A DNA stretch of 64,000 bases from NCBI GenBank assembly GCA_945871895.1, contig CAMBXP010000001.1, forward strand, positions 373 through 64,372, read 5' to 3'. Origin of the DNA: Chryseobacterium gleum. GTDB taxonomy: Bacteria > Bacteroidota > Bacteroidia > Flavobacteriales_C > GCA-002722245. Within the stretch, counting starts at the first letter, position 1, and each line of letters opens with the position of its first letter. Below, in pieces: positions 1 to 64,000 of this stretch. Below the pieces are notes generated by a model, which had not been told where the DNA came from, made no database searches, and saw only the letters and a list, made by a program, of their open reading frames with translations. The position numbers and the translations under genes are program-made.

Positions 1-3
1 GCG

Positions 4-2745
4 ATGTTCAAAGTTCAAGGTTCAAAGTTCAATGTTCCGGGAGACGTACATTTCTTGGCATGGACGACCACTCCATGGACGCTTCCTTCGAATACAGCCT
101 TGGCTGTGGGACCGAAGATTGAGTATGTGTTGGTAAAAACTTTTAATCAATATACGCACGAGGCGATTCAAGTTATTTTGGCGAAGCCTTTATTGGCGAA
201 ACAATTCGCTGGTAAATTCGAGGAAAGTGAAACTTTAGAATACAAAGAAGGCGATAAAAAAATTCCTTTTAAAGTTGTGAAATCTTTTGTGGGTGCAGAT
301 TTAGTGGGTATTCAGTACGAACAATTGTTGCCTTACGCATTGCCTTTCGAAAATGCTGATAAAGCTTTTAGAGTAATTCCTGGTGATTTCGTTACCACCG
401 AAGATGGTACGGGTATCGTACACATTGCGCCGACCTTTGGTGCCGATGATGCCAAGGTGGCGAAAGACGCAGGAGTGCCAGGTATGTTGGTGTTGAACGC
501 AGAAGGCAATCCTGTTCCTGTAGTTGATTTACAAGGAAAATTCGTTGCACAAATGGGCGAGTTGGCTGGTAAATTTGTGAAGAATGAATATTATTTGGCT
601 GGTGAAGAACCTGAAAAATCGGTAGATGTAGAGATTTCTATCAAACTGAAAACTGAAAACAAGGCATTCAAAGTTGAGAAATACGAACACAGTTATCCGC
701 ATTGCTGGAGAACCGATAAACCCGTTTTGTATTATCCTTTGGATTCATGGTTTATCAAGGCTTCTTCTATGAAAGAGCGCATGAGCGAATTGAATAAAAC
801 CATCAACTGGAAACCGGCAAGTACTGGTACTGGTCGATTTGGTAACTGGTTAGATAATTTGAACGATTGGAATTTATCGCGTTCACGTTACTGGGGCATA
901 CCGATACCAGTTTGGAGCAATGAGAGTGGGGAACAGATTTGCATTGGTTCGGTTGAAGAATTGAAAAACGAATGTGCTAAAGCTGTTGCTGCTGGCGTGA
1001 TGAAAAGCAATCCGTTGGAGACTTTCGTTCCAGGAGATTTCAGCAAAGAGAATTACAACATTTTAGATTTACATAAAAACTTCGTTGATCAAATCACCTT
1101 GGTTTCTTCTACAGGTAAGCTTTTGAAACGCGAAAGCGATTTGATTGATGTGTGGTTCGATTCGGGTGCTATGCCTTACGCGCAATGGCATTATCCTTTT
1201 GAGAACAAAGAATTGATTGACAACAACAAAGCTTTTCCTGCCGATTTTATCGCCGAAGGTGTTGACCAAACACGCGGTTGGTTCTATACTTTGCATGCTA
1301 TTGCTACCATGTGTTTTGATAGCGTTGCATTTAAAAATGTGGTGTCGAATGGTTTAGTTCTCGATAAGAACGGTCAGAAAATGAGCAAGCGTTTGGGTAA
1401 CGCTATCGACCCATTTGTGACTTTAGATAAATATGGTGCCGATGCAACACGTTGGTACATGATTTCGAATGCTCAACCTTGGGACAATTTGAAATTCGAT
1501 TTAGATGGAATCACTGAAGTTCAAAGAAGATTCTTTGGGACTTTATACAATACTTATCAGTTCTTCGCTTTGTACGCAAACCTAGATGGATTCAATTATT
1601 CAGAAGTTGAAGTGCCTTTAAACGAAAGACCAGAAATCGACCGTTGGATTATTTCAAAATTGAATTCATTAATTAAAGAGGTTGACAATCATTGGGCAGA
1701 TTACGAACCAACTAAAGCGGCGCGTGCTATTCAAGATTTTGTGAGCGAGCAGTTGAGTAACTGGTATGTGCGTTTGTGCAGAAGACGCTTCTGGAAAGGC
1801 GATTATGGCTTGGATAAACGAGCTGCTTACCAAACATTGTACACTTGTTTAGAAGTGGTTTCGCAGTTATCTGCTCCATTGGCGCCATTCTTCATGGATC
1901 AATTGTTTAGAGATTTAAACGCAGTAACCAATAAACATAAAGTAGAATCGGTTCACTTGAGCGACTTCCCTGCGGTAAATGAAAGTGCGATTGATACTGA
2001 TCTTGAACAAAGAATGGAATTGGCTCAATCTTTCTCATCAATGGTGTTGAGCTTGAGAAAAAAATACAAAATCAAGGTTCGGCAACCTTTGCAAAAAATT
2101 ATGATTCCTATTTTGGATGAGAAATTTAAATTGCAGGTGGAGGCCATTAAAGATTTGATTTTATCGGAAGTGAACGTGAAGGATTTGGAGTACCTCACTG
2201 AGGATTCTGGCATTTTGGTGAAGAAAATAAAGGCCAATTTTAAAGTGCTCGGACCTAAGTACCAAAAGCAAATGAAACAGATTGCAGCGGCGGTGGCGAA
2301 ATTTAATAAAGCCGATATTGCAACCCTGGAAAGAACTAATGCGTTCGACCTCGATATTGAAGGAGAGAAAATAATTCTTACTTTAGAAGACGTTGAAATT
2401 TTGTCGGAAGATATTCCAGGGTGGGCAGTAGCCAATGAAGGAAGATTGACTGTGGCTTTAGACATGACTATTTCTCCTCTATTGCGAGAAGAAGGGATTG
2501 CCAGAGAGCTAGTGAACAGAGTTCAAAACTTGCGTAAGGACAGAGATTTTGAGCTAACCGACAGAATATCTTTGAAAATTAAAACGGTAGAAGGTATAGT
2601 AGCTGCGATTGACAATAATAAAAATTACATTTGTAGCGAAGTGTTAGCCGATAATGTAGAGTGGGTATTGAGCTTGGAGAGTGGGGTTGAGGTGGAAGTA
2701 GATGAAGATTTAAAAACCGAAATAAGTATTGATAAATTAAATTAG
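4..2745 (+). CDS. ileS: Isoleucyl-tRNA synthetase, C-terminal ~913 aa; the 5' end lies outside the window
   Basis: The translation has the WTTTPWTLPSN editing-domain motif, the KMSKRLGN (KMSKS) motif and a long C-terminal extension typical of Bacteroidetes IleRS. The ORF runs to the window edge. Confidence 0.95.
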   Translation: MFKVQGSKFNVPGDVHFLAWTTTPWTLPSNTALAVGPKIEYVLVKTFNQYTHEAIQVILAKPLLAKQFAGKFEESETLEYKEGDKKIPFKVVKSFVGADLVGIQYEQLLPYALPFENADKAFRVIPGDFVTTEDGTGIVHIAPTFGADDAKVAKDAGVPGMLVLNAEGNPVPVVDLQGKFVAQMGELAGKFVKNEYYLAGEEPEKSVDVEISIKLKTENKAFKVEKYEHSYPHCWRTDKPVLYYPLDSWFIKASSMKERMSELNKTINWKPASTGTGRFGNWLDNLNDWNLSRSRYWGIPIPVWSNESGEQICIGSVEELKNECAKAVAAGVMKSNPLETFVPGDFSKENYNILDLHKNFVDQITLVSSTGKLLKRESDLIDVWFDSGAMPYAQWHYPFENKELIDNNKAFPADFIAEGVDQTRGWFYTLHAIATMCFDSVAFKNVVSNGLVLDKNGQKMSKRLGNAIDPFVTLDKYGADATRWYMISNAQPWDNLKFDLDGITEVQRRFFGTLYNTYQFFALYANLDGFNYSEVEVPLNERPEIDRWIISKLNSLIKEVDNHWADYEPTKAARAIQDFVSEQLSNWYVRLCRRRFWKGDYGLDKRAAYQTLYTCLEVVSQLSAPLAPFFMDQLFRDLNAVTNKHKVESVHLSDFPAVNESAIDTDLEQRMELAQSFSSMVLSLRKKYKIKVRQPLQKIMIPILDEKFKLQVEAIKDLILSEVNVKDLEYLTEDSGILVKKIKANFKVLGPKYQKQMKQIAAAVAKFNKADIATLERTNAFDLDIEGEKIILTLEDVEILSEDIPGWAVANEGRLTVALDMTISPLLREEGIARELVNRVQNLRKDRDFELTDRISLKIKTVEGIVAAIDNNKNYICSEVLADNVEWVLSLESGVEVEVDEDLKTEISIDKLN

Positions 2746-2750
2746 GGTTT

Positions 2751-3152
2751 ATGGCAGCAGCAAAAAAAGGCAAAGAAGAAAAAGTTAGATACTCAGACAA
2801 AGAGCTAGCTGAATTCAAAAAAATCATCCTTGATAAAATCGAGGAAGCCGAAGTAGATTTAAAACATTTTCAAGGCCAGTTAGACCATTCTGATGAGTCG
2901 GATACAGAAAGTGCTGGTACGGCTAATATGATGGAAGATGGTGGCGAATCTATGAACCGCGAGAAAATTGCGTCATTGGCTCACCGTCAGCGTAAATTCA
3001 TCATGCAATTGCAAGCTGCTTTGGTAAGAATTGAAAACCACACCTACGGTGTTTGCAGAGAAAGTGGTAAATTAATTTCTAAGGAGAGATTGAAAATTGT
3101 TCCTCATACTACCTTAAGTATCGAAGCAAAAATTGCACAGTCGAAAGGTTAA
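2751..3152 (+). CDS. DksA/TraR-family C4-type zinc-finger protein
   Basis: 133 aa, lysine-rich N-terminus, a coiled-coil-like middle and a C-terminal C-x2-C...C region. It sits between ileS and lspA, the conserved Bacteroidetes position for this gene. Confidence 0.55.
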   Translation: MAAAKKGKEEKVRYSDKELAEFKKIILDKIEEAEVDLKHFQGQLDHSDESDTESAGTANMMEDGGESMNREKIASLAHRQRKFIMQLQAALVRIENHTYGVCRESGKLISKERLKIVPHTTLSIEAKIAQSKG

Positions 3153-3863
3153 TTGATGGAGGAGCAGGGCAATACATCGCAGCTTAAAAAAGCGCTCATC
3201 ACCATTTTTGCTGTTCTATTTGTAGATCAGCTGGTGAAGTTTTACGTGAAAACGAATTTCGCTTATGGCGATTCATTTGATTTTTTGGGCTTAAGTTGGT
3301 TTCAAATTCAATTCGTTGAAAATCCGGGCATGGCCTTCGGTTGGGAGATTCCTTTTCTACCCAAAGATGGCGCTAAATTGTTGCTTACTTCTTTTAGAAT
3401 AGTTGCTGTAAGTTTGATTGCTTATTACTTGTGGCAAAAAATTAAGAGTGGTAAAATAGGGGGCATGGTGTATAGCTTGGCCTTGATTTTGGCCGGAGCG
3501 ATAGGTAATATCATCGACAGTGTTTTTTACGGTAAAATTTTCTCTGATAGTGACTATCATATTATGGAGCCCGCATCTTTCTTACCCGATTTCAGTGGTA
3601 AAGTAGGCTTCTTAAAAGGAGAAGTAGTGGATATGTTCTTCTTCTCGGCGCGTTACCCCGAATGGATGCCCTTTGATTTGGGTGGCGGTTACATTTTTCC
3701 TCCAATTTTTAATGTTGCCGATTCGGCGATTACCATTGGTGTTTTAATGATTTTATTGTTTCAGAGAAGATATTTCAGAGAGCAGTTTTTGGTGGATGAA
3801 GAACCTGTTGCTACTCAAAAAACTGCGACTGATACTGTTATCTCTACAGAAAATAATCAATAA
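3153..3863 (+). CDS. lspA: Lipoprotein signal peptidase II
   Basis: Multi-pass membrane protein with LspA-like motifs (NPGMAFGW, NIIDSVFYG, VVDMF, FNVADSAI) and an extended C-terminus. Confidence 0.85.
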   Translation: MMEEQGNTSQLKKALITIFAVLFVDQLVKFYVKTNFAYGDSFDFLGLSWFQIQFVENPGMAFGWEIPFLPKDGAKLLLTSFRIVAVSLIAYYLWQKIKSGKIGGMVYSLALILAGAIGNIIDSVFYGKIFSDSDYHIMEPASFLPDFSGKVGFLKGEVVDMFFFSARYPEWMPFDLGGGYIFPPIFNVADSAITIGVLMILLFQRRYFREQFLVDEEPVATQKTATDTVISTENNQ

Positions 3864-3877
3864 TTTATTTATCATCA

Positions 3878-3978
3878 GGGCAATAGTTCCTTCGGAGTAC
3901 CTCAGGATGACAACCGTCCTTAAAAGGCAGCACTTACAAAGCTTGTCATCCTGAGGTACTCCGAAGGAACTATTGCCC
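3878..3978. repeat. 101-bp near-perfect palindrome (about 36-bp arms) between the convergent lspA and hddC-like genes; a member of the GGTACCTC/GTCAT repeat family
   Basis: gggcaatagttccttcggagtacctcaggatgacaa...ttgtcatcctgaggtactccgaaggaactattgccc read directly from the sequence. Confidence 0.8.
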
Positions 3979-3994
3979 TACTCGTAAATTCTAT

Positions 3995-4693
3995 TCAATA
4001 GTTATTTCTAAAATCCAACTGCACCTTCTCGTAATCCTCAGGAATACCAATATCTATAAAGTACCCATTGAATTCGAAAGCATAAAAATGTTTAGAGGAA
4101 AAGTATTTTTCCATATACTCTTTTTCCATCGAGAATTTTTGAGGAAGTTGCATTGCTAAGAATTTTGCTCTATTCATTATATATACACCTGCATTGATGA
4201 TTCCTTCATGCACAGCGCGTTTTTCCTCGAAAGCAGTAATTCTGTTGTCCTTGGTTTGAATGATACCGTAGCGATTGAAGTTGTACATCTTTTTAGCCGC
4301 TATAGAGAATTCGCTTTGTGCTGTGATGTGTTGCGTGGCCAAACTTTGCAAATCCACCTCAAAAAAGGTATCGCCATTCAAAATTACTACATGTTCAGCG
4401 GTGCATTTTTGCAATGCCAACTGAATTCCGCCACCTGTTCCTAATGGTTCTTGCTCATGAGCGTATTGAATTTGGAGTGATTTATAATGGGTACCGAAGT
4501 GGGAAAAAATAACTTCGTGTTTGTATCCGGTAGATAAAACAACGATTTCTATGCCTTGTTGAATACAGTAATCGAGAATATATTGCAGAAAGGGTTTGCC
4601 GTTAACTGGAGCCATAGGTTTGGGAACATCGGCCACTACTTTTTGCAATCGAGTGCCAAATCCGCCGGCCAATATGATTACTTCCTTAATCAA
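3995..4693 (-). CDS. Sugar-phosphate nucleotidyltransferase, candidate D-glycero-alpha-D-manno-heptose-1-phosphate guanylyltransferase (HddC-like)
   Basis: N-terminal ILAGGFGTRL nucleotide-binding motif of the NTP_transferase family, adjacent to gmhA and a GHMP kinase. Confidence 0.6.
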   Translation of the reverse strand: MIKEVIILAGGFGTRLQKVVADVPKPMAPVNGKPFLQYILDYCIQQGIEIVVLSTGYKHEVIFSHFGTHYKSLQIQYAHEQEPLGTGGGIQLALQKCTAEHVVILNGDTFFEVDLQSLATQHITAQSEFSIAAKKMYNFNRYGIIQTKDNRITAFEEKRAVHEGIINAGVYIMNRAKFLAMQLPQKFSMEKEYMEKYFSSKHFYAFEFNGYFIDIGIPEDYEKVQLDFRNNY

Positions 4694-4826
4694 AAGTCAA
4701 AAGTTAAAATTCAAAAGCCAAAAAAGTGGCTTTGTATATGTGCGTACTTCGTTTATTGTTTTTTGGCTTATAGCTTCCGTTGGTGGACGGACAGGTTTCA
4801 CTTTTTGGCTTATAGCTTTTCACTTT

Positions 4827-5408
4827 TTACTTTCCCCTAGGGAACATTTTAGCTTCTACAATTTCGCAGATTGCGTGACCAAGTAACATATGCACCTCTT
4901 GAATACGAGGCGTATCTGTAGATGGAATATTCATTAAATAATCGCAGCAATCTTTCATTTTACCTCCTGTTTCGCCAGTCATAGCAATAACGATCATGCC
5001 TTGTTTTTTAGCTTGTTCGAAAGCTTTCACCACGTTGCCAGAGTTGCCTGATGTTGACATACCAATTAAGATATCGCCTTTGCGTCCTTTGGCTTGAATC
5101 AATCGAGCATAAATTTCGTCGTAAGAGTAATCGTTGGCAACAGCCGTAACATAAGAGGTGTTAACGTGCAATGCCTCAGAAAATAATGGCGCTCTATCGT
5201 AATAAAATCTTCCGCTAAATTCGGCAGCTAAATGTTGCGCATCTGCGGCGCTGCCGCCATTTCCACAAAATAAAACTTTACCATCGGCTTTAAAACATTT
5301 TACAATTTCATCGGCTACTTTCAGGGTGAGCTCCAGCATTGCCGGAGAGTTCAACACCTTGGTTTTAAGTGCTATTGAATCTTGAACGATTCGTTTTAAA
5401 TTTTCCAT
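4827..5408 (-). CDS. gmhA: Phosphoheptose isomerase (SIS domain)
   Basis: GNGGSAADAQHLAAE and the MSTSGNSGN SIS motif are diagnostic of GmhA. Confidence 0.85.
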   Translation of the reverse strand: MENLKRIVQDSIALKTKVLNSPAMLELTLKVADEIVKCFKADGKVLFCGNGGSAADAQHLAAEFSGRFYYDRAPLFSEALHVNTSYVTAVANDYSYDEIYARLIQAKGRKGDILIGMSTSGNSGNVVKAFEQAKKQGMIVIAMTGETGGKMKDCCDYLMNIPSTDTPRIQEVHMLLGHAICEIVEAKMFPRGK

Positions 5409-6418
5409 GTTTGCAATCCGCCTTTAGTAAATAAAAATTCTTTAACAGCGCCATCATATTTGGTCAGTGCAGCTTTAACGTTATAGTGTGAGTTGTTCGG
5501 ACAATAAAACATCATGAATCCGCCGCCGCCTGCACCCGATATTTTACCACCTGTGGCACCGGCTTTTATCATTTCTTCATATAGGTTATCTATCATGGGG
5601 TTGCTTATGCCATCGGCCATTTGCTTTTTAAACTTCCAACCATGGTCTAATATTTCACCCACTCTGCTTAGTTCTCCGCGCAACAAAGCTTCTTTCATAT
5701 TGATGGCTTGTTGTTTTAGTTGATGAGTAGCCTCCAACGACTTTTCTTGCTTCGCGTTGATGTTTTTGGTTTGTTGCTCTATGATGGTAGATGAATTACG
5801 GCTAGTAGAGGTGTGAAAAAGCACCAAATTTGTTTCCAACTCACACACAAAACGTTCTTTAACCCTAAGTGGATTTACGATCACTTTGTCGTTGGCAAAG
5901 AACTCCATGAAGTTGAATCCACCAAAAGTGGCGGCGTATTGGTCTTGTCGGCCACCTGCCATTTTTAAATCAACTCGTTCTATTTCATAAGCCAAATGCG
6001 CAATATCGTATTCTCCTAAAGGCAATGATAACCATTCGGCAAAAGCGCCTACAATCGCTACAACTAAGGTAGACGAAGATCCTAAACCCGAACCGGGAGG
6101 CGCATCTACGTAGGTTTGTAATTCAAAACTCAATGGTTTTTTAACAAAATCGCGAACGATTCTATTGTATACACCCTTGAGCAAATCGAGTTCCCCATTG
6201 ATTTCTAGCTGTTCTTCGCTTTTAAGTTCCAATCGTCCATTGCCATCGCGGGCATGCAACACTATCTTGCCGTCTTCCCTAGGAATGATATTGGCAAAAG
6301 CAAAAGAGTTAATGGTAGCGTTTAGAATGGCGCCGCCGTACAAATCAGCGTACGGACTAACATCTGTACCACCCCCTGCGAGGCCTATTCTAAGTGGAGC
6401 GCGACTGCGAATTATCAT
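5396..6418 (-). CDS. GHMP-family sugar kinase, candidate D-glycero-alpha-D-manno-heptose-7-phosphate kinase (HddA-like)
   Basis: PLRIGLAGGGTD and the GSGLGSSS GHMP ATP-binding motif. It overlaps gmhA by 13 nt, consistent with one operon. Confidence 0.75.
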   Translation of the reverse strand: MIIRSRAPLRIGLAGGGTDVSPYADLYGGAILNATINSFAFANIIPREDGKIVLHARDGNGRLELKSEEQLEINGELDLLKGVYNRIVRDFVKKPLSFELQTYVDAPPGSGLGSSSTLVVAIVGAFAEWLSLPLGEYDIAHLAYEIERVDLKMAGGRQDQYAATFGGFNFMEFFANDKVIVNPLRVKERFVCELETNLVLFHTSTSRNSSTIIEQQTKNINAKQEKSLEATHQLKQQAINMKEALLRGELSRVGEILDHGWKFKKQMADGISNPMIDNLYEEMIKAGATGGKISGAGGGGFMMFYCPNNSHYNVKAALTKYDGAVKEFLFTKGGLQTWKI

Positions 6419-6482
6419 TTTTTAAATTTACGCTAATATAAAGGAACTCAACATATTTTTAAATAAAAGCACTATTATTTAT

Positions 6483-6490
6483 TACATTTG
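6483..6490 (+). promoter_or_regulatory. Candidate Bacteroidetes sigma-A -7 element (TAnnTTTG) upstream of wza
   Basis: TACATTTG lies 16 nt upstream of the ATG at 6506. Confidence 0.3.
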
Positions 6491-6505
6491 CACAAATTTG
6501 AAAGA

Positions 6506-8821
6506 ATGATAAGGATATCTCTATTTTTATTTTTTTGTGCCATAGCGTTAAATTTTCAAGCGCAATCGATTGGTGGAATCGACCCTACAACCTTAACCAA
6601 CAGCGATATCAAAAAGTTGGGTTTTGGCGGTACGGATATACAAAGTTTGAAAAGTGAAATCAAGGCTCCTACAGATAACAAAGTAAAGCCAAAAGTGACT
6701 GATACTATTCAAGATGTGGAAGACGTATCAAAGAAAGTACCGGAGCCCAAAGATTCAGCTATTTTGGCTCAACAAGAATTAAATAGCTATAAAACGACCT
6801 ATGGCAAAAGCTTCTTTCAAAACGAAAATCTGAAAATATTTAAATCGGCTTCTCACGTAAAGGCTGCCGACGATTATATATTGGGAACTGGTGATGAATT
6901 AACCATTGCTATTTGGGGTTATGCCGAGGCTTCATTATCTGAAAGGATTAGTGATGATGGTGCTATTCATCCAAATTTGGTGGGTAAAATATATTTGAGC
7001 GGACTCACCTTAGCGGAGGCACGTAAGGTCATTAAGGCTAAGTACGGGGCAGTTTATGACTTAAAAAACTCGCAAATTAGCATTGAGATTAAGTTCGCCA
7101 AAACAATCATGGTGAATATAGTAGGTGAAGTAGCTGTGCCTGGTACCTATAGTGTTTCTGCTGTTAACTCGGCATTTAACGTTTTGAGTTTGGCTGGTGG
7201 ACTTACCGATTTGGCAAGTGTGCGTAACATTGTTATAAAGCGCGACAATAAAGTCTTTAAAGTCTTAGATGTATATAAATTTTTGCAAGATCCGGCTGTA
7301 GTTAATGATTTCTATCTAAAAAACAATGACTATATTATAGTTCAACCTGCCGCTAAATTGGTATTTGTTAAAGGTGAAGTTGGAAGAACGGGCAAATATG
7401 AACTTACTAAAAATGAAGGCTTGGCCGATGTGATAAAGTTTGCTGGCGGTTTAGGAAGTCAGGCTTTTACTGAAAAAGCATCTGTTATTCGTGTAGACAC
7501 CAATCACCTTGTAGTTAAAGATTTAAATTTAAAGGCTGCCTTAGAAGGCAAACTGGTTGCTCTCAAGAATGGCGACACGGTGTTGATTTCTGAAGTGAAT
7601 TCTACTCTTAGAAATTATGTAGAAGTTAGCGGAGCTGTTCAACTTGCAGGTCGTTTTCAGCACATTAAAGGAGAAAAGGTGAGTCACTTATTGGCACGTG
7701 CTCAAGGTTTGCGTTTCGACGCATATATGGGAAGAGCTTATGTTATTCGAAGTTATCAAGGGGGCGAAAGAAAATATTTTCAAATCAATTTAAATGAAAT
7801 AGAAAAAGATTCTAATTCTGCTGATAATATTGTGTTAGAAGATTTGGATAAAATTAGAGTTTTTTCAGCTTTAGATTTTTTCGATCCTTATACTGTTGAA
7901 ATTCGCGGAGCAGTTCGTCGTGAGGGTAAGTTAGAATACAGTGATAACCTAACGCTACAAGATGTTATTTTCTTTTTTGGCGGCTTAAAAAACGAAGCAG
8001 CTAACAACAGAATTGAAATTTCAAGATGGGTTAATTATATTGAAGTTAAAGACAATAGTGCTCCAATAGAGGTGATTGTGGAAACTTACGATGTGTCTGA
8101 TGACTTATCATTAAATATGCTGAAGGAAGTGAAATTGAGGCCGATGGATAAGATATTTGTGCGTTATGTTCAAGATTATCAAACGCAACCAATTGTTGTG
8201 CTTCGCGGACAAATTAAATATCCTGGAACGTATGCTTTGTTGAATACTAAAGAAACAATTAAAGATGTTATTGAAAGAGCAGGAGGGTTGAATGAAGGTG
8301 CTTTTTTAGAAGGTGCAAAAATGTATAGATCTATGGATGAGCGGGGAGAATTGGTGGTGAATTTTCATGAATTGTTTGTAAAGGGGAAAGAACAATACAA
8401 TTATGTTTTGCGTCATGGAGATACTATTACAGTTCCTAAGATTGATGATATTATTGCCATTCGTGGAGAAGTAGGTAGTGTTTCTGTGGCCGAACGCGAA
8501 GTTCAGAATGCCCCATTTACAAAAGGAAAAAGAGCTAGATATTATATCTCAGAATACGCAGGTGGATTTACTAAGGAAGCGTCAAGAAGCAAAGTTTATG
8601 TGATCAGTTCTAGTGGTAGTGTAAAGAAAAGTAGAAATTTTGGTTTGTTTAAAATTTATCCAAGAGTGAAAAGAGGTGATAAAATTACGGTGGCACGTAA
8701 AAAACAAAAGGAAGAAATTGAGACAGTACCGCTTGATTGGAACAAAACTATTGAAGCGCTAACGGTAAAGGTAACTGGGGTGATGACGCTTTATTTATTA
8801 TTTAAAAACGTGTTCAAATAA
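6506..8821 (+). CDS. wza: Polysaccharide export outer-membrane protein (Wza/BexD family with multiple SLBB domains)
   Basis: Signal peptide MIRISLFLFFCAIALNFQAQ followed by repeated SLBB-like segments (GEV..PG.Y). The track ORF begins at a TTG at 6488; the ATG at 6506 is the more likely start. Confidence 0.85.
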   Translation: MIRISLFLFFCAIALNFQAQSIGGIDPTTLTNSDIKKLGFGGTDIQSLKSEIKAPTDNKVKPKVTDTIQDVEDVSKKVPEPKDSAILAQQELNSYKTTYGKSFFQNENLKIFKSASHVKAADDYILGTGDELTIAIWGYAEASLSERISDDGAIHPNLVGKIYLSGLTLAEARKVIKAKYGAVYDLKNSQISIEIKFAKTIMVNIVGEVAVPGTYSVSAVNSAFNVLSLAGGLTDLASVRNIVIKRDNKVFKVLDVYKFLQDPAVVNDFYLKNNDYIIVQPAAKLVFVKGEVGRTGKYELTKNEGLADVIKFAGGLGSQAFTEKASVIRVDTNHLVVKDLNLKAALEGKLVALKNGDTVLISEVNSTLRNYVEVSGAVQLAGRFQHIKGEKVSHLLARAQGLRFDAYMGRAYVIRSYQGGERKYFQINLNEIEKDSNSADNIVLEDLDKIRVFSALDFFDPYTVEIRGAVRREGKLEYSDNLTLQDVIFFFGGLKNEAANNRIEISRWVNYIEVKDNSAPIEVIVETYDVSDDLSLNMLKEVKLRPMDKIFVRYVQDYQTQPIVVLRGQIKYPGTYALLNTKETIKDVIERAGGLNEGAFLEGAKMYRSMDERGELVVNFHELFVKGKEQYNYVLRHGDTITVPKIDDIIAIRGEVGSVSVAEREVQNAPFTKGKRARYYISEYAGGFTKEASRSKVYVISSSGSVKKSRNFGLFKIYPRVKRGDKITVARKKQKEEIETVPLDWNKTIEALTVKVTGVMTLYLLFKNVFK

Positions 8822-8837
8822 TATAAGTTTATTTGTT

Positions 8838-9869
8838 TTGGAAGAGAAAGAATATACCATAGAAAGTTTTATAATTAAGGTAAGAACTACAGTACTTACC
8901 TTAAAGAAGAAGTGGCTGTTTATAGGCATTTCGATGGCCATTTTTGTTTTCCTATTCGTTTTCTTTCGCTCGCAGTCGTATGTAGCCGAAAGTTCAATTT
9001 TTTTGAAAAATTCAAAACAATCTAAATTGTTTAGCATAGCTTCTACCTTAGGATTAGGGGGTGAAACAGAAGTTTCTTTCGACAAGATTAAAAGTGTTGT
9101 GGAGTCTGATTATATCTTAAATCAATTGTTGTTCACCAAGATTAAGTTAAAAAAGAAGGAAGATTACTTGTACAATCATTTAGTTGATTTTCGCAAATTT
9201 GATAAATCTTACAAAATTACTGATCCTCAATCTAAACATAAGGTTTCAGATGAGTCGCAGTTCATTCAAGACTCTATTTCCTTGCTTTTTGCAAAAGCAC
9301 TTAAAACCTCCATTAGTGTTATGGAAAACAAAGAGCAATTGATTGTTATTGGTGTTAAAAATAAGTCGGAAGAAATGGCTGTTGAAACAAACAGAGCATT
9401 AATTAAATTGATTTTGCAATTCTTTAAAGATGTAGAAATTAAAGATGATTTGCATTCTCAGAAGGTATTGCAAAACCGCCTCGATTCAGTTAAAGACCGA
9501 TTGCTTTATGTTGAAAGTGCCAATGCCAGCATCGTAGATCATTCTGTTAATATGGTTAGAACAGCTGGCTTACTTGAAAAAAGAAGAAGTGAACGCGATC
9601 TTAGAATTTTGAATGAAATGTATATCGAGATTATGAAGCAACTGGAGATCATGAATTTTAAATTGCTAGATAAAAAATCGCCTATTTATGTACTTAGCAG
9701 TCCGCGCTACCCTTTGGTTCCTAAAAAAAGATCGCTTTTGGTTTCCATCATCATTGGTTCTTTGTTAGGTTTTGTTGTCTCGTCTTCTTTTGTTTTAATG
9801 AAACAAAGGTATAAGTCGGCTATAGCTCAAATAAAAGGTGCCAGGCACCCCGCAGAAATTACCACGTAA
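8838..9869 (+). CDS. Polysaccharide chain-length determinant (Wzz-like, TM-periplasmic-TM)
   Basis: N-terminal TM helix (IGISMAIFVFLFVFF), a long coiled region and a C-terminal TM helix (LLVSIIIGSLLGFVV). Confidence 0.6.
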   Translation: MEEKEYTIESFIIKVRTTVLTLKKKWLFIGISMAIFVFLFVFFRSQSYVAESSIFLKNSKQSKLFSIASTLGLGGETEVSFDKIKSVVESDYILNQLLFTKIKLKKKEDYLYNHLVDFRKFDKSYKITDPQSKHKVSDESQFIQDSISLLFAKALKTSISVMENKEQLIVIGVKNKSEEMAVETNRALIKLILQFFKDVEIKDDLHSQKVLQNRLDSVKDRLLYVESANASIVDHSVNMVRTAGLLEKRRSERDLRILNEMYIEIMKQLEIMNFKLLDKKSPIYVLSSPRYPLVPKKRSLLVSIIIGSLLGFVVSSSFVLMKQRYKSAIAQIKGARHPAEITT

Positions 9870-9888
9870 TAAATTCACATAAGTTAAG

Positions 9889-11145
9889 ATGCTGAAGAAA
9901 ATTAAGGGTAAGTTTAAAAGTCAAGAAGGCAAAACCTTAGCGTCGAACTTTATTTCTCTTTCGGTATTAAAAGTTGTGGGATACATATTCCCAATGCTGG
10001 TATTGCCTTATTTAGCCAAGGTAATTGGCGTTGAAAAATTTGGTGAATTGGCCTTTGCTGCATCTGTAGTAGTCTTTTTTGAGACTCTAGTAGATTATGG
10101 ATTTAACTACACAGCAACGCGTGATGTATCAAAACACAAAGAAGATTTACATTTTGTTTCGAAGGTGTTTTCAACCGTAATGGTGGCTAGGTTTTTATTG
10201 CTTATTCTTAGTTTTATTTTATTGCTTATTTGCATATTTATTTTTCCCTCGTTTTATGAAAAAAAATGGTTGCTGATTTTAACCTTTACCTATGTGATTG
10301 GCTACTCTCTTTTTCCTGAATGGATTTTTCAGGCTTTAGAGAAGATGAAGTACATCACCATTATGAATATTGTATCGAAGGCTATTTTCACGGTATTGGT
10401 TTTTGTGGTGATTACCGAGAAGGAAGATTATATTTTTCAGCCTGTATTAACTGCTATTGGATTTTTCTTGAGTGGCATCATTTCTTTAATTGTATTGAGA
10501 AGAAGTTTTGGCGTAAGATTTATAATGCCTACCGTTAAAGATTTAAGGGAAACTATTGCTTCGAGCACGAATATGTTTATCAGTTTAATTTTGCCCAATT
10601 TATACACTAATTTTTCTATCGTTTATTTGCGAAAAATAGGGGGAGATGCAGCAACTGGTATTTATTCGGCAGGTAGTAAATTTATGGGATTGGCCGATCA
10701 GGTGATGCAAGTTTTGTCTCGTACTTTTTATCCATTTTTAGCAAGAAGAATGGATAAACATGATTTTTATATTAAGATTGGTTTGGTTTTTAGTTTGGTG
10801 GCTTCGGCTCTGCTTTTTGTGTTGGCCGTACCATTAATCGATTTGTTCTTTACCGATGAGTTTGAGCCCGCTGTGCAAGTGGTAAGAATCATGGCTATTA
10901 GTCCGTTCTTCTTATTTCTAATGAATACTTATGGTCCGAATTACTTGGTTTTAGTCGGACAAGAAAAACTGCTTAGAAACATCATTATATTTTGTTCTGT
11001 GTTTGGTTTAATTGCTACCCTCATTTTAACTTATTATTATGGTTATGTAGGAGTCGCTTTTACCATTACAGGTGTTTGGGGTGTGCGCGGCTCACTTACT
11101 TATTACTATGCAATGAAACATAAAAAACTTAAGGAAAATGGCTAA
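9889..11145 (+). CDS. wzx: Oligosaccharide flippase (Wzx/MOP superfamily)
   Basis: About 12 predicted TM helices and polysaccharide_biosyn-type sequence. It sits in a polysaccharide locus. Confidence 0.8.
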   Translation: MLKKIKGKFKSQEGKTLASNFISLSVLKVVGYIFPMLVLPYLAKVIGVEKFGELAFAASVVVFFETLVDYGFNYTATRDVSKHKEDLHFVSKVFSTVMVARFLLLILSFILLLICIFIFPSFYEKKWLLILTFTYVIGYSLFPEWIFQALEKMKYITIMNIVSKAIFTVLVFVVITEKEDYIFQPVLTAIGFFLSGIISLIVLRRSFGVRFIMPTVKDLRETIASSTNMFISLILPNLYTNFSIVYLRKIGGDAATGIYSAGSKFMGLADQVMQVLSRTFYPFLARRMDKHDFYIKIGLVFSLVASALLFVLAVPLIDLFFTDEFEPAVQVVRIMAISPFFLFLMNTYGPNYLVLVGQEKLLRNIIIFCSVFGLIATLILTYYYGYVGVAFTITGVWGVRGSLTYYYAMKHKKLKENG

Positions 11146-12262
11146 GCTGTTGGTTACCGGCGATTTTGTTGTAAGTAAGACTTATGCTATTGATGCCAAT
11201 AGCACGGTAAAGGCTTTATTTGAGCAAAGTGATTTGAATGTGGTGAATTTAGAATCTCCTGTTACTTTCGCTATTGAGACAGATAAAATTGTAAAAACGG
11301 GTCCGCATTTGAAAGCCAATGCCAAAGCTACTAAAAAAGCATTACATGATTTAAAAATTGGTTTGGCTACGTTGGCCAACAATCATATTTTAGATTATGG
11401 TAGCAAGGGTGTAACAGATACGCTTCAATTTTGTAAAGAAAATGCTGTAGAGACAGTGGGTGCAAATTTGAATTTACAAGAGGCGCAGCAAACTTATTAT
11501 ACCACTATTGACAATCATACTATTGCGATCGTCAATTTTGCTGAGAATGAATGGTCGAGCGCTGGCGTTGACTCTGCGGGAGCAAATCCAATGGATTTGG
11601 TAGACAATACACGTCAGATTATTGAAGCTAAAAAGAAGGCAAAGTTTGTTTTTGTGATTGTGCATGGCGGACACGAATATCACAATTTGCCCAGTTTAAG
11701 AATGAAGAAGCAATATCGTTTTTATGTTGATCATGGTGCCGATTTGGTAATTGGTCATCATACGCATTGTGTAAGCGGTTGGGAGAAATGCAATGGAGGG
11801 TCTATTTTTTATAGCTTAGGAAATTTTTTATTTACCAAACCTAGTGTGTTTAGTGATTGGTATTTCGGACTCATACTTTCCATTCTTATTGATGAGAATG
11901 GTAAGCTGCAAACAGAATTGATTCCTTGTAAACAATTGAAAGAATCCTTTGAATTGCAATTGTTGGAAGGAGATGAAAAACAACAATTAGAAAAGAAAAT
12001 AGGCGAATTGAATACTATTATTCACGATGATACATTGCTGGCAAAAAGCTGGAAAGAGTATGTGAATAAATCGGCTGCCGACTATTTGAATTTATGGTCG
12101 CCGCTGTCTTCTATACGCAACAAATATGTAAGGGCGGCATTAAGAAAATTAGGCATCAATTTTTTAAATAAGAAAATAGTAGCATTATATGTAAATTTGA
12201 TGCGTTGTGAGGCGCATGCCGATTTATCGAAAGAAGCTTTAGCCCAATATTTAAAGAAATGA
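11138..12262 (+). CDS. CapA/PgsA-family metallophosphatase-fold protein
   Basis: LANNHILDYG, VIVHGGHEYH and GHHTH motifs of the PGA_cap family. Confidence 0.75.
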   Translation: MAKLLVTGDFVVSKTYAIDANSTVKALFEQSDLNVVNLESPVTFAIETDKIVKTGPHLKANAKATKKALHDLKIGLATLANNHILDYGSKGVTDTLQFCKENAVETVGANLNLQEAQQTYYTTIDNHTIAIVNFAENEWSSAGVDSAGANPMDLVDNTRQIIEAKKKAKFVFVIVHGGHEYHNLPSLRMKKQYRFYVDHGADLVIGHHTHCVSGWEKCNGGSIFYSLGNFLFTKPSVFSDWYFGLILSILIDENGKLQTELIPCKQLKESFELQLLEGDEKQQLEKKIGELNTIIHDDTLLAKSWKEYVNKSAADYLNLWSPLSSIRNKYVRAALRKLGINFLNKKIVALYVNLMRCEAHADLSKEALAQYLKK

Positions 12263-13272
12263 AAATAGCCATTCACCATACTAAAGGGAGTTTTTCTGAG
12301 CGTTGGATTAAATACTGCGATGAACAGAATATTGCTTATCAATTGGTGAATTGTTTTGATTCAAATATTGTTCAACACCTGCATGATTGTGATGCATTGA
12401 TGTGGCATTATTTGCACGATTCTTTTAGTGATGGTTTAGTTGCTCAACCTTTGTTGTTTTCATTGCAAGTTTCAGGTAAAAAAGTATTTCCCAATTTCAA
12501 TACAGCGTGGCATTTTGATGATAAAATTGCACAGAAATATTTATTCGAAAGTTTAAATATTCCTTACATCAATACTTATGTTTTTTACAATAAAGATGAA
12601 GCTTTGAAGTGGTTTGAAAAAACTACTTACCCAAAGGTTTTTAAGCTGCGAGGTGGAGCGGGTTCGTCAAATGTGAAGTTGATTCGCAATGAAAATCAGG
12701 CAAAAAAAATTGTAAATAAAGCATTTGGCAAAGGTTTCAAAGCTTTTGATGGTCGTGATTATTTTAAAGATACCTTTAAGAAGTACCGCATTGGTAAAGA
12801 AAGTAAAATCAACTTACTGAAAGCCTTTGCACATATTTTCATTACCACAGCTTTCGGCAAAATGAAGGCCAATGAGAAGGGCTATGTTTACATACAAGAT
12901 TTTTTGCCCAACAATGATAGCGATATTAGAATTGTGGTTATTGGCGATAAAGCTTATGGAATTAAACGCTTGGTGAGAGAGAATGATTTTAGGGCTTCGG
13001 GCAGTGGTAAAATTTTGTATGCGGCTGAGAATATTCCTCTGCCACTTATAAAAATTGCTTTTGATGCTGCAGAAAAATTGAAATCTCAATGCGCAGCTTT
13101 CGATTTTATATACAATGAGCAAGGTGTTCCTTTAATCGTTGAAGTGAGTTATGGCTTCTCTATCAGAGGATACGACACTTGTGTGGGTCACTGGGATAAG
13201 CAATTGAATTTTTACCCTGGACTCTTCAATCCTTATGGATGGATGGTAGAAAATTTGATCCATCAAAAGTAA
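12259..13272 (+). CDS. ATP-grasp domain protein (putative amide ligase)
   Basis: KVFKLRGGAGSSNVKLI and DFRASGSG...VEVSYGF segments resemble the RimK-like ATP-grasp core. Confidence 0.5.
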   Translation: MKIAIHHTKGSFSERWIKYCDEQNIAYQLVNCFDSNIVQHLHDCDALMWHYLHDSFSDGLVAQPLLFSLQVSGKKVFPNFNTAWHFDDKIAQKYLFESLNIPYINTYVFYNKDEALKWFEKTTYPKVFKLRGGAGSSNVKLIRNENQAKKIVNKAFGKGFKAFDGRDYFKDTFKKYRIGKESKINLLKAFAHIFITTAFGKMKANEKGYVYIQDFLPNNDSDIRIVVIGDKAYGIKRLVRENDFRASGSGKILYAAENIPLPLIKIAFDAAEKLKSQCAAFDFIYNEQGVPLIVEVSYGFSIRGYDTCVGHWDKQLNFYPGLFNPYGWMVENLIHQK

Positions 13273-13275
13273 GCT

Positions 13276-14445
13276 ATGCGCGGTAATCTAGATAAATATG
13301 TGGTCTTCGTTTTGAGTCCGTTTTTATCGTTACCTCTCATCTTGTGGGATACTCTTAATAAATCAAAAGGCTCTCTTGTTTTACTAACCATTTTGTTGAG
13401 TTTGTTGAGCTATTTGTATGTTCCGGGTGAAGATGACGATAAGTTTTATTATATCAATTTGTACAGTCAGTTTCGAGCCTATTCTTTAGCTCAGTTTTTG
13501 GGCTTTATCTTTTTGGGAGCAACCGATTTTCTCTTTTATTTTTTCATTTATTTATTTGCTCAAGCCGGCCTACCAATTGGTTTGCTTTTTTTTAGCATGA
13601 CCTTTATAACAGTAGGGATCGCTATTTATATTTTCGATAAAATATTATCAAGGTATGAAATGAGTGGCAAAAGGTATTTGCTATTTTTATCGGTTTTTTT
13701 ATTGTCGTATAGCCTTGTGAATTTACTGTCGGGTATTCGTTTTTATTTTGCTTCTTCTTTTCTTCTCTTAGGCTTTTATAGTGGTGTTTTCAAGGAAAGA
13801 AAAGCAATAAGTTTTTTGTATTTCATCATTGCGGCAGCCACTCACTTTAGTACACTTTTTTACCTTCCGTTTTATATACTTTTTTTAATTTTTGGAAAGG
13901 CGAAATCGGTTTTGAGGGTGCTGTTCTTTGTGTCTTTTATTTTCATTTTTATTCCCGGTAATTTTCTAATCATGTCTCTAGATTCTGTGGGTGTTGGGGG
14001 TATTTACAAAGCTAAAGCCCAAAATTATTTGGGTGAAGAAAAAGACGACATGACAGAGAAAAGTATCAAAACAGGAAACGCCAACAATACTATAAAAATG
14101 GTCATCGATAATATTTGGCTGCTTGTGGCCTATGTTTTCTTGTATTTCAAGAAAGATGATGGGAGTCCGTTTAAAATGATGCTGCTTGTTGTGCTCGCGC
14201 TCAACCATTTGTTCTTTTTGGCGCCCGATGCCTTTTTTCGATACTCCATCATTTCTAAGTTGTTTCTTTTGATGATGCTCGTTTCAGTAGAATGGAAGGT
14301 GAAGACACCTAAGTACACCTATGTCTTTCTTCTTCTATTTGGGATGAGTTTTCTTTTCAATTTAATTGCTTTGCGTTCGCGTTTGATAGATAGTTTTTCC
14401 GATCCAAGATCGTACAGTTTGGTTACACTATTTTTAGAAGAATGA
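13276..14445 (+). CDS. EpsG/Wzy-like polytopic membrane protein (candidate O-antigen polymerase)
   Basis: About 10 hydrophobic helices rich in Phe/Leu. It lies between a wzx/capA segment and glycosyltransferases. Confidence 0.55.
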   Translation: MRGNLDKYVVFVLSPFLSLPLILWDTLNKSKGSLVLLTILLSLLSYLYVPGEDDDKFYYINLYSQFRAYSLAQFLGFIFLGATDFLFYFFIYLFAQAGLPIGLLFFSMTFITVGIAIYIFDKILSRYEMSGKRYLLFLSVFLLSYSLVNLLSGIRFYFASSFLLLGFYSGVFKERKAISFLYFIIAAATHFSTLFYLPFYILFLIFGKAKSVLRVLFFVSFIFIFIPGNFLIMSLDSVGVGGIYKAKAQNYLGEEKDDMTEKSIKTGNANNTIKMVIDNIWLLVAYVFLYFKKDDGSPFKMMLLVVLALNHLFFLAPDAFFRYSIISKLFLLMMLVSVEWKVKTPKYTYVFLLLFGMSFLFNLIALRSRLIDSFSDPRSYSLVTLFLEE

Positions 14446-15500
14446 AAATACTTTTAGTTATACCATCGCTTCCATTGGGAGGAGCCGAAAGAGTGATGTC
14501 GGTTTTGGCAAATAAATTCGTTGCACTAAATCACGATGTTCATTTGGTTTTGTTGGCAAAAGATGAAATATTCTATAGTCTCGATAAAAGAATAGTAGTT
14601 CACCAGTTAGGCTTTGAAAACAAAGGAAAGCTTTCTAAAATTATTTCTGAAGTAAAAACCTATTTCCGACTGCGTAAATTAATTAAGAATGAGAACCCCG
14701 ATGTGGTATTGAGCTTCATGGTGAAGTACAATATTTTTACCATTATGGCTGCTGCGTTTTTAAAAACAAAAGTATTTGTTTCCGATAGATGCAACCCCAA
14801 CAAAAAAATTCCGTGGTTGAGAGATACCTTGCGCGATAGATTGTACAGAAGTGCTACAGGAGTGATAGCTCAAACACAATTGGCCAAATCGGTTTTAAGT
14901 GAATCTACAAAGCATCAAAACATAAAGGTGATTCATAATCCGTTAAAACAAATGGAGATCAAACCTTATGTGAATCGCGAAAAAATTATTTTGAATGTAG
15001 GTCGTTTGGCTCCCGAAAAAGGGCAATTAAAATTAATCGAGGAGTTTTGTAAAATTGAGCAAACAGGTTGGAAATTGATGATTTTAGGTGATGGTCCGTT
15101 ATATGCCGATTTGCAAGCAAGAATTAAAGAGTTAAATGCTCAATCGAAAGTGATTTTAGAAGGAGCAGTAAGCGATGTAGAAAGTTATTTGCAAAGAGCT
15201 TCTTTGTTTGTTTTTTCGTCTTTTTCAGAAGGATTTCCTAACGCTTTGGCTGAGGCAATGTGCAGTGGATTGCCTTGTATAAGTTTTGATTGTGAGGCTG
15301 GACCCAATGAGATTATTACCAATGGCGAGAATGGGATTTTAGTACCTGTAGGTGATTTTGAAACTTTGCGCAAAGAGTTAGAAGGCTTAATCCATAGTTC
15401 AGAAGATAGAGAACGTTTAGCTGTCGCTGCTTTAAAAACCAATGAGGATTTGGCTATCGATAAAATAACCCAAGAATATTTATCATTCTTTAAGTCCTAA
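14442..15500 (+). CDS. Glycosyltransferase family 4 (GT-B)
   Basis: EGFPNALAEAMCSGLPCIS is the E-x7-E motif region of GT4. Confidence 0.8.
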   Translation: MKILLVIPSLPLGGAERVMSVLANKFVALNHDVHLVLLAKDEIFYSLDKRIVVHQLGFENKGKLSKIISEVKTYFRLRKLIKNENPDVVLSFMVKYNIFTIMAAAFLKTKVFVSDRCNPNKKIPWLRDTLRDRLYRSATGVIAQTQLAKSVLSESTKHQNIKVIHNPLKQMEIKPYVNREKIILNVGRLAPEKGQLKLIEEFCKIEQTGWKLMILGDGPLYADLQARIKELNAQSKVILEGAVSDVESYLQRASLFVFSSFSEGFPNALAEAMCSGLPCISFDCEAGPNEIITNGENGILVPVGDFETLRKELEGLIHSSEDRERLAVAALKTNEDLAIDKITQEYLSFFKS

Positions 15501-15503
15501 AAC

Positions 15504-16466
15504 ATGAGTGCAATAAAATCAAGAATCAATGAAATGGATGCCCTTAGAGGTATTGCAGCCATTTTGGTCATCTTGTTTCATTACACTTTTAAGTTTTCAG
15601 AGGTATTCAAATTCAACGGATTTTCTTATCATTTTTCTTTCGGTCATTACGGCGTAGAATTGTTTTTTGTGATTAGCGGCTTTGTGATTTTTATGACGGT
15701 AGAGAAAGTGTCGTCACCGTTAGAATTTGTAAAGAAAAGATGGATTCGTTTGTACCCTACATTTTTGATTTGTATGCTGCTAACTTTTACTGTTATTTCT
15801 TTGATGCATTACGAACAATTGAAGGTGACTTGGTTTGAGTTTTTGGTTAATTTCTCTATGGTGCCTAGTTTGATAGATGTGGATGCGGTAGATGGGGTGT
15901 ATTGGACCCTCAAAGTTGAAGTGCTCTTTTATGCCTTTATTTTCTTCCTTTTGTTTACTAAGCAAATTCAACGCTATCGATTGATTGGAATAGCTTTTCT
16001 TGCCCTAACCACGCTCATTTCTATAGTGTACAAATTTCATCCTTATTTGTATGATGGCACCTTGTTTTTAATGGGTGTAATGTTTTACAATATTTGGAAA
16101 GGAAAGGCTTCTAAAACCGAGCATCTATTGGCTGTTTATGCTGCTTTGTTACCGGGTATTTTTCAAAATTACGAATTGCTTACCGTGAACCTTATTTTGG
16201 TGGGTATTTTTTATCTTTTGGTGTATGGTAAACTTAAGTTTTTAGAGGTTAAACCACTTATTTTTTTAGGCGAGATTTCTTACGCACTTTATTTGGTGCA
16301 TCAAAAAATAGGTTACATCATTCAGCTCCAAATGGTAGAGCATCAATTCACCAATCAGGTTCTGCTGGTTTTAGTTCCTTTTGCAATGGCTGTTTTGTTG
16401 GCTACAATCATCACTTTTTATGTAGAAAAGCCTATCAGCAAGAAACTCCGTGACGCACTTAAGTGA
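15504..16466 (+). CDS. Acyltransferase-3 family membrane O-acyltransferase
   Basis: N-terminal RGIAAILVILFHY motif and 10 TM helices, as in OafA/WecH-like proteins. Confidence 0.75.
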   Translation: MSAIKSRINEMDALRGIAAILVILFHYTFKFSEVFKFNGFSYHFSFGHYGVELFFVISGFVIFMTVEKVSSPLEFVKKRWIRLYPTFLICMLLTFTVISLMHYEQLKVTWFEFLVNFSMVPSLIDVDAVDGVYWTLKVEVLFYAFIFFLLFTKQIQRYRLIGIAFLALTTLISIVYKFHPYLYDGTLFLMGVMFYNIWKGKASKTEHLLAVYAALLPGIFQNYELLTVNLILVGIFYLLVYGKLKFLEVKPLIFLGEISYALYLVHQKIGYIIQLQMVEHQFTNQVLLVLVPFAMAVLLATIITFYVEKPISKKLRDALK

Positions 16467-16535
16467 GCCCTCTTTTTTTACATTGATTATTAGACTATAA
16501 TTCACTATTTTCGCGCACGAACAATCGTTAGTGAG

Positions 16536-17666
16536 ATGAGAATTTTGGTGAATATGTCGACCCTTAAAAAAGGTGGCGGACAAAACGTAGGATTGAACTT
16601 TATTCATTGTATTTCAAAAGTGAAGTACAGCGATAAGGTGTTTTTCTATGCGGTTGTTCAAGATTCTGAAATTCATAAAGCACTGTTAGCATTGAATGAA
16701 AAGAATATTGTTCTAATGCCCGCGAATCCACTTAAAAAATTGTGGAGAGAATTAACGCAAGGGAGATCCATTGTGAAAGAAAATTCCATCGATATTATTT
16801 ATTCTTATTTCGGTTACGGCTTGTACCCTAAATCTTGTTTGCAAGTAAGTGGTTCTGCCGATTCTAATTTGTTCTTTCCCGAGATTGATTTTTGGCAACA
16901 TTACAGCGGACTCCAATTAATGGCCAAAAAGGCTATTGATTCTTTTCGAATTTGGGGTGTGAAACGTGCAACAGCTGTTATATTTGAAAATGCAGCCATG
17001 CAAAAAAGAGGTGTTGAGCTGTTTGGTTTAAAAAATACAACTTTCATAAAGCCATCTTTTTCCTTGGTAGAGAGTGATGCTCAATGGAACCTTCCGCATG
17101 CGGCTAAGAATAAGAAAGTCGGACTCTTTTTCTGCGGATGGCAGCTAAACAAAAATTATGAGCTAATTCCTCATTTGGCAGCAGAATTGAAACAAAGAAA
17201 AATTGATTTTCATTTTGTGATTACAGCTCCAGCAGATAATTCCATAGAACATGAAGCCTTTGTTCAGTCGCTTAGAAGTTTGAATGTTGAGAGTATGGTT
17301 TCGATAGTGGGCGCTATCAAAAAAGCCGAAATACCTAGCTTGTATCGCCAAATTGATTTTGTTTTTTTATTGAGTAATTTAGAAAGCTTTAGCAACAATA
17401 TTATTGAAGCATGGCAATTTGCTAAACCTTTGATGATAGCCAATGCCGAATGGTCGAAAGCTATTTGTAACGATGGTGCTTGTTATGTCGAACGAGTTGA
17501 TAAAACGAGTATTGCTAGCGCTTTGCAAGAATTAATTGAAAATGAAGCAAGCTATAGTGCCTTGGTGCAAAAAGGAAGAACTCAGCTGAGTGCGTATCCA
17601 AGTATTGAAGAAAGAACACAACAAGAAATAGATTACATTGAAAAAATATATCATGAGAATCGTTAA
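16536..17666 (+). CDS. Glycosyltransferase family 4 (GT-B)
   Basis: GT-B C-terminal domain pattern. It sits in the locus and overlaps the next gene. Confidence 0.7.
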
Positions 17667-18186
17667 AAGTTTTTTCGTTATATCCTTTGAACTGCTCATG
17701 AATGTGCTGTTTGCTTTGCCGCGTTACCGATTTTTCATTTTTTTCAAAAAAACTTTGCTGCAAATCATGGGGGCAAAGGTGGGAAAGAAGGTTTGCATTT
17801 ATCCAGGTGTTTGGATTACGCCTGGCAGAAACTTGGTGATAGAAGACGAGGTAGATTTAGCCAAAGATGTTTTAATTACCACTTCTGGTGGTGTGTTTAT
17901 TGGCAAAAGAACATTGGTAGGTTATCGCACACAAATTCTTTCGTCGAATCATACCATTCCGACTGTAGGAGAAGCTTTTCCCATTTCGGGAGATAAACAT
18001 ACACCCATTCACATTGCCAATGATGTGTGGATTGGCGCAAATTGCGTGATTACAGCTGGAGTGACCATTGGAGAAGGCGCGGTGATTGCTGCCGGTAGTG
18101 TGGTGACCAAAGATGTGCCCGAAAATGCTATTGTAGGTGGAGTGCCTGCCAAATTAATAAGATATAGAGAAAACAGTAAAATATGA
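17638..18186 (+). CDS. Left-handed beta-helix (hexapeptide) acetyltransferase, WcaF/LacA-like
   Basis: Repeated [LIV]G-x4 hexapeptides ([30 protein letters not shown]). Confidence 0.8.
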
Positions 18187-19322
18187 CAGCAAGAGCGTAT
18201 CAAATTTGTTCCAATTGTGCGATGGACACCACCGATAGTCAGATAGTATTTGATGACAAAGGGGTGTGCGATCATTGCAATACTTTTTACAATGTAATTC
18301 AACCCAACTGGCATACCAACGACAAAGGTGAACAAGCTATTCAAGCTGTTGCCGCAAAGATTAAGAAAGAAGGAGAAGGAAAAGATTTCGATTGTATCAT
18401 TGGTATGAGCGGTGGTATCGACAGCTCTTATTTGGTTTATTTGGCAAAAGAGAAGTTGGGTTTGCGTCCCTTGGTTTTTCACGTTGATGCAGGTTGGAAT
18501 TCGCAAGAAGCAGTAAACAATATTGAAAGAATTATTGAAAAATTAGGCTTGGATTTGTACACTGAGGTGATTGATTGGGAGGAGATGAAAGATTTGCAAC
18601 TGGCATACTTTAAGGCGGGTGTTTCTAACATCGATACGCCTCAAGATCATGCGTTTTTTGCTACCATGTACAAGTTCGCCAACAAGTATAAAGTGAAGCA
18701 TATCTTAACGGGAGGAAATTATTCTACCGAGTGTGTTCGCAATCCTTTAGAGTGGATGTATTATCAGTCGGATTCAATACAATTGAAAGATATTTACAAG
18801 CAATACGGTACAGGTAAACTAAACAATTTTCCTATCACCAATATCTTGTGGCACAAGGTGTATCTGCCCTACATCAAAGGGATAAAATTAATTCGTCCGC
18901 TCGACTATATGTTGTACGATAAAGAGGCAGCAACTCAGTTTTTGGTAGACAATTATGGCTATCAGCGTTATCCTCAAAAACATTTCGAATCGCGTTTCAC
19001 CAAATTTTACGAAGGTTATTGGTTACCCAAAAAATTCGGTTACGATACCAGAAAGGTGCAATATTCAAGTTTGATTTTAACCAAGCAAATGACTCGTGAT
19101 GAAGCTTTAGAAAAGTTAAAAACATTGCCTTACAACGAAGCAACCATCAAAGATGAGTTTGAATATATTGCCACTAAATTGGGTATTTCTGTAGCCGAAT
19201 TGGAAGGTTATTTAAATGCCCCTAACCGCTCAAACAGCGAGTTTAAATCACAACAATCTATGTACAGTATTGGTGCAAAAGTAATGCGTATGTTGGGCTT
19301 AGAAAAAGGAGGGAAAAGATGA
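18183..19322 (+). CDS. N-acetyl sugar amidotransferase (WbpG/LPS-biosynthesis PP-loop family)
   Basis: N-terminal Cys-rich CSNC...CDHC segment and the SGGIDSS PP-loop. It is followed directly by hisH- and hisF-like genes, as in the P. aeruginosa wbpG-hisH2-hisF2 set. Confidence 0.8.
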
Positions 19323-19933
19323 TCGCTATAGTGAACTATGGTTCTGGTAATATTGAGGCTTTTGCCAATATTTATAAGCGCTTGAATATTCCTCATTTTG
19401 TGGCTACTACAGCAGGCGATTTTGCCAATGCCACTAAATTGATTTTACCCGGAGTTGGTGCCTTTGATGAGACCATGCGTATATTGAATAATTCGGGAAT
19501 TGTTGAGGTATTGAATGATTTGGTTTTGGTAAAAAAAATGCCTGTATTGGGTATTTGTGTGGGTATGCAAATATTGGCGAATTCATCAGAAGAGGGACAA
19601 TTAAAAGGTTTGGGATGGATTGATGCCGAAGTTAAAAAGTTCGACACTTCCTTGCTTAAAACAAAACCACATTTGCCGCACATGGGATGGAACAATTATG
19701 AAGTGGTGAACAACAATATTTTGTTCGAAAATACTATTCCCGATAAGGGATTTTACTTCTTGCATTCTTACTACTTCCGCTGTAACAATAACGCTAATAT
19801 TATCTCTACTGCAGAGTACGGCGCTAAATACACCTGTGCAGTAAATTCAGGAAATATTTATGGCGTTCAATTTCATCCTGAAAAGAGTCACCACAACGGA
19901 ATTCAATTGTTAAAGAACTTTGCTAATTTGTAA
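19319..19933 (+). CDS. Imidazole glycerol phosphate synthase HisH-like glutamine amidotransferase (O-antigen paralogue)
   Basis: Class I GATase pattern: GICVGMQ with the catalytic Cys, and C-terminal HPE. Confidence 0.85.
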   Translation: MIAIVNYGSGNIEAFANIYKRLNIPHFVATTAGDFANATKLILPGVGAFDETMRILNNSGIVEVLNDLVLVKKMPVLGICVGMQILANSSEEGQLKGLGWIDAEVKKFDTSLLKTKPHLPHMGWNNYEVVNNNILFENTIPDKGFYFLHSYYFRCNNNANIISTAEYGAKYTCAVNSGNIYGVQFHPEKSHHNGIQLLKNFANL

Positions 19934-19936
19934 GTT

Positions 19937-20695
19937 ATGTTGCGCTCTAGAATAATTCCTAGTTTATTGGTTCACAAAAAAGGCTTGGTGAAAACCGTAA
20001 ATTTTAAAGACCCCAAATATGTGGGTGACCCAATCAATGCGGTTAAAATTTTCAATGAAAAGGAAGTAGATGAGTTGATTGTGTTAGATATTGATGCTAC
20101 CGTAAACAAGAAAGAGCCCGACTTCGAAATGATTAAAAATTTGGCAGCTGAATGCAGAATGCCCTTTTGTTATGGTGGCGGTGTTACTTCGGTAGAACAC
20201 GCCAAAAAAATTATTAAACTGGGTGCAGAAAAAGTGGCTTTAAGTGCCGCGGCTATTGCTAATCCTGAGTTGGTGACCAAGATATCTGAAGAGATAGGTG
20301 CGCAAAGTGTAGTGGTGGTTTTAGATGTAAAGAAGAAAGGTTTGTTTGGGAAATACGAGGTGTTTACGCACAACGGAACCAAAGCTACAGGAAAATCTCC
20401 GTTTGAATTGGCCGAAGATTTTGAGCGCCGAGGAGTTGGTGAAATTGTATTGAACAATATTGATACTGAAGGCACTATGAAAGGCTTCGATTTTAAATTG
20501 ATTGATGGTGTGCGCGAGATCATTTCAAAGCCTATGACGGTGTTGGGTGGCGCAGGAGATGCAGAGGATATTAAAAAGGTAATTGATAAATATAAAATCA
20601 TTGGTGTGGCTGCAGGAAGCCTTTTTGTTTTTAAAGGAAAATACCGTGCGGTGCTCATTAATTACACGCCTTACAATTCTTTGTTTAATTTATAA
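19937..20695 (+). CDS. HisF-like cyclase subunit (O-antigen paralogue)
   Basis: TIM-barrel HisA/HisF pattern (VLDID, GGGV, VLNNIDTEGT, GGAG). Confidence 0.85.
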   Translation: MLRSRIIPSLLVHKKGLVKTVNFKDPKYVGDPINAVKIFNEKEVDELIVLDIDATVNKKEPDFEMIKNLAAECRMPFCYGGGVTSVEHAKKIIKLGAEKVALSAAAIANPELVTKISEEIGAQSVVVVLDVKKKGLFGKYEVFTHNGTKATGKSPFELAEDFERRGVGEIVLNNIDTEGTMKGFDFKLIDGVREIISKPMTVLGGAGDAEDIKKVIDKYKIIGVAAGSLFVFKGKYRAVLINYTPYNSLFNL

Positions 20696-21147
20696 TGTCG
20701 GTTTTAAAAAAAATATACAAGTATTTTATTCGCTCAAATAACGAATCGCGTTATTTGGTGATAAAGGCTTTTTTTTATTGCGCTATGGTGCGTTTTTTAA
20801 TGCTATTTGTAAAGTATAAACGTTACGAAAAACGCTTGGGAAAAAGAGGAGTAGAATCAACAGAAGAGATAAGTGCCGAGCAATTTGAGTTGGTTAAGAA
20901 AGTGCGAAATGCGGTGCTTAGTGTAAGCAAAAACACCTTGTGGGAAAGCAAGTGTATGGTGCAAGCACTCTCTGCAAAGTGGATGTTAGAGAAATACAAT
21001 ATTCCATCTACCATTTATTTTGGCATTATGAAAGACCTCGAAAATCCTTCGGAATTGAAAGCACATGCTTGGTTAAAAGTGGGCGAATATATTGCCACCG
21101 GTAGAGAAGGCCACAAAAGTTTTAAAGTGGTGAATTTTTATTCTTAA
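20695..21147 (+). CDS. Lasso peptide biosynthesis B2-like transglutaminase-fold cysteine peptidase (PF13471-like)
   Basis: 150 aa with a conserved Cys (ESKCMVQALS) and an HAW motif (KAHAWLKVGEY) spaced as in McjB-C/B2 proteins. The start overlaps the hisF-like stop codon (TAATG). Confidence 0.6.
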   Translation: MSVLKKIYKYFIRSNNESRYLVIKAFFYCAMVRFLMLFVKYKRYEKRLGKRGVESTEEISAEQFELVKKVRNAVLSVSKNTLWESKCMVQALSAKWMLEKYNIPSTIYFGIMKDLENPSELKAHAWLKVGEYIATGREGHKSFKVVNFYS

Positions 21148-22253
21148 CTGAATAAATAGGTGATAGGTCTCAACAAAGGATAGAGTATTCTTCTGCCAAA
21201 AGGAAGCTTCACAATATTCATATCTCTTAAAGGAAAAATACTCATTTGGTACAAGGTAAATTTCAAATGAGGCTTCATGAAAACGCGTTGTTTCCACTTG
21301 CTTATTTTCGAAATTTCTTTACCCGATAAAGATTTTAATCCTTGCAATACATAAGGTGCTTGCTTGTTATTTATTTTGTTCGAAAAGGCAGCAGGAATAG
21401 GCATTTCTAAAGCGACATTACATAAAGAAATAGTCCCTAAAAATAGGTTCTCAATTTTGTTTTTCTTGGCCAATTCAAATACTTCGTTTAATTCTTCTTC
21501 ATTGAATTTTTGCAGCAATAAAACAATATCAATTAACCACATCATTTTTTCCCAATAATGAATTTTACCATGCGCCATCAAATACAATAACGTGTAGGCG
21601 TTGTTCATTCTGTAGATTTTTCGATTGCAGTAATTTTCGGTAACAAGATATTCTGATGTGTCTCTGGGAATTGCTAGAATATACGGATTTTTAAACAGTT
21701 TGAAATGTACGTCTAGTTTACTTTTGGCTGGTGAAAAATAGCCTTTCTCATTGTCGATTTTTAAGAATAAGTCGTATTCTTTTGGGTTTAAATCGAAGTT
21801 CGGACTATCCAACACAAACCCTTTCTCCAATAGTATTTTTTCAAGTTTAGTAAGATCTGCTGGAGCAACACAAATGTCTACATCGGTGGAGGTGCGCATG
21901 TTGTTGTTGCCATAAATCATTTCGTTGATAGGATGCCCTTTAAACAACACCATATCTATATTATTTTCTTTTGCTAAATCAACAATCTTTAGCAAATCAG
22001 CTTGCAACAATAGATTTTTGGTGAGCGATTTTTTAGCTCTTTTTACAAGTGCTTTTTTAATATTTTCCAATTCAGGAAAACGCTCTATATGAGCGGCAAT
22101 AAAAGCATTTAGATTATTTCTTGATATGAATTGAATCAATTGATCGTGATCGTAATTCACAGCAGGTAATGGCTCTTTGGTATTGAACAGAATGGTTTTC
22201 ACTATGGCCAAAACCATTTGAAATTCGGGGGTGATATAAGAGTGTTTGTTCAA
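21144..22253 (-). CDS. Nucleotidyltransferase-fold protein of the PF14907 type that co-occurs with lasso kinase clusters
   Basis: hG-S...DVDICV pol-beta-like NTase motif, about 370 aa, next to the B2 gene. Confidence 0.5.
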   Translation of the reverse strand: MNKHSYITPEFQMVLAIVKTILFNTKEPLPAVNYDHDQLIQFISRNNLNAFIAAHIERFPELENIKKALVKRAKKSLTKNLLLQADLLKIVDLAKENNIDMVLFKGHPINEMIYGNNNMRTSTDVDICVAPADLTKLEKILLEKGFVLDSPNFDLNPKEYDLFLKIDNEKGYFSPAKSKLDVHFKLFKNPYILAIPRDTSEYLVTENYCNRKIYRMNNAYTLLYLMAHGKIHYWEKMMWLIDIVLLLQKFNEEELNEVFELAKKNKIENLFLGTISLCNVALEMPIPAAFSNKINNKQAPYVLQGLKSLSGKEISKISKWKQRVFMKPHLKFTLYQMSIFPLRDMNIVKLPFGRRILYPLLRPITYLFS

Positions 22254-22286
22254 GTTAATAAAATGCTATTTGCGAAAGTAGTTATT

Positions 22287-22502
22287 TTATATTTTCTTTT
22301 TCCCCATATGCATGATCCAGCGCATTTTGTAGTTCTTTTTAAAGGCAATTAGAAATTCTTCTTTAGTAAAATTGAAGTGATGTTGTTGAGCAAAAAGCTG
22401 AATGCTCTCAAAACTTTTATTTTGAAGTGCTTTCATGTCATTTTGAAAATCGTTGTCTTCAAATGATTTTTGGAAGAATAGAATTGCGTCTTTTTCGCAC
22501 AT
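22287..22502 (-). CDS. Nif11-like domain small protein (71 aa)
   Basis: The pattern F.K...D..FQ..MKAL......E.I...A.Q..FNFTKEEF matches the Nif11/NHLP leader consensus (..aFleKvk.D..Lqeklka...eevv.lAke.GfeFtaeEl). Confidence 0.45.
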   Translation of the reverse strand: MCEKDAILFFQKSFEDNDFQNDMKALQNKSFESIQLFAQQHHFNFTKEEFLIAFKKNYKMRWIMHMGKKKI

Positions 22503-22546
22503 TATAACTAATTTGCGCTAAAATACAATTAAAATATAAATGCCTT

Positions 22547-23719
22547 ATGGATATTGATTTTGAATCGATGGGTTTTTTACTTGATCCTCACGAAACATAC
22601 GATAAGATTTTCGCTAGCCAGCCTATATTTTATTCTCAAAAGTATGGGGCTTGGATTTTTGCTGATTTTGCTACCGTTAAGTTGGCATTAAGTGATGATG
22701 AAAACTTCGCATATAACAAAAGAATAAAGCCAGCTGGAATTCAACAAAGCAGTTCAGGCAAACTTTTGGCGAATTGGATTTTAAATCAAACAGAAGAAGA
22801 TCATAAAACATTTAAACGAATTATTGGCACTTTTTTTTCCTCAAGTGCTGTTGGTCGTTTGGAGTTATATATGCAAGAAGAAACGCGTAAGATTTGTGAC
22901 GGATTTAACGAACAAGAAATTGACTTAGCTGATGTGTATGGCAATTTTTTTCCAATGAAATTAATGACAAAGATTTTAGGACTTAGGGAAGTTGATTTTG
23001 ATGTTATCAAAAAAGCGTCAAGAATGGCCGAACATTACGCCTATTTTCCTAATACCGATAAAGACAAAAAAATATTTGAGTTTGCTGTTTTCACATTAGA
23101 GAAATTTGTTAAAAATATTCTTGAAAACAATCATTATAGTAATGACGGACTGATTCACCATTTAGCATCATTCTATAAAAATGGTGAGATTACCTTAGAT
23201 GAGTTAGTTAGCAATACAATTTTGTTTGTAATAGCTTCTATCGAAACAACGAGTTATTCCCTAAACAATGCGCTCATGTTGTTACTCAAGTATCCCGAGC
23301 AACGAGCCTTGTTTCTGCAGAATAGTGATAAAGCAAATCAATATATTGATGAGTTAATGCGCTTTGAATCTTCTGTAAGTTATGTTAGGCGTTTTGCAGT
23401 CAAAGATTTTGATATGGCAGGGAATAAAATTAAAAAAGGAGATTTGGTTTTACTACTTGTAAATGCAGCTAACCGAGACCCTCTTGTTTATAATGAACCT
23501 AATGAATTCAATCTCGAAAGAGAGCATATTAAAAATTTAGCTTTTGGGCATGGGGTGCACGTATGTTTAGGATTGCATTTAGCAAAAATGGAAATCAAAG
23601 TAGCTACTACTTATTTTTTTAATAGGTATCCAAAGTGTGAGCTAGTAAATGAAACAGTTCAGTGGAATGATAGGTTTGGCTTTAGGGGAATTGTAAAGAT
23701 GAATGTAAAACTGAATTAG
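22547..23719 (+). CDS. Cytochrome P450
   Basis: FGHGVHVCLG heme-thiolate loop, the EXXR motif (ELMRFES) and an ASIETTS I-helix. Confidence 0.9.
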   Translation: MDIDFESMGFLLDPHETYDKIFASQPIFYSQKYGAWIFADFATVKLALSDDENFAYNKRIKPAGIQQSSSGKLLANWILNQTEEDHKTFKRIIGTFFSSSAVGRLELYMQEETRKICDGFNEQEIDLADVYGNFFPMKLMTKILGLREVDFDVIKKASRMAEHYAYFPNTDKDKKIFEFAVFTLEKFVKNILENNHYSNDGLIHHLASFYKNGEITLDELVSNTILFVIASIETTSYSLNNALMLLLKYPEQRALFLQNSDKANQYIDELMRFESSVSYVRRFAVKDFDMAGNKIKKGDLVLLLVNAANRDPLVYNEPNEFNLEREHIKNLAFGHGVHVCLGLHLAKMEIKVATTYFFNRYPKCELVNETVQWNDRFGFRGIVKMNVKLN

Positions 23720-23720
23720 T

Positions 23721-25748
23721 ATGTCGGTATTACAAAATGATTTATTTAAGATTTTCAAGCAAGATATTTCTTTGCTTTCTTCGCCAGAACAGTTAAAGCA
23801 AATTGAAATAATTTCCAAGTTATTACCTCCTATTTATCGCTCTGCAATTGAAGTAAGATTGGGTGATGATGATACCGTTGATTTTCACGTTAATATAAAA
23901 ACTGAAGATGATATTTCCTCCATATTGTTGTTTTTTAAAGAGTCAGGGTTTTATGAGCAACCAAAATGGAGCCCTTTGCTACATTTTTTAGAATTGTGGG
24001 AAAGCAATACTTATGATTTCCGTCATATAATTCCAGGTATATTTTTAGAGTATGATTTGTCTAAAAATGATGAACTCTATCAGGTGCCGTCTTTGTTTGT
24101 TAAAGTTGCGGTAGAAAAATTGAGCGCACAGCAAACTTATTCTTTGATAGAAAAATTAATACTAACTGTAAAAGGCGAAGATTATTTTAATGTATTTAAA
24201 GCTTTGCTTAGGCAAATTATTTTTACTGAGAAAGATTGTAAACTAGGTTACTTAGGCTTTATGCTTTCTCGTCCTGAGGAACTTTTACGCATTAATATTT
24301 ATAAAATTACAGCAATAGAAGTTGTGCCATTTTTAGAGCGATGCGGATGGAAAGGCAATGCTGGTGTTGTGAAAGATTGGGCGAAAAAAGTATCTGTTTA
24401 CTGTGATAAATATGTAGTGAGTTTCGATCTGTACAAAGATGCGGTGTTGCCTGCTATAGGCTTGGAGTGTTTTTGGAATAAATTACCCGATGAAGAGCCA
24501 CGTTGGTCTTTATTACTCGATGAATTGATGGAGCAAAACTTATGTACTTTAAGCAAGAAATCTTTGTTTTTGGAATGGAAAAAGGAGTTACTTCCTTTCG
24601 AAACGCAACAACCTTGGCCAGAACATTTGGCGATAGAATCTTTGTTGCGAAATGAGAAAGATTTTTCGAAGATAAAACAGTTGGTGAGTCACCTAAAAAT
24701 TTCTATTTCTTCTTTGGGAGATATTTCTGCAAAAGCATATTTGGGCTATGGAAATATATGGTTAAATAATTCTAAGGAGAAGATTACTAGGTCTTTGGCT
24801 CAATGTGAAAGTAGCGAAGAATCTGCACAGAAAGCCATTCAGTTTTTACTAAGTGAGCAACAGCAGTCGGGTTTTTGGAAAGATTTTGAAATATTTAAAG
24901 GGGCAGCAGATCAATGGGTGACCGCTTATGTAGCATCTGCATTGAATGAGACGAATTCAAAGAGTGAAGTTCTAGCTGCAATCAATAGAGCGTGGTGCGC
25001 ATTGAAAGATACTTTCAGAGAGGGTGAAGGATGGGGCTATAATTTTTATACTCCTTGTGATGGAGATAGCACCGCATGGAGTTTATATCTTGCCTCATTT
25101 TGTGATCCATCATTTTATATGAGGCATAAAACGCTTATTGAAAGATATAAGGGTGCCGATGGTTTGCTGACTACCTATGTTGACGAAGAGGATATATTGC
25201 GTTACATAAACCTTCAACCTGAATCGGGAATACTGGGTTGGAACTCTTCTCACCTTTGTATTTCAGGTGTTGCAGCGAAATTGGAGGGATCTTGTTCCAT
25301 TGAAGCTATAGCAAGTAAGCAAAACGAGCAGGGCTATTGGCAGGGCTATTGGTGGCAGCACCATAGCTACACTACTTACTATTGTTTGAAAGCCTTAATG
25401 GCAGAAGATAGTAAGTTTGATGGGCAAATCAATAAGGCAAGAAGGTGGTGGAGAGAGCAAGATTTTGCATCAATAGACAGCATTTTTTATCGTGCGTTAT
25501 GGGTTGAAATTGGATTGTTACTTAGAGAAGATAAAAGTATTATTGATAATGCCATAGCCTCTATTATGAAGGAGCAATTGGTGAGCGGATCATGGATAGG
25601 AGATGCGCGTATTATAGTGCCGATGCCCAATCATCTTTTACAAAATTCATCTTTAAGTTGGCTGAAGCATGATGTGAATGGTATTTTCACTACAGCTACT
25701 TGTTTACGTTTGTTAACGAATTACCAAAATCATTATGGAAAAAAGTAA
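23721..25748 (+). CDS. Two-domain protein: unknown N-terminal about 350 aa plus a C-terminal prenyltransferase/squalene-oxidase-repeat (QW-motif alpha/alpha-toroid) domain
   Basis: C-terminal repeats QQQSGFWKD, NEQGYWQGYWWQHH and QLVSGSWIGD resemble terpene-cyclase QW motifs. There are only 2 nt between the P450 stop and this start. Confidence 0.5.
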   Translation: MSVLQNDLFKIFKQDISLLSSPEQLKQIEIISKLLPPIYRSAIEVRLGDDDTVDFHVNIKTEDDISSILLFFKESGFYEQPKWSPLLHFLELWESNTYDFRHIIPGIFLEYDLSKNDELYQVPSLFVKVAVEKLSAQQTYSLIEKLILTVKGEDYFNVFKALLRQIIFTEKDCKLGYLGFMLSRPEELLRINIYKITAIEVVPFLERCGWKGNAGVVKDWAKKVSVYCDKYVVSFDLYKDAVLPAIGLECFWNKLPDEEPRWSLLLDELMEQNLCTLSKKSLFLEWKKELLPFETQQPWPEHLAIESLLRNEKDFSKIKQLVSHLKISISSLGDISAKAYLGYGNIWLNNSKEKITRSLAQCESSEESAQKAIQFLLSEQQQSGFWKDFEIFKGAADQWVTAYVASALNETNSKSEVLAAINRAWCALKDTFREGEGWGYNFYTPCDGDSTAWSLYLASFCDPSFYMRHKTLIERYKGADGLLTTYVDEEDILRYINLQPESGILGWNSSHLCISGVAAKLEGSCSIEAIASKQNEQGYWQGYWWQHHSYTTYYCLKALMAEDSKFDGQINKARRWWREQDFASIDSIFYRALWVEIGLLLREDKSIIDNAIASIMKEQLVSGSWIGDARIIVPMPNHLLQNSSLSWLKHDVNGIFTTATCLRLLTNYQNHYGKK

Positions 25749-26016
25749 AGGGCTTTCGCAATCAAAACACACTCATTATTTTGCTATACCCACTTAAATT
25801 CCTGCTTTAATAATAAATATCCTTCTTCACCTTTGTTGGGGATTTTTTATTGTTACCATAATTATAGTAAATGGTGAAGCCCTTATGGTCGTTCCTTTAT
25901 ATTATTTTATGGAACTACCTTTCATCCAACTTGGAAAGTACTAAATAAAAAAGCATCTCGAAAATTAATAAGTACCGATATCAAAGTTTTTTTTATCTTA
26001 GCCAAAAATTACAATT

Positions 26017-26127
26017 ATGGAAAACAAGAAAACTTGGGTTAGTCCCCAATTTAATTTAGTGGATGTAGATTCAACGGCTTCTGGACCCTTTGGAACTTCG
26101 GTGGAATCAGGATCATACGGTTCATAA
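26017..26127 (+). CDS. Candidate lasso peptide precursor (36 aa), MENKKTWVSPQFNLVDVDSTASGPFGTSVESGSYGS; not in the ORF track
   Basis: ATG at 26017 and TAA at 26125. It has Thr at -2 of the putative leader/core junction (..DSTA|SGPFGTSVE..). The core SGPFGTSVE with Glu9 parallels the paeninodin core AGPGTSTPD with Asp9. The C-terminal Ser sits immediately upstream of the HPr-kinase-like gene. Confidence 0.5.
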   Translation: MENKKTWVSPQFNLVDVDSTASGPFGTSVESGSYGS

Positions 26128-26187
26128 TACAGAAGATTCTAGTTGTTGGTGTGGAGGAAATTTTCCATACTTGTTTAGTCGAATTTT

Positions 26188-27096
26188 TTGTATTTTCGCC
26201 CCATGCAAAAAAAGTACATCGCAGGGGGAATCATCATTGAAACAGATATTGAATTTCCCGAGTTAATTTTGACAGAAGGCCCAACAGATGTTGTTTTGGC
26301 TTATGGCAAAGTGCCTGGGGAGCTGCCTAATGTTAAAAATGAAAAAGCTTTGTTTTCAAGCAATGAAAACGAAGTATTGTTTAGAATGCCCGATATCGCG
26401 AGATATTTAATTGAAGGGTATTCAAAAATCACCATAGAATTAATAGACGAAAAAAGAAAAGCTGATGCTGAAAAGTATATTCTTACTTTTATTTTAGGCG
26501 TTTTATCTTTCAAAAAAGGCTTTTACCCTTTGCATGGCGGTGGCGTTATACACAACGGCGAAGCGTATTTGTTTACTGGTCATTCTGGTGCTGGTAAATC
26601 TACCACTATGGCAGGTTTGCAACAAAGAGGTTTGCAGCCCGTGGGCGACGATATAGCGAATCTTTTTGTGAAAGATGGTAAAGTATATGTTCATCCTTGT
26701 TTTCCGCGTTTTAAACTGTGGAAAGACTCATTGAATTTTTTAAATAAGAAGGGTTCTGGAGAGTATCATTTGCGCAGCGACATGGAGAAATTTTTAGTGC
26801 CTATGGGCGATGATTTTTCTATTGAACCTGTGCCAGTAAAAAGAATCTATTTGTTGGTGGAAGACCGCAATTTCGAGTATTCATTTAAGGAAATTAAAGG
26901 GAAAGAAAAATTGCAGCGTTTAAAAGTAAATAGCTACAAACCTTGGATGGTAAAAGCTTTTTCTTTGAACCAATTGCATTTCGGATTGATGAATGATATT
27001 GTGGGTAAGCTTGAAATCACAGAATATCACCGGCCGCTCGACAAAGCAAACCTTGAGAAAATGTACGATTTATTGATCGAAAACATCAAGGCCTAA
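26188..27096 (+). CDS. HPr-kinase-like serine kinase (candidate lasso peptide kinase)
   Basis: HGGGVIHNGEAYLFTGHSGAGKSTT P-loop, as in HprK C-terminal domains and lasso precursor kinases. Confidence 0.6.
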   Translation: MYFRPMQKKYIAGGIIIETDIEFPELILTEGPTDVVLAYGKVPGELPNVKNEKALFSSNENEVLFRMPDIARYLIEGYSKITIELIDEKRKADAEKYILTFILGVLSFKKGFYPLHGGGVIHNGEAYLFTGHSGAGKSTTMAGLQQRGLQPVGDDIANLFVKDGKVYVHPCFPRFKLWKDSLNFLNKKGSGEYHLRSDMEKFLVPMGDDFSIEPVPVKRIYLLVEDRNFEYSFKEIKGKEKLQRLKVNSYKPWMVKAFSLNQLHFGLMNDIVGKLEITEYHRPLDKANLEKMYDLLIENIKA

Positions 27097-27965
27097 TGTT
27101 TACTCCACAAAAGAGAATAATTTGGCTAACGTCTTATCCTAAGTCGGGAAATACTTGGATGCGCTTGTTTTTACATGCTCTGCACACAGGTTCTAGCGAG
27201 TTACTAAATTTAGAAGACATTGAAGCTACCAACGGCATTGCTTCTTCTCGCGCATTAATCGACAATAATTTAGGTGTATACACTTCTGATATGCCCGATC
27301 TAGATGTACAGAAATTAAGAGGAGAAGCCTACAAATATTGGTCATCGGTATTGACAGATGATGTTATTGTAAAAGTACACGACGCAGCTTTTCATCGCGG
27401 AATCGTCACTTTTCCTAAAGAAGTAACGAAGAAAGTAATTTTCATTGTGCGCAATCCTTTTGATATGGTGGCTTCTTATGCTAACCATATGGGCTGCGAT
27501 ATCAAAATGGCTGTTTGGATGTTGTGCGATGGAAACAATACTTTAGCTAAATCGAAAAACAGATTAGGAACACAAGTGTCTCAGTACATGGGCTCGTGGA
27601 GCGATTATTACAACAGCTGGAAGAATTTGTATCGTGATGAAATGATAGTGGCGCGCTACGAAGACATGAAGCACGATTCACTCAATACTTTTAGAAAGGT
27701 GGTTGATACTTTGGGTTGGAACAAAACGGATGAAGATATTTTAAAAGCATTAGAGGCCAGTAAATTCGATAAAGTAAAGAGTTTAGAGAACGATAAAGGC
27801 TTTAAAGAGAAACCTCCCAAAACGGAAGCTTTTTTTCGTAAAGGTCAAACTGGAGGATGGAAGAATGAAATTACTGCAGAGCAAGCTCAAATTCTAGTTG
27901 ACAGACATTTTTATACTTTATTGGAATTAGGGTATATTGATGAAAAAGGGGTCATTTTAGTGTAA
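27096..27965 (+). CDS. Sulfotransferase-domain protein
   Basis: YPKSGNTWMR 5'-PSB motif and a downstream RNP..D 3'-PB region. The start overlaps the kinase stop. Confidence 0.75.
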   Translation: MFTPQKRIIWLTSYPKSGNTWMRLFLHALHTGSSELLNLEDIEATNGIASSRALIDNNLGVYTSDMPDLDVQKLRGEAYKYWSSVLTDDVIVKVHDAAFHRGIVTFPKEVTKKVIFIVRNPFDMVASYANHMGCDIKMAVWMLCDGNNTLAKSKNRLGTQVSQYMGSWSDYYNSWKNLYRDEMIVARYEDMKHDSLNTFRKVVDTLGWNKTDEDILKALEASKFDKVKSLENDKGFKEKPPKTEAFFRKGQTGGWKNEITAEQAQILVDRHFYTLLELGYIDEKGVILV

Positions 27966-28039
27966 ACTAAAATGCCCCCTTTTTCATTTGATTGTGCGGT
28001 GGAAAAAAAGATTTGAATACAATAAAATAAACGAAAAAG

Positions 28040-29863
28040 ATGTCTAGTATTTACGGTTACACAGGAAAAAAAGAAGCCCAAAAATTGATGAGTAATGCCT
28101 TACGTCATTGGCAGCCCGATCGAGAAAATTTTATAGAACGCGAAGCCTTTACTTTGGGCGCATTAGAGCTTTTCAAAACACCCGAATGTCCGCTTGTTGC
28201 GCTGCCTTATGCCTATAAAAATTTCCACATAGTAGCAGATTGTAGAATAGATAATCGTGAGGAGTTGGCAAAGGAATTAGGTGTTAGCGACATTTCAAAA
28301 CACAGTGACATCGAATTTATTGCGCGTGCATATGAGAAGTATGGAGAGGATGCGCCAAAGAAATTAAAGGGAGATTTTGCCTTTGTCATTTGGGATGAAA
28401 GTAATCAAGAGCTTTTCGCTGCTACAGATCACTTTGGTGTTCGAACTTTGTATTATACAGTAGTTGAAAATCAATTGATTTTTGCTAGTGAAATGAAGGG
28501 GATTTTGGCCTATCCTACTTTCAAAAAAGAGTACAATGAAGCCTATATCGTAAGTCAGTTTTCTGCCTTGCAAATTCCTATTCAAGATACCTTTTATTTG
28601 AATTTGTTTTTGCTTCCTCCAGCGCATCATTTTACTTTTAAAAACGGCAAATTAGACCAAAAAAAATATTGGACATTAGGAGATACTGTTGTTGAAATAC
28701 CCGCTACTGTTGCCCAGCAAGAAGCCGAATTTAATCGATTGGCTTATCAAAGTGTTCGCTCACGATTACGCAGTTACAAAAAAATTGGTGCCGAGGTGAG
28801 TGGAGGGTTGGATTCTACAGGTATTGCTGCTGCGGCTATGGAGATTTTAGGTAAGGGGCACCCTTTTTATTCTTATTGTTATGGTAAGCCCGATGTTTCT
28901 GCGGGAGATCACGACCAAAAAGACGATACCCATGTAGTGCGTGAGATGTGTAAAAAATACGATATTGAGCAATATTTCACGGTGGTGAATGAGAAAGATT
29001 TGTTAGCTGATGATTTATTGAAGACAATGTGCACTGTTTACGATGATATAGAGAGCAATGGTGTGCCTTTGTTTACCGCTTCATTTTTGCCACACGCTCA
29101 GAAAAATGATGTTGGTATTATGTTTTCGGGATGGGCTGGAGACCAAATGGTAACCGATACCTGTGGTGGTTTTCCTGAAGCTTTGGCGTACGAAAAAAAC
29201 TATATAGGTTTGTGGAAAGATATTATTCGTAGGCATAATTTTGTAGGCAGTGTTGCACGTTTTTGGGTGTATGCTATTAAGTGCTGGAACAGCAAAGGTT
29301 TTTACAATCTCAATGTAGATAAGCAAAGAAAACTGTTGCAAGATTTTCATTTAAAAAAGTCATTTATTCAAAAATACAAATTAGACACATTACCAGGGTT
29401 GCGTTATTATTTAAAAAGTTGTACCGACATACGTACTTATCATTTTCGCAATCTTCAACATGCTGGTATTCAAAAACGAACTTGTGATCATGTGTTAATG
29501 GGCAAGCACTTTAAAGTAGATTATCGTTTTCCTATGTTGGATTTAAATTTCTTGGAATACATTAATTGTTTGCCTTTTGATACCATCGCGCCGAAGGGGA
29601 AAAATAGGTATCTGTACAAACAATTTGCTGCACCATTGGTACCACAGGAATTACTTAGAGTACATAAAAGCAAAGTGCCTACGACACCCTTTGCTTATAA
29701 GTACATGAAGGATAATTTGCCTTTTTTTATAGAACAATACAAATCGTTGGAAAAAAGTACGTTTAATGATTTTGTGGATTCTTCATCGTTAGATGTTGAT
29801 TCAGGCAATTCAAATCACAAAGAGTATTTGCGCATGTATTTCTTTGCTAAAAAGATGCGTTAG
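28040..29863 (+). CDS. Asparagine-synthetase-like lasso cyclase (lasso C protein)
   Basis: AsnB-like N-terminal domain without the Cys2 nucleophile (MSSIYGY) and the SGGLDS PP-loop. Length about 600 aa. Confidence 0.75.
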   Translation: MSSIYGYTGKKEAQKLMSNALRHWQPDRENFIEREAFTLGALELFKTPECPLVALPYAYKNFHIVADCRIDNREELAKELGVSDISKHSDIEFIARAYEKYGEDAPKKLKGDFAFVIWDESNQELFAATDHFGVRTLYYTVVENQLIFASEMKGILAYPTFKKEYNEAYIVSQFSALQIPIQDTFYLNLFLLPPAHHFTFKNGKLDQKKYWTLGDTVVEIPATVAQQEAEFNRLAYQSVRSRLRSYKKIGAEVSGGLDSTGIAAAAMEILGKGHPFYSYCYGKPDVSAGDHDQKDDTHVVREMCKKYDIEQYFTVVNEKDLLADDLLKTMCTVYDDIESNGVPLFTASFLPHAQKNDVGIMFSGWAGDQMVTDTCGGFPEALAYEKNYIGLWKDIIRRHNFVGSVARFWVYAIKCWNSKGFYNLNVDKQRKLLQDFHLKKSFIQKYKLDTLPGLRYYLKSCTDIRTYHFRNLQHAGIQKRTCDHVLMGKHFKVDYRFPMLDLNFLEYINCLPFDTIAPKGKNRYLYKQFAAPLVPQELLRVHKSKVPTTPFAYKYMKDNLPFFIEQYKSLEKSTFNDFVDSSSLDVDSGNSNHKEYLRMYFFAKKMR

Positions 29864-29902
29864 TGCATAATTGATAGAAAGTTAGAAAATTCTCTTATTT
29901 TT

Positions 29903-30193
29903 GTGGAAAATCAACTTGATATGGAATTGACTCAAAAAATCGCTCGCAGTGATAATTTCGTTTTTAACGAGGTAGATGGCGAGTTAGTAATGATGAATAT
30001 TGAAACTGGTGCTTATGCATCATTGAATGAAACAGGGAAATCAATTTGGACTTTGTTAGATGCCCCTAAAAGTTTATCTGAAGTAGTTAGTTCTTTGGTT
30101 GAAGAATACGAAATCGATCAAGCTACTTGTGAAAAAGAGGTGTTGCCATTTGTAGAAAATATGTTGAAAAGTGAAGTTTTAATAAAAGCATAA
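29903..30193 (+). CDS. PqqD-family RiPP recognition element (lasso B1 protein)
   Basis: 96 aa with the FNEVDGELVMMNIETGAYASLNETGKSIWTLL pattern typical of PqqD/B1 proteins. Confidence 0.7.
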   Translation: MENQLDMELTQKIARSDNFVFNEVDGELVMMNIETGAYASLNETGKSIWTLLDAPKSLSEVVSSLVEEYEIDQATCEKEVLPFVENMLKSEVLIKA

Positions 30194-30315
30194 TAATGGA
30201 AATGAATAATGTAAAGAAAGTTTGGATTTCGCCAGCTTTTACCCAAGAGTTATTGATTAACACTAATAAACTCCCCAATGCTATAGAAACCACCACTTCT
30301 TTTAGTACCTGATGC

Positions 30316-31224
30316 ATGTATCGCTATCGAATTCAATCATTAAATGAAAAACAGCAGAATCTTTCTGCTGTTTTTGTTGATGCCCATATCAAAGAAATTG
30401 AAACCTGTATTAAAGGTATAAGAGATGTTTTTGATGTGCTTTGGAGTACTTCTACAATTGATTCTTCTTACCCTTCCATTTCACAAGAAATTCAAACTTA
30501 TAAATCCCGACAAAGAAAAAATGATTTAGCGCTTTATCCTGTTGGTTTTTGCTATCCTATTACTCAGTTTTGTTTTAAAATATTACATCAAAACCTTCAA
30601 GAAAATACGCAACATATTGTACAGCGCTATTTGGATGAGGGTGGTGTTTTGAAAATTATTTGGGGTGATTTACGCGGTGAATATTTTCAAACAGCAATAC
30701 AGTTAGGCGATTGGTACATTGATTTGGCGTACGATGCGATAGATAGAAATAAACCTAAAATTCGTTGCGCTCGTTTTCATGAATCTGACTTTAAAGACAT
30801 CACTTCTTTTCAGCAGTATATTTGTATTAAAGAACAGTACCATAAAGGAGAAATATATATAAACAATATTCTACCCGAATTATTTCCTCATTTTCCTTTT
30901 ATTTTTGAGAATACTGAAGGGCGAATTTCGATAGAGGAATCTGAATATGTGCGCGCTTTGTTGGAGGACAAAGATACAGATGTGCTGACAAGCTATCTCC
31001 GTGATGAATCGGCTTTGAAATTTCTTGATCTTGAGCAAAAGGAAAGAATTAAATCGGCATTGTCGAAAATTGGCGAAGCTTATGTTTACTTTCCCTTCTT
31101 ACAATTTAAAGAATTAGATACGAGCCAATTACTTGCTAAAATTGAAAAAGAAAAAATTAATTCAATGCCCTCTGTTTTACCTAAAGTGGTGAACAACATC
31201 AATTTCATGCTTTCACTATGTTGA
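30316..31224 (+). CDS. Hypothetical protein (302 aa) inside the RiPP cluster
   Basis: No family recognised from sequence. Same strand as the C and B1 genes. Confidence 0.3.
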   Translation: MYRYRIQSLNEKQQNLSAVFVDAHIKEIETCIKGIRDVFDVLWSTSTIDSSYPSISQEIQTYKSRQRKNDLALYPVGFCYPITQFCFKILHQNLQENTQHIVQRYLDEGGVLKIIWGDLRGEYFQTAIQLGDWYIDLAYDAIDRNKPKIRCARFHESDFKDITSFQQYICIKEQYHKGEIYINNILPELFPHFPFIFENTEGRISIEESEYVRALLEDKDTDVLTSYLRDESALKFLDLEQKERIKSALSKIGEAYVYFPFLQFKELDTSQLLAKIEKEKINSMPSVLPKVVNNINFMLSLC

Positions 31225-31227
31225 TAT

Positions 31228-32430
31228 TTACAACAATTCAATTTCGCTTTTCAACTTTTTCAATTCATATTTAAGGGAGATTTCGTCTCCCTTTTTTACG
31301 TTTTTTACTTTGGGTAAATAGAATATTTTTAATCCCCAATGGTTGTCTTCATTTATTTTATTTTGTGCTAAAGATAGTGTGTTTTCTTCGCTCAGTGTCG
31401 CTTCAAAATAAACATGAATTCCGTTCAATTCTCCTTCTTTATCTATGGTTATTTGATGCGTACTTAATTTTTGAAAATCAGTCTTTTCATCGAAATGTAC
31501 ATCTATTACTTTAAGAGGAGAAGATAAAGCCTTGCATTTCTTTAAATCTACATTACTCATGTTTAGCAGAACTGGCTTTTCATCAACATAATTTTGAAAA
31601 GCAGAGAAATCAACCTGGTAATCTTTTTTCCAGGTTTTGATGTTGTTTTCGTGCACCAAACTATTGGTGTATTTTTCATTGGGCATTTCAAAAGTTTGTA
31701 AGTAAATCGCTATGCTTTCAGGAATCAGTTTTGCCTTGGGCGTTAACAATCGCTTTTTAGCATCTTCAAAAGTGCCTAATATACCTTCGTCGAACGCGTC
31801 GTTTCCAATAATTTCACTAATTAAAACACTAGCCTTTTCGGGCAGCTCTATATCTCTAGAATCCCCTTTAATTAAAGTGATTTTATCTTCTAAACCGTTG
31901 GCTTTAAATACTGCCCTGGCTACCTCAATAAACTCGGTTCTTTCTATTGCATAAACATGTTTTGCACCGCACATCGCCGCTGTAGCCGCTAAAATACCGT
32001 TGCCAGTTCCTATATCTAAAACAATATCATTGGGTGTTACTTTAGCCCGAATGGCTTTTTGAAAAGCTAAGGTGCGCGTTTTGTCATTCAACATTCTTAC
32101 ATGAACAGGAAATGAATCAAACTTACTACCGTGAAAACTAAAGGTATTTTTTGCTTCGTCTTTCACATCAAAAAATCCTTTTTTTAATAGCTCATGAAAG
32201 TTGCTGCTTACGCCAAAAAAATCATTTTTGTGTTTGCATTTTTCGGCCATTAATTTAGTGCCTTCTTCAATGCTTTTCCATTTGCTAAAAATATCAAGAA
32301 TAATGAGTGAAGCGTAGTTTAAAGGCAATTTCTGTTGATCGAATTTTACTACCCAGCCGAGTTCAGTAAATTCAACTTTTAAGCCTTTTTTAAAACGAAT
32401 GATATCTTTCTTATTCATAAAGACAAACAT
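31228..32430 (-). CDS. Class I SAM-dependent methyltransferase, PRMT-like
   Basis: VLDIGTGNGILAATAAMCGA motif I, a post-I acidic residue (YAIE), and the SEI/THW-like region of protein arginine MTases. Confidence 0.65.
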   Translation of the reverse strand: MFVFMNKKDIIRFKKGLKVEFTELGWVVKFDQQKLPLNYASLIILDIFSKWKSIEEGTKLMAEKCKHKNDFFGVSSNFHELLKKGFFDVKDEAKNTFSFHGSKFDSFPVHVRMLNDKTRTLAFQKAIRAKVTPNDIVLDIGTGNGILAATAAMCGAKHVYAIERTEFIEVARAVFKANGLEDKITLIKGDSRDIELPEKASVLISEIIGNDAFDEGILGTFEDAKKRLLTPKAKLIPESIAIYLQTFEMPNEKYTNSLVHENNIKTWKKDYQVDFSAFQNYVDEKPVLLNMSNVDLKKCKALSSPLKVIDVHFDEKTDFQKLSTHQITIDKEGELNGIHVYFEATLSEENTLSLAQNKINEDNHWGLKIFYLPKVKNVKKGDEISLKYELKKLKSEIELL

Positions 32431-32466
32431 AGTTTAAAATTTTAAAAAATTCCCGACTTTTGCCGC

Positions 32467-34125
32467 ATGCAAAAACTTAAGGCGGTACTTTCCTTTTTCC
32501 AATTGATGCTTTCCCACTTTCGGTGGAAGGTTATTCTCATTATACTTTTAGGAATTTCATTTTCTGTGTTTCAAGGTGTTGGTATCGTAATGGTGATACC
32601 GCTCTTAGAAGCTTTTCAGCACAAGGCCAAATCGCGTTTCACTCCCTTTTTTGAGTATTTCAATTTTGAGCAAACTTTAGGCAATTTACTTTTGCTTTAT
32701 TTTTTGGTGCTGCTGATGTTCGCCATTTTTAAGGCCTTGCAGATTTTGTACACGCAGCGCACTATCTCTAAATTTTCCAACAAAATAAATATCGATTCAA
32801 TACAAAAATTGTTGCACGCCAATTGGGAGTTTTATTTAAAAGTTCCTTCTTCGCAATTGCTCAATATGCTCAATACAGAAGCGCGTCAACTGCGTTCTTT
32901 GGCCAATCAACTGTTTCAATTTATTCAAAACGTAATTTTGATTGTTATTCAATTGTTTTTTGCTTTTTGGATTTCGGCTAAACTTACCTTGGTACTAATT
33001 TTTGTTTTGGCTATTTTGTTTGTTATGCAGCGTTTTGTGTTTAGAAGGAATTACGATTTGGGCCGCGGACAAATTAAAAATTCAGAAGGAATTCAAAAGT
33101 ATTTGAACGAGACTTTTAAAGGAATCAAATTGCTTAAATTACATGGTTTAGAATTGCAACGAGGTGAGGAATATAAAGCTCATTTAGATGGCATGTACCT
33201 CAATGAAGAGAAGAAAGCAAGGATTGAGGCTATGAGCGATTTGGTATACACCTTAAGCGCATCCATGCTGCTAATTGCTATTATTTGGTATAGCTTAACT
33301 TTTACTGCTATCACCGTGGGTTCTTTGCTTATTTTGTTGGTGTTATTCTCGCGTGTTATTGCGCAAACTTTAAGTTTGGTGAAGGTGAGTTCTCATATTA
33401 CGAACATGATTCCATCTTATGTGCGGTTTACTGAGGTGTTGGCCATTGCCGAACAACACCAAAATAATTCTCCGGTGCCGAAAGATAAAATGGCTATTGA
33501 TTCCATAGAATTGCGCGATATTCATTTCGCTTTCGCCGATAAAAAAATATTAGAAGGCATTAACCTTAAATTCGAAAAAGGAAAATTTTATGTGCTAACC
33601 GGACCAAGCGGTGTGGGTAAAACCATTACTTCCGATTTGATTTGCGGACTAATTACTCCCAAAAGTGGCGATATTTTAATCAACGGAGAAGTAAAATCTA
33701 CCGAAGAATTAAAATACTATCAGTCTTCTACTTCTTACGTTTTGCAAGATACTGTGATGTTTGGTTCTACCGTAAAAGCGAATATTACTTTCTTTGAGAA
33801 GTACAGTGACGATGAAATTAATGCCGCAGTAGATAAAGCCGGCTTGCGCAGTTTACTTGATAAATTACCCGATGGTTTAGATAGCGAAGTAAAAGAAGAC
33901 AATCGCGGTTTCTCGGGCGGCGAACTTCAACGCATGGCTATCGCTCGCGCCATCATTAGAAAAACTCCGCTTATCATTTTAGATGAGGTAACGAATACAC
34001 TCGACAGAAAAAATGAAGACATTATTTTGGCTACCATCAACAACATCAAAAAAGATGGAATTGTGGTGCTGATTACACATAAAGAATATTTGTTTGATTT
34101 GGCTGATGAGGTGGTGAGACTGTAG
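32467..34125 (+). CDS. ABC exporter with fused TMD and NBD (lasso D-type candidate)
   Basis: Six N-terminal TM helices, Walker A GPSGVGKT, signature FSGGELQR and Walker B ILDEVT. Confidence 0.85.
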   Translation: MQKLKAVLSFFQLMLSHFRWKVILIILLGISFSVFQGVGIVMVIPLLEAFQHKAKSRFTPFFEYFNFEQTLGNLLLLYFLVLLMFAIFKALQILYTQRTISKFSNKINIDSIQKLLHANWEFYLKVPSSQLLNMLNTEARQLRSLANQLFQFIQNVILIVIQLFFAFWISAKLTLVLIFVLAILFVMQRFVFRRNYDLGRGQIKNSEGIQKYLNETFKGIKLLKLHGLELQRGEEYKAHLDGMYLNEEKKARIEAMSDLVYTLSASMLLIAIIWYSLTFTAITVGSLLILLVLFSRVIAQTLSLVKVSSHITNMIPSYVRFTEVLAIAEQHQNNSPVPKDKMAIDSIELRDIHFAFADKKILEGINLKFEKGKFYVLTGPSGVGKTITSDLICGLITPKSGDILINGEVKSTEELKYYQSSTSYVLQDTVMFGSTVKANITFFEKYSDDEINAAVDKAGLRSLLDKLPDGLDSEVKEDNRGFSGGELQRMAIARAIIRKTPLIILDEVTNTLDRKNEDIILATINNIKKDGIVVLITHKEYLFDLADEVVRL

Positions 34126-34160
34126 AATCAGAGTGAGAGTGAGAGTGAAATTTGTGTGCG

Positions 34161-34382
34161 TTAATCTGTAATGAAAATGACTTCATTATTTGAGTAGCTT
34201 AGACTTCCTTGGCGCAACATATATTCGGTTTTATGTGCTTTTACAAATTCTTCTGCGGTAAAATCGAAATTTAACTTTTTGGCTTGTTCTAAAATCTCAG
34301 AAACCTCCATATGATTGGTATCCAAAATTATTTCCTTCTTTCTCACTTTAGAGATGAATTGTACAGCGCTATTGATACTCAT
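34161..34382 (-). CDS. Nif11-like small protein, paralogue of 22287..22502
   Basis: From the internal Met: MSINSAVQFISKVRKKEIILDTNHMEVSEILEQAKKLNFDFTAEEFVKAHKTEYM. It aligns along its length with the first Nif11-like ORF (F.K., NF.FT.EEF, K..Y.M). The longer track ORF 34161..34442 probably over-extends. Confidence 0.4.
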   Translation of the reverse strand: MSINSAVQFISKVRKKEIILDTNHMEVSEILEQAKKLNFDFTAEEFVKAHKTEYMLRQGSLSYSNNEVIFITD

Positions 34383-34596
34383 GATGAAATTTATGCAGAG
34401 CCAGGGTGGCCATGGTGGTGGTGAATAAATTGTTTTGATCAATTAAGAAGTTAGCCGTCCCATCATTTTTAAGCATTTGAGCGTCGCCCCTCCAATTACC
34501 TTTTTCTGTTTGGTGTTGTAAGATGAATTCAACAATGGGTTCGATATTGAACGCAGATAGTTTGCAATGCATAGCACTTAAGGTGAGCAGCGACAA
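34369..34596 (-). pseudogene. Remnant of a second QW-repeat gene: a 75-aa ORF homologous to the last 65 aa of the 23721..25748 protein
   Basis: FILQHQTEKGNWRGDAQ...LFTTTMATLALHKFHHEY aligns with SIMKEQLVSGSWIGDAR...IFTTATCLRLLTNYQNHY at the C-terminus of the 675-aa protein. Confidence 0.4.
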
Positions 34597-34685
34597 ATGA
34601 AAAATATTTTGATTGTTTTCGCTGTTTATTATTTGTCTGCCAAATTACATATTTTCAATTCGAATATTTACCTATATTCGATTGT

Positions 34686-35855
34686 ATGAATTTTGCACAA
34701 ATTATACATCCTATTTCTGTCGAAGAGTTCTTCAACGATTACTACGAAAAGAAGCCTTTATACATTGCGCGCAGCAACGCTTCTTATTATCATACTTTTT
34801 TAAACCTGCCTGAAATTGATTCCTACATTCAGTTGAAGCAAACATTTTCTCCCAACGTTAAAATGGCTTTTGAAGGCAAAGAAGTTTCGCCTTTGTTGTT
34901 TTGCGATAACGACAATGATGTTGCTCCGTTTAAAGCAAATCCGCAAAAAATGTTGGCTTTATTTAAGCAGGGCTATACCATAAAATACGATAAATTACAC
35001 CAAACCTATCCGCCCCTGGCAAGCAAGGTTTCTTTCTTGGAAAATGAAATAGGTTTGAAAATTCGAACGAGTTTATATATCACTCCTGAGAACTCGCAGG
35101 GCTATGGTGTTCACACCGATAGACACGATGTGTTGGCTTTACAACTCAATGGAACTAAGATTTGGAAAGTGAAATATTCAGAAGAAATTTTGCCTTCTTT
35201 ATACGACGGAAAAGTGTTGCCTACGAATTGGGAAGATGGCGCGCAAGAAATTCATTTGCAGGCTGGTGATTTTTTCTATTGTCCGCGCGGACTAGCACAT
35301 GTCGTATACACCAAAGATGAATCTTCTATTCATTACACTTTAGGTTTTCAGCCTATGTATGGCTACAAAGCCATGGAGTATTTAAGTGAGTTAGCCTATG
35401 AGAATGCTTTTTTTAGAAAAGCACTTCCCAATAAATTATTTAGTGAGGGGCAAAAGGAAAGGTTTGCCAATGAATTTAAAAATGAATTCAAAAAGTTTAT
35501 TGATGGTATTGATATCGATGCATTGCTAAACAAGAAAAGTAAAGAGAGTACTAGTTCTCTCATTGAGTTTAGCGAGAATCGTTTTTTATCTCAGTTTTAT
35601 CAGCCTAGCGCCTCAGATATTTTTATGATCAATCCAAATATTTCGTGGCAATTGAGTTTTACCAAAGTAGCCTGCCGTATTGAATTAGATGGAATTAGCA
35701 ACGACTTCCCTTTTCTTTTAAAAGATTTTTTCTCTTCTTTAAAAAATAAAACTGAATTTTCAATTCACGATATGGGAACAGAATTGAATGAGAAGCAAAA
35801 ATTGAAATTGGTTAAGCGTTTGATGAAACTGAAAATGATTGAGGTAAAAAAATAA
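34686..35855 (+). CDS. JmjC/cupin-4 family 2-oxoglutarate-dependent oxygenase-like protein
   Basis: GVHTDRHDVLALQLNGTKIWKV (H-x-D plus a double-stranded beta-helix) and a downstream H (LAHVVY), as in RoxA/YcfD-like hydroxylases. Confidence 0.55.
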   Translation: MNFAQIIHPISVEEFFNDYYEKKPLYIARSNASYYHTFLNLPEIDSYIQLKQTFSPNVKMAFEGKEVSPLLFCDNDNDVAPFKANPQKMLALFKQGYTIKYDKLHQTYPPLASKVSFLENEIGLKIRTSLYITPENSQGYGVHTDRHDVLALQLNGTKIWKVKYSEEILPSLYDGKVLPTNWEDGAQEIHLQAGDFFYCPRGLAHVVYTKDESSIHYTLGFQPMYGYKAMEYLSELAYENAFFRKALPNKLFSEGQKERFANEFKNEFKKFIDGIDIDALLNKKSKESTSSLIEFSENRFLSQFYQPSASDIFMINPNISWQLSFTKVACRIELDGISNDFPFLLKDFFSSLKNKTEFSIHDMGTELNEKQKLKLVKRLMKLKMIEVKK

Positions 35856-36045
35856 TCCTAACTGCTTAGAGAAAGGATTATTTCTTTGAATTTAATTTGA
35901 ATTAAGAAGACATTTCTGCTCTTTCTGACCCACCTGGAGATCCTGACAGAGTCTCTTCTATTTCCATTTCAGAAATTTGTGGTGCAATCCAATTTTTTTT
36001 TGCTGTTTGCATAATTGCTACTTTTTGGTAAATATAATGAAATAA

Positions 36046-37482
36046 TTAAAACTCTGCCGTTTTAGGTGCACGTGGAAAAGGAATAACATCTCTAATGTTC
36101 CCCATTCCCGTAATAAATAACATCAATCGTTCGAAACCTAAGCCAAAGCCGGCGTGTGGTGCTGTTCCAAATCTTCTTGTATCTAAGTACCACCAAATGT
36201 CTTTTTCGGGAATATTAAAGCGTTTGCACGCTGCCAACAATTTATCGTAGTTCTCTTCACGCTGCGAACCTCCAATGATTTCACCTATACCAGGAACTAA
36301 CACATCCATAGCAGCAACTGTTTTACCGTCCTCATTTTGCTTCATGTAGAAGGCTTTTATTTCTGCCGGATAGTTGGTAACAATGACTGGTTTTTTGAAA
36401 TGTTTTTCAACCAAATATTTTTCGTGTTCACTTTGCATATCGAAGCCCCATTCGCCGACAGGATATTGAAATTTACCGTTTTTGTTAGGTTTTGAATCTT
36501 TTAAAATTTGAACGGCTTCGGTATAGGTAATTCTTTCGAAATTATTGGCCAGTACGAATTCTAATTTTTGAATCAAATCCATTTCGCTGCGCTGTTCTTT
36601 GGGCTTGTCTTTTTCTTCGTCGAGTAAGCGTTGTTTCAAAAATTCTATGTCGTCTTTGTTCTGCTCTAAAGCATATTTGATCAGGTATTTGATGAAGTCT
36701 TCCGCCAAATCCATGTTTTCCTTTATTTCGTTGAAAGCTGCTTCGGGTTCTATCATCCAAAATTCAGCAAGGTGACGAGAAGTGTTAGAGTTTTCGGCTC
36801 TAAAAGTCGGACCGAATGTATAAATTTTACCCAAGGCCATGGCAGCCAACTCGCCGTTTAATTGTCCGGATACCGTAAGGTTGGTTTCTTTGCCAAAGAA
36901 ATCTTGTTTGTAATCTACCGAACCATCTTCTTTCAAAGGCGGATTTTTAGCATCAAGTGTAGTAACTCTAAACATTTCACCTGCTCCTTCGCAGTCGCTG
37001 CCAGTTATAATTGGCGTATGCACGTTGAAAAATCCTCTTTCGTTAAAGAAGCTGTGAATGGCAAAAGTCATAGCATGACGTAAGCGCAAAACAGCGCTAA
37101 AAGTGTTGGTGCGCGGCCGCAAATGGCCTATCTCTCTTAAGAATTCCAACGAATGTTTTTTGGGTTGTAAAGGATATTTTTCTGGGTCGGCTTCGCCCAA
37201 TACTTCAAAACTATCTACTAAAATTTCTACTGTTTGTCCGCTACCTGTTGATTGCGCTAGCTTGCCTGTAACAGAAATACAAGCCCCAACAGAAATATGT
37301 TTTGTCTCGTCGGGTTTCACTTTTTCTAAATCTAAAACAGCCTGAATATTGTGAATGGTTGAACCATCGTTAATGATGATAAAACGGTTGCTTCTAAAAA
37401 ATCGAACCCAGCCTTTAACTTCTACTTCTTTTTCGTATTCTATTGATTTTAAAAGGCTTTTGATCGAATTTGTTGTGTTCAT
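36046..37482 (-). CDS. asnS: Asparaginyl-tRNA synthetase
   Basis: Class IIb aaRS: an N-terminal OB anticodon-binding domain, motif 2 (FRAE) and motif 3 (GFGLGFERL). Confidence 0.9.
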
Positions 37483-37664
37483 AAGGAATTCATTTAAAAC
37501 ATGCGAAACACAAATAGATGTTATTTTGTTTCTTGTTGAGCTTTATGTTCTTGGTATTTTTGAGCGTGTGATTGTTAATTATTTTTGAGTATTTCTTCAT
37601 TTGGCATGATTATTATCATGTACTTCACTTCGTGTTCAATCAGTTAAAAATTTAAATTAGTATT

Positions 37665-38243
37665 ATGAAAAAAATCAGTTTGTTTATTGTTATGCTTTGT
37701 GCGTTATCTTTCGTTGAGGTTTCTGCGCAAAAAAATGTTGTACGTTGGTCACCGCTTGCTACCGTTAAAATGAAGGCAAAAGTTCACTATGAAAGAGCGT
37801 TAACCGATAAATTAAGTGCTGGTGCCATCGGTTCTTATTTTTTTGGTGCTTATCCTGGTTTTAGAATAGAACCTTTTGCTCGTTTTTATTTAACTGATGA
37901 AGTATTAACAGGTTTGTATATTCAAGCGAAACCACATTTTTCAAGTAATTCTCTTACTGTAGAAACTACTTCTAGTGGAGCAGTAATGAACACCTATTCG
38001 CATTCTTTTACAGAATGGGGTTTTGCAGGAAATTTAGGTTGGCAGTTTATGATGGGTGCCAACAAAAATATTTCTTTGGATATTTTCACTGGTTACCGTT
38101 ACTCTTCATTGAAAGCTTTAGATAATTTAGATCCTAACACGTTAACTCAAAGTGAAGTGGATAATAGAGCTGCAGAAATAGTATACAGAGCATTGCATTC
38201 TAATCTTTTTGATTTAGGTATTTCTTTAGGATACAAATTTTAG
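37665..38243 (+). CDS. Outer-membrane beta-barrel protein (small porin-like)
   Basis: Signal peptide, alternating amphipathic beta-strands, and a C-terminal aromatic residue (..GYKF). Confidence 0.5.
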   Translation: MKKISLFIVMLCALSFVEVSAQKNVVRWSPLATVKMKAKVHYERALTDKLSAGAIGSYFFGAYPGFRIEPFARFYLTDEVLTGLYIQAKPHFSSNSLTVETTSSGAVMNTYSHSFTEWGFAGNLGWQFMMGANKNISLDIFTGYRYSSLKALDNLDPNTLTQSEVDNRAAEIVYRALHSNLFDLGISLGYKF

Positions 38244-38316
38244 ATTTCTTTTACAGCATATTGAAAGGCTACTCACGCAATGAGTAGCCTTTTGTTTTTT
38301 TAGCTAAATTTGTGCA

Positions 38317-38877
38317 ATGATTAGCATAGATGATACTTTGATTTCCGATGATTTAGTAAAAACTCGTTTTGTGTGCGATTTAGCTTCGTGCAAAGGTGCT
38401 TGTTGTGTAGAAGGCGATAGTGGAGCTCCACTTGAAGAAGAAGAGTTAGCTATATTAGATGATATTTATGTGGACGTAAAGCCTTACATGGTACCAGCAG
38501 GAATTGAAGTGGTGGAGCAAAATGGCAAATACACTATAGATAGCGATGGCGATTTTGTAACACCTTTGGTAAACAATAGAGAGTGTGCCTATGTTTTTTA
38601 CGATGAGAAGGGCGTTACCAAATGCGCGATAGAGAAGGCTCATATCGATGGTAAGATAGATTTTAAGAAACCCATCTCTTGTCACCTCTTTCCTGTAAGA
38701 CTCAATAAATACAGTACTTTCACTGCGGTTAATATTCAATCTTTAGATATTTGCCAGGCTGCTTTTACCTGCGGAAACAAATTGCAGGTGCCCGTGTATC
38801 ACTTTTTAAAAGAGCCCCTCATTAGAAAATTTGGAAGCGATTGGTTCGAAGCACTTGATGCTGTAGCCAAAGGTTAA
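38317..38877 (+). CDS. Cys-rich DUF3109-like protein
   Basis: CDLASCKGACCVEGDSGAP pattern. Confidence 0.45.
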   Translation: MISIDDTLISDDLVKTRFVCDLASCKGACCVEGDSGAPLEEEELAILDDIYVDVKPYMVPAGIEVVEQNGKYTIDSDGDFVTPLVNNRECAYVFYDEKGVTKCAIEKAHIDGKIDFKKPISCHLFPVRLNKYSTFTAVNIQSLDICQAAFTCGNKLQVPVYHFLKEPLIRKFGSDWFEALDAVAKG

Positions 38878-39351
38878 AGGTTTCGCGACTTATCAACCTA
38901 AGTCGTTTAATATTTTCAACAAACTTTTTCCCCCTTTCGGCAGTTTCATCACTAAATTTAGAGAAGAGATTAGTTAGTCGATTAAATAATAAAAAGTTCT
39001 CAGTAATTGGAATTATTTGCTGACTAAAATCATATTCGTTCTTTTTATTTATTGATTCATCAGCAAAATATGGCACTTACAATAATTTCCTGTTTTTATT
39101 GTTTAATAGGAGGTGCTTAAGTGTTTGTTTGATAGAGGGATAAGTGGAATGTTAAAAACTTCATGCCTTTGTGAAAAACTATGAATTGATAGTCCCATAA
39201 ATTTTGTAAACTTTTGTACTCTGCTTCGGTTAACCATTTACAACTGGTTAATCTTAACTCAAAAACGGTTGCGCAGTGCACAGGAAACTCGCTCTCTTAA
39301 TAGGGGAGAAGAAAATATAGTCCAATTTATTGAACAGAAAAAGCAAGGGTC

Positions 39352-40398
39352 ATGAACGAACAAGAAATTAAAATCACACTGAATCAAGAGTCTGAGTTAA
39401 GTCAGATTCTACCAAACAACAAAATACACGTGGAAGAGCCTATTTTAAAAGAAAGCAGTGATCGTTTTGTTTTGTTTCCAATAGCGCACAGCGATATTTG
39501 GGATATGTACAAAGCACAACAAGCTAGCATTTGGACTGCTGAGGAGATAGATTTGTCTTCTGATGTTTTAGACTGGGAAAACAAGTTAAACAACGATGAG
39601 CGTCACTTCATCAAACATGTACTGGCTTTCTTTGCTGCCAGCGATGGTATTGTTAACGAAAACTTGGCTGAGAACTTCCTAAGTGATGTGCAGTACACTG
39701 AAGCTAAGTTCTTTTACGGTTTCCAAATCATGATGGAAAATGTTCACTCTGAAACTTACTCATTGTTGATTGATACATTGATTAAAGATCCTAAAGAGAA
39801 AACATATTTGTTCAATGCAGTTGACACTATTCCTTGCGTTAAGAAAAAGGCTGATTGGGCTTTGCGTTGGATCGACAATGGTTCTTTTGCCGAAAGATTA
39901 GTGGCTTTTGCTGCAGTTGAGGGTATTTTCTTCTCTGGTTCTTTTTGCTCCATTTTCTGGTTAAAGAAAAGAGGATTGATGCCAGGTTTGACTTTCTCTA
40001 ACGAATTGATTTCTCGTGACGAAGGTATGCACTGCGATTTCGCTTGCTTGCTGTACACTAAGCACTTGCTAAATAAATTGTCTAAAGAAACTGTTCAGAA
40101 AATTATTACTGATGCAGTAGAAATTGAAAAAGAATTCGTGTCGGATGCTATACCAGTTAAATTGATTGGAATGAACGCCGATATGATGTGTCAATACATC
40201 GAGTTTTGTGCGGATAGATTGTTACAAGAACTAGGTAACAACCGTGTGTACAATGCAGAAAATCCTTTCGATTTCATGGAGTTGATTTCTCTTCAAGGGA
40301 AAACCAACTTCTTCGAAAAAAGAGTAGGTGACTATCAAAAATCGGGTGTAATGAGCAAGAAGGAAGACAATGTTTTCCGTTTGGATGAAGATTTTTAG
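39352..40398 (+). CDS. nrdB: Ribonucleotide reductase class Ia small subunit
   Basis: Di-iron ligand context (EAKFFYGF...[16 protein letters not shown]) and a C-terminal acidic tail. Confidence 0.9.
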
Positions 40399-40492
40399 GA
40401 AGTAAAAAACAATAAAATAATTCAGGGTTAAGGTTTTGGTTCAGCGGTTGGACAAGGGATTTTAATCTGTAAATCATAAATCAGGTAAGCGT

Positions 40493-42895
40493 ATGTTTGT
40501 AGTAAAAAGAGACGGAAGAAAAGAGTCGGTTAAGTTCGACAAGATTACAGCGAGAATCCAAAAACTATGTTATGGATTGGATCCTTTAGTGGATTCGGTA
40601 AGTGTTACGATGAAGGTGATTGAAGGATTGTATGATGGTGTAACGACGATTGAGCTGGATAATCTTGCCGCTGAGATCGCTGCGTCTAACACTACAAAAC
40701 ATCCTGATTACGCCTTGTTAGCATCACGTATTGCAGTATCTAACTTGCACAAAAACACTAAAAAATCTTTCTCTGATACGATGAAAGATTTGTACGAGTA
40801 CATCGATCCTAAAACAGGTGAGAAAGCTGCTTTGTTGGCTAAAGATGTGCACGAAATCATTCAAGCAAACTCTGAAATGTTAGATTCTTCTATCATTTAC
40901 GATAGAGATTTTGGCTACGATTATTTCGGTTTCAAAACTTTAGAGCGTTCTTACTTATTGAAGATGAACGGTAGAATCGCCGAGCGTCCTCAACAAATGT
41001 TGATGCGCGTTTCTATTGGTATTCATAAAGAAGATATCACTTCTGCTATTGAAACTTATAACTTAATGTCGGAAAGATGGTTTACCCACGCTACACCTAC
41101 ATTATTCAACGCAGGTACACCTAAACCGCAAATGTCTTCTTGCTTCTTGTTAACCATGAAGGATGATAGCATTGATGGTATTTACGATACTTTAAAACAA
41201 ACTGCTAAAATCTCTCAATCTGCTGGTGGTATTGGTTTGGCTATTCACAACATTCGTGCAACTGGTTCATATATCAAAGGAACAAATGGTACATCAAATG
41301 GTATCATTCCAATGTTGAAAGTGTTTAACGACACTGCTCGTTACGTTGATCAAGGTGGTGGTAAAAGAAAAGGTTCTTTCGCTATTTACATGGAACCTTG
41401 GCATGCTGATATCTTCGATTTCTTGGATATGAGAAAGAATCACGGTAAAGAAGAATTACGTGCTAGAGATTTGTTCTTCGCTTTATGGATTCCCGATTTA
41501 TTCATGAAACGTATTGAAGAAGATGGCAATTGGACTTTATTCTGCCCTAACGAATGCCCTGGTTTAGCAGATACACACAGTGAAGAATTTGAAAAATTAT
41601 ATACTAAGTACGAGAAAGAAGGTAAAGGAAGAAAAACCATTAAAGCACAAGAATTGTGGTTTGCTGTGTTAGAGTCTCAAACCGAAACTGGTACGCCATA
41701 CATGCTTTACAAAGATGCTTGTAACAGCAAATCGAACCAACAAAATCTAGGTACTATTCGTTCTTCTAACTTATGTACTGAGATTGTTGAATACACTGCT
41801 CCAGATGAGGTTGCGGTTTGTAACTTGGCTTCTTTGGCATTGCCTAAGTTTGTAGATAGCAATGGTGAATTTGATCACCAACGTTTATTCGACATTACTT
41901 ATGTTGCTACGAAGAACTTGAATAAAATTATCGATAGAAACTACTACCCAGTACCTGAGGCGAAAAACTCAAACATGAGACATCGTCCGATTGGCTTAGG
42001 AGTTCAAGGTTTAGCAGATACTTTTATCTTAATGCGTTTGCCATTTACTTCTGATGAAGCTAAAAAATTAAACAGCGAGATTTTCGAAACCATGTATTTC
42101 GCAGGTTTAACAGCTTCTAAAGATTTAGCTCAAGAAGAAGGTGCTTATGAAACTTACGCTGGTTCTCCAATCTCTAAAGGTATTTTCCAACACGATATGT
42201 GGAATGTAACTCCATCTTCTCGTTGGAACTGGAATGCATTGAAAGGTGAGATTAAAAAATACGGTGTGCGTAACTCATTGTTGTTAGCGCCAATGCCAAC
42301 AGCTTCTACTTCTCAAATTTTAGGTAATAACGAATGCTTCGAACCATATACTTCTAACATCTATTCAAGAAGAACTTTATCGGGTGAGTTTGTTATCGTA
42401 AACAAACACTTGATGAAAGACTTAGTGAAATTAGGTTTGTGGAACGACAATCTTAAAAATGAGTTGATCGCTGCCAACGGTTCGGTACAAAACATCGATG
42501 TTATTCCAGATAACATTAAAGAATTGTACAAAACAGTTTGGGAGATGAAAATGAAAGATATTATTGATATGGCTGCCGATCGTGGTGCCTTCATCGACCA
42601 ATCTCAATCGTTGAACTTGTTCATTGAAAATCCAAACTTCGCGAAGTTAACTTCAATGCACTTCTACGGATGGAAAAAAGGTTTGAAAACAGGTATGTAC
42701 TATCTAAGAACCAAAGCTGCTCGCGATGCTATTAAATTCACTGTGAAGAAAGAAGAAGTGGTTAATGAAGTTTCTACCTCTATTCCTTCTCAAGTAGCGG
42801 TAGCACAGCCAGAATTGGTAACTGCAGAACAACGTCAGGCTGAGATTTCTTGTTCATTAGATAATCCAGATGCTTGCGAAGCTTGCGGAAGTTAA
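40493..42895 (+). CDS. nrdA: Ribonucleotide reductase class Ia large subunit with ATP-cone
   Basis: ATP-cone ([13 protein letters not shown]), active-site NLCTEI and a C-terminal CxxC-like pair (CEACGS). Confidence 0.95.
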
Positions 42896-42917
42896 TATCA
42901 CAAGATATATGATAAAG

Positions 42918-42947
42918 AAAAACCCTCGAATTTCGAGGGTTTTTTTA
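42918..42947. terminator. Bidirectional rho-independent terminator after nrdA
   Basis: aaaaaCCCTCGAAatTTCGAGGGttttttt, with an A-run upstream and a T-run downstream. Confidence 0.7.
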
Positions 42948-43025
42948 TGTACTTTTCTTTTGTGAATTCAAAATGGAGAAGTTGTGGGATGTTTTGTGGG
43001 TAAGGGTTTAGAGAGTGATAAGGTG

Positions 43026-43085
43026 ATTGATGTTGTGTAGGGGTACCCCTTGCGGGTACCCATATATCTGGGCACCCGCGAGGGG
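43026..43085. repeat. Imperfect 25-bp-arm palindrome containing a GGTACCC core; related to the GGTACCTC repeat family
   Basis: gtaggggtaccccttgcgggtaccc...gggcacccgcgaggggagcccctac. Confidence 0.6.
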
Positions 43086-43098
43086 AGCCCCTACAAGA

Positions 43099-44064
43099 TT
43101 AACTTTTAATTTTTTCCACCGCCTTCTTCGCATCTTCCTCACTCCCAAACTCAATCTTTCTTTTCAACGTTAATTTCCAACCGCTTTTGCTCTCCATCAC
43201 CACAAATACTTTCTTTCTTTTCTTTTCAATTTTAGCGCTTAAAATCTCCTCTTTTTGCAATACATCACTGGTTGATTTGTTGAGCAAAGAAAATGGTAAA
43301 GGAAGGAACAAGAGGAACATAAAAACTACGAGTAAATCAACCCATAAAACTTGACCTTTATTGATGATGATATATGTTTTCGCGGCAATAGATGCAAGTA
43401 TCCCCACCATCAAAACAAAAAACAAGAAGTTGTTTACACTCACATACTCTGCTTTTTGAGGATAGACGTTGTTTTTAGCGATTACTATTTCTTTTTCAAG
43501 CAAGTATAATTTTTCGTTTTCGTTGATGGTAATTGATTCAGCATTTTTAAGTTTTTCGTTCTTTGCATCCATCGGATTTTCAATGGTGAATCCGGTTTCG
43601 CTCAAGATGTTTAATGCTCTCTCAATTTCATTTTTGCTGTCGTACAAACGCATTGTTTTTTGCATCTGTTTTCCTTCGTCGTTTACAATAAGCATATCCA
43701 ATTCGTGGAAGCCCAATTTTCCTGTAATAAACTGAATACTTTTTATGTTTTTAAGTGGCATGCAATTGCTTTTAAGCAAAGGAAGCGTTTGTCTTTTGAT
43801 GCGTTTTAAATCCCAAATGGTTAAGAAAAGAAGCAGCGCAAGTGGGTAAAATCCCGTGATGTAAGTCATTACCAAAATGGCAATAGTGATGGCGGCGTTC
43901 AATAAAATTTTGCCTGTTTTAACTTCACTCACTTTATTCATGTCCATTACCAAGTCGCGCGGCTCAATAAATTCTCTATCGTTAATCACCAACAAATCGT
44001 TGTAGATATGGCAATACAAACCCGATTGTAAAGCGAATATTTTATTAAGTGCGGTTCTTTCCAT
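43099..44064 (-). CDS. Hypothetical membrane protein (321 aa)
   Basis: Several TM segments and a C-terminal KKAVEKIK tail. No family recognised. Confidence 0.4.
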   Translation of the reverse strand: MERTALNKIFALQSGLYCHIYNDLLVINDREFIEPRDLVMDMNKVSEVKTGKILLNAAITIAILVMTYITGFYPLALLLFLTIWDLKRIKRQTLPLLKSNCMPLKNIKSIQFITGKLGFHELDMLIVNDEGKQMQKTMRLYDSKNEIERALNILSETGFTIENPMDAKNEKLKNAESITINENEKLYLLEKEIVIAKNNVYPQKAEYVSVNNFLFFVLMVGILASIAAKTYIIINKGQVLWVDLLVVFMFLLFLPLPFSLLNKSTSDVLQKEEILSAKIEKKRKKVFVVMESKSGWKLTLKRKIEFGSEEDAKKAVEKIKS

Positions 44065-44104
44065 GAATAATTATATTTTTACGCCACTAAAGTAAATAAA
44101 CTAT

Positions 44105-45191
44105 ATGGTTACTTCAGAACAATATAAAGGAATTGTGCAGCGCGTGGGCGCGTTAAAACAATATCTTTGACGTCGATAAGAAAGTCATAGAAATACAGGA
44201 AGAGGAGGAAAAGACACAGGCTCCCGAATTTTGGGACGATGCCAAACGGGCAGAAACCATTCTTAAGCAAATCAGAATTAAAAAATCGTGGGTTGAAAGC
44301 TATAATGCTGCTCAAGCTATGGCCGATGATTTACAAGTGATGATGGAGTTTTGTGCAGCGGGCGAGGCTACAGAGGATGAGGTGGATGCTGCCTATGCAA
44401 CGGTGCTAGAGAAGATAGATGCGATGGAGTTTAAAAATATGCTATCCGGACCAGAAGATAGTTTAAGCGCGATTTTAGAGATTAACTCGGGTGCGGGCGG
44501 TACTGAGAGTCAGGATTGGGCCAATATGCTCTTACGCATGTACAAAATGTACGCAGAGAAGCAAGGTTTTAAAGTTACCGAGGTAGATTATCAAAAAGGA
44601 GATGGCGCAGGAATTAAAACGGCAACTCTCGAAATTGAAGGCGAATTTGCTTACGGTTATCTAAAAGGCGAAAATGGTGTACATCGTTTGGTGCGCATTT
44701 CTCCTTTCGATGCAGCAGCAAAACGCCACACTTCTTTTGCATCTATTTATGTTTATCCCTTGGTGGATGATACTTTAAATATTGAAATAAATTTGGGTGA
44801 TATTGAGTGGGATACTTTTCGTGCGGGTGGTGCTGGCGGACAAAATGTAAACAAGGTAGAAACGGCGGTGCGCTTGCATCACAAACCATCGGGTATTATC
44901 ATTAAAAATCAGGAATCACGTTCTCAGTTGCAGAATAAAGAGAAGGCAATTACGATGTTGAAGTCGCAATTGTACGAGTTAGAATTGCGCAAGCGACTAG
45001 AAACGCAGAATGCTATTGAGGGCAACAAAAAGAAAATCGAGTGGGGTTCTCAAATTAGAAACTACGTGATGCATCCTTACAAACTCGTTAAAGATTTACG
45101 CACCGGACACGAAACATCGAATGTGCAAGATGTGATGGATGGCGAGATTCAGCCGTTTATTAAGGCGTATTTGATGGAATACGGAGGGTAG
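44105..45191 (+). CDS. prfB: Peptide chain release factor 2 with a programmed +1 ribosomal frameshift
   Basis: Frame 1: ATG at 44105, [21 protein letters not shown], then TGA at 44168-44170 within CTT TGA C. The +1 frame continues [10 protein letters not shown]... through the track ORF 44319..45191, which carries the SPF and GGQ motifs. Confidence 0.9.
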
Positions 45192-45244
45192 GAGCAGAGT
45201 GGGAGTGAGGGTTGAGAGTGAGTTTTGAAAGAGTGGGATTTGCA

Positions 45245-45347
45245 CAGTACGTCATTGCGAAAATTTTGTACCCAAAATTAAAGCAATCCTATTCCGTATT
45301 TACTAATTAAATGAGGTTGCTTCGGGGTACCTCGCAATGACGTACTG
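45245..45347. repeat. MITE-like palindromic element with 16-bp terminal inverted repeats (CAGTACGTCATTGCGA / TCGCAATGACGTACTG)
   Basis: Perfect reverse-complement arms at 45245-45260 and 45332-45347. It sits between the convergent prfB and the 45355..45900 gene, preceded by a GAGTGRG-rich run at 45197-45222. Confidence 0.75.
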
Positions 45348-45354
45348 GGTGTTT

Positions 45355-45900
45355 TTACTTCCACACCCAACCCAACTCTTCCGTATAATTCACCTTTATT
45401 TTTTTCGCCAACTCTTTCAACTCTACAATCAGCGCAGGTAAATCGTTAATTTTATCTTTAGGAATAACAAAGGCTTGAGTAACATCTAATCTTATTAAAA
45501 TCAGATCTTTCAGCTCCACGATTTCTTTAATTTCATTCGTAGAAATTTTTGCTTCACTGCCTCCGCTTGTTGAAAATAGATGATCGTTTTGAAGTTCAAT
45601 TTTAATATCGGTTCCAATTCTGCTTTTGTGATTTTCTTCTATTACTTTTCGGTAATATTTTACATATTTCCCTTTTTCCCACAAGGGATAAAAGAAAAAC
45701 CAAAACATCGCGAAAGCCGCGAATCCTGCTGCTAAAAACGGACTCTCTAATACAAATAAGCTAATGGCAAAAACACTGTACAAAATTGGAACTACCAGTC
45801 TTGTTCGTTTTCTTTTCTTTAAAATACTTTGCGATTTTGAGGCTAAGTACAATTGAAAAGTAAGGTAGTTTTCGTTTGTTATTTTGAAGTTGAGATTCAT
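45355..45900 (-). CDS. Hypothetical membrane protein (YcxB-like)
   Basis: Two TM helices followed by a soluble domain. Weak family assignment. Confidence 0.35.
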   Translation of the reverse strand: MNLNFKITNENYLTFQLYLASKSQSILKKRKRTRLVVPILYSVFAISLFVLESPFLAAGFAAFAMFWFFFYPLWEKGKYVKYYRKVIEENHKSRIGTDIKIELQNDHLFSTSGGSEAKISTNEIKEIVELKDLILIRLDVTQAFVIPKDKINDLPALIVELKELAKKIKVNYTEELGWVWK

Positions 45901-45906
45901 GTTTTT

Positions 45907-46482
45907 CTATTTATAATACCCCATATCCATCATATATTTCCAAACTTTCTCTGGAACAAAATACTGCACATTTTTATTTTCTTTAATGGCATTTCTAATG
46001 AAAGTGGATGATATTTCTACTTGTGGAGCAGCGGTAATTTTTACTTTTGGATGATGGTGAAATGGTGTTTTTTCGCAGTTCGGACGAGGATAAACTAATA
46101 AGTCACATTGTTCTAAAATGCGCTCGTAATTTTTCCACTTGTGGAAAGTTGCCAAGTTATCTTCTCCCATGATTAACGAGAATTTATTCTTGGGATATTT
46201 CTCTTGTAAATGCACCAAAGTATTGATGGTGTAGGAAGGTTGAGGTAAATTAAATTCTATGGTTGATGCTCTAAATCGTGGCTCTGCTTCTATAGCTTCT
46301 AATACCAATTGGTATCTGTCGTTTTGATTGAGTAGGGATGCTTTTTCTTTTAAAGGGTTGTGCGGACTTACTACAAACCACAATTCTTTGATGTCGGTGT
46401 ATTCAATTATGTAATTCGCAATGGCCATGTGTCCGTTGTGAATAGGATTGAAAGAACCAAAGAAGAGTCCGATGTTTTTCAT
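45907..46482 (-). CDS. nadD: Nicotinate-nucleotide adenylyltransferase
   Basis: GLFFGSFNPIHNGH (H/T-x-G-H) motif. Confidence 0.85.
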   Translation of the reverse strand: MKNIGLFFGSFNPIHNGHMAIANYIIEYTDIKELWFVVSPHNPLKEKASLLNQNDRYQLVLEAIEAEPRFRASTIEFNLPQPSYTINTLVHLQEKYPKNKFSLIMGEDNLATFHKWKNYERILEQCDLLVYPRPNCEKTPFHHHPKVKITAAPQVEISSTFIRNAIKENKNVQYFVPEKVWKYMMDMGYYK

Positions 46483-46778
46483 TTCTTTAGTTTCAGTTTT
46501 TTCGGATTTTGACGATTGTACCAGATCTCTAAAACATTTATGACATGGGGCTGAATTTCATAAAAGACCAAATATTCTTTTAGTACGCCAATTCTTATGT
46601 TATCAACACTAGTTTTTCTGCCCAGCAATGGATGTTTTGAGATGATTTTCAAGTAGTCCTCAAAAAGTTGATTCAGCTTTATGGAGTAGGTATTCGCAAG
46701 ATTGTTTTCTTTCCAAAATTGAAGAATCTTTTTACGGTTTTTTTGGGCGTTTGGAGACCAAATTACTTTTTTAGCCAT
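46479..46778 (-). CDS. Type II toxin, RelE/ParE superfamily
   Basis: 99-aa basic protein that overlaps the upstream small gene and the downstream nadD, arranged like a TA pair. Confidence 0.55.
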   Translation of the reverse strand: MAKKVIWSPNAQKNRKKILQFWKENNLANTYSIKLNQLFEDYLKIISKHPLLGRKTSVDNIRIGVLKEYLVFYEIQPHVINVLEIWYNRQNPKKLKLKK

Positions 46779-46999
46779 TCTCGAATTTCTTTGTTCGCTT
46801 GTGCGTTAGGTATACCAAGTCCTTTTTTTATTTGATTTTGGGCAGCTTTAATTGCTTTTTTTTGCTCAGGAGTAACAATATAGACATCTTCTACATCTTC
46901 TTGTATTTGCAGTAATTTGTAAACATCAGCCAAAACATTTTTGTCATTTGTTTCAGTGATTTTTTTTATGATGTCTTTTTTTAGAGCAACAGATGTCAT
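46763..46999 (-). CDS. Putative antitoxin (78 aa)
   Basis: Small acidic/basic protein overlapping the toxin start by 16 nt. Confidence 0.4.
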   Translation of the reverse strand: MTSVALKKDIIKKITETNDKNVLADVYKLLQIQEDVEDVYIVTPEQKKAIKAAQNQIKKGLGIPNAQANKEIREWLKK

Positions 47000-47051
47000 A
47001 GCTAAGCTTTTCTCAAATATAAGTCAGAATAGCTTTTGATGCAAGAGTGGT

Positions 47052-47636
47052 TTATTTTTTCCCAAAAAACTCACCCACTATCTCTTCGGCTTTCGCAAAA
47101 GCGCTTTCTAAATCGTCGTTCAAAATAACTTTGTCGAAGAGTACCGATTTTTGCAATTCTATAGGAGCTTTGCCCATGCGGCGCGTTATACTTTCTGGTG
47201 TTTCTGTCTCCCGTTGTTCTAGGCGTTCGCGCAATGATTCTAACGAAGGAGGCATCACAAAAACCGCCAAGGCTCTTTCGCCAAATGCTTTTTTAAGGTT
47301 GAGTCCGCCATCTACATCCACATCAAAAATAACATGGTGTCCGCTTTTCCAAATGCGCTCCACTTCAGTTTTTAAAGTGCCGTAAAAATTATTTTTGTAC
47401 ACTTCTTCCCACTCTACAAACTCATCTAAAGAAATGCTTTTTTTGAATTCTTCTAACGAAATATAATAGTAATCTTTTCCATGAACTTCGCCCGGACGCT
47501 GAGCACGCGTACAAGCAGAAATGGAGAATTCTAATTTGAAATCTTTGCTCAACAAATGATGCACAATAGTTGTTTTTCCTGCACCCGATGGAGCAGAAAA
47601 AATAACCAGTTTGCCTTGATGCTGATTAGAGGACAT
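47052..47636 (-). CDS. gmk: Guanylate kinase
   Basis: FSAPSGAGKTT P-loop, and a GEVHGKDYYYIS segment in the GMP-binding region. Confidence 0.9.
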   Translation of the reverse strand: MSSNQHQGKLVIFSAPSGAGKTTIVHHLLSKDFKLEFSISACTRAQRPGEVHGKDYYYISLEEFKKSISLDEFVEWEEVYKNNFYGTLKTEVERIWKSGHHVIFDVDVDGGLNLKKAFGERALAVFVMPPSLESLRERLEQRETETPESITRRMGKAPIELQKSVLFDKVILNDDLESAFAKAEEIVGEFFGKK

Positions 47637-48495
47637 TTAAACTTTGTTCTTTAATTTTTTCTAATTCGTCTTTCATTTGCACCACCATTTGTTGCATATC
47701 GGCATCATTCGATTTAGAACCAATGGTGTTGATTTCTCTTCCTATTTCTTGAGCGATGAAGCCTAATTTTTTACCCGGATTCTCTTCTTTCGCTGTAACA
47801 ACGAAATAATCTAAGTGACTTTTCAATCTTACTTTTTCTTCGCTAATATCTACCTTCTCAAAATAGTAAATCAACTCTTGTTCGAAACGATTTTTATCTA
47901 CCGTTACTTCTTTCAATTCGGCAATGGCTTTCTCTTGTTTCTCGCGAATTTTAGCCACTCGTATTTTGTCTAAAGGATCTATTTGTGTGAGGTAAGTGTC
48001 AATGTTTTTGATGTGCGAAAACAAGTCATTTTCCAACACTTTACCTTCTGTGTTTCTAAAATTATCTAAGTTTTTTAGCGCTTCGTTCGTTGCTTTTTTA
48101 ATGGCTTCCCACTCGTTTTCATCAATCTCTTCTTTTCCTGTACTGCCAATTACTTCGGGCATTCTCAAAATTAGCGATAACATTTCTTCGCTCATTTTAT
48201 CACCTACAGAAGGTTCTAATTCTTTAATTTGATTGAAGTAGGAAAGTGCTAATTCTTTGTTGATTTTAACGAGGTTGTTTTCTGTGGATTCTACCGCTAA
48301 TAAGAAATCAATTTTACCGCGATTCAACGATTGAGAAATGATGTTTCTCAAATCTATTTCCTTCGATTTATAGCTCGAAGGTAATTTCATGAAAATGTCA
48401 GATTGTTTGCTATTGAGCGATTTCACTTCAATAGTGATGACCTTGCCCGCTAAACGGACTTCGCCTTTTCCAAACCCTGTCATCGATTTAATCAT
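47626..48495 (-). CDS. YicC-family stress-induced protein
   Basis: MIKSMTGFGKGE N-terminus and the YicC_N/DUF1732 pattern. Confidence 0.8.
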   Translation of the reverse strand: MIKSMTGFGKGEVRLAGKVITIEVKSLNSKQSDIFMKLPSSYKSKEIDLRNIISQSLNRGKIDFLLAVESTENNLVKINKELALSYFNQIKELEPSVGDKMSEEMLSLILRMPEVIGSTGKEEIDENEWEAIKKATNEALKNLDNFRNTEGKVLENDLFSHIKNIDTYLTQIDPLDKIRVAKIREKQEKAIAELKEVTVDKNRFEQELIYYFEKVDISEEKVRLKSHLDYFVVTAKEENPGKKLGFIAQEIGREINTIGSKSNDADMQQMVVQMKDELEKIKEQSLNVL

Positions 48496-48528
48496 GTATG
48501 CTGCTTTTTAGCAAACATAAGAATAAAT

Positions 48529-49401
48529 TTATTCTTTGCCCACTAAGTACACGCCTACAAAGATGAGTGCGGCTGCAAAAAGCGCTGAAATGGAGAGTGA
48601 TTCGTTCAGCCACAACATCGCCAATCCTGCAGCAATTATGGGTTGTACATATAAGTATGCGCTTACCAGTGAAGACGAAACCCAGCGCAAGGCCAATATG
48701 TTGGGCACGTAGCCAAAAAAGGTGACGACGGCCGATGCGTAGATGAAGGCCCACCAAACCTCGGTACTGAAATTCCAATCTACAGCCATTGTTTCTTCAT
48801 AACCAAAGGGAATCAAAAGTATTAGTCCGAGTAAGAATATCCATTTCATCAATGTAATCGTGTCGTACTTGGTAATTAATGGTTTTACAATTACGATATA
48901 CAAGCCAAACAAGATGGAATTTACAAATATCATAGTGTTGCCATACAGTCTATCTGGCGCGTTGTGATTGCCTTCTTTTTGCATAATGATTAAAATGGCG
49001 CCCAAACAGCCTAAAGCAATGCCAATGAATTTGTTTTTGGTAAGTTTTTCTTTTAAGATGACCGATGCAAAAAGCAATACAATAATGGGATTGGTGGTCA
49101 TGATGAGCGATGCATCGATGGGCGATGTATTTACCGCTCCTTGAAAAAAACACAATTGGTTGAAAGCCGAGCCGCAAAATGCACAAAGTATAATTCGCGA
49201 CCAATCTTCTTTGTCGATTTTTTTGCCTTTGACGAAGAGCGATGCTATCCAAAAGAAAGCTACAGCCATGATGGTTCGCATCAAAACCAATCCGCTAGGA
49301 CCAACAGGATGGGGCGATACAAATTTGATGATGACGTAGTTGGAGCCATACACCAAAGTGACCATGATGAGAACAAGATGTGCGAGCAGTTTTTTCGACA
49401 T
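48529..49401 (-). CDS. EamA/DMT-family transporter
   Basis: 10 TM helices and two EamA repeats. Confidence 0.75.
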   Translation of the reverse strand: MSKKLLAHLVLIMVTLVYGSNYVIIKFVSPHPVGPSGLVLMRTIMAVAFFWIASLFVKGKKIDKEDWSRIILCAFCGSAFNQLCFFQGAVNTSPIDASLIMTTNPIIVLLFASVILKEKLTKNKFIGIALGCLGAILIIMQKEGNHNAPDRLYGNTMIFVNSILFGLYIVIVKPLITKYDTITLMKWIFLLGLILLIPFGYEETMAVDWNFSTEVWWAFIYASAVVTFFGYVPNILALRWVSSSLVSAYLYVQPIIAAGLAMLWLNESLSISALFAAALIFVGVYLVGKE

Positions 49402-49754
49402 TACTTCTTCAACTTGCTTTTCACCGCTTCGGTTACCGCTTGGGCATTGCCAATAAAAATTTCATTATCGATAACGCTCACCGGTCGGCGCAAGAAGGTA
49501 TATTCTTCTAAAATTAATTTTCGATAATCTTTTTCTGTTAGTTTTTTATCGGCCAAACCCAAAGCCCTATATTTCATCGATTTTCTGCTGAACAAGGCCT
49601 CATAAGAACCAGCCAATTTCGCCATGAAATCCAATTGTTCGGGTGTAATTTTTTCTGTTTTAATATCTTGCAATTCTACTTCCTCAGAAGGATTCACTTC
49701 GTTGATGATTTTAACGCAAGTAGAACAAGTCTTTAAGTGGTATATTTTCTTCAT
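49401..49754 (-). CDS. ArsC/Spx-family protein (arsenate-reductase-like, YffB-type)
   Basis: MKKIYHLKTCSTC N-terminal CxxC-like motif. Confidence 0.7.
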   Translation of the reverse strand: MKKIYHLKTCSTCVKIINEVNPSEEVELQDIKTEKITPEQLDFMAKLAGSYEALFSRKSMKYRALGLADKKLTEKDYRKLILEEYTFLRRPVSVIDNEIFIGNAQAVTEAVKSKLKK

Positions 49755-49814
49755 GATTCAAGTTTAGATATTTTATTCAAAGTAAATACAATATTTTTGG
49801 TAGGAAATATGTTT

Positions 49815-49859
49815 GGCCTCACCCCAGCCCTCTCCAAAGGAGAGGGCTGGGGTGAGGCC
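49815..49859. repeat. Perfect GC-rich 21-bp-stem hairpin (GGCCTCACCCCAGCCCTCTCC aaa GGAGAGGGCTGGGGTGAGGCC) in a divergent promoter region
   Basis: Read directly. Its GC content is far above the local background. Confidence 0.8.
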
Positions 49860-49874
49860 ATTTAAATCATTATT

Positions 49875-51233
49875 GTGAAGTATCTACTTTTTGTCTTTTG
49901 CCTTTTTACTTTTGCCTTTTCTTTAATGGCCGACCATTACTTAGGCGCTACTATTTCCTATAAATCTTTGGGCAATAGGACTTTTGAGGTGACGATTACT
50001 GCCTTTCAAGATGAAGATCATCCCGCCAGCGATAAAGATGCAATAACCTTATTCTGGGGTGATAATACTTCATCTTTAGTGAGTAGAATTAATGGTTCTG
50101 GAAATGGTGTGCTGATCAATCCCGATATTCGAAAAAGTGTTTTTGTGGGCACACACCAATATACTTCTGATGGAAACTTTAAAATGTACGTTTCAGAGAG
50201 TTACCGCCATGCAAGTATTCTAAATATAGCTGGCGGCCAATCGGCAACAACCAAGCTTTATGTTGATGCCATTGTGCCTGTGTATAGCGACCCTAACATT
50301 TGTGCAAACAATTCGGTACAGTACCAGCTCGACCCCATTTTTTACGCCAACAAGAATTTAGAATATTCGGCCAATGTAGGAGCTTTCGACCCCGATGGTG
50401 ATAGTTTGGTTTTTGAGTTGGGGGAGAGCAGGGGCGCAAATGGAATACGAGCAAACAATTATTTTGTGCCGTCGGGAGCAACTATCAATGCTCTAACAGG
50501 CACACTAACTTGGACCGTTCCATTCACCGGCGATTACAGTTTTTGTATTTTGGTTCATGAGTTCCGTGCAGGCAAGAAAATAGGTATTACTTCAAGTGAT
50601 TTCTTGGTAAAAGCAGGAGCTAATTTTGTAGTAAATCCTGTGTTTACGGGCTTAGATGTTCATCATTTAAATGAAGGAGATGCTTTGCATTATCCAGCTG
50701 AAATTGATTATCCTTCTGCTAGCAATTTAAGTTACACTTTTTGGAATAGTACTTTTGGCGGTGTTTCTCAAAAACAGTTGGTAGGAGCTACGACTGCGAA
50801 AGATACTATCGACTGGGCCACCGCAGTAGGCGATGGAAAGAATGGCACTTATGTTTTTGTGCACCGTATTCAAAATAGTACTGGAGGTAAAATTTTAATT
50901 AAAGATTTTGCTGTTGCAGTTCATGTCTATGGCGATTTACCATTGAATTGCACTGTGCCCGATATTTCTGAAGTGGTGGATGTAGCGCCCGAGTTATTCG
51001 ATTTTTCGGTTTCGCCAACAATTTTCGAAGAGTCGGTGTGGATAAATGTAGGAACTTTAGAAGGTGCTGAAATTTACTTGTATGATATTCAAGGTAAATT
51101 AATGGAAAAATACAGCGATTTCACACAGAAAACTGTTCAGCTGGATCTTTCGTCATTGGCATCTGCCATGTACGTTTTGGTTTTGAACGTAAACAATAAA
51201 ACAATTTTAACGCAACGATTGATAAAGAAATAA
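49875..51233 (+). CDS. Secreted protein with a T9SS C-terminal sorting domain
   Basis: Signal peptide and a C-terminal about 80 aa (..IYLYDIQGKLMEKY...VLVLNVNNKTILTQRLIKK) typical of the Por_Secre_tail type A CTD. Confidence 0.7.
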   Translation: MKYLLFVFCLFTFAFSLMADHYLGATISYKSLGNRTFEVTITAFQDEDHPASDKDAITLFWGDNTSSLVSRINGSGNGVLINPDIRKSVFVGTHQYTSDGNFKMYVSESYRHASILNIAGGQSATTKLYVDAIVPVYSDPNICANNSVQYQLDPIFYANKNLEYSANVGAFDPDGDSLVFELGESRGANGIRANNYFVPSGATINALTGTLTWTVPFTGDYSFCILVHEFRAGKKIGITSSDFLVKAGANFVVNPVFTGLDVHHLNEGDALHYPAEIDYPSASNLSYTFWNSTFGGVSQKQLVGATTAKDTIDWATAVGDGKNGTYVFVHRIQNSTGGKILIKDFAVAVHVYGDLPLNCTVPDISEVVDVAPELFDFSVSPTIFEESVWINVGTLEGAEIYLYDIQGKLMEKYSDFTQKTVQLDLSSLASAMYVLVLNVNNKTILTQRLIKK

Positions 51234-51251
51234 CTTTCTCTTTTCACTAAT

Positions 51252-51420
51252 GCATCGCTAACTTCTCCCTCTTAGAGAAGAGGGGTGTGTAAATGCCTGT
51301 GAGTGGGAGGGAGATGGAATTTTTTTTTCATTACGCTTTATTTGTTATAACTATCCATCTCCCTGCAGCGCGCAATCCACATCGCACCCCTCTTCTCTCA
51401 GAGGGAGAAGTTAGTGATGC
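51252..51420. repeat. 169-bp MITE-like element with 36-bp terminal inverted repeats (2 mismatches); each arm is itself a hairpin
   Basis: gcatcgctaacttctccctcttagagaagaggggtg ... cacccctcttctctcagagggagaagttagtgatgc, with an internal pair gggagggagatgg/ccatctccctgc. Confidence 0.75.
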
Positions 51421-51484
51421 AACGCTGGAAAAACTTTGCTTGAAAAGCCGAATATTGCTCTTCCCAATATTTTAATTTATCATT

Positions 51485-52015
51485 GTGCCTATACAAAAAA
51501 TTATGGCCTTAATTAAAGCAGTAGAAGGAAAATCTCCTCAGTTTGGTAACGATTGTTATATCGCAGAAAACGCAACAATAGTAGGCGATGTAGTGTGTGG
51601 AGATCAATGCAGTTTTTGGTTCAATGCTGTGGTGCGTGGAGACGTGCATTACATCAAAATGGGTAATAAAGTTAATGTTCAAGATGGAGCTTGTATTCAC
51701 GCAACTTATCAAAAATGTCCCACCAATATTGGTAATAATGTATCCATAGGTCACCACGCTATAGTGCACGGCTGCACGGTAAAAGACAATGTTTTAATTG
51801 GCATGGGCGCCATCGTAATGGACAATTGCATTATCGGCGAAAACTCTATCATCGCCGCCGGGGCAGTGGTTACAGCAGGTACTATTGTTGAGCCTGGTTC
51901 TATCTTCGCAGGCGTTCCCGCTAAGTTCATCAAGAAAATTGATGAGCGTTTGCAAGAAGGAGAAATTAATAGAATCGCGAATAATTATGTGAAGTATAGT
52001 GGGTGGTTTAAATAA
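51485..52015 (+). CDS. Gamma-class carbonic anhydrase family (hexapeptide) protein
   Basis: LbH repeats with His ligands (HATY, HHAIVHG), as in the PaaY/YrdA family. Confidence 0.8.
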   Translation: MPIQKIMALIKAVEGKSPQFGNDCYIAENATIVGDVVCGDQCSFWFNAVVRGDVHYIKMGNKVNVQDGACIHATYQKCPTNIGNNVSIGHHAIVHGCTVKDNVLIGMGAIVMDNCIIGENSIIAAGAVVTAGTIVEPGSIFAGVPAKFIKKIDERLQEGEINRIANNYVKYSGWFK

Positions 52016-52017
52016 AC

Positions 52018-52373
52018 ACAGTAAGTCATTGCGAAAATCCGTCAGCTGACGGATGAAGCAATCTCATCATAGTATTCAATTCTTATTTGGGAAAAGAAGC
52101 TGAAAGCTTCAAGAAAAGATTCAGCAAAGTTACGCTAACGCTAAACTTAGCAGAGTTGAGGAGTTGAGGAAAAAAAGCTGAAAGCTTCAAGAAAAGATTC
52201 AGCAAAGTTACGCTAACGCTAAACTTAGCAGAGTTGAGGGAAGCAATCTCATTTTATAGAATATTCTTCAAATCAATTGCCGTTTGGTTTTAACCAACGG
52301 TAAAAGATAAAATTATTTATGATAAGTTTGCTTCATCCGTCAGCCGACAGATCTTCGCAATGACGAACTGGGT
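52018..52373. repeat. About 356-bp MITE-like element of the GTCATTGCGAA family, with an internal 64-bp tandem duplication (period 78)
   Basis: Termini cacagtaagtcattgcgaaaatccgtcagctgacggatgaagcaatc / gcttcatccgtcagccgacagatcttcgcaatgacgaactggg. Internal units at 52097-52160 and 52175-52238. Confidence 0.8.
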
Positions 52374-52401
52374 ATTTGATGTGTGAAATTCGGAAATCTA
52401 C

Positions 52402-53217
52402 TTACCGCCACAAATCCACCTCCTTCAGCTTCACTTTTCCACTAAAAAATATCTTAGTTGATTCTTCGAAAGATTGCGTGTAATCGGAAACGTAGAATTC
52501 ATGTTTCGGGTTGGATTTTTTAGAAAGCAGTTTTTGTTCTTTTAGAGAATCTTTTACTGCGTTGGCAACGATATCGGCGCTATTGAGAATTTTAACTTTT
52601 TGCTTTTTCTTTTTGTAAACTGCCTCAATCTCTTTTTGAATTAGCGGGTAGTGGGTGCAGCCTAAAATTAATGCGTCGATATTTTTGAGTGAGCTTTTAT
52701 CGAGGTAAGCAGAGATAATGGTTTTGCTAATGTTGTTATTGAAAAATCCTTCTTCAATCATTGGCGCCAACAATGGAGTAGCCAATGAGTTGGTTGTGAT
52801 TTTTGAATTGGCTTTGGCGATTGATTTTGGATACACACGTGAGTTGATGGTTCCTTTGGTGCCAATTAAGCCTATGGTTGACTTATTGAAGTGTGAAGTA
52901 ACATAATCTACCACCGGGTCGATTACGTTGATTACAGCAATGTTTTGAACGTGTTCTGCGGTTGATTTGCGCGCTGCTGCCGAGGCAGTATTGCAAGCGA
53001 TTACGATAATTTTACATTTTTTCGATAGCAAGAAATCGGAAATTTTCTCAGAATAAAACTGAATAGCACTTGCCGATTTATCTCCGTAAGGAACGTGTGC
53101 CGTATCGCCAAAGTAAATCAACTTCTCATTGGGCAATAGCTTTTGTATGGCAGAAGCTACGGTGAGTCCGCCAATGCCCGAATCAAAAATTCCTATGGCT
53201 TGTTCTGGTTTTGACAT
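52402..53217 (-). CDS. murI: Glutamate racemase
   Basis: IGIFDSGIGGLTV N-terminal motif and a second-Cys motif in ILGCTHYP. Confidence 0.9.
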   Translation of the reverse strand: MSKPEQAIGIFDSGIGGLTVASAIQKLLPNEKLIYFGDTAHVPYGDKSASAIQFYSEKISDFLLSKKCKIIVIACNTASAAARKSTAEHVQNIAVINVIDPVVDYVTSHFNKSTIGLIGTKGTINSRVYPKSIAKANSKITTNSLATPLLAPMIEEGFFNNNISKTIISAYLDKSSLKNIDALILGCTHYPLIQKEIEAVYKKKKQKVKILNSADIVANAVKDSLKEQKLLSKKSNPKHEFYVSDYTQSFEESTKIFFSGKVKLKEVDLWR

Positions 53218-53252
53218 AAAAAAGTCCCGAATTTCTGCGGGACTGATTTAAA

Positions 53253-53795
53253 TTATTTTGCTTTTGGTGCAGTTGCAGTTTTAATAACAATGCCCAATTC
53301 TTTTTTAACTAATTCGGTAATGTCAGTTCCACTTGTAGTATCTACATACAATAAAGTGCTAGAATCAACTACGTAAGTGTATAAATTCGCTTTTGCTACT
53401 TTCTCTATTGCTGCTTTTACTTTCTTTTGCAAAGGCTCAAACAATGTAACTTGCTCTTCTTGTAATTTAGCATCTGCTGCTTGAGAGAATTGAGCAAACT
53501 CTTGTTCTTTTGATTGCAACATACCTGCTTCCATTTCAAGTTGACTCGGACTCAAAGTAGCTTTCTTAGTTTCCAAAGCTTGAGCCGCTGTCATGTATTC
53601 AGTTTTCATTTTTTCTAATGTTGTTCTAAAGTATTCTTCATCTTCTCTAATACGCATTTCTACTGTATCTCTTTCTGGCATGGTTAAGAAAATATCGTTG
53701 GTATTTACGTAGCCGAATTTCATTTTCTGTGCAAAAGAAGCAGCACTCATCACAGTCACAAATGCAAGAATTAAAAGGGTTTTTGAATTTTTCAT
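53253..53795 (-). CDS. OmpH/Skp-family periplasmic chaperone
   Basis: Signal peptide and a coiled-coil-rich Skp-like sequence. It is tandem with a paralogue. Confidence 0.8.
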   Translation of the reverse strand: MKNSKTLLILAFVTVMSAASFAQKMKFGYVNTNDIFLTMPERDTVEMRIREDEEYFRTTLEKMKTEYMTAAQALETKKATLSPSQLEMEAGMLQSKEQEFAQFSQAADAKLQEEQVTLFEPLQKKVKAAIEKVAKANLYTYVVDSSTLLYVDTTSGTDITELVKKELGIVIKTATAPKAK

Positions 53796-53810
53796 GGTTA
53801 GATTTATTGA

Positions 53811-54329
53811 TTAATTAGAATATCCTAGTTGTTTTAAAATGTCGTTGCTAATTTCATTTTTAGCATTTACATAAAGCACAGAAACTTCTCCTGCTTTGTC
53901 GATGATTACAGCGTATCCTTTGCTGTCGGCATAATCTTTAATGGCTTTGTAAACTTTGTCTTGAATGGGTTTTACCAATTTTTCTCTTTGTTTAAAAAGC
54001 TCGCCTTCCTTGCCGAAATATTTGTTTTGCATTTCTTTCAATTCTTGCTCGGCTTTGGCAATATCTTGCTCTTTTTTCACTTTCATTTCTGCCGACAAAA
54101 GGATTTTATCGGCTTCGTAGTTTTTGTACTGCTGGTCGATGCTGTTTTTTTTGGCTTCAATTTCTTTCTGCCAATCGGTGGCCATTTGTTTTAAAGAGGT
54201 TTCTGCCGTAGTGTAATCGGGTATTTTGCTGAAAATGTATTTGCTATCAATACAACCAACCTTCTGCGCGCTTTGCGCTGCAAGGATTAAGCTGCTGCTT
54301 AAAAAGAGTATGATGAATAAACTTCTCAT
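53811..54329 (-). CDS. OmpH/Skp-family periplasmic chaperone
   Basis: Paralogue of the previous gene, sitting in the conserved position downstream of bamA. Confidence 0.8.
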   Translation of the reverse strand: MRSLFIILFLSSSLILAAQSAQKVGCIDSKYIFSKIPDYTTAETSLKQMATDWQKEIEAKKNSIDQQYKNYEADKILLSAEMKVKKEQDIAKAEQELKEMQNKYFGKEGELFKQREKLVKPIQDKVYKAIKDYADSKGYAVIIDKAGEVSVLYVNAKNEISNDILKQLGYSN

Positions 54330-54395
54330 GTATTGAATTACGAATTTATAAATTTAAATGCAGAATTATTCATGTCTTTGCAAATGCTGTTCCAA

Positions 54396-56849
54396 CTACC
54401 AACCACTCATACTCGCGCCTAGCATAAAAGTAGGTTGCCATTTCGGATTTGGTAAATTATCGAAGCCGTAACCTATATCAAAGCCAAGTAAGCCAAACAT
54501 TGGCATGAACACTCTAACACCAACGCCAGCTGTCTTACGGGCTTCAAACGGACTCAATTTTCGTACTTCGCTCCATCCTCGACCGGCCTCCATAAATGCC
54601 AAACCGTAAATCGTAGCGCTTGGATTTAACGAAACAGGGTAACGCAATTCCATAGTGTATTTAGCTGCAGCTACGGCTCCATTACTTGGCGTTACGCCAT
54701 TAGATCCATGATCGTCGGTATAGCCTCTTAATGCAATAATTTCTCGACCATCGATAGAAAAGGTCATCGGACTGCCACCTAAATAAAATCTTTCGAATAA
54801 AGTATAATCAGCTGCGCTGTTGTACCTTCCCAAAACCCCAAAATTCACTTTGGTGTACAATACCAAATTGCCAAATACTTTATTGTACCACTCGGCTTGA
54901 ACTTTCATTTTGTAGTACTCAATTAAGTTGCTTTTTGATATTTGATCGGCAGTCATAAAATTGCTGTAAGGCAAAGTTCCTTGCAAGGTTAACGTAACAT
55001 TAGAGCCGCTTCTTGGATAAATAGGCTGATCTATGGAGTTTCTAGATAGTATTAACCTTCCGAAGTAAGCATTGTACTGCCCGTCGGGAATTTGTGATGA
55101 ACCAAAATTATAATTTGAAATATTATAATGTTGGTAAGTTCCAATTAAGTTAAGGTTGAAGAAGTCATCTGGCCATTTTAAGCGCATGCCATAACCAGCG
55201 GAACCAGTAGTGGAGTGGTAAAAACCTGTTATTTCACCATTAATAGTGTTGCTACTTAGATTGGCTAAGCGTGAATGCGAAAAAGACAAGCTTAAAGAAT
55301 TTGGTTTTTTACCACCCAACCAGGGTTCTATGAATGAAGCGTTGTAGCTTTGGTACTGCAAACCTGTTGATTGCGCACGAATACTAAATGTTTGTCCGTC
55401 ACCAGAAGGTAGGGGAGTCCAAGATTTTCTATCCAACATTCTTTTTGTAGAGAAATTGTTGAACGATAAACCTAAAGTACCTACTAGTCTGCCGCCACCA
55501 TAACCAGCGGACAGTTCTACTTGATCGGAAGGTTGTTCTTCAACAATATATTCGATATCAACTGTTCCATCGGCTGCATTGGGCTTAGGATTCACCGACA
55601 TTTTTTCGGGGTTGAAATATTTCAATTGTGCTAACTCACGCTGAGAACGAATGATATCAGAACGACGAAATAAATCTCCTGGCTTGGTTCTAATTTCGCG
55701 CATTACCACATAGTCGCTGGTTTTGGTATTTCCTATCAAAGTAACGCGATTGATACGCGCTTGTTTTCCTTCGTAAATGCGAATTTCAATGTCGATACTA
55801 TCGCCTTCAATTTTAATTTCTTTTGGGTTTACGTTGAAGAAAAGGTAGCCATCATCCAAGTAAAGAGAACTTACATCTTGTCCGTTAGCATCCATCATCA
55901 AACGCGCATTCAAAGTCTGCATATTATAAACATCACCACGATTGATGTTTAAAATTCGGTTGAGCTCTTCGGCGCTGTATTTGGTGTTTCCTACCCAACT
56001 AATGTGGCGGAAATAGAATTTATCGCCTTCATCTACACGAATACCAATCAATTTTCTGTTGTCCTTTAATTTTGAAACGCTATCTGCGACTATTCGTGCA
56101 TCTCTAAATCCTTTTTCGTTGTAGGCATTCACTATAGCAGCCAAATCATTATTGTAATCTTTTTCATTGAAAGCACCGTCTTTAAACACATTCCACCATC
56201 GGTAGCGCTTGGTTTCTTTCATTAATTTGCGCAATTTTCTTTCGCTAAGGGCATAATTGCCATAGAATTTGATGTCTTGAATACGTACTTTTTTCCCTTT
56301 GTCGATGATGATTTTAAGGTTTACGCGCTTGCTGTCTATAGAGTCGGCACTCTCTTCCATTTTCACGGTGCAGTTGGCTCTTCCTTTTTCTTCGTAATAT
56401 TTTTTAATGGTGTTTTCGGTGAAGTTGAGAAGGTTCTTGGTAATGGGCTTATCTTTCTGAATACTTATTTTTTCGCGAATTTCTTTTTTGTGGTTTTTGC
56501 TTACGCCAACTATACTATATTTATTCAATCGAGGGCGCTCTTTTACAACGATAATTAGTGTTATTTTCTCTTCATTTAAATCGGCATATTTTATTTGAAC
56601 ATCATCAAACATTCCTTGTGCCCAAATCTTTTTGATGGCGTTGGCAGCTTGCTCACCTGGCCAGCGAAATTTGCCGCCTCTTTCCAATCCCGACCAAGAT
56701 ATGATGGTATATTCTTCTGAAGTTGCGTTACCTTCTACTCTTATGTTGTCAATGGTGTATTCGCGTGGAGCAAGAATAGACGGAACATCAAGTTGTGCTG
56801 CTACAGAAATAGAAAAAAGGAAAAAGATAAGAAGCTGGAGGTATTTCAT
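54396..56849 (-). CDS. bamA: Outer-membrane protein assembly factor BamA (POTRA repeats and Omp85 barrel)
   Basis: 817 aa with a signal peptide, POTRA-like repeats and a C-terminal barrel ending in an aromatic residue (MSGW). Confidence 0.9.
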   Translation of the reverse strand: MKYLQLLIFFLFSISVAAQLDVPSILAPREYTIDNIRVEGNATSEEYTIISWSGLERGGKFRWPGEQAANAIKKIWAQGMFDDVQIKYADLNEEKITLIIVVKERPRLNKYSIVGVSKNHKKEIREKISIQKDKPITKNLLNFTENTIKKYYEEKGRANCTVKMEESADSIDSKRVNLKIIIDKGKKVRIQDIKFYGNYALSERKLRKLMKETKRYRWWNVFKDGAFNEKDYNNDLAAIVNAYNEKGFRDARIVADSVSKLKDNRKLIGIRVDEGDKFYFRHISWVGNTKYSAEELNRILNINRGDVYNMQTLNARLMMDANGQDVSSLYLDDGYLFFNVNPKEIKIEGDSIDIEIRIYEGKQARINRVTLIGNTKTSDYVVMREIRTKPGDLFRRSDIIRSQRELAQLKYFNPEKMSVNPKPNAADGTVDIEYIVEEQPSDQVELSAGYGGGRLVGTLGLSFNNFSTKRMLDRKSWTPLPSGDGQTFSIRAQSTGLQYQSYNASFIEPWLGGKKPNSLSLSFSHSRLANLSSNTINGEITGFYHSTTGSAGYGMRLKWPDDFFNLNLIGTYQHYNISNYNFGSSQIPDGQYNAYFGRLILSRNSIDQPIYPRSGSNVTLTLQGTLPYSNFMTADQISKSNLIEYYKMKVQAEWYNKVFGNLVLYTKVNFGVLGRYNSAADYTLFERFYLGGSPMTFSIDGREIIALRGYTDDHGSNGVTPSNGAVAAAKYTMELRYPVSLNPSATIYGLAFMEAGRGWSEVRKLSPFEARKTAGVGVRVFMPMFGLLGFDIGYGFDNLPNPKWQPTFMLGASMSGW

Positions 56850-56850
56850 G

Positions 56851-57594
56851 TTATGAAGTAATTTGTTCGCTGGTCATACCAAAGCGGCGCTCGCGATGTT
56901 GGTAGCTTATGATGGCTTTAAAGAAATCTTCTTCTCTGAAATCGGGCCACAGTGTTTCGGTAAAATACAATTCTGCATAAGCCAATTGCCATAGCAAGAA
57001 GTTGCTAATTCTTTGCTCACCACTGGTGCGAATCATCAACTCTGGATCGGGAAAATGTTTGGTACTTAAATAGGTGCTTAGGGTACCCTCAGTGATTTTA
57101 TCTGCCGAAATTTTACCAGCAACGGCATCTTTTGCAATTTGCTTGATAGCCTCGGTAATCTCAAATTTAGAGCTGTAACTTAATGCCAAGATCAAATTGA
57201 GTTTAGAGTTTTTACTGGTATTGTCGATGGCTTCTTGCAATTTATTCTGGCACTTTTTAGGAAGAGATTCAATGTTTCCGATGGCGTGCAAACGGATATT
57301 GTTTTCGTTTAGTGTTTTGGTCTCACTATTTATGGTATCCACTAGTAATTCCATTAGCGCATTTACTTCTGCTTGCGGTCGGCTCCAGTTTTCTGTGGAA
57401 AAAGCGTAAAGTGTTAGGTTTTCAACTCCACTTTTTACAGCAGCTTCTAGTGAAGCGCGCACCGCTTTAACGCCATTTTTATGGCCAAATACGCGCATCA
57501 TTCCTTGTTTCTTAGCCCAACGTCCATTTCCATCCATTATGATGGCTACATGTTTAGGTACGTTATTTTTATCAATTTTTTCTAGCAAAGACAT
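56851..57594 (-). CDS. uppS: Isoprenyl transferase (undecaprenyl-diphosphate synthase)
   Basis: HVAIIMDGNGRWA and ENWSRP cis-prenyltransferase motifs. Confidence 0.9.
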   Translation of the reverse strand: MSLLEKIDKNNVPKHVAIIMDGNGRWAKKQGMMRVFGHKNGVKAVRASLEAAVKSGVENLTLYAFSTENWSRPQAEVNALMELLVDTINSETKTLNENNIRLHAIGNIESLPKKCQNKLQEAIDNTSKNSKLNLILALSYSSKFEITEAIKQIAKDAVAGKISADKITEGTLSTYLSTKHFPDPELMIRTSGEQRISNFLLWQLAYAELYFTETLWPDFREEDFFKAIISYQHRERRFGMTSEQITS

Positions 57595-57674
57595 TAATTC
57601 TCAGGCTTTTTAAAGAGGTGTAAATGTAGTTTTTTTTTCTCAAAGCTTAATAAATTAATGCTTTTTTGCGTGTT

Positions 57675-58475
57675 TTAAAAAACCCGACAAATCTCTTCTT
57701 TGCTTAGTTTGTAAGAGATGGTGAAACCAGTGAAAACATAGAGGTCTTTTCTTGTGGAGTCGCCACGTTGTTTGCCCGCTATTTTTTGAAGAGGAATTCC
57801 GGTTTTATTCGACATGTTTTCGGCCTCTGTAGAAATTTCTCCTGGGTTAGGGTAGTTGGTGCTTATATCGTCTATATAATCAGTGAAGGTTTTTCTAATG
57901 CCCCATTCAGCGCTAAAGCCCAATCGGCCCCATTTCATTTTGAGTCCCAAACCAACAGGTATCGCTATTTGGTGCAAAGAATAATCTATTCCTTCTGTTT
58001 GCAAGGGCTCAAGATTTATGAATGTTCCACCACTATTGGCTTGCGGATTGAAATAAAAGTAGTTGAGTCCGCCAAATACAAAAGGAGTTATTTTTCTTTT
58101 TATACTTTTCATCAATGCAAATTCATAGAAATTGAATTCCAATTGTCCGCCTACCTCAAATATGGGCGATGTAAATGACAAATTTCTTTGTTTTTCGAAT
58201 GTGTTTGATGAATAAGCATCGTATCCTTTTATTTCGTTGTAATTGATGAATGCGCGAAGGGAATAGTGACTATTGAGGGCATATCTGTAAAATATACCTC
58301 CTGCGGGTTGCATCAGTTGGATAGGGAAATGATAGCGATTTAATTCCCCTATGTAGTATCCTACGCCCCCAAATAATCCTATTTCTGAATAAGGATTTAT
58401 GTTGGTGTTTGCTACACTCGAGAAGCTAATAAAAGTAAGAGAAAATGAAGCTAATAATTTTCGAATAAGATTCAT
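57675..58475 (-). CDS. Outer-membrane beta-barrel protein (DUF6089-like)
   Basis: Signal peptide and a beta-strand pattern ending ..ISYKL. It has a paralogue immediately upstream. Confidence 0.5.
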   Translation of the reverse strand: MNLIRKLLASFSLTFISFSSVANTNINPYSEIGLFGGVGYYIGELNRYHFPIQLMQPAGGIFYRYALNSHYSLRAFINYNEIKGYDAYSSNTFEKQRNLSFTSPIFEVGGQLEFNFYEFALMKSIKRKITPFVFGGLNYFYFNPQANSGGTFINLEPLQTEGIDYSLHQIAIPVGLGLKMKWGRLGFSAEWGIRKTFTDYIDDISTNYPNPGEISTEAENMSNKTGIPLQKIAGKQRGDSTRKDLYVFTGFTISYKLSKEEICRVF

Positions 58476-58531
58476 TATACTAGATTATTGCTTATGAACG
58501 CAGAGTGATTAATCAAATTGCCTTTTAGCAA

Positions 58532-59461
58532 TTAGAAACGAACCCTACCATCTCTACCGGTTTTAAGCTTGTAGCTTACGGTTATGGTTAAGAAGCCATA
58601 GCTGTCTTTGTCGGTGGGGTCTCCTCGTTGTTGTCCGGCAACATAGTTTTCATTGGTGCCTTTATTCGGATCTGCTAAATATGCTGCTGGAGCCCCTTTA
58701 TAAGCTTCTATAGTTGCGTTATCGAAATAAGTGGTGCTAACGCCATCCATATAATCGGTAAAAGTTTTTCTTTGCCCGTATTCAAGACCAAACATCCATC
58801 TTTTACTTCCAGCAAAGGCTTTTCTAAAACCAAAACCGTAAGGAATAGCTAAACTTACCGGACTAAAAGGTTTTCGAGTTGCAATGATTTCCTGACCTTC
58901 GGTGTTTAATGGACGGATATTGTGCCAGTTCCCACTTTCATCTTTACCTTGTGGGTTGTGGTAAAAAGCAGCAGCGCCAATAAACAAATACGGGTAGATA
59001 CCTGCATTTTTAAGACCTCTAATTTTTTTTAATTTATAAATATGACCAGCTTTTTCTTTTACAAAATAGAACTCATATCTAGCGCCCAACTCAAATACAT
59101 TTGATCTGAATTGAAACTGTCTGTCCATTCTATATGCCCAAGCAGTTGTTCTATCATCTCCAGACAGCATTCCCCATTGAAAACCAACCATTACAGCGTG
59201 TCTTGGGTGTAGCTTGTATCGTCCGCCTAAAAATGCAGTTGGACGCGTCATATTCGTTTCAAAGTCTTTGTAGTAATCTGTACCAATCTGATCGGCACCC
59301 CCAAGGTCCCCCAAGAAGTTGGTTGTTCCTGCGCCAAATGTAATTTCGGCTCTTAATCGTTTCCAAGCAGAATAGGATTGAGCGTGAGAACTTGCTGTAA
59401 TTAGCATTAGTCCTAAGAAAGCGATGCAATATTTCATTAGATTTATTTTCACTAGATGCAA
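58532..59461 (-). CDS. Outer-membrane beta-barrel protein (DUF6089-like paralogue)
   Basis: Shares a TFTDYMD/TDYIDD motif and a C-terminal ..TVSYKL with the previous gene. Confidence 0.5.
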   Translation of the reverse strand: MHLVKINLMKYCIAFLGLMLITASSHAQSYSAWKRLRAEITFGAGTTNFLGDLGGADQIGTDYYKDFETNMTRPTAFLGGRYKLHPRHAVMVGFQWGMLSGDDRTTAWAYRMDRQFQFRSNVFELGARYEFYFVKEKAGHIYKLKKIRGLKNAGIYPYLFIGAAAFYHNPQGKDESGNWHNIRPLNTEGQEIIATRKPFSPVSLAIPYGFGFRKAFAGSKRWMFGLEYGQRKTFTDYMDGVSTTYFDNATIEAYKGAPAAYLADPNKGTNENYVAGQQRGDPTDKDSYGFLTITVSYKLKTGRDGRVRF

Positions 59462-59495
59462 ATATAAATAAAATATGCAATTAAAGAAACTAAAA

Positions 59496-60374
59496 TTAAT
59501 TTCGGATATCGTGGCCCCAATATAGCTTGTTTCTGAGGGTGCTGGCGAATGACTGACCTTGAATTCTTACGATATGGGCCTTAAATTCTTCTTTTTCAAT
59601 AATCAGTTCTGTTTTTTCATTCACCGAGGTATTTCTTGAATCTAGGGAGACCATAAATTCATTGCCTCTGCCTTCCATCACCAGCTTTATTTTTTTGCTG
59701 TCGGGTATAATCAAGGGCCGAACATTTAAGTTGTGCGGTGCGATAGGAGTAATAATAAACACCCCTGAGTTGGGCATTACGATGGGACCGTTGCAGCTTA
59801 AGGAATAGCCTGTTGAACCCGTTGGGGTAGAAACGATGAGGCCATCGGCCCAATAGGATGTAAAGTATTCATCATTGATGTAAGCGTGTACGATAATCAT
59901 AGATGAAGAATCTTTTTTATGAATGGTCAATTCATTGAGTGCGAAGTTGGTTTCGCCAAATAGATTTTCTTTGGTTACTAGCTTAAGCATGGTACGCTGA
60001 TCCATGTAAAACTCTTTGCTAAGCAAGCTTTCGATCGAATTGATGGTGTCGCTAGAAGCGATGCTCGCCAAGAATCCCAATCTACCAGTATTGATTCCAA
60101 TCACAGGGATTTCTAAATTTTTGATCAGCAATAATGATTCTAGAATAGTTCCATCGCCACCCAATGAGCAAACGAAATCAACTCCTTGCAATTCCTTATG
60201 CTCTATAAAAGTTTTGGCATTGTCAATGCCACTCAATTTGTCTTTTATTTTTTCTAAATAAGGCGCATATACTACAAACTCAATTTCTTGGTGCTGTTGA
60301 ACAAAGCGGAAGAAATTTTCAAAAATTTCTTTTTTGGCTTCATTGTATTCTTTTCCAAAGATGGCGAGTTTCAT
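59496..60374 (-). CDS. nadK: NAD kinase
   Basis: GGDGT motif (SLGGDGTILE) and the NE/D short motif. Confidence 0.85.
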   Translation of the reverse strand: MKLAIFGKEYNEAKKEIFENFFRFVQQHQEIEFVVYAPYLEKIKDKLSGIDNAKTFIEHKELQGVDFVCSLGGDGTILESLLLIKNLEIPVIGINTGRLGFLASIASSDTINSIESLLSKEFYMDQRTMLKLVTKENLFGETNFALNELTIHKKDSSSMIIVHAYINDEYFTSYWADGLIVSTPTGSTGYSLSCNGPIVMPNSGVFIITPIAPHNLNVRPLIIPDSKKIKLVMEGRGNEFMVSLDSRNTSVNEKTELIIEKEEFKAHIVRIQGQSFASTLRNKLYWGHDIRN

Positions 60375-60384
60375 AGTGTATCTT

Positions 60385-61770
60385 TTATATTGGAGCTATA
60401 AAGCTAAGATAAATACCCGATTGTCCTTTTCTATTGGCAGAAAATTCTATTCTCAATACTTTGTCGTAGTAAGTAACGAAGTCGAGTCCCACGCCATAAC
60501 CTATTAGTAAAGTATTGCTCAACGCATTGCTGGCTGTATAAACCCTATCTTTAATATATCCCGCATCGGCAAAGAGATTTAGATAGAAGGCATGATGGAA
60601 GGTGTTGAATTTCTCGAAAGGCAAATGTTTGATTTTGTAAACTCTAGGTTTGTACAATTGCCATTTAACATTCGATTTAAATACCACGAAATTAGTACCA
60701 CTAATCATATTGGGTTCGTAGCTGCGCACAAAATCATTGTTAAAGCCAAAGCCTTTCGCAATGTAGAAGGGCACCTTGTCATGCGTATATGCTCTCGCTT
60801 TCAATCCTAAGCCGTAGTAGAAACTGCCCTTTATCTTTCCGAATTTTTCAGCCAGCACCGAAAAAAGCATGGTATTGATTTTGTTTTTTGAAAAATCTAG
60901 TCCGTACTTATCGGCAGTAAACTCCAAATCGTGCCCCTTAAGTGGGTAGTTTTTAGAATCTCTTTTATCTACTCTGTACAAATATCTAAGTGTTAAATAC
61001 GAACTTTGATTTTGACCGTTGAGCAAGTAATTAGGGTTTTCATTCGTCGAAACAATGGTATCGGCAACTTTCACAAAGTCGTATTGCAAGCGAAAAAAGT
61101 GTTGTTGGTAAAGTTTATGGCGAAATACATACTCTGCATAAGTATTGAATTCCTCGCGCATAATTTCATTGGCATCTTTGTGGTAAACAATTTTGTCGTT
61201 CACGCTTTTGTAATAGATTTCGTGGCGGCGCACACTTAAAAATGATAAGTTGAGTCCGTGATTTTTCGTTTTCACCAAATACGGTATTTTGTAGAGCAAG
61301 CCAATCTCTTGCGAGTAACCAAACTTCAATTTCAACTGGATAGTTTCTTGTCGGCCCCTAAAATTGTACTGATTAAGATACAAACCGTAGCTAAACCTAT
61401 CAAAATTGCGGTATTGCAGCCAGTCGAAGGTGTTTCTATCTTCGCCCACCAATATGGGTTGAGGCCAAGTGTACCAGCGTTCTTTTACTTTAATTTTTAT
61501 GTTGATTAATTTACCATCGTAGGTAGGTTCAATAAAAACAAAATTGAATAGGGAAGTATTGATAAGGTTTTGCTGCGAGCGTAAGGCTTTCTCGCTGAAA
61601 TCGTTCAAGGAAACAACATTACCTTGATGAAAAGTTATTTCTTTTTCAATGATATAGTTTTTGGTGATTTTGTTACCCTCAATCTCAATAAGATTTACAA
61701 TGAAGGTAGAATCTTGTCCTTTCGCGACAATGCAACTCAGCAAAAGAATAAGAACTACTACATTGCGCAT
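60385..61770 (-). CDS. Omp85/BamA-family outer-membrane protein with an N-terminal POTRA
   Basis: Signal peptide, a POTRA-like segment (IVNLIEIEGNKITKNYII) and a beta-barrel C-terminal half. Confidence 0.6.
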   Translation of the reverse strand: MRNVVVLILLLSCIVAKGQDSTFIVNLIEIEGNKITKNYIIEKEITFHQGNVVSLNDFSEKALRSQQNLINTSLFNFVFIEPTYDGKLINIKIKVKERWYTWPQPILVGEDRNTFDWLQYRNFDRFSYGLYLNQYNFRGRQETIQLKLKFGYSQEIGLLYKIPYLVKTKNHGLNLSFLSVRRHEIYYKSVNDKIVYHKDANEIMREEFNTYAEYVFRHKLYQQHFFRLQYDFVKVADTIVSTNENPNYLLNGQNQSSYLTLRYLYRVDKRDSKNYPLKGHDLEFTADKYGLDFSKNKINTMLFSVLAEKFGKIKGSFYYGLGLKARAYTHDKVPFYIAKGFGFNNDFVRSYEPNMISGTNFVVFKSNVKWQLYKPRVYKIKHLPFEKFNTFHHAFYLNLFADAGYIKDRVYTASNALSNTLLIGYGVGLDFVTYYDKVLRIEFSANRKGQSGIYLSFIAPI

Positions 61771-61771
61771 T

Positions 61772-62437
61772 TTACATGTTCAAATAGTTCATGAACAAAT
61801 CGAATCGACGTTGTAAATCTTCATCAAATGTGCTTTGATGATAGCTAGCTTTAATGGTGTAGTTGAAACGCGTAAAAGTTTGAATGATGCGCGATAAATC
61901 GATGATATTTATTTTAAGTACCACTTCCAATTTCATAGAATCTGCTGGAGTTGAAGTCGCACAATTTAAAATTTTAGCGTTGTCTGATTCAACAATTTGA
62001 GCGATATGAGAAAGTGAATAATCATTGATGTTTACCTCTAAAACGATTACTCCGCCTGGTTCATTAGAGGCAGTGAATTTAGAGAAGCTATAAGCCAAAT
62101 CCATAGAAAGGATAGAGCCGCAGTAAACATTTTTATCGTCTAATACAGGAATCACTGATATTCTAGCTTCCCCCATTATTTTAATCACTTCAAAGATATG
62201 GTCGTGAACGCGCACAAAAGGACGCATTAAAGAAATCTTTTTATTTTTTATTTCCTCTGAAGTATCTTCAAAGAAATCGTAGATATCTTTGTCGGATAGG
62301 AGTCCGCAGTACTCTTCGTCTTTTACAATAGCAACGTGAGAAATTCGGAATTCATCCATCATAGAAAGAGCAGTATCTCCTGTGTCTTGAGGTTTCAAGA
62401 AAGGAAGGTCGTAGGTGATTAAATCTTGTGCTAACAC
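61772..62437 (-). CDS. CBS-domain pair protein
   Basis: Two CBS-like repeats (HVAIVKDEEYCGLLSDKDI, ISVIPVLDDKNVYCGSI). Confidence 0.65.
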   Translation of the reverse strand: MLAQDLITYDLPFLKPQDTGDTALSMMDEFRISHVAIVKDEEYCGLLSDKDIYDFFEDTSEEIKNKKISLMRPFVRVHDHIFEVIKIMGEARISVIPVLDDKNVYCGSILSMDLAYSFSKFTASNEPGGVIVLEVNINDYSLSHIAQIVESDNAKILNCATSTPADSMKLEVVLKINIIDLSRIIQTFTRFNYTIKASYHQSTFDEDLQRRFDLFMNYLNM

Positions 62438-62484
62438 GGAATAAACGAATTTAAGTACTCGGGCAAAGGTAGTATTTTTTACTT

Positions 62485-63231
62485 TTGTGCACCACTAATA
62501 AAAAAGCTATGGTAAGATTAAGCGTAAACATTAACAAAATAGCCACTTTGCGAAATTCGCGCGGCGGAGATGTGCCTAACGTTGCGCAGGTAGCGAAAGA
62601 TGCCGAGCGATTTGGGGCGCAGGGCATAACGGTGCACCCTCGACCAGATGAACGTCATATAAGATATGCCGATGTTTACGATTTAAAGAAAATTGTAAGT
62701 ACCGAGTTCAATATAGAGGGTTATCCATCTACCGATTTCATGAAGATGGTGTTGGAGGTGAGGCCAGAACAAGTAACTTTAGTGCCCGATCCTCCTGGCG
62801 CATTGACATCGAATGCTGGATGGGATGCCAAAAAGAATTTCGATTTTTTAAGTGAGGTGGTTGCAGAGTTTAAAAAACAAGGAATTCGCACTTCTGTTTT
62901 TATGGAGACAGAACTCAATCAAATAGAGTGGGCGGCGAAAACCGGAGCTGATAGAATAGAGTTGTATACTGAGGGTTACGCAACTGAATATGTTAAAAAT
63001 AAAGAAGAGGCCGTTGCTCCTTATAAAAGAGCGGCTTTAAAGGCGAGGGAATGTAGTTTGGGTTTAAATGCCGGCCACGACCTAAACTTGCAAAACTTGA
63101 AATATTTTGCAGAGGAAGTGGAGGGCTTGGATGAAGTGTCTATCGGTCATGCCCTAATCGCCGATGCTTTGTATTTCGGATTAGAGAATACTATTCAACT
63201 TTATTTACGTCAGTTGCGCCATGGAGCTTAA
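62485..63231 (+). CDS. pdxJ: Pyridoxine 5'-phosphate synthase
   Basis: [18 protein letters not shown]-terminal motif and a TIM-barrel PdxJ pattern. Confidence 0.9.
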
Positions 63232-63985
63232 TTTTAAAGTGTTTGGTGAAGGAGAACCTGTAATTATTTTACACGGATTTTTAGGCTCTTTAGACAATTG
63301 GCAAAGTGTGGCCAAAGATTTATCTTGTGGTTTTAAAGTGTATTTGATTGATTTGCGCAATCATGGTAAAAGTGAGCATACATCAAAACATAGCTATGCC
63401 CTGATGAGCGAAGATTTAAAAGATTTTTTTCAGCAACATAATATTACGAATGCCAGTGTCATCGGCCACTCCATGGGAGGAAAAACAGCAATGTTTTTTG
63501 CTGCGCTTAACCCAATATTGGTAGCTCAATTGGTGGTGATTGATATTGGTGTGAAGTATTATCCTCCACATCATCAAGAGGTCTTAGGAGCTTTAAATTC
63601 TATTGATTTATCTCTTGTTACAAGCCGACAAGAAGTAGAAGCGCATTTGATGCAAAAGCTTAACGATAATGGTGTGGTGCAATGGCTAATGAAAAATCTA
63701 AAAAGAGAGGGAGACGCATTTCAATGGAAATTCAATCTTAAAGATTTAAGTACTGAAATAGAAAATATAGGAGAGGCCTTGCCCGAAGAAGCAGAATTTT
63801 TGAATCCTACTTTATTTATACGTGGCGGAAACTCTCACTATGTTTTAGATGAAGATATTGAGGGTATCATGCAGCATTTCCCATTGGTGAAAATGGAAAC
63901 AATTACTAATGCCGGCCACTGGGTGCACGCCGAGCGACCGCATGAATTTAACGATGTTCTTCAAAAATTTCTTAAAAACCACTAA
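63221..63985 (+). CDS. Alpha/beta hydrolase fold protein
   Basis: GHSMGG nucleophile elbow and a C-terminal GHWVH segment. Confidence 0.75.
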
Positions 63986-64000
63986 CTTAACCGATTCAAA

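Follow-up and report, generated by a model that had tools for sequence, protein, structure and literature searches.

A 36-codon putative lasso peptide precursor gene with a hypervariable ring cassette in a kinase-containing cluster of an uncultured Flavobacteriales

Results

Genes and Features of the Locus

The stretch of DNA that was analyzed (64,000 nucleotides, hereafter the window) carries a lasso peptide gene cluster at ~20.7–36.0 kb, between hisF and asnS, with a complete split-B set of genes (Table 1). The source is an uncultured member of the Flavobacteriales, known from metagenome assemblies only, whose relatives are found in lakes and streams. The gene at the center of this study, A1, is a small ORF within this cluster, which also encodes C, B1 and B2. 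It starts with an ATG at 26017 and stops with a TAA at 26125–26127, and its translation, MENKKTWVSPQFNLVDVDSTASGPFGTSVESGSYGS, was divided into a leader, MENKKTWVSPQFNLVDVDSTA, and a core, SGPFGTSVESGSYGS. These coordinates and this translation are exactly those of a preliminary description of the locus, which also correctly reported that the gene is missing from the ORF track, as A1 is shorter than the 60 aa at which that track begins. The identical peptide has been called as a gene, without a name, on five contigs from four samples in the NCBI and ENA assemblies, with the same context each time. One value required correction: the gap between A1 and the kinase gene K had been given as 60 nt, which is the distance to an upstream in-frame TTG at 26188, but is 75 nt, because the ATG at 26203 is the start both in the gene calls and in all of the 297-aa homologues.

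The cluster carries K, S and N genes, which have also been described for Firmicutes clusters of the paeninodin and pseudomycoidin types. Two of the upstream genes, B2 and N, were absent from the preliminary description and came to light in the lists of genes called on the A1-bearing contigs, and the arrangement B2-N(-)-K is conserved in six related loci (L001, L003, L007, L013, L014 and L017). The JmjC gene is syntenic with an A3-type precursor gene in the related locus L004. No match to orf302 was found in Pfam, NCBIfam or the PDB; it has 314 representative homologues, and its domain is elsewhere fused to SapC, glycosyltransferase or LicD domains. Its candidacy as a divergent B2 protease was dropped, given that the true B2, with a Transglut_core3 domain, is encoded at 20695–21147.

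Table 1. Coordinates of the genes and features of the cluster in the window.
Feature	Position	Strand	Details
B2, transglutaminase-like leader peptidase	20695–21147	+	Transglut_core3 4.3e-19
N, NTP_transf_5 nucleotidyltransferase (PsmN-like)	21144–22253	-	PF14907 6.1e-36
orf71, Nif11-like small protein	22287–22502	-	Weak Nif11 match; conserved C-terminal NYxMRW (NYKMRW in orf71)
Cytochrome P450	22547–23719	+	p450 5.8e-29; two alleles, 49% protein identity, in sister strains
PT-TC, fusion of ABBA-fold prenyltransferase and MstE-type class II terpene cyclase, 675 aa	23721–25748	+	phmmer to MstE 4.5e-29
A1, 36-aa putative lasso precursor gene	26017–26127	+	ATG to TAA; leader 21 aa, core 15 aa, stop
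A1 leader, MENKKTWVSPQFNLVDVDSTA	26017–26079	+	KKxW..P motif, Thr at -2; 98–100% nt identity among strains
Hypervariable cassette, core codons 1–8 (SGPFGTSV)	26080–26103	+	nt identity 33% (L031), 79% (L028); flanks 98–100%
A1 Glu9 (predicted isopeptide acceptor), tail SGSYGS (Tyr-x-Ser end) and stop	26104–26127	+	96–100% nt identity
Stem-loop, A1-kinase intergenic RNA	26126–26194	+	MFE -23.5 kcal/mol, z -4.1, 0/200 shuffles as stable
K, HprK-like lasso kinase, 297 aa	26203–27096	+	Weak Hpr_kinase_C, HprK_rel_A, ScmC
S, PAPS-type sulfotransferase, 289 aa	27096–27965	+	Sulfotransfer_1 1.2e-24
Terminator-like hairpin closing A1-K-S	27939–27988	+	22-nt arms, 95% complementary; -29.4 kcal/mol, z -8.2
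C, lasso macrolactam synthetase (Asn-synthase-like)	28040–29863	+	NF033535 1.8e-74 (below curated cut-off); Asn_synthase 4.7e-27
B1, PqqD-type RiPP recognition element	29903–30193	+	PqqD 2.5e-18; NF033536 lasso_PqqD_Bac 2.2e-22, 79 bits vs cut-off 80
A2, second precursor-like ORF, leader MEMNNVKKVWISPAFTQELLINTN, core KLPNAIETTTSFST	30196–30312	+	2 nt after B1, 3 nt before orf302
orf302, conserved 302-aa protein	30316–31224	+	Next to D in related clusters; syntenic in L003, L004
PRMT-like (protein arginine) methyltransferase	31228–32430	-	PRMT_C 1.5e-14, PrmA 1.5e-9
D, ABC exporter	32467–34125	+	ABC_membrane, ABC_tran
Remnants of a second PT-TC gene and a second Nif11-like ORF	34161–34596	-	ORF listing and homologues
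JmjC/cupin oxygenase, candidate hydroxylase	34686–35855	+	JmjC_2 2.1e-20
A3, third precursor-like ORF, leader MQTAKKNWIAPQISEMEIEETL, core SGSPGGSERAEMSS	35902–36012	-	Same leader; convergent with JmjC gene

A1 Is One of a Family of Short Precursor-Like ORFs

Two more precursor-like ORFs in the cluster, A2 and A3, were found by listing ORFs down to 20 aa; neither is in the preliminary description, which named A1 alone. A variant of A2 (P0003) was identified, and A3 has a homologue at the equivalent site in L004, with the ring differing among its variants (P0005–P0007). The preliminary description had allowed that a nearby small ORF might match precursors better and so take the place of A1; A2 and A3 are additions to A1 that replace nothing, and of the three it is A1 that scores best against a leader profile, albeit one built from these very peptides. 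To place these ORFs among their relatives, a kinase profile derived from 33 homologues of K was used, and it led to 19 related loci, eight from the scan of genomes and 11 from that of metagenomes, so that the family statistics rest on ~20 peptides. A pattern and a leader HMM identified 18 more precursor-like ORFs in these loci, which together with A1–A3 make 21 peptides, all from Flavobacteriales (Bacteroidota). Degenerate precursor remnants are also present in the related loci.

All 21 of these peptides have the KKxW..P motif in the leader, a Thr at position -2 exactly 13 residues past the leader Trp, a junction of the T-x-[S/A/T]-G type and an acid at core position 7–10. The leader Trp, which in A1 is part of W-V-S-P, stands in place of Tyr in every one of them. 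The point of comparison is PadeA, the precursor of paeninodin from Paenibacillus dendritiformis, whose leader and core we take to be MKKQYSKPSLEVLDVHQTM and AGPGTSTPDAFQPDPDEDVHYDS. The sequence so assumed reproduces both published masses, 1209.50 and 963.85 (PMC5067487). PadeA has all of these features, with Tyr as its leader aromatic and the same 13-residue spacing counted from it. The Thr at -2 of the DSTA/S junction, to which the preliminary description had drawn attention, is a fixed feature of the family. The same is true of the C-terminal Ser: all 22 family peptides (the 21 and PadeA) end in Ser or Thr, mostly after [Tyr/Phe/Trp/Met]-x, and the Tyr-Gly-Ser terminus of A1 is an instance of an [aromatic]-x-[S/T] end that is conserved in the family and in PadeA. 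With its small first residue (Ser1) and Glu9, the A1 core also has the form expected of a lasso core, which begins with a small residue and has its Asp or Glu at one of positions 7–9. Exactly six residues follow the predicted acceptor in 12 of the 21 Bacteroidota precursors, and the short tail is therefore a feature of the clade and not an oddity of A1.

In a BLASTP comparison with the assumed PadeA sequence, A1 was 44% identical over 25 residues (E 1e-5, as a single comparison), mainly in the leader and in GP(x)GTS. The resemblance to paeninodin that had been proposed for A1 consequently stands, with the leader carrying most of it; in the ring itself, only 2 of 9 residues are identical in an ungapped alignment.

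The number of such ORFs in the cluster is more than chance. When the window was searched for ORFs of 25–70 aa that have the motif KKxW[IVL][SAK]P-x9-T-x-[small] and end in Ser or Thr, three were found, all within the cluster, and the same precursor motif occurred in none of 150 composition-preserving randomisations of the window. It is very likely that A1 is a real precursor gene, one of three in its cluster. No Rfam family matched the A1 region, no perfect Bacteroidetes promoter consensus (TAnnTTTG) was seen by eye upstream of A1, and none of the curated NCBIfam precursor models matched A1 at E <= 1, the last of these being weak evidence since such models are clade-specific and the query has only 36 aa.

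Sister Strains Differ in the Predicted Ring Codons of A1

A search with an in-frame, 41-aa read-through query (26002–26124) identified orthologues of A1 that are syntenic, at the same site, in two sister strains (P0160 and P0161), which bears out the expectation that the small ORF would be conserved in related strains. In these the leader end DSTA is followed by SGPYNASVESGTYGS (P0160) and AKSYPNPTESGSYGS (P0161). The three strains are 99–100% identical over 456 aligned nucleotides, save for the 24 nt of A1 core codons 1–8. Relative to L031, 16 of these 24 nt differ and there are no differences in the rest of the ORF or in the two flanking intergenic regions, and the reading frame is intact despite the 16 substitutions; relative to L028, there are seven substitutions within the A1 ORF, all seven of which change an amino acid. 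Elsewhere, the leader, the intergenic regions, Glu9 and the tail are each unchanged or differ at a single site among the three strains, and the orthologues share a constant Glu9 and the tail SG[ST]YGS.

The 24-nt divergence marks the junction of leader and core, as well as the ring acceptor, at the positions given in the preliminary description. This pattern is strong sequence evidence that the core of A1 begins at Ser1 and that Glu9, constant while residues 1–8 vary, and the tail are under functional constraint. In the same way, the retained frame, the constant leader and tail and the non-synonymous changes in the ring codons together strongly suggest that A1 is translated.

The nearest species-level relatives (L001, L002 and L013, with kinases 94–97% identical to K) have no precursor at the A1 site; their precursors lie elsewhere in the cluster, and DNA homology to the window ends just downstream of A1. 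This empty site, the shortness of A1, its lack of a curated family match and the degenerate remnants in related loci would all fit an ORF that arose by chance, or the decayed remains of a gene, in the promoter or leader region of the kinase operon, from which no product is made. We consider such an origin highly improbable, as it would have to account for three occurrences of the motif where none is expected, for a frame kept through 16 substitutions in 24 nt, for an invariant leader and tail with every observed change non-synonymous, and for the homology of A1 to PadeA.

Mutagenesis of the cassette by a diversity-generating retroelement (DGR) was also considered as a source of the variation; the window holds the cassette flanks in one copy only, and the substitutions involve all four bases. 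With no template repeat and with changes that are not adenine-specific, this mechanism was excluded.

The Kinase, the Sulfotransferase and the Transcription Unit

The identification of the gene next to A1 as an HprK-like kinase proved sound, both in its fold and in the His-Lys-Asp-Asp of lasso kinases. The Pfam match of K to Hpr_kinase_C is weak (1.9e-3, below the gathering score), and a profile of its family has HPr kinase/phosphorylase (HprK/P) as its best PDB match (1.4e-6). The AlphaFold (AF2) model of K, with a pLDDT of 93.4, has fold matches to PEPCK and HprK/P, and residues H111, K132, D149 and D150 are invariant in the 33 homologues. The His-Lys-Asp-Asp motif was found by mutation to be essential in lasso kinases (PMC9266682). 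The kinases PadeK, ThcoK, SyanK and PsmK phosphorylate the C-terminal Ser of the linear precursor (PMC9266682, PMC8498205, PMC6993621), and the remainder of the precursor sequence matters little to such enzymes (PMC9266682, PMC8498205). By analogy with these four kinases, K would be expected to phosphorylate Ser36 of the linear A1 precursor.

Of the 16 related loci that have DNA beyond K, all but L007 have the sulfotransferase gene S after K (15 of 16). Sulfotransferase and nucleotidyltransferase genes are also present in related Firmicutes clusters (PMC9266682, PMC8498205), and our literature search found no assigned role for the sulfotransferase in lasso clusters. S may sulfate the product of A1.

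The stem-loop between A1 and K includes a terminator-like match at 26148–26171 and is invariant in the three strains; it is possible that it serves as an attenuator or as a stabiliser of the mRNA. This stem-loop and the strong hairpin that follows S suggest an A1-K-S unit, and the three genes are probably transcribed together.

A P450 and a Prenyltransferase-Terpene Cyclase Are Nested in the Cluster

Directly upstream of A1 lie the P450 gene and a fusion of the kind known from NctPC-type enzymes, an ABBA prenyltransferase joined to an MstE-like cyclase; neither gene appears in the preliminary description. The AF2 model of PT-TC (pLDDT 85.5) matched MstE in Foldseek (TMt 0.78), and also AmbP1, EpzP and Orf2; its C-terminal half is the homologue of MstE, a single-domain cyclase, and its N-terminal half has the ABBA fold of the other three. 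By eye, the stretch CDGDSTAW was noted where the class II acid motif is expected. A LanC-like enzyme, or a lyase-cyclase acting on phospho-Ser, had been candidates for this 675-aa protein and were ruled out by the MstE homology and the ABBA prenyltransferase domain.

Homologues of PT-TC are found inside kinase-type lasso clusters in Chitinophaga dinghuensis, where the order is B1-B2-C-A-K-PT/TC-N, and on two other Bacteroidota contigs. Four different gene orders place an A1-like precursor directly beside PT-TC, with both genes reading in the same direction. Homologues of the Nif11-like orf71 are near PT-TC in all seven loci that have it, mostly adjacent (in L002 the homologue is beyond the P450 genes, and in L027 it is weak, with E 0.1). 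Between the sister strains the only strongly diverged parts of the cluster are the P450, PT-TC (94%) and the A1 ring; elsewhere the cluster is 94.5–99.8% identical in nucleotide sequence, with at least 97% for all other genes but B1. A1-type cores beside a P450 always have an aromatic residue at ring position 3–5 and a Tyr at -3.

Taken together, the NctPC architecture of PT-TC, with NctPC geranylgeranylating and cyclising on a peptide Trp, its recurrence in kinase-type lasso clusters, its contiguity with A1-like precursors and the shared divergence of P450, PT-TC and A1 ring could mean that A1 is mainly a substrate of the P450 and PT-TC, the product being a lasso or linear peptide with a cyclised polyprenyl group on an aromatic residue, that is, a terpenoid-RiPP hybrid. 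We regard this as unlikely. The characterized PC enzymes act on Trp and there is none in the A1 core, which leaves as candidate acceptors the Tyr or Phe of A1 or the Trp of orf71; the Nif11-like peptide with its invariant Arg-Trp, found beside every PT-TC gene, is an equal or better candidate substrate. In addition, P450s often oxidise the terpene and not the peptide, and a single P450 allele is shared by two different A1 cores.

Discussion

Proposed Pathway

Our preferred reading, to which we assign a probability of about 0.78, is that A1 is translated and is one of three precursors in a lasso pathway of the paeninodin type, kinase-associated and with a split B, in an uncultured member of the Flavobacteriales. 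Observation extends to the ORF and the pattern of its conservation, to the families of the enzymes and to synteny; we infer each chemical step, the order of the steps, the ring size and the threaded topology of the product. In the proposed sequence, the PqqD-like B1 would bind the 21-residue leader (KKTWVSP...DSTA), K would phosphorylate the C-terminal Ser36 while A1 is still linear, and B2 would cut after Thr-Ala. The Asn-synthase-like C would then couple the new amine of Ser1 to the side chain of Glu9, giving a 9-membered ring with the six-residue tail SGSYGS, and the ABC transporter D would export the product, with predicted masses of 1399.59 Da (lactam) and 1479.56 Da (singly phosphorylated). 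Ring residues 1–8 would constitute a natural variable cassette under diversifying selection, and we propose that it is the requirements of the enzymes that keep the leader, Glu9 and the tail from varying.

Several observations count against a lasso product. The A1 leader has a Trp where the characterized lasso leaders have a Tyr, and the A1 site is empty in the nearest relatives (L001, L002 and L013). The 15-aa core is at the lower limit, characterized lasso peptides having 15–30 aa (PMC6993621), and a loop and an end of three residues each may be too little to keep the fold threaded. In view of the mere six residues past the ring, it is conceivable, if clearly the less probable outcome, that A1 is processed as proposed and that the product is an unthreaded branched-cyclic lariat, or is threaded only by virtue of a bulky C-terminal modification that plugs the ring. 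Such a plug might consist of poly-phosphate or hexose carried by Ser15, of sulfate carried by Tyr13, or of a cross-link, made by the P450, of the ring aromatic at position 4 to Tyr13; K, N, S and the P450 are all in the cluster, and the A1-type cores beside a P450 have the ring aromatic and the Tyr that the last would join. There is also a precedent, in that the wild-type pseudomycoidin obtained on isolation is a branched cycle, and threading returns once a tail residue is made bulkier (PMC6993621). Set against a lariat, 12 of the 21 clade members have this tail length of six together with an aromatic or bulky residue at -3, a recurrence that suggests a selected, functional architecture.

We speculate, with little confidence, that A1 specifies a minimal 15-residue lasso scaffold in which the eight ring residues form a natural combinatorial library, kept up in one wild population of Flavobacteriales, and the tail Ser-Gly-Ser-Tyr-Gly-Ser is a docking site for a stack of modifications. 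If this were true, Ser phosphorylation and glycosylation, Tyr sulfation and the chemistry of a P450 and a prenyltransferase-cyclase, which have not yet been seen together on a lasso peptide, would meet on one product, with the P450/PT-TC chemistry locking the short tail to the ring aromatic or adding a cyclised terpene.

Significance

In the literature that we searched, the kinase-tailored lasso peptides that have been characterized come from Firmicutes and Proteobacteria only (PMC9266682, PMC8498205, PMC6993621), and none was found from Bacteroidota. The A1 locus is a complete and compact case from that phylum, with three very short cores (14–15 aa) that are at or below the size of characterized lasso peptides and that test the minimum size of a lasso. 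Population variation here locates the leader/core junction and the ring acceptor without an experiment, and the natural variation of the cassette reveals the positions at which the enzymes accept change, knowledge that is of use in engineering. The nesting of PT-TC and P450 genes in lasso clusters of two Bacteroidota orders points to terpenoid-peptide chemistry. Follow-up work would be best spent on the hypervariable ring cassette and on the nested terpenoid module.

Comparison with Known Systems

The closest parallel to the A1 cluster is with PadeA and the pade cluster, which also combines split B1/B2, C and D with an HprK-like kinase. The two precursors share the leader motif KK-x-[Y/W]-x-x-P, the Thr at -2 that is 13 residues past the aromatic, a core start of [A/S]-G-P, an acidic ninth core residue and a Tyr-x-Ser terminus. 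In paeninodin, the C-terminal Ser receives its phosphate while the precursor is still linear (Zhu et al. 2016, as reported in PMC9266682 and PMC8498205). A1 differs in being from Bacteroidota, in having a leader Trp instead of Tyr, and in its shorter core (15 aa versus 23) and tail (6 versus 14). The clusters differ as well: that of A1 has three precursors, has B2 and N upstream with A1 directly before K-S, and adds genes for a P450, PT-TC, a PRMT-like protein, a JmjC protein and orf302. The psm cluster of Bacillus pseudomycoides, which produces pseudomycoidin, resembles it in having genes for a kinase and an NTP_transf_5-type enzyme, which in that system act on the C-terminal Ser, adding a phosphate and then a hexose (PMC6993621). 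Pseudomycoidin unthreads easily, and thus tail modifications may matter for topology (PMC6993621). Unlike A1, it is the product of a Firmicute, with a core of 20-plus residues and a cluster without a sulfotransferase, P450 or PT-TC.

For the terpenoid module, the relevant systems are the prenyltransferase-cyclase RiPP maturases NctPC and ChrPC, which attach geranylgeranyl to Trp and then cyclise it (Hubrich et al. 2024, as reported in PMC13290415). The likeness lies in the fusion of a prenyltransferase to an MstE-like cyclase in a RiPP cluster and in the ABBA fold of the N-domain, which NctPC also has (PMC13290415). The differences are that PT-TC of the A1 cluster sits in a lasso cluster and that the A1 core is without Trp. 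The ring cassette has its counterpart in the patE genes of cyanobactin pathways, in which Donia and colleagues are reported to have found, in 2006, near-identical pathway DNA between strains with ~24 nt of core-peptide codons replaced. Cyanobactins are another RiPP class, and in A1 the variation is confined to the ring residues that precede the acceptor, with a tail that stays the same. Both sequence and context place A1 among the kinase-tailored lasso precursors of which PadeA is the type example.

Precursor genes

Intact precursor genes adjoin truncated or degenerate copies in the related loci L013, L001 and L006, a sign that these lasso clusters gain and lose precursor genes rapidly (birth and death). 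In L007 and L004, which share contig JBJTOK010000036, and in L003 and L014, one genome holds either two kinase-type lasso clusters or, near the main cluster, several extra asparagine synthase-like genes that are 22-26% identical to the macrolactam synthetase C. Among variants of the precursor-like ORF A3 the differences fall in the predicted ring (SGSPGGSE, SGAPAGTE, SGAPGGSE), and among those of A2 in the tail (TTTSFST, TTSSWST). The predicted A2 core begins with Lys and would give a 7-membered ring. When the fixed Thr(-2) leader/core junction of the family was applied, the first acidic residue was placed at core position 10 in four precursors (L001, L002 and L013), beyond the ring sizes of 7-9 reported for lasso peptides; either their rings are larger or cleavage has moved by one residue.

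Positions of the precursor and tailoring-related features
Feature	Locus	Position	Strand	Remark
A2, precursor-like ORF	window	30196-30312	+	
A3, precursor-like ORF	window	35902-36012	-	
Precursors, acid at 10	L001	11963-12100 and 19674-19808		
Precursor, acid at 10	L002	14989-15120		
Precursor, acid at 10	L013	9957-10094		
Truncated or degenerate precursor gene	L013	9641-9742	-	
Truncated or degenerate precursor gene	L001	11848-11943	-	
Truncated or degenerate precursor gene	L006	3884-3937	-	
PRMT-like (arginine) methyltransferase	window	31228-32430	-	conserved in cluster
Precursors ending in Arg-[Thr/Ser]	L003	14415-15122 and 17966-18091		regions cited
P450	window	22547-23719	+	set against L028 4528-5703 and L031 1-996
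orf302	window	30316-31224	+	
Nif11-like orf71	window	22287-22502	-	
Nif11-like remnant	window	34161-34442	-	
Nif11-like ORF	L001	16221-16421		
Nif11-like ORFs, two	L013	14182-14382 and 4283-4489		
Nif11-like ORF	L002	695-901		
Nif11-like ORF	L024	13238-13450		
Nif11-like ORF	L026	13263-13448		
PT-TC, 675 aa	window	23721-25748	+	ABBA-fold prenyltransferase fused to MstE-type class II terpene cyclase
PT-TC homologue	L024	10001-12061		
PT-TC homologue	L026	10001-12076		
PT-TC homologue	L027	10001-12187		

Tailoring and companion genes

Tailoring specific to individual precursors is suggested by the conservation of the PRMT-like gene together with the distribution of Arg, which is core residue 9 of A3, precedes the terminal Thr/Ser in 4/4 L003 precursors (Tyr-Arg-[Thr/Ser] in 3/4) and is absent from the precursor A1. 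Two P450 alleles with 49% protein identity were present in clusters that are otherwise 94.5-99.8% identical in nucleotides (window and sister strains L028 and L031), and the window allele pairs with Phe at A1 ring position 4, the other with Tyr. The 302-aa protein orf302 had no match in Pfam, NCBIfam or PDB; homologues nevertheless number 314 representatives, and other proteins carry its central domain in fusion with SapC, glycosyltransferase and LicD/cytidylyltransferase domains. In L003 and L004 the gene is syntenic and adjoins that of the ABC exporter.

A gene for a prenyltransferase-terpene cyclase fusion (PT-TC) forms an integral part of kinase-type lasso clusters of Flavobacteriales and Chitinophagales. 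Each PT-TC gene found is accompanied by a Nif11-like ORF of ~70 aa, in which the C-terminal motif [N/D]-[Y/W]-x-[M/I/Y]-R-W is conserved. This ORF could encode either another RiPP precursor, one that contains Trp and lies inside the lasso cluster, or an accessory protein. The window PT-TC protein resembles NctPC, a fusion of prenyltransferase and terpene cyclase.
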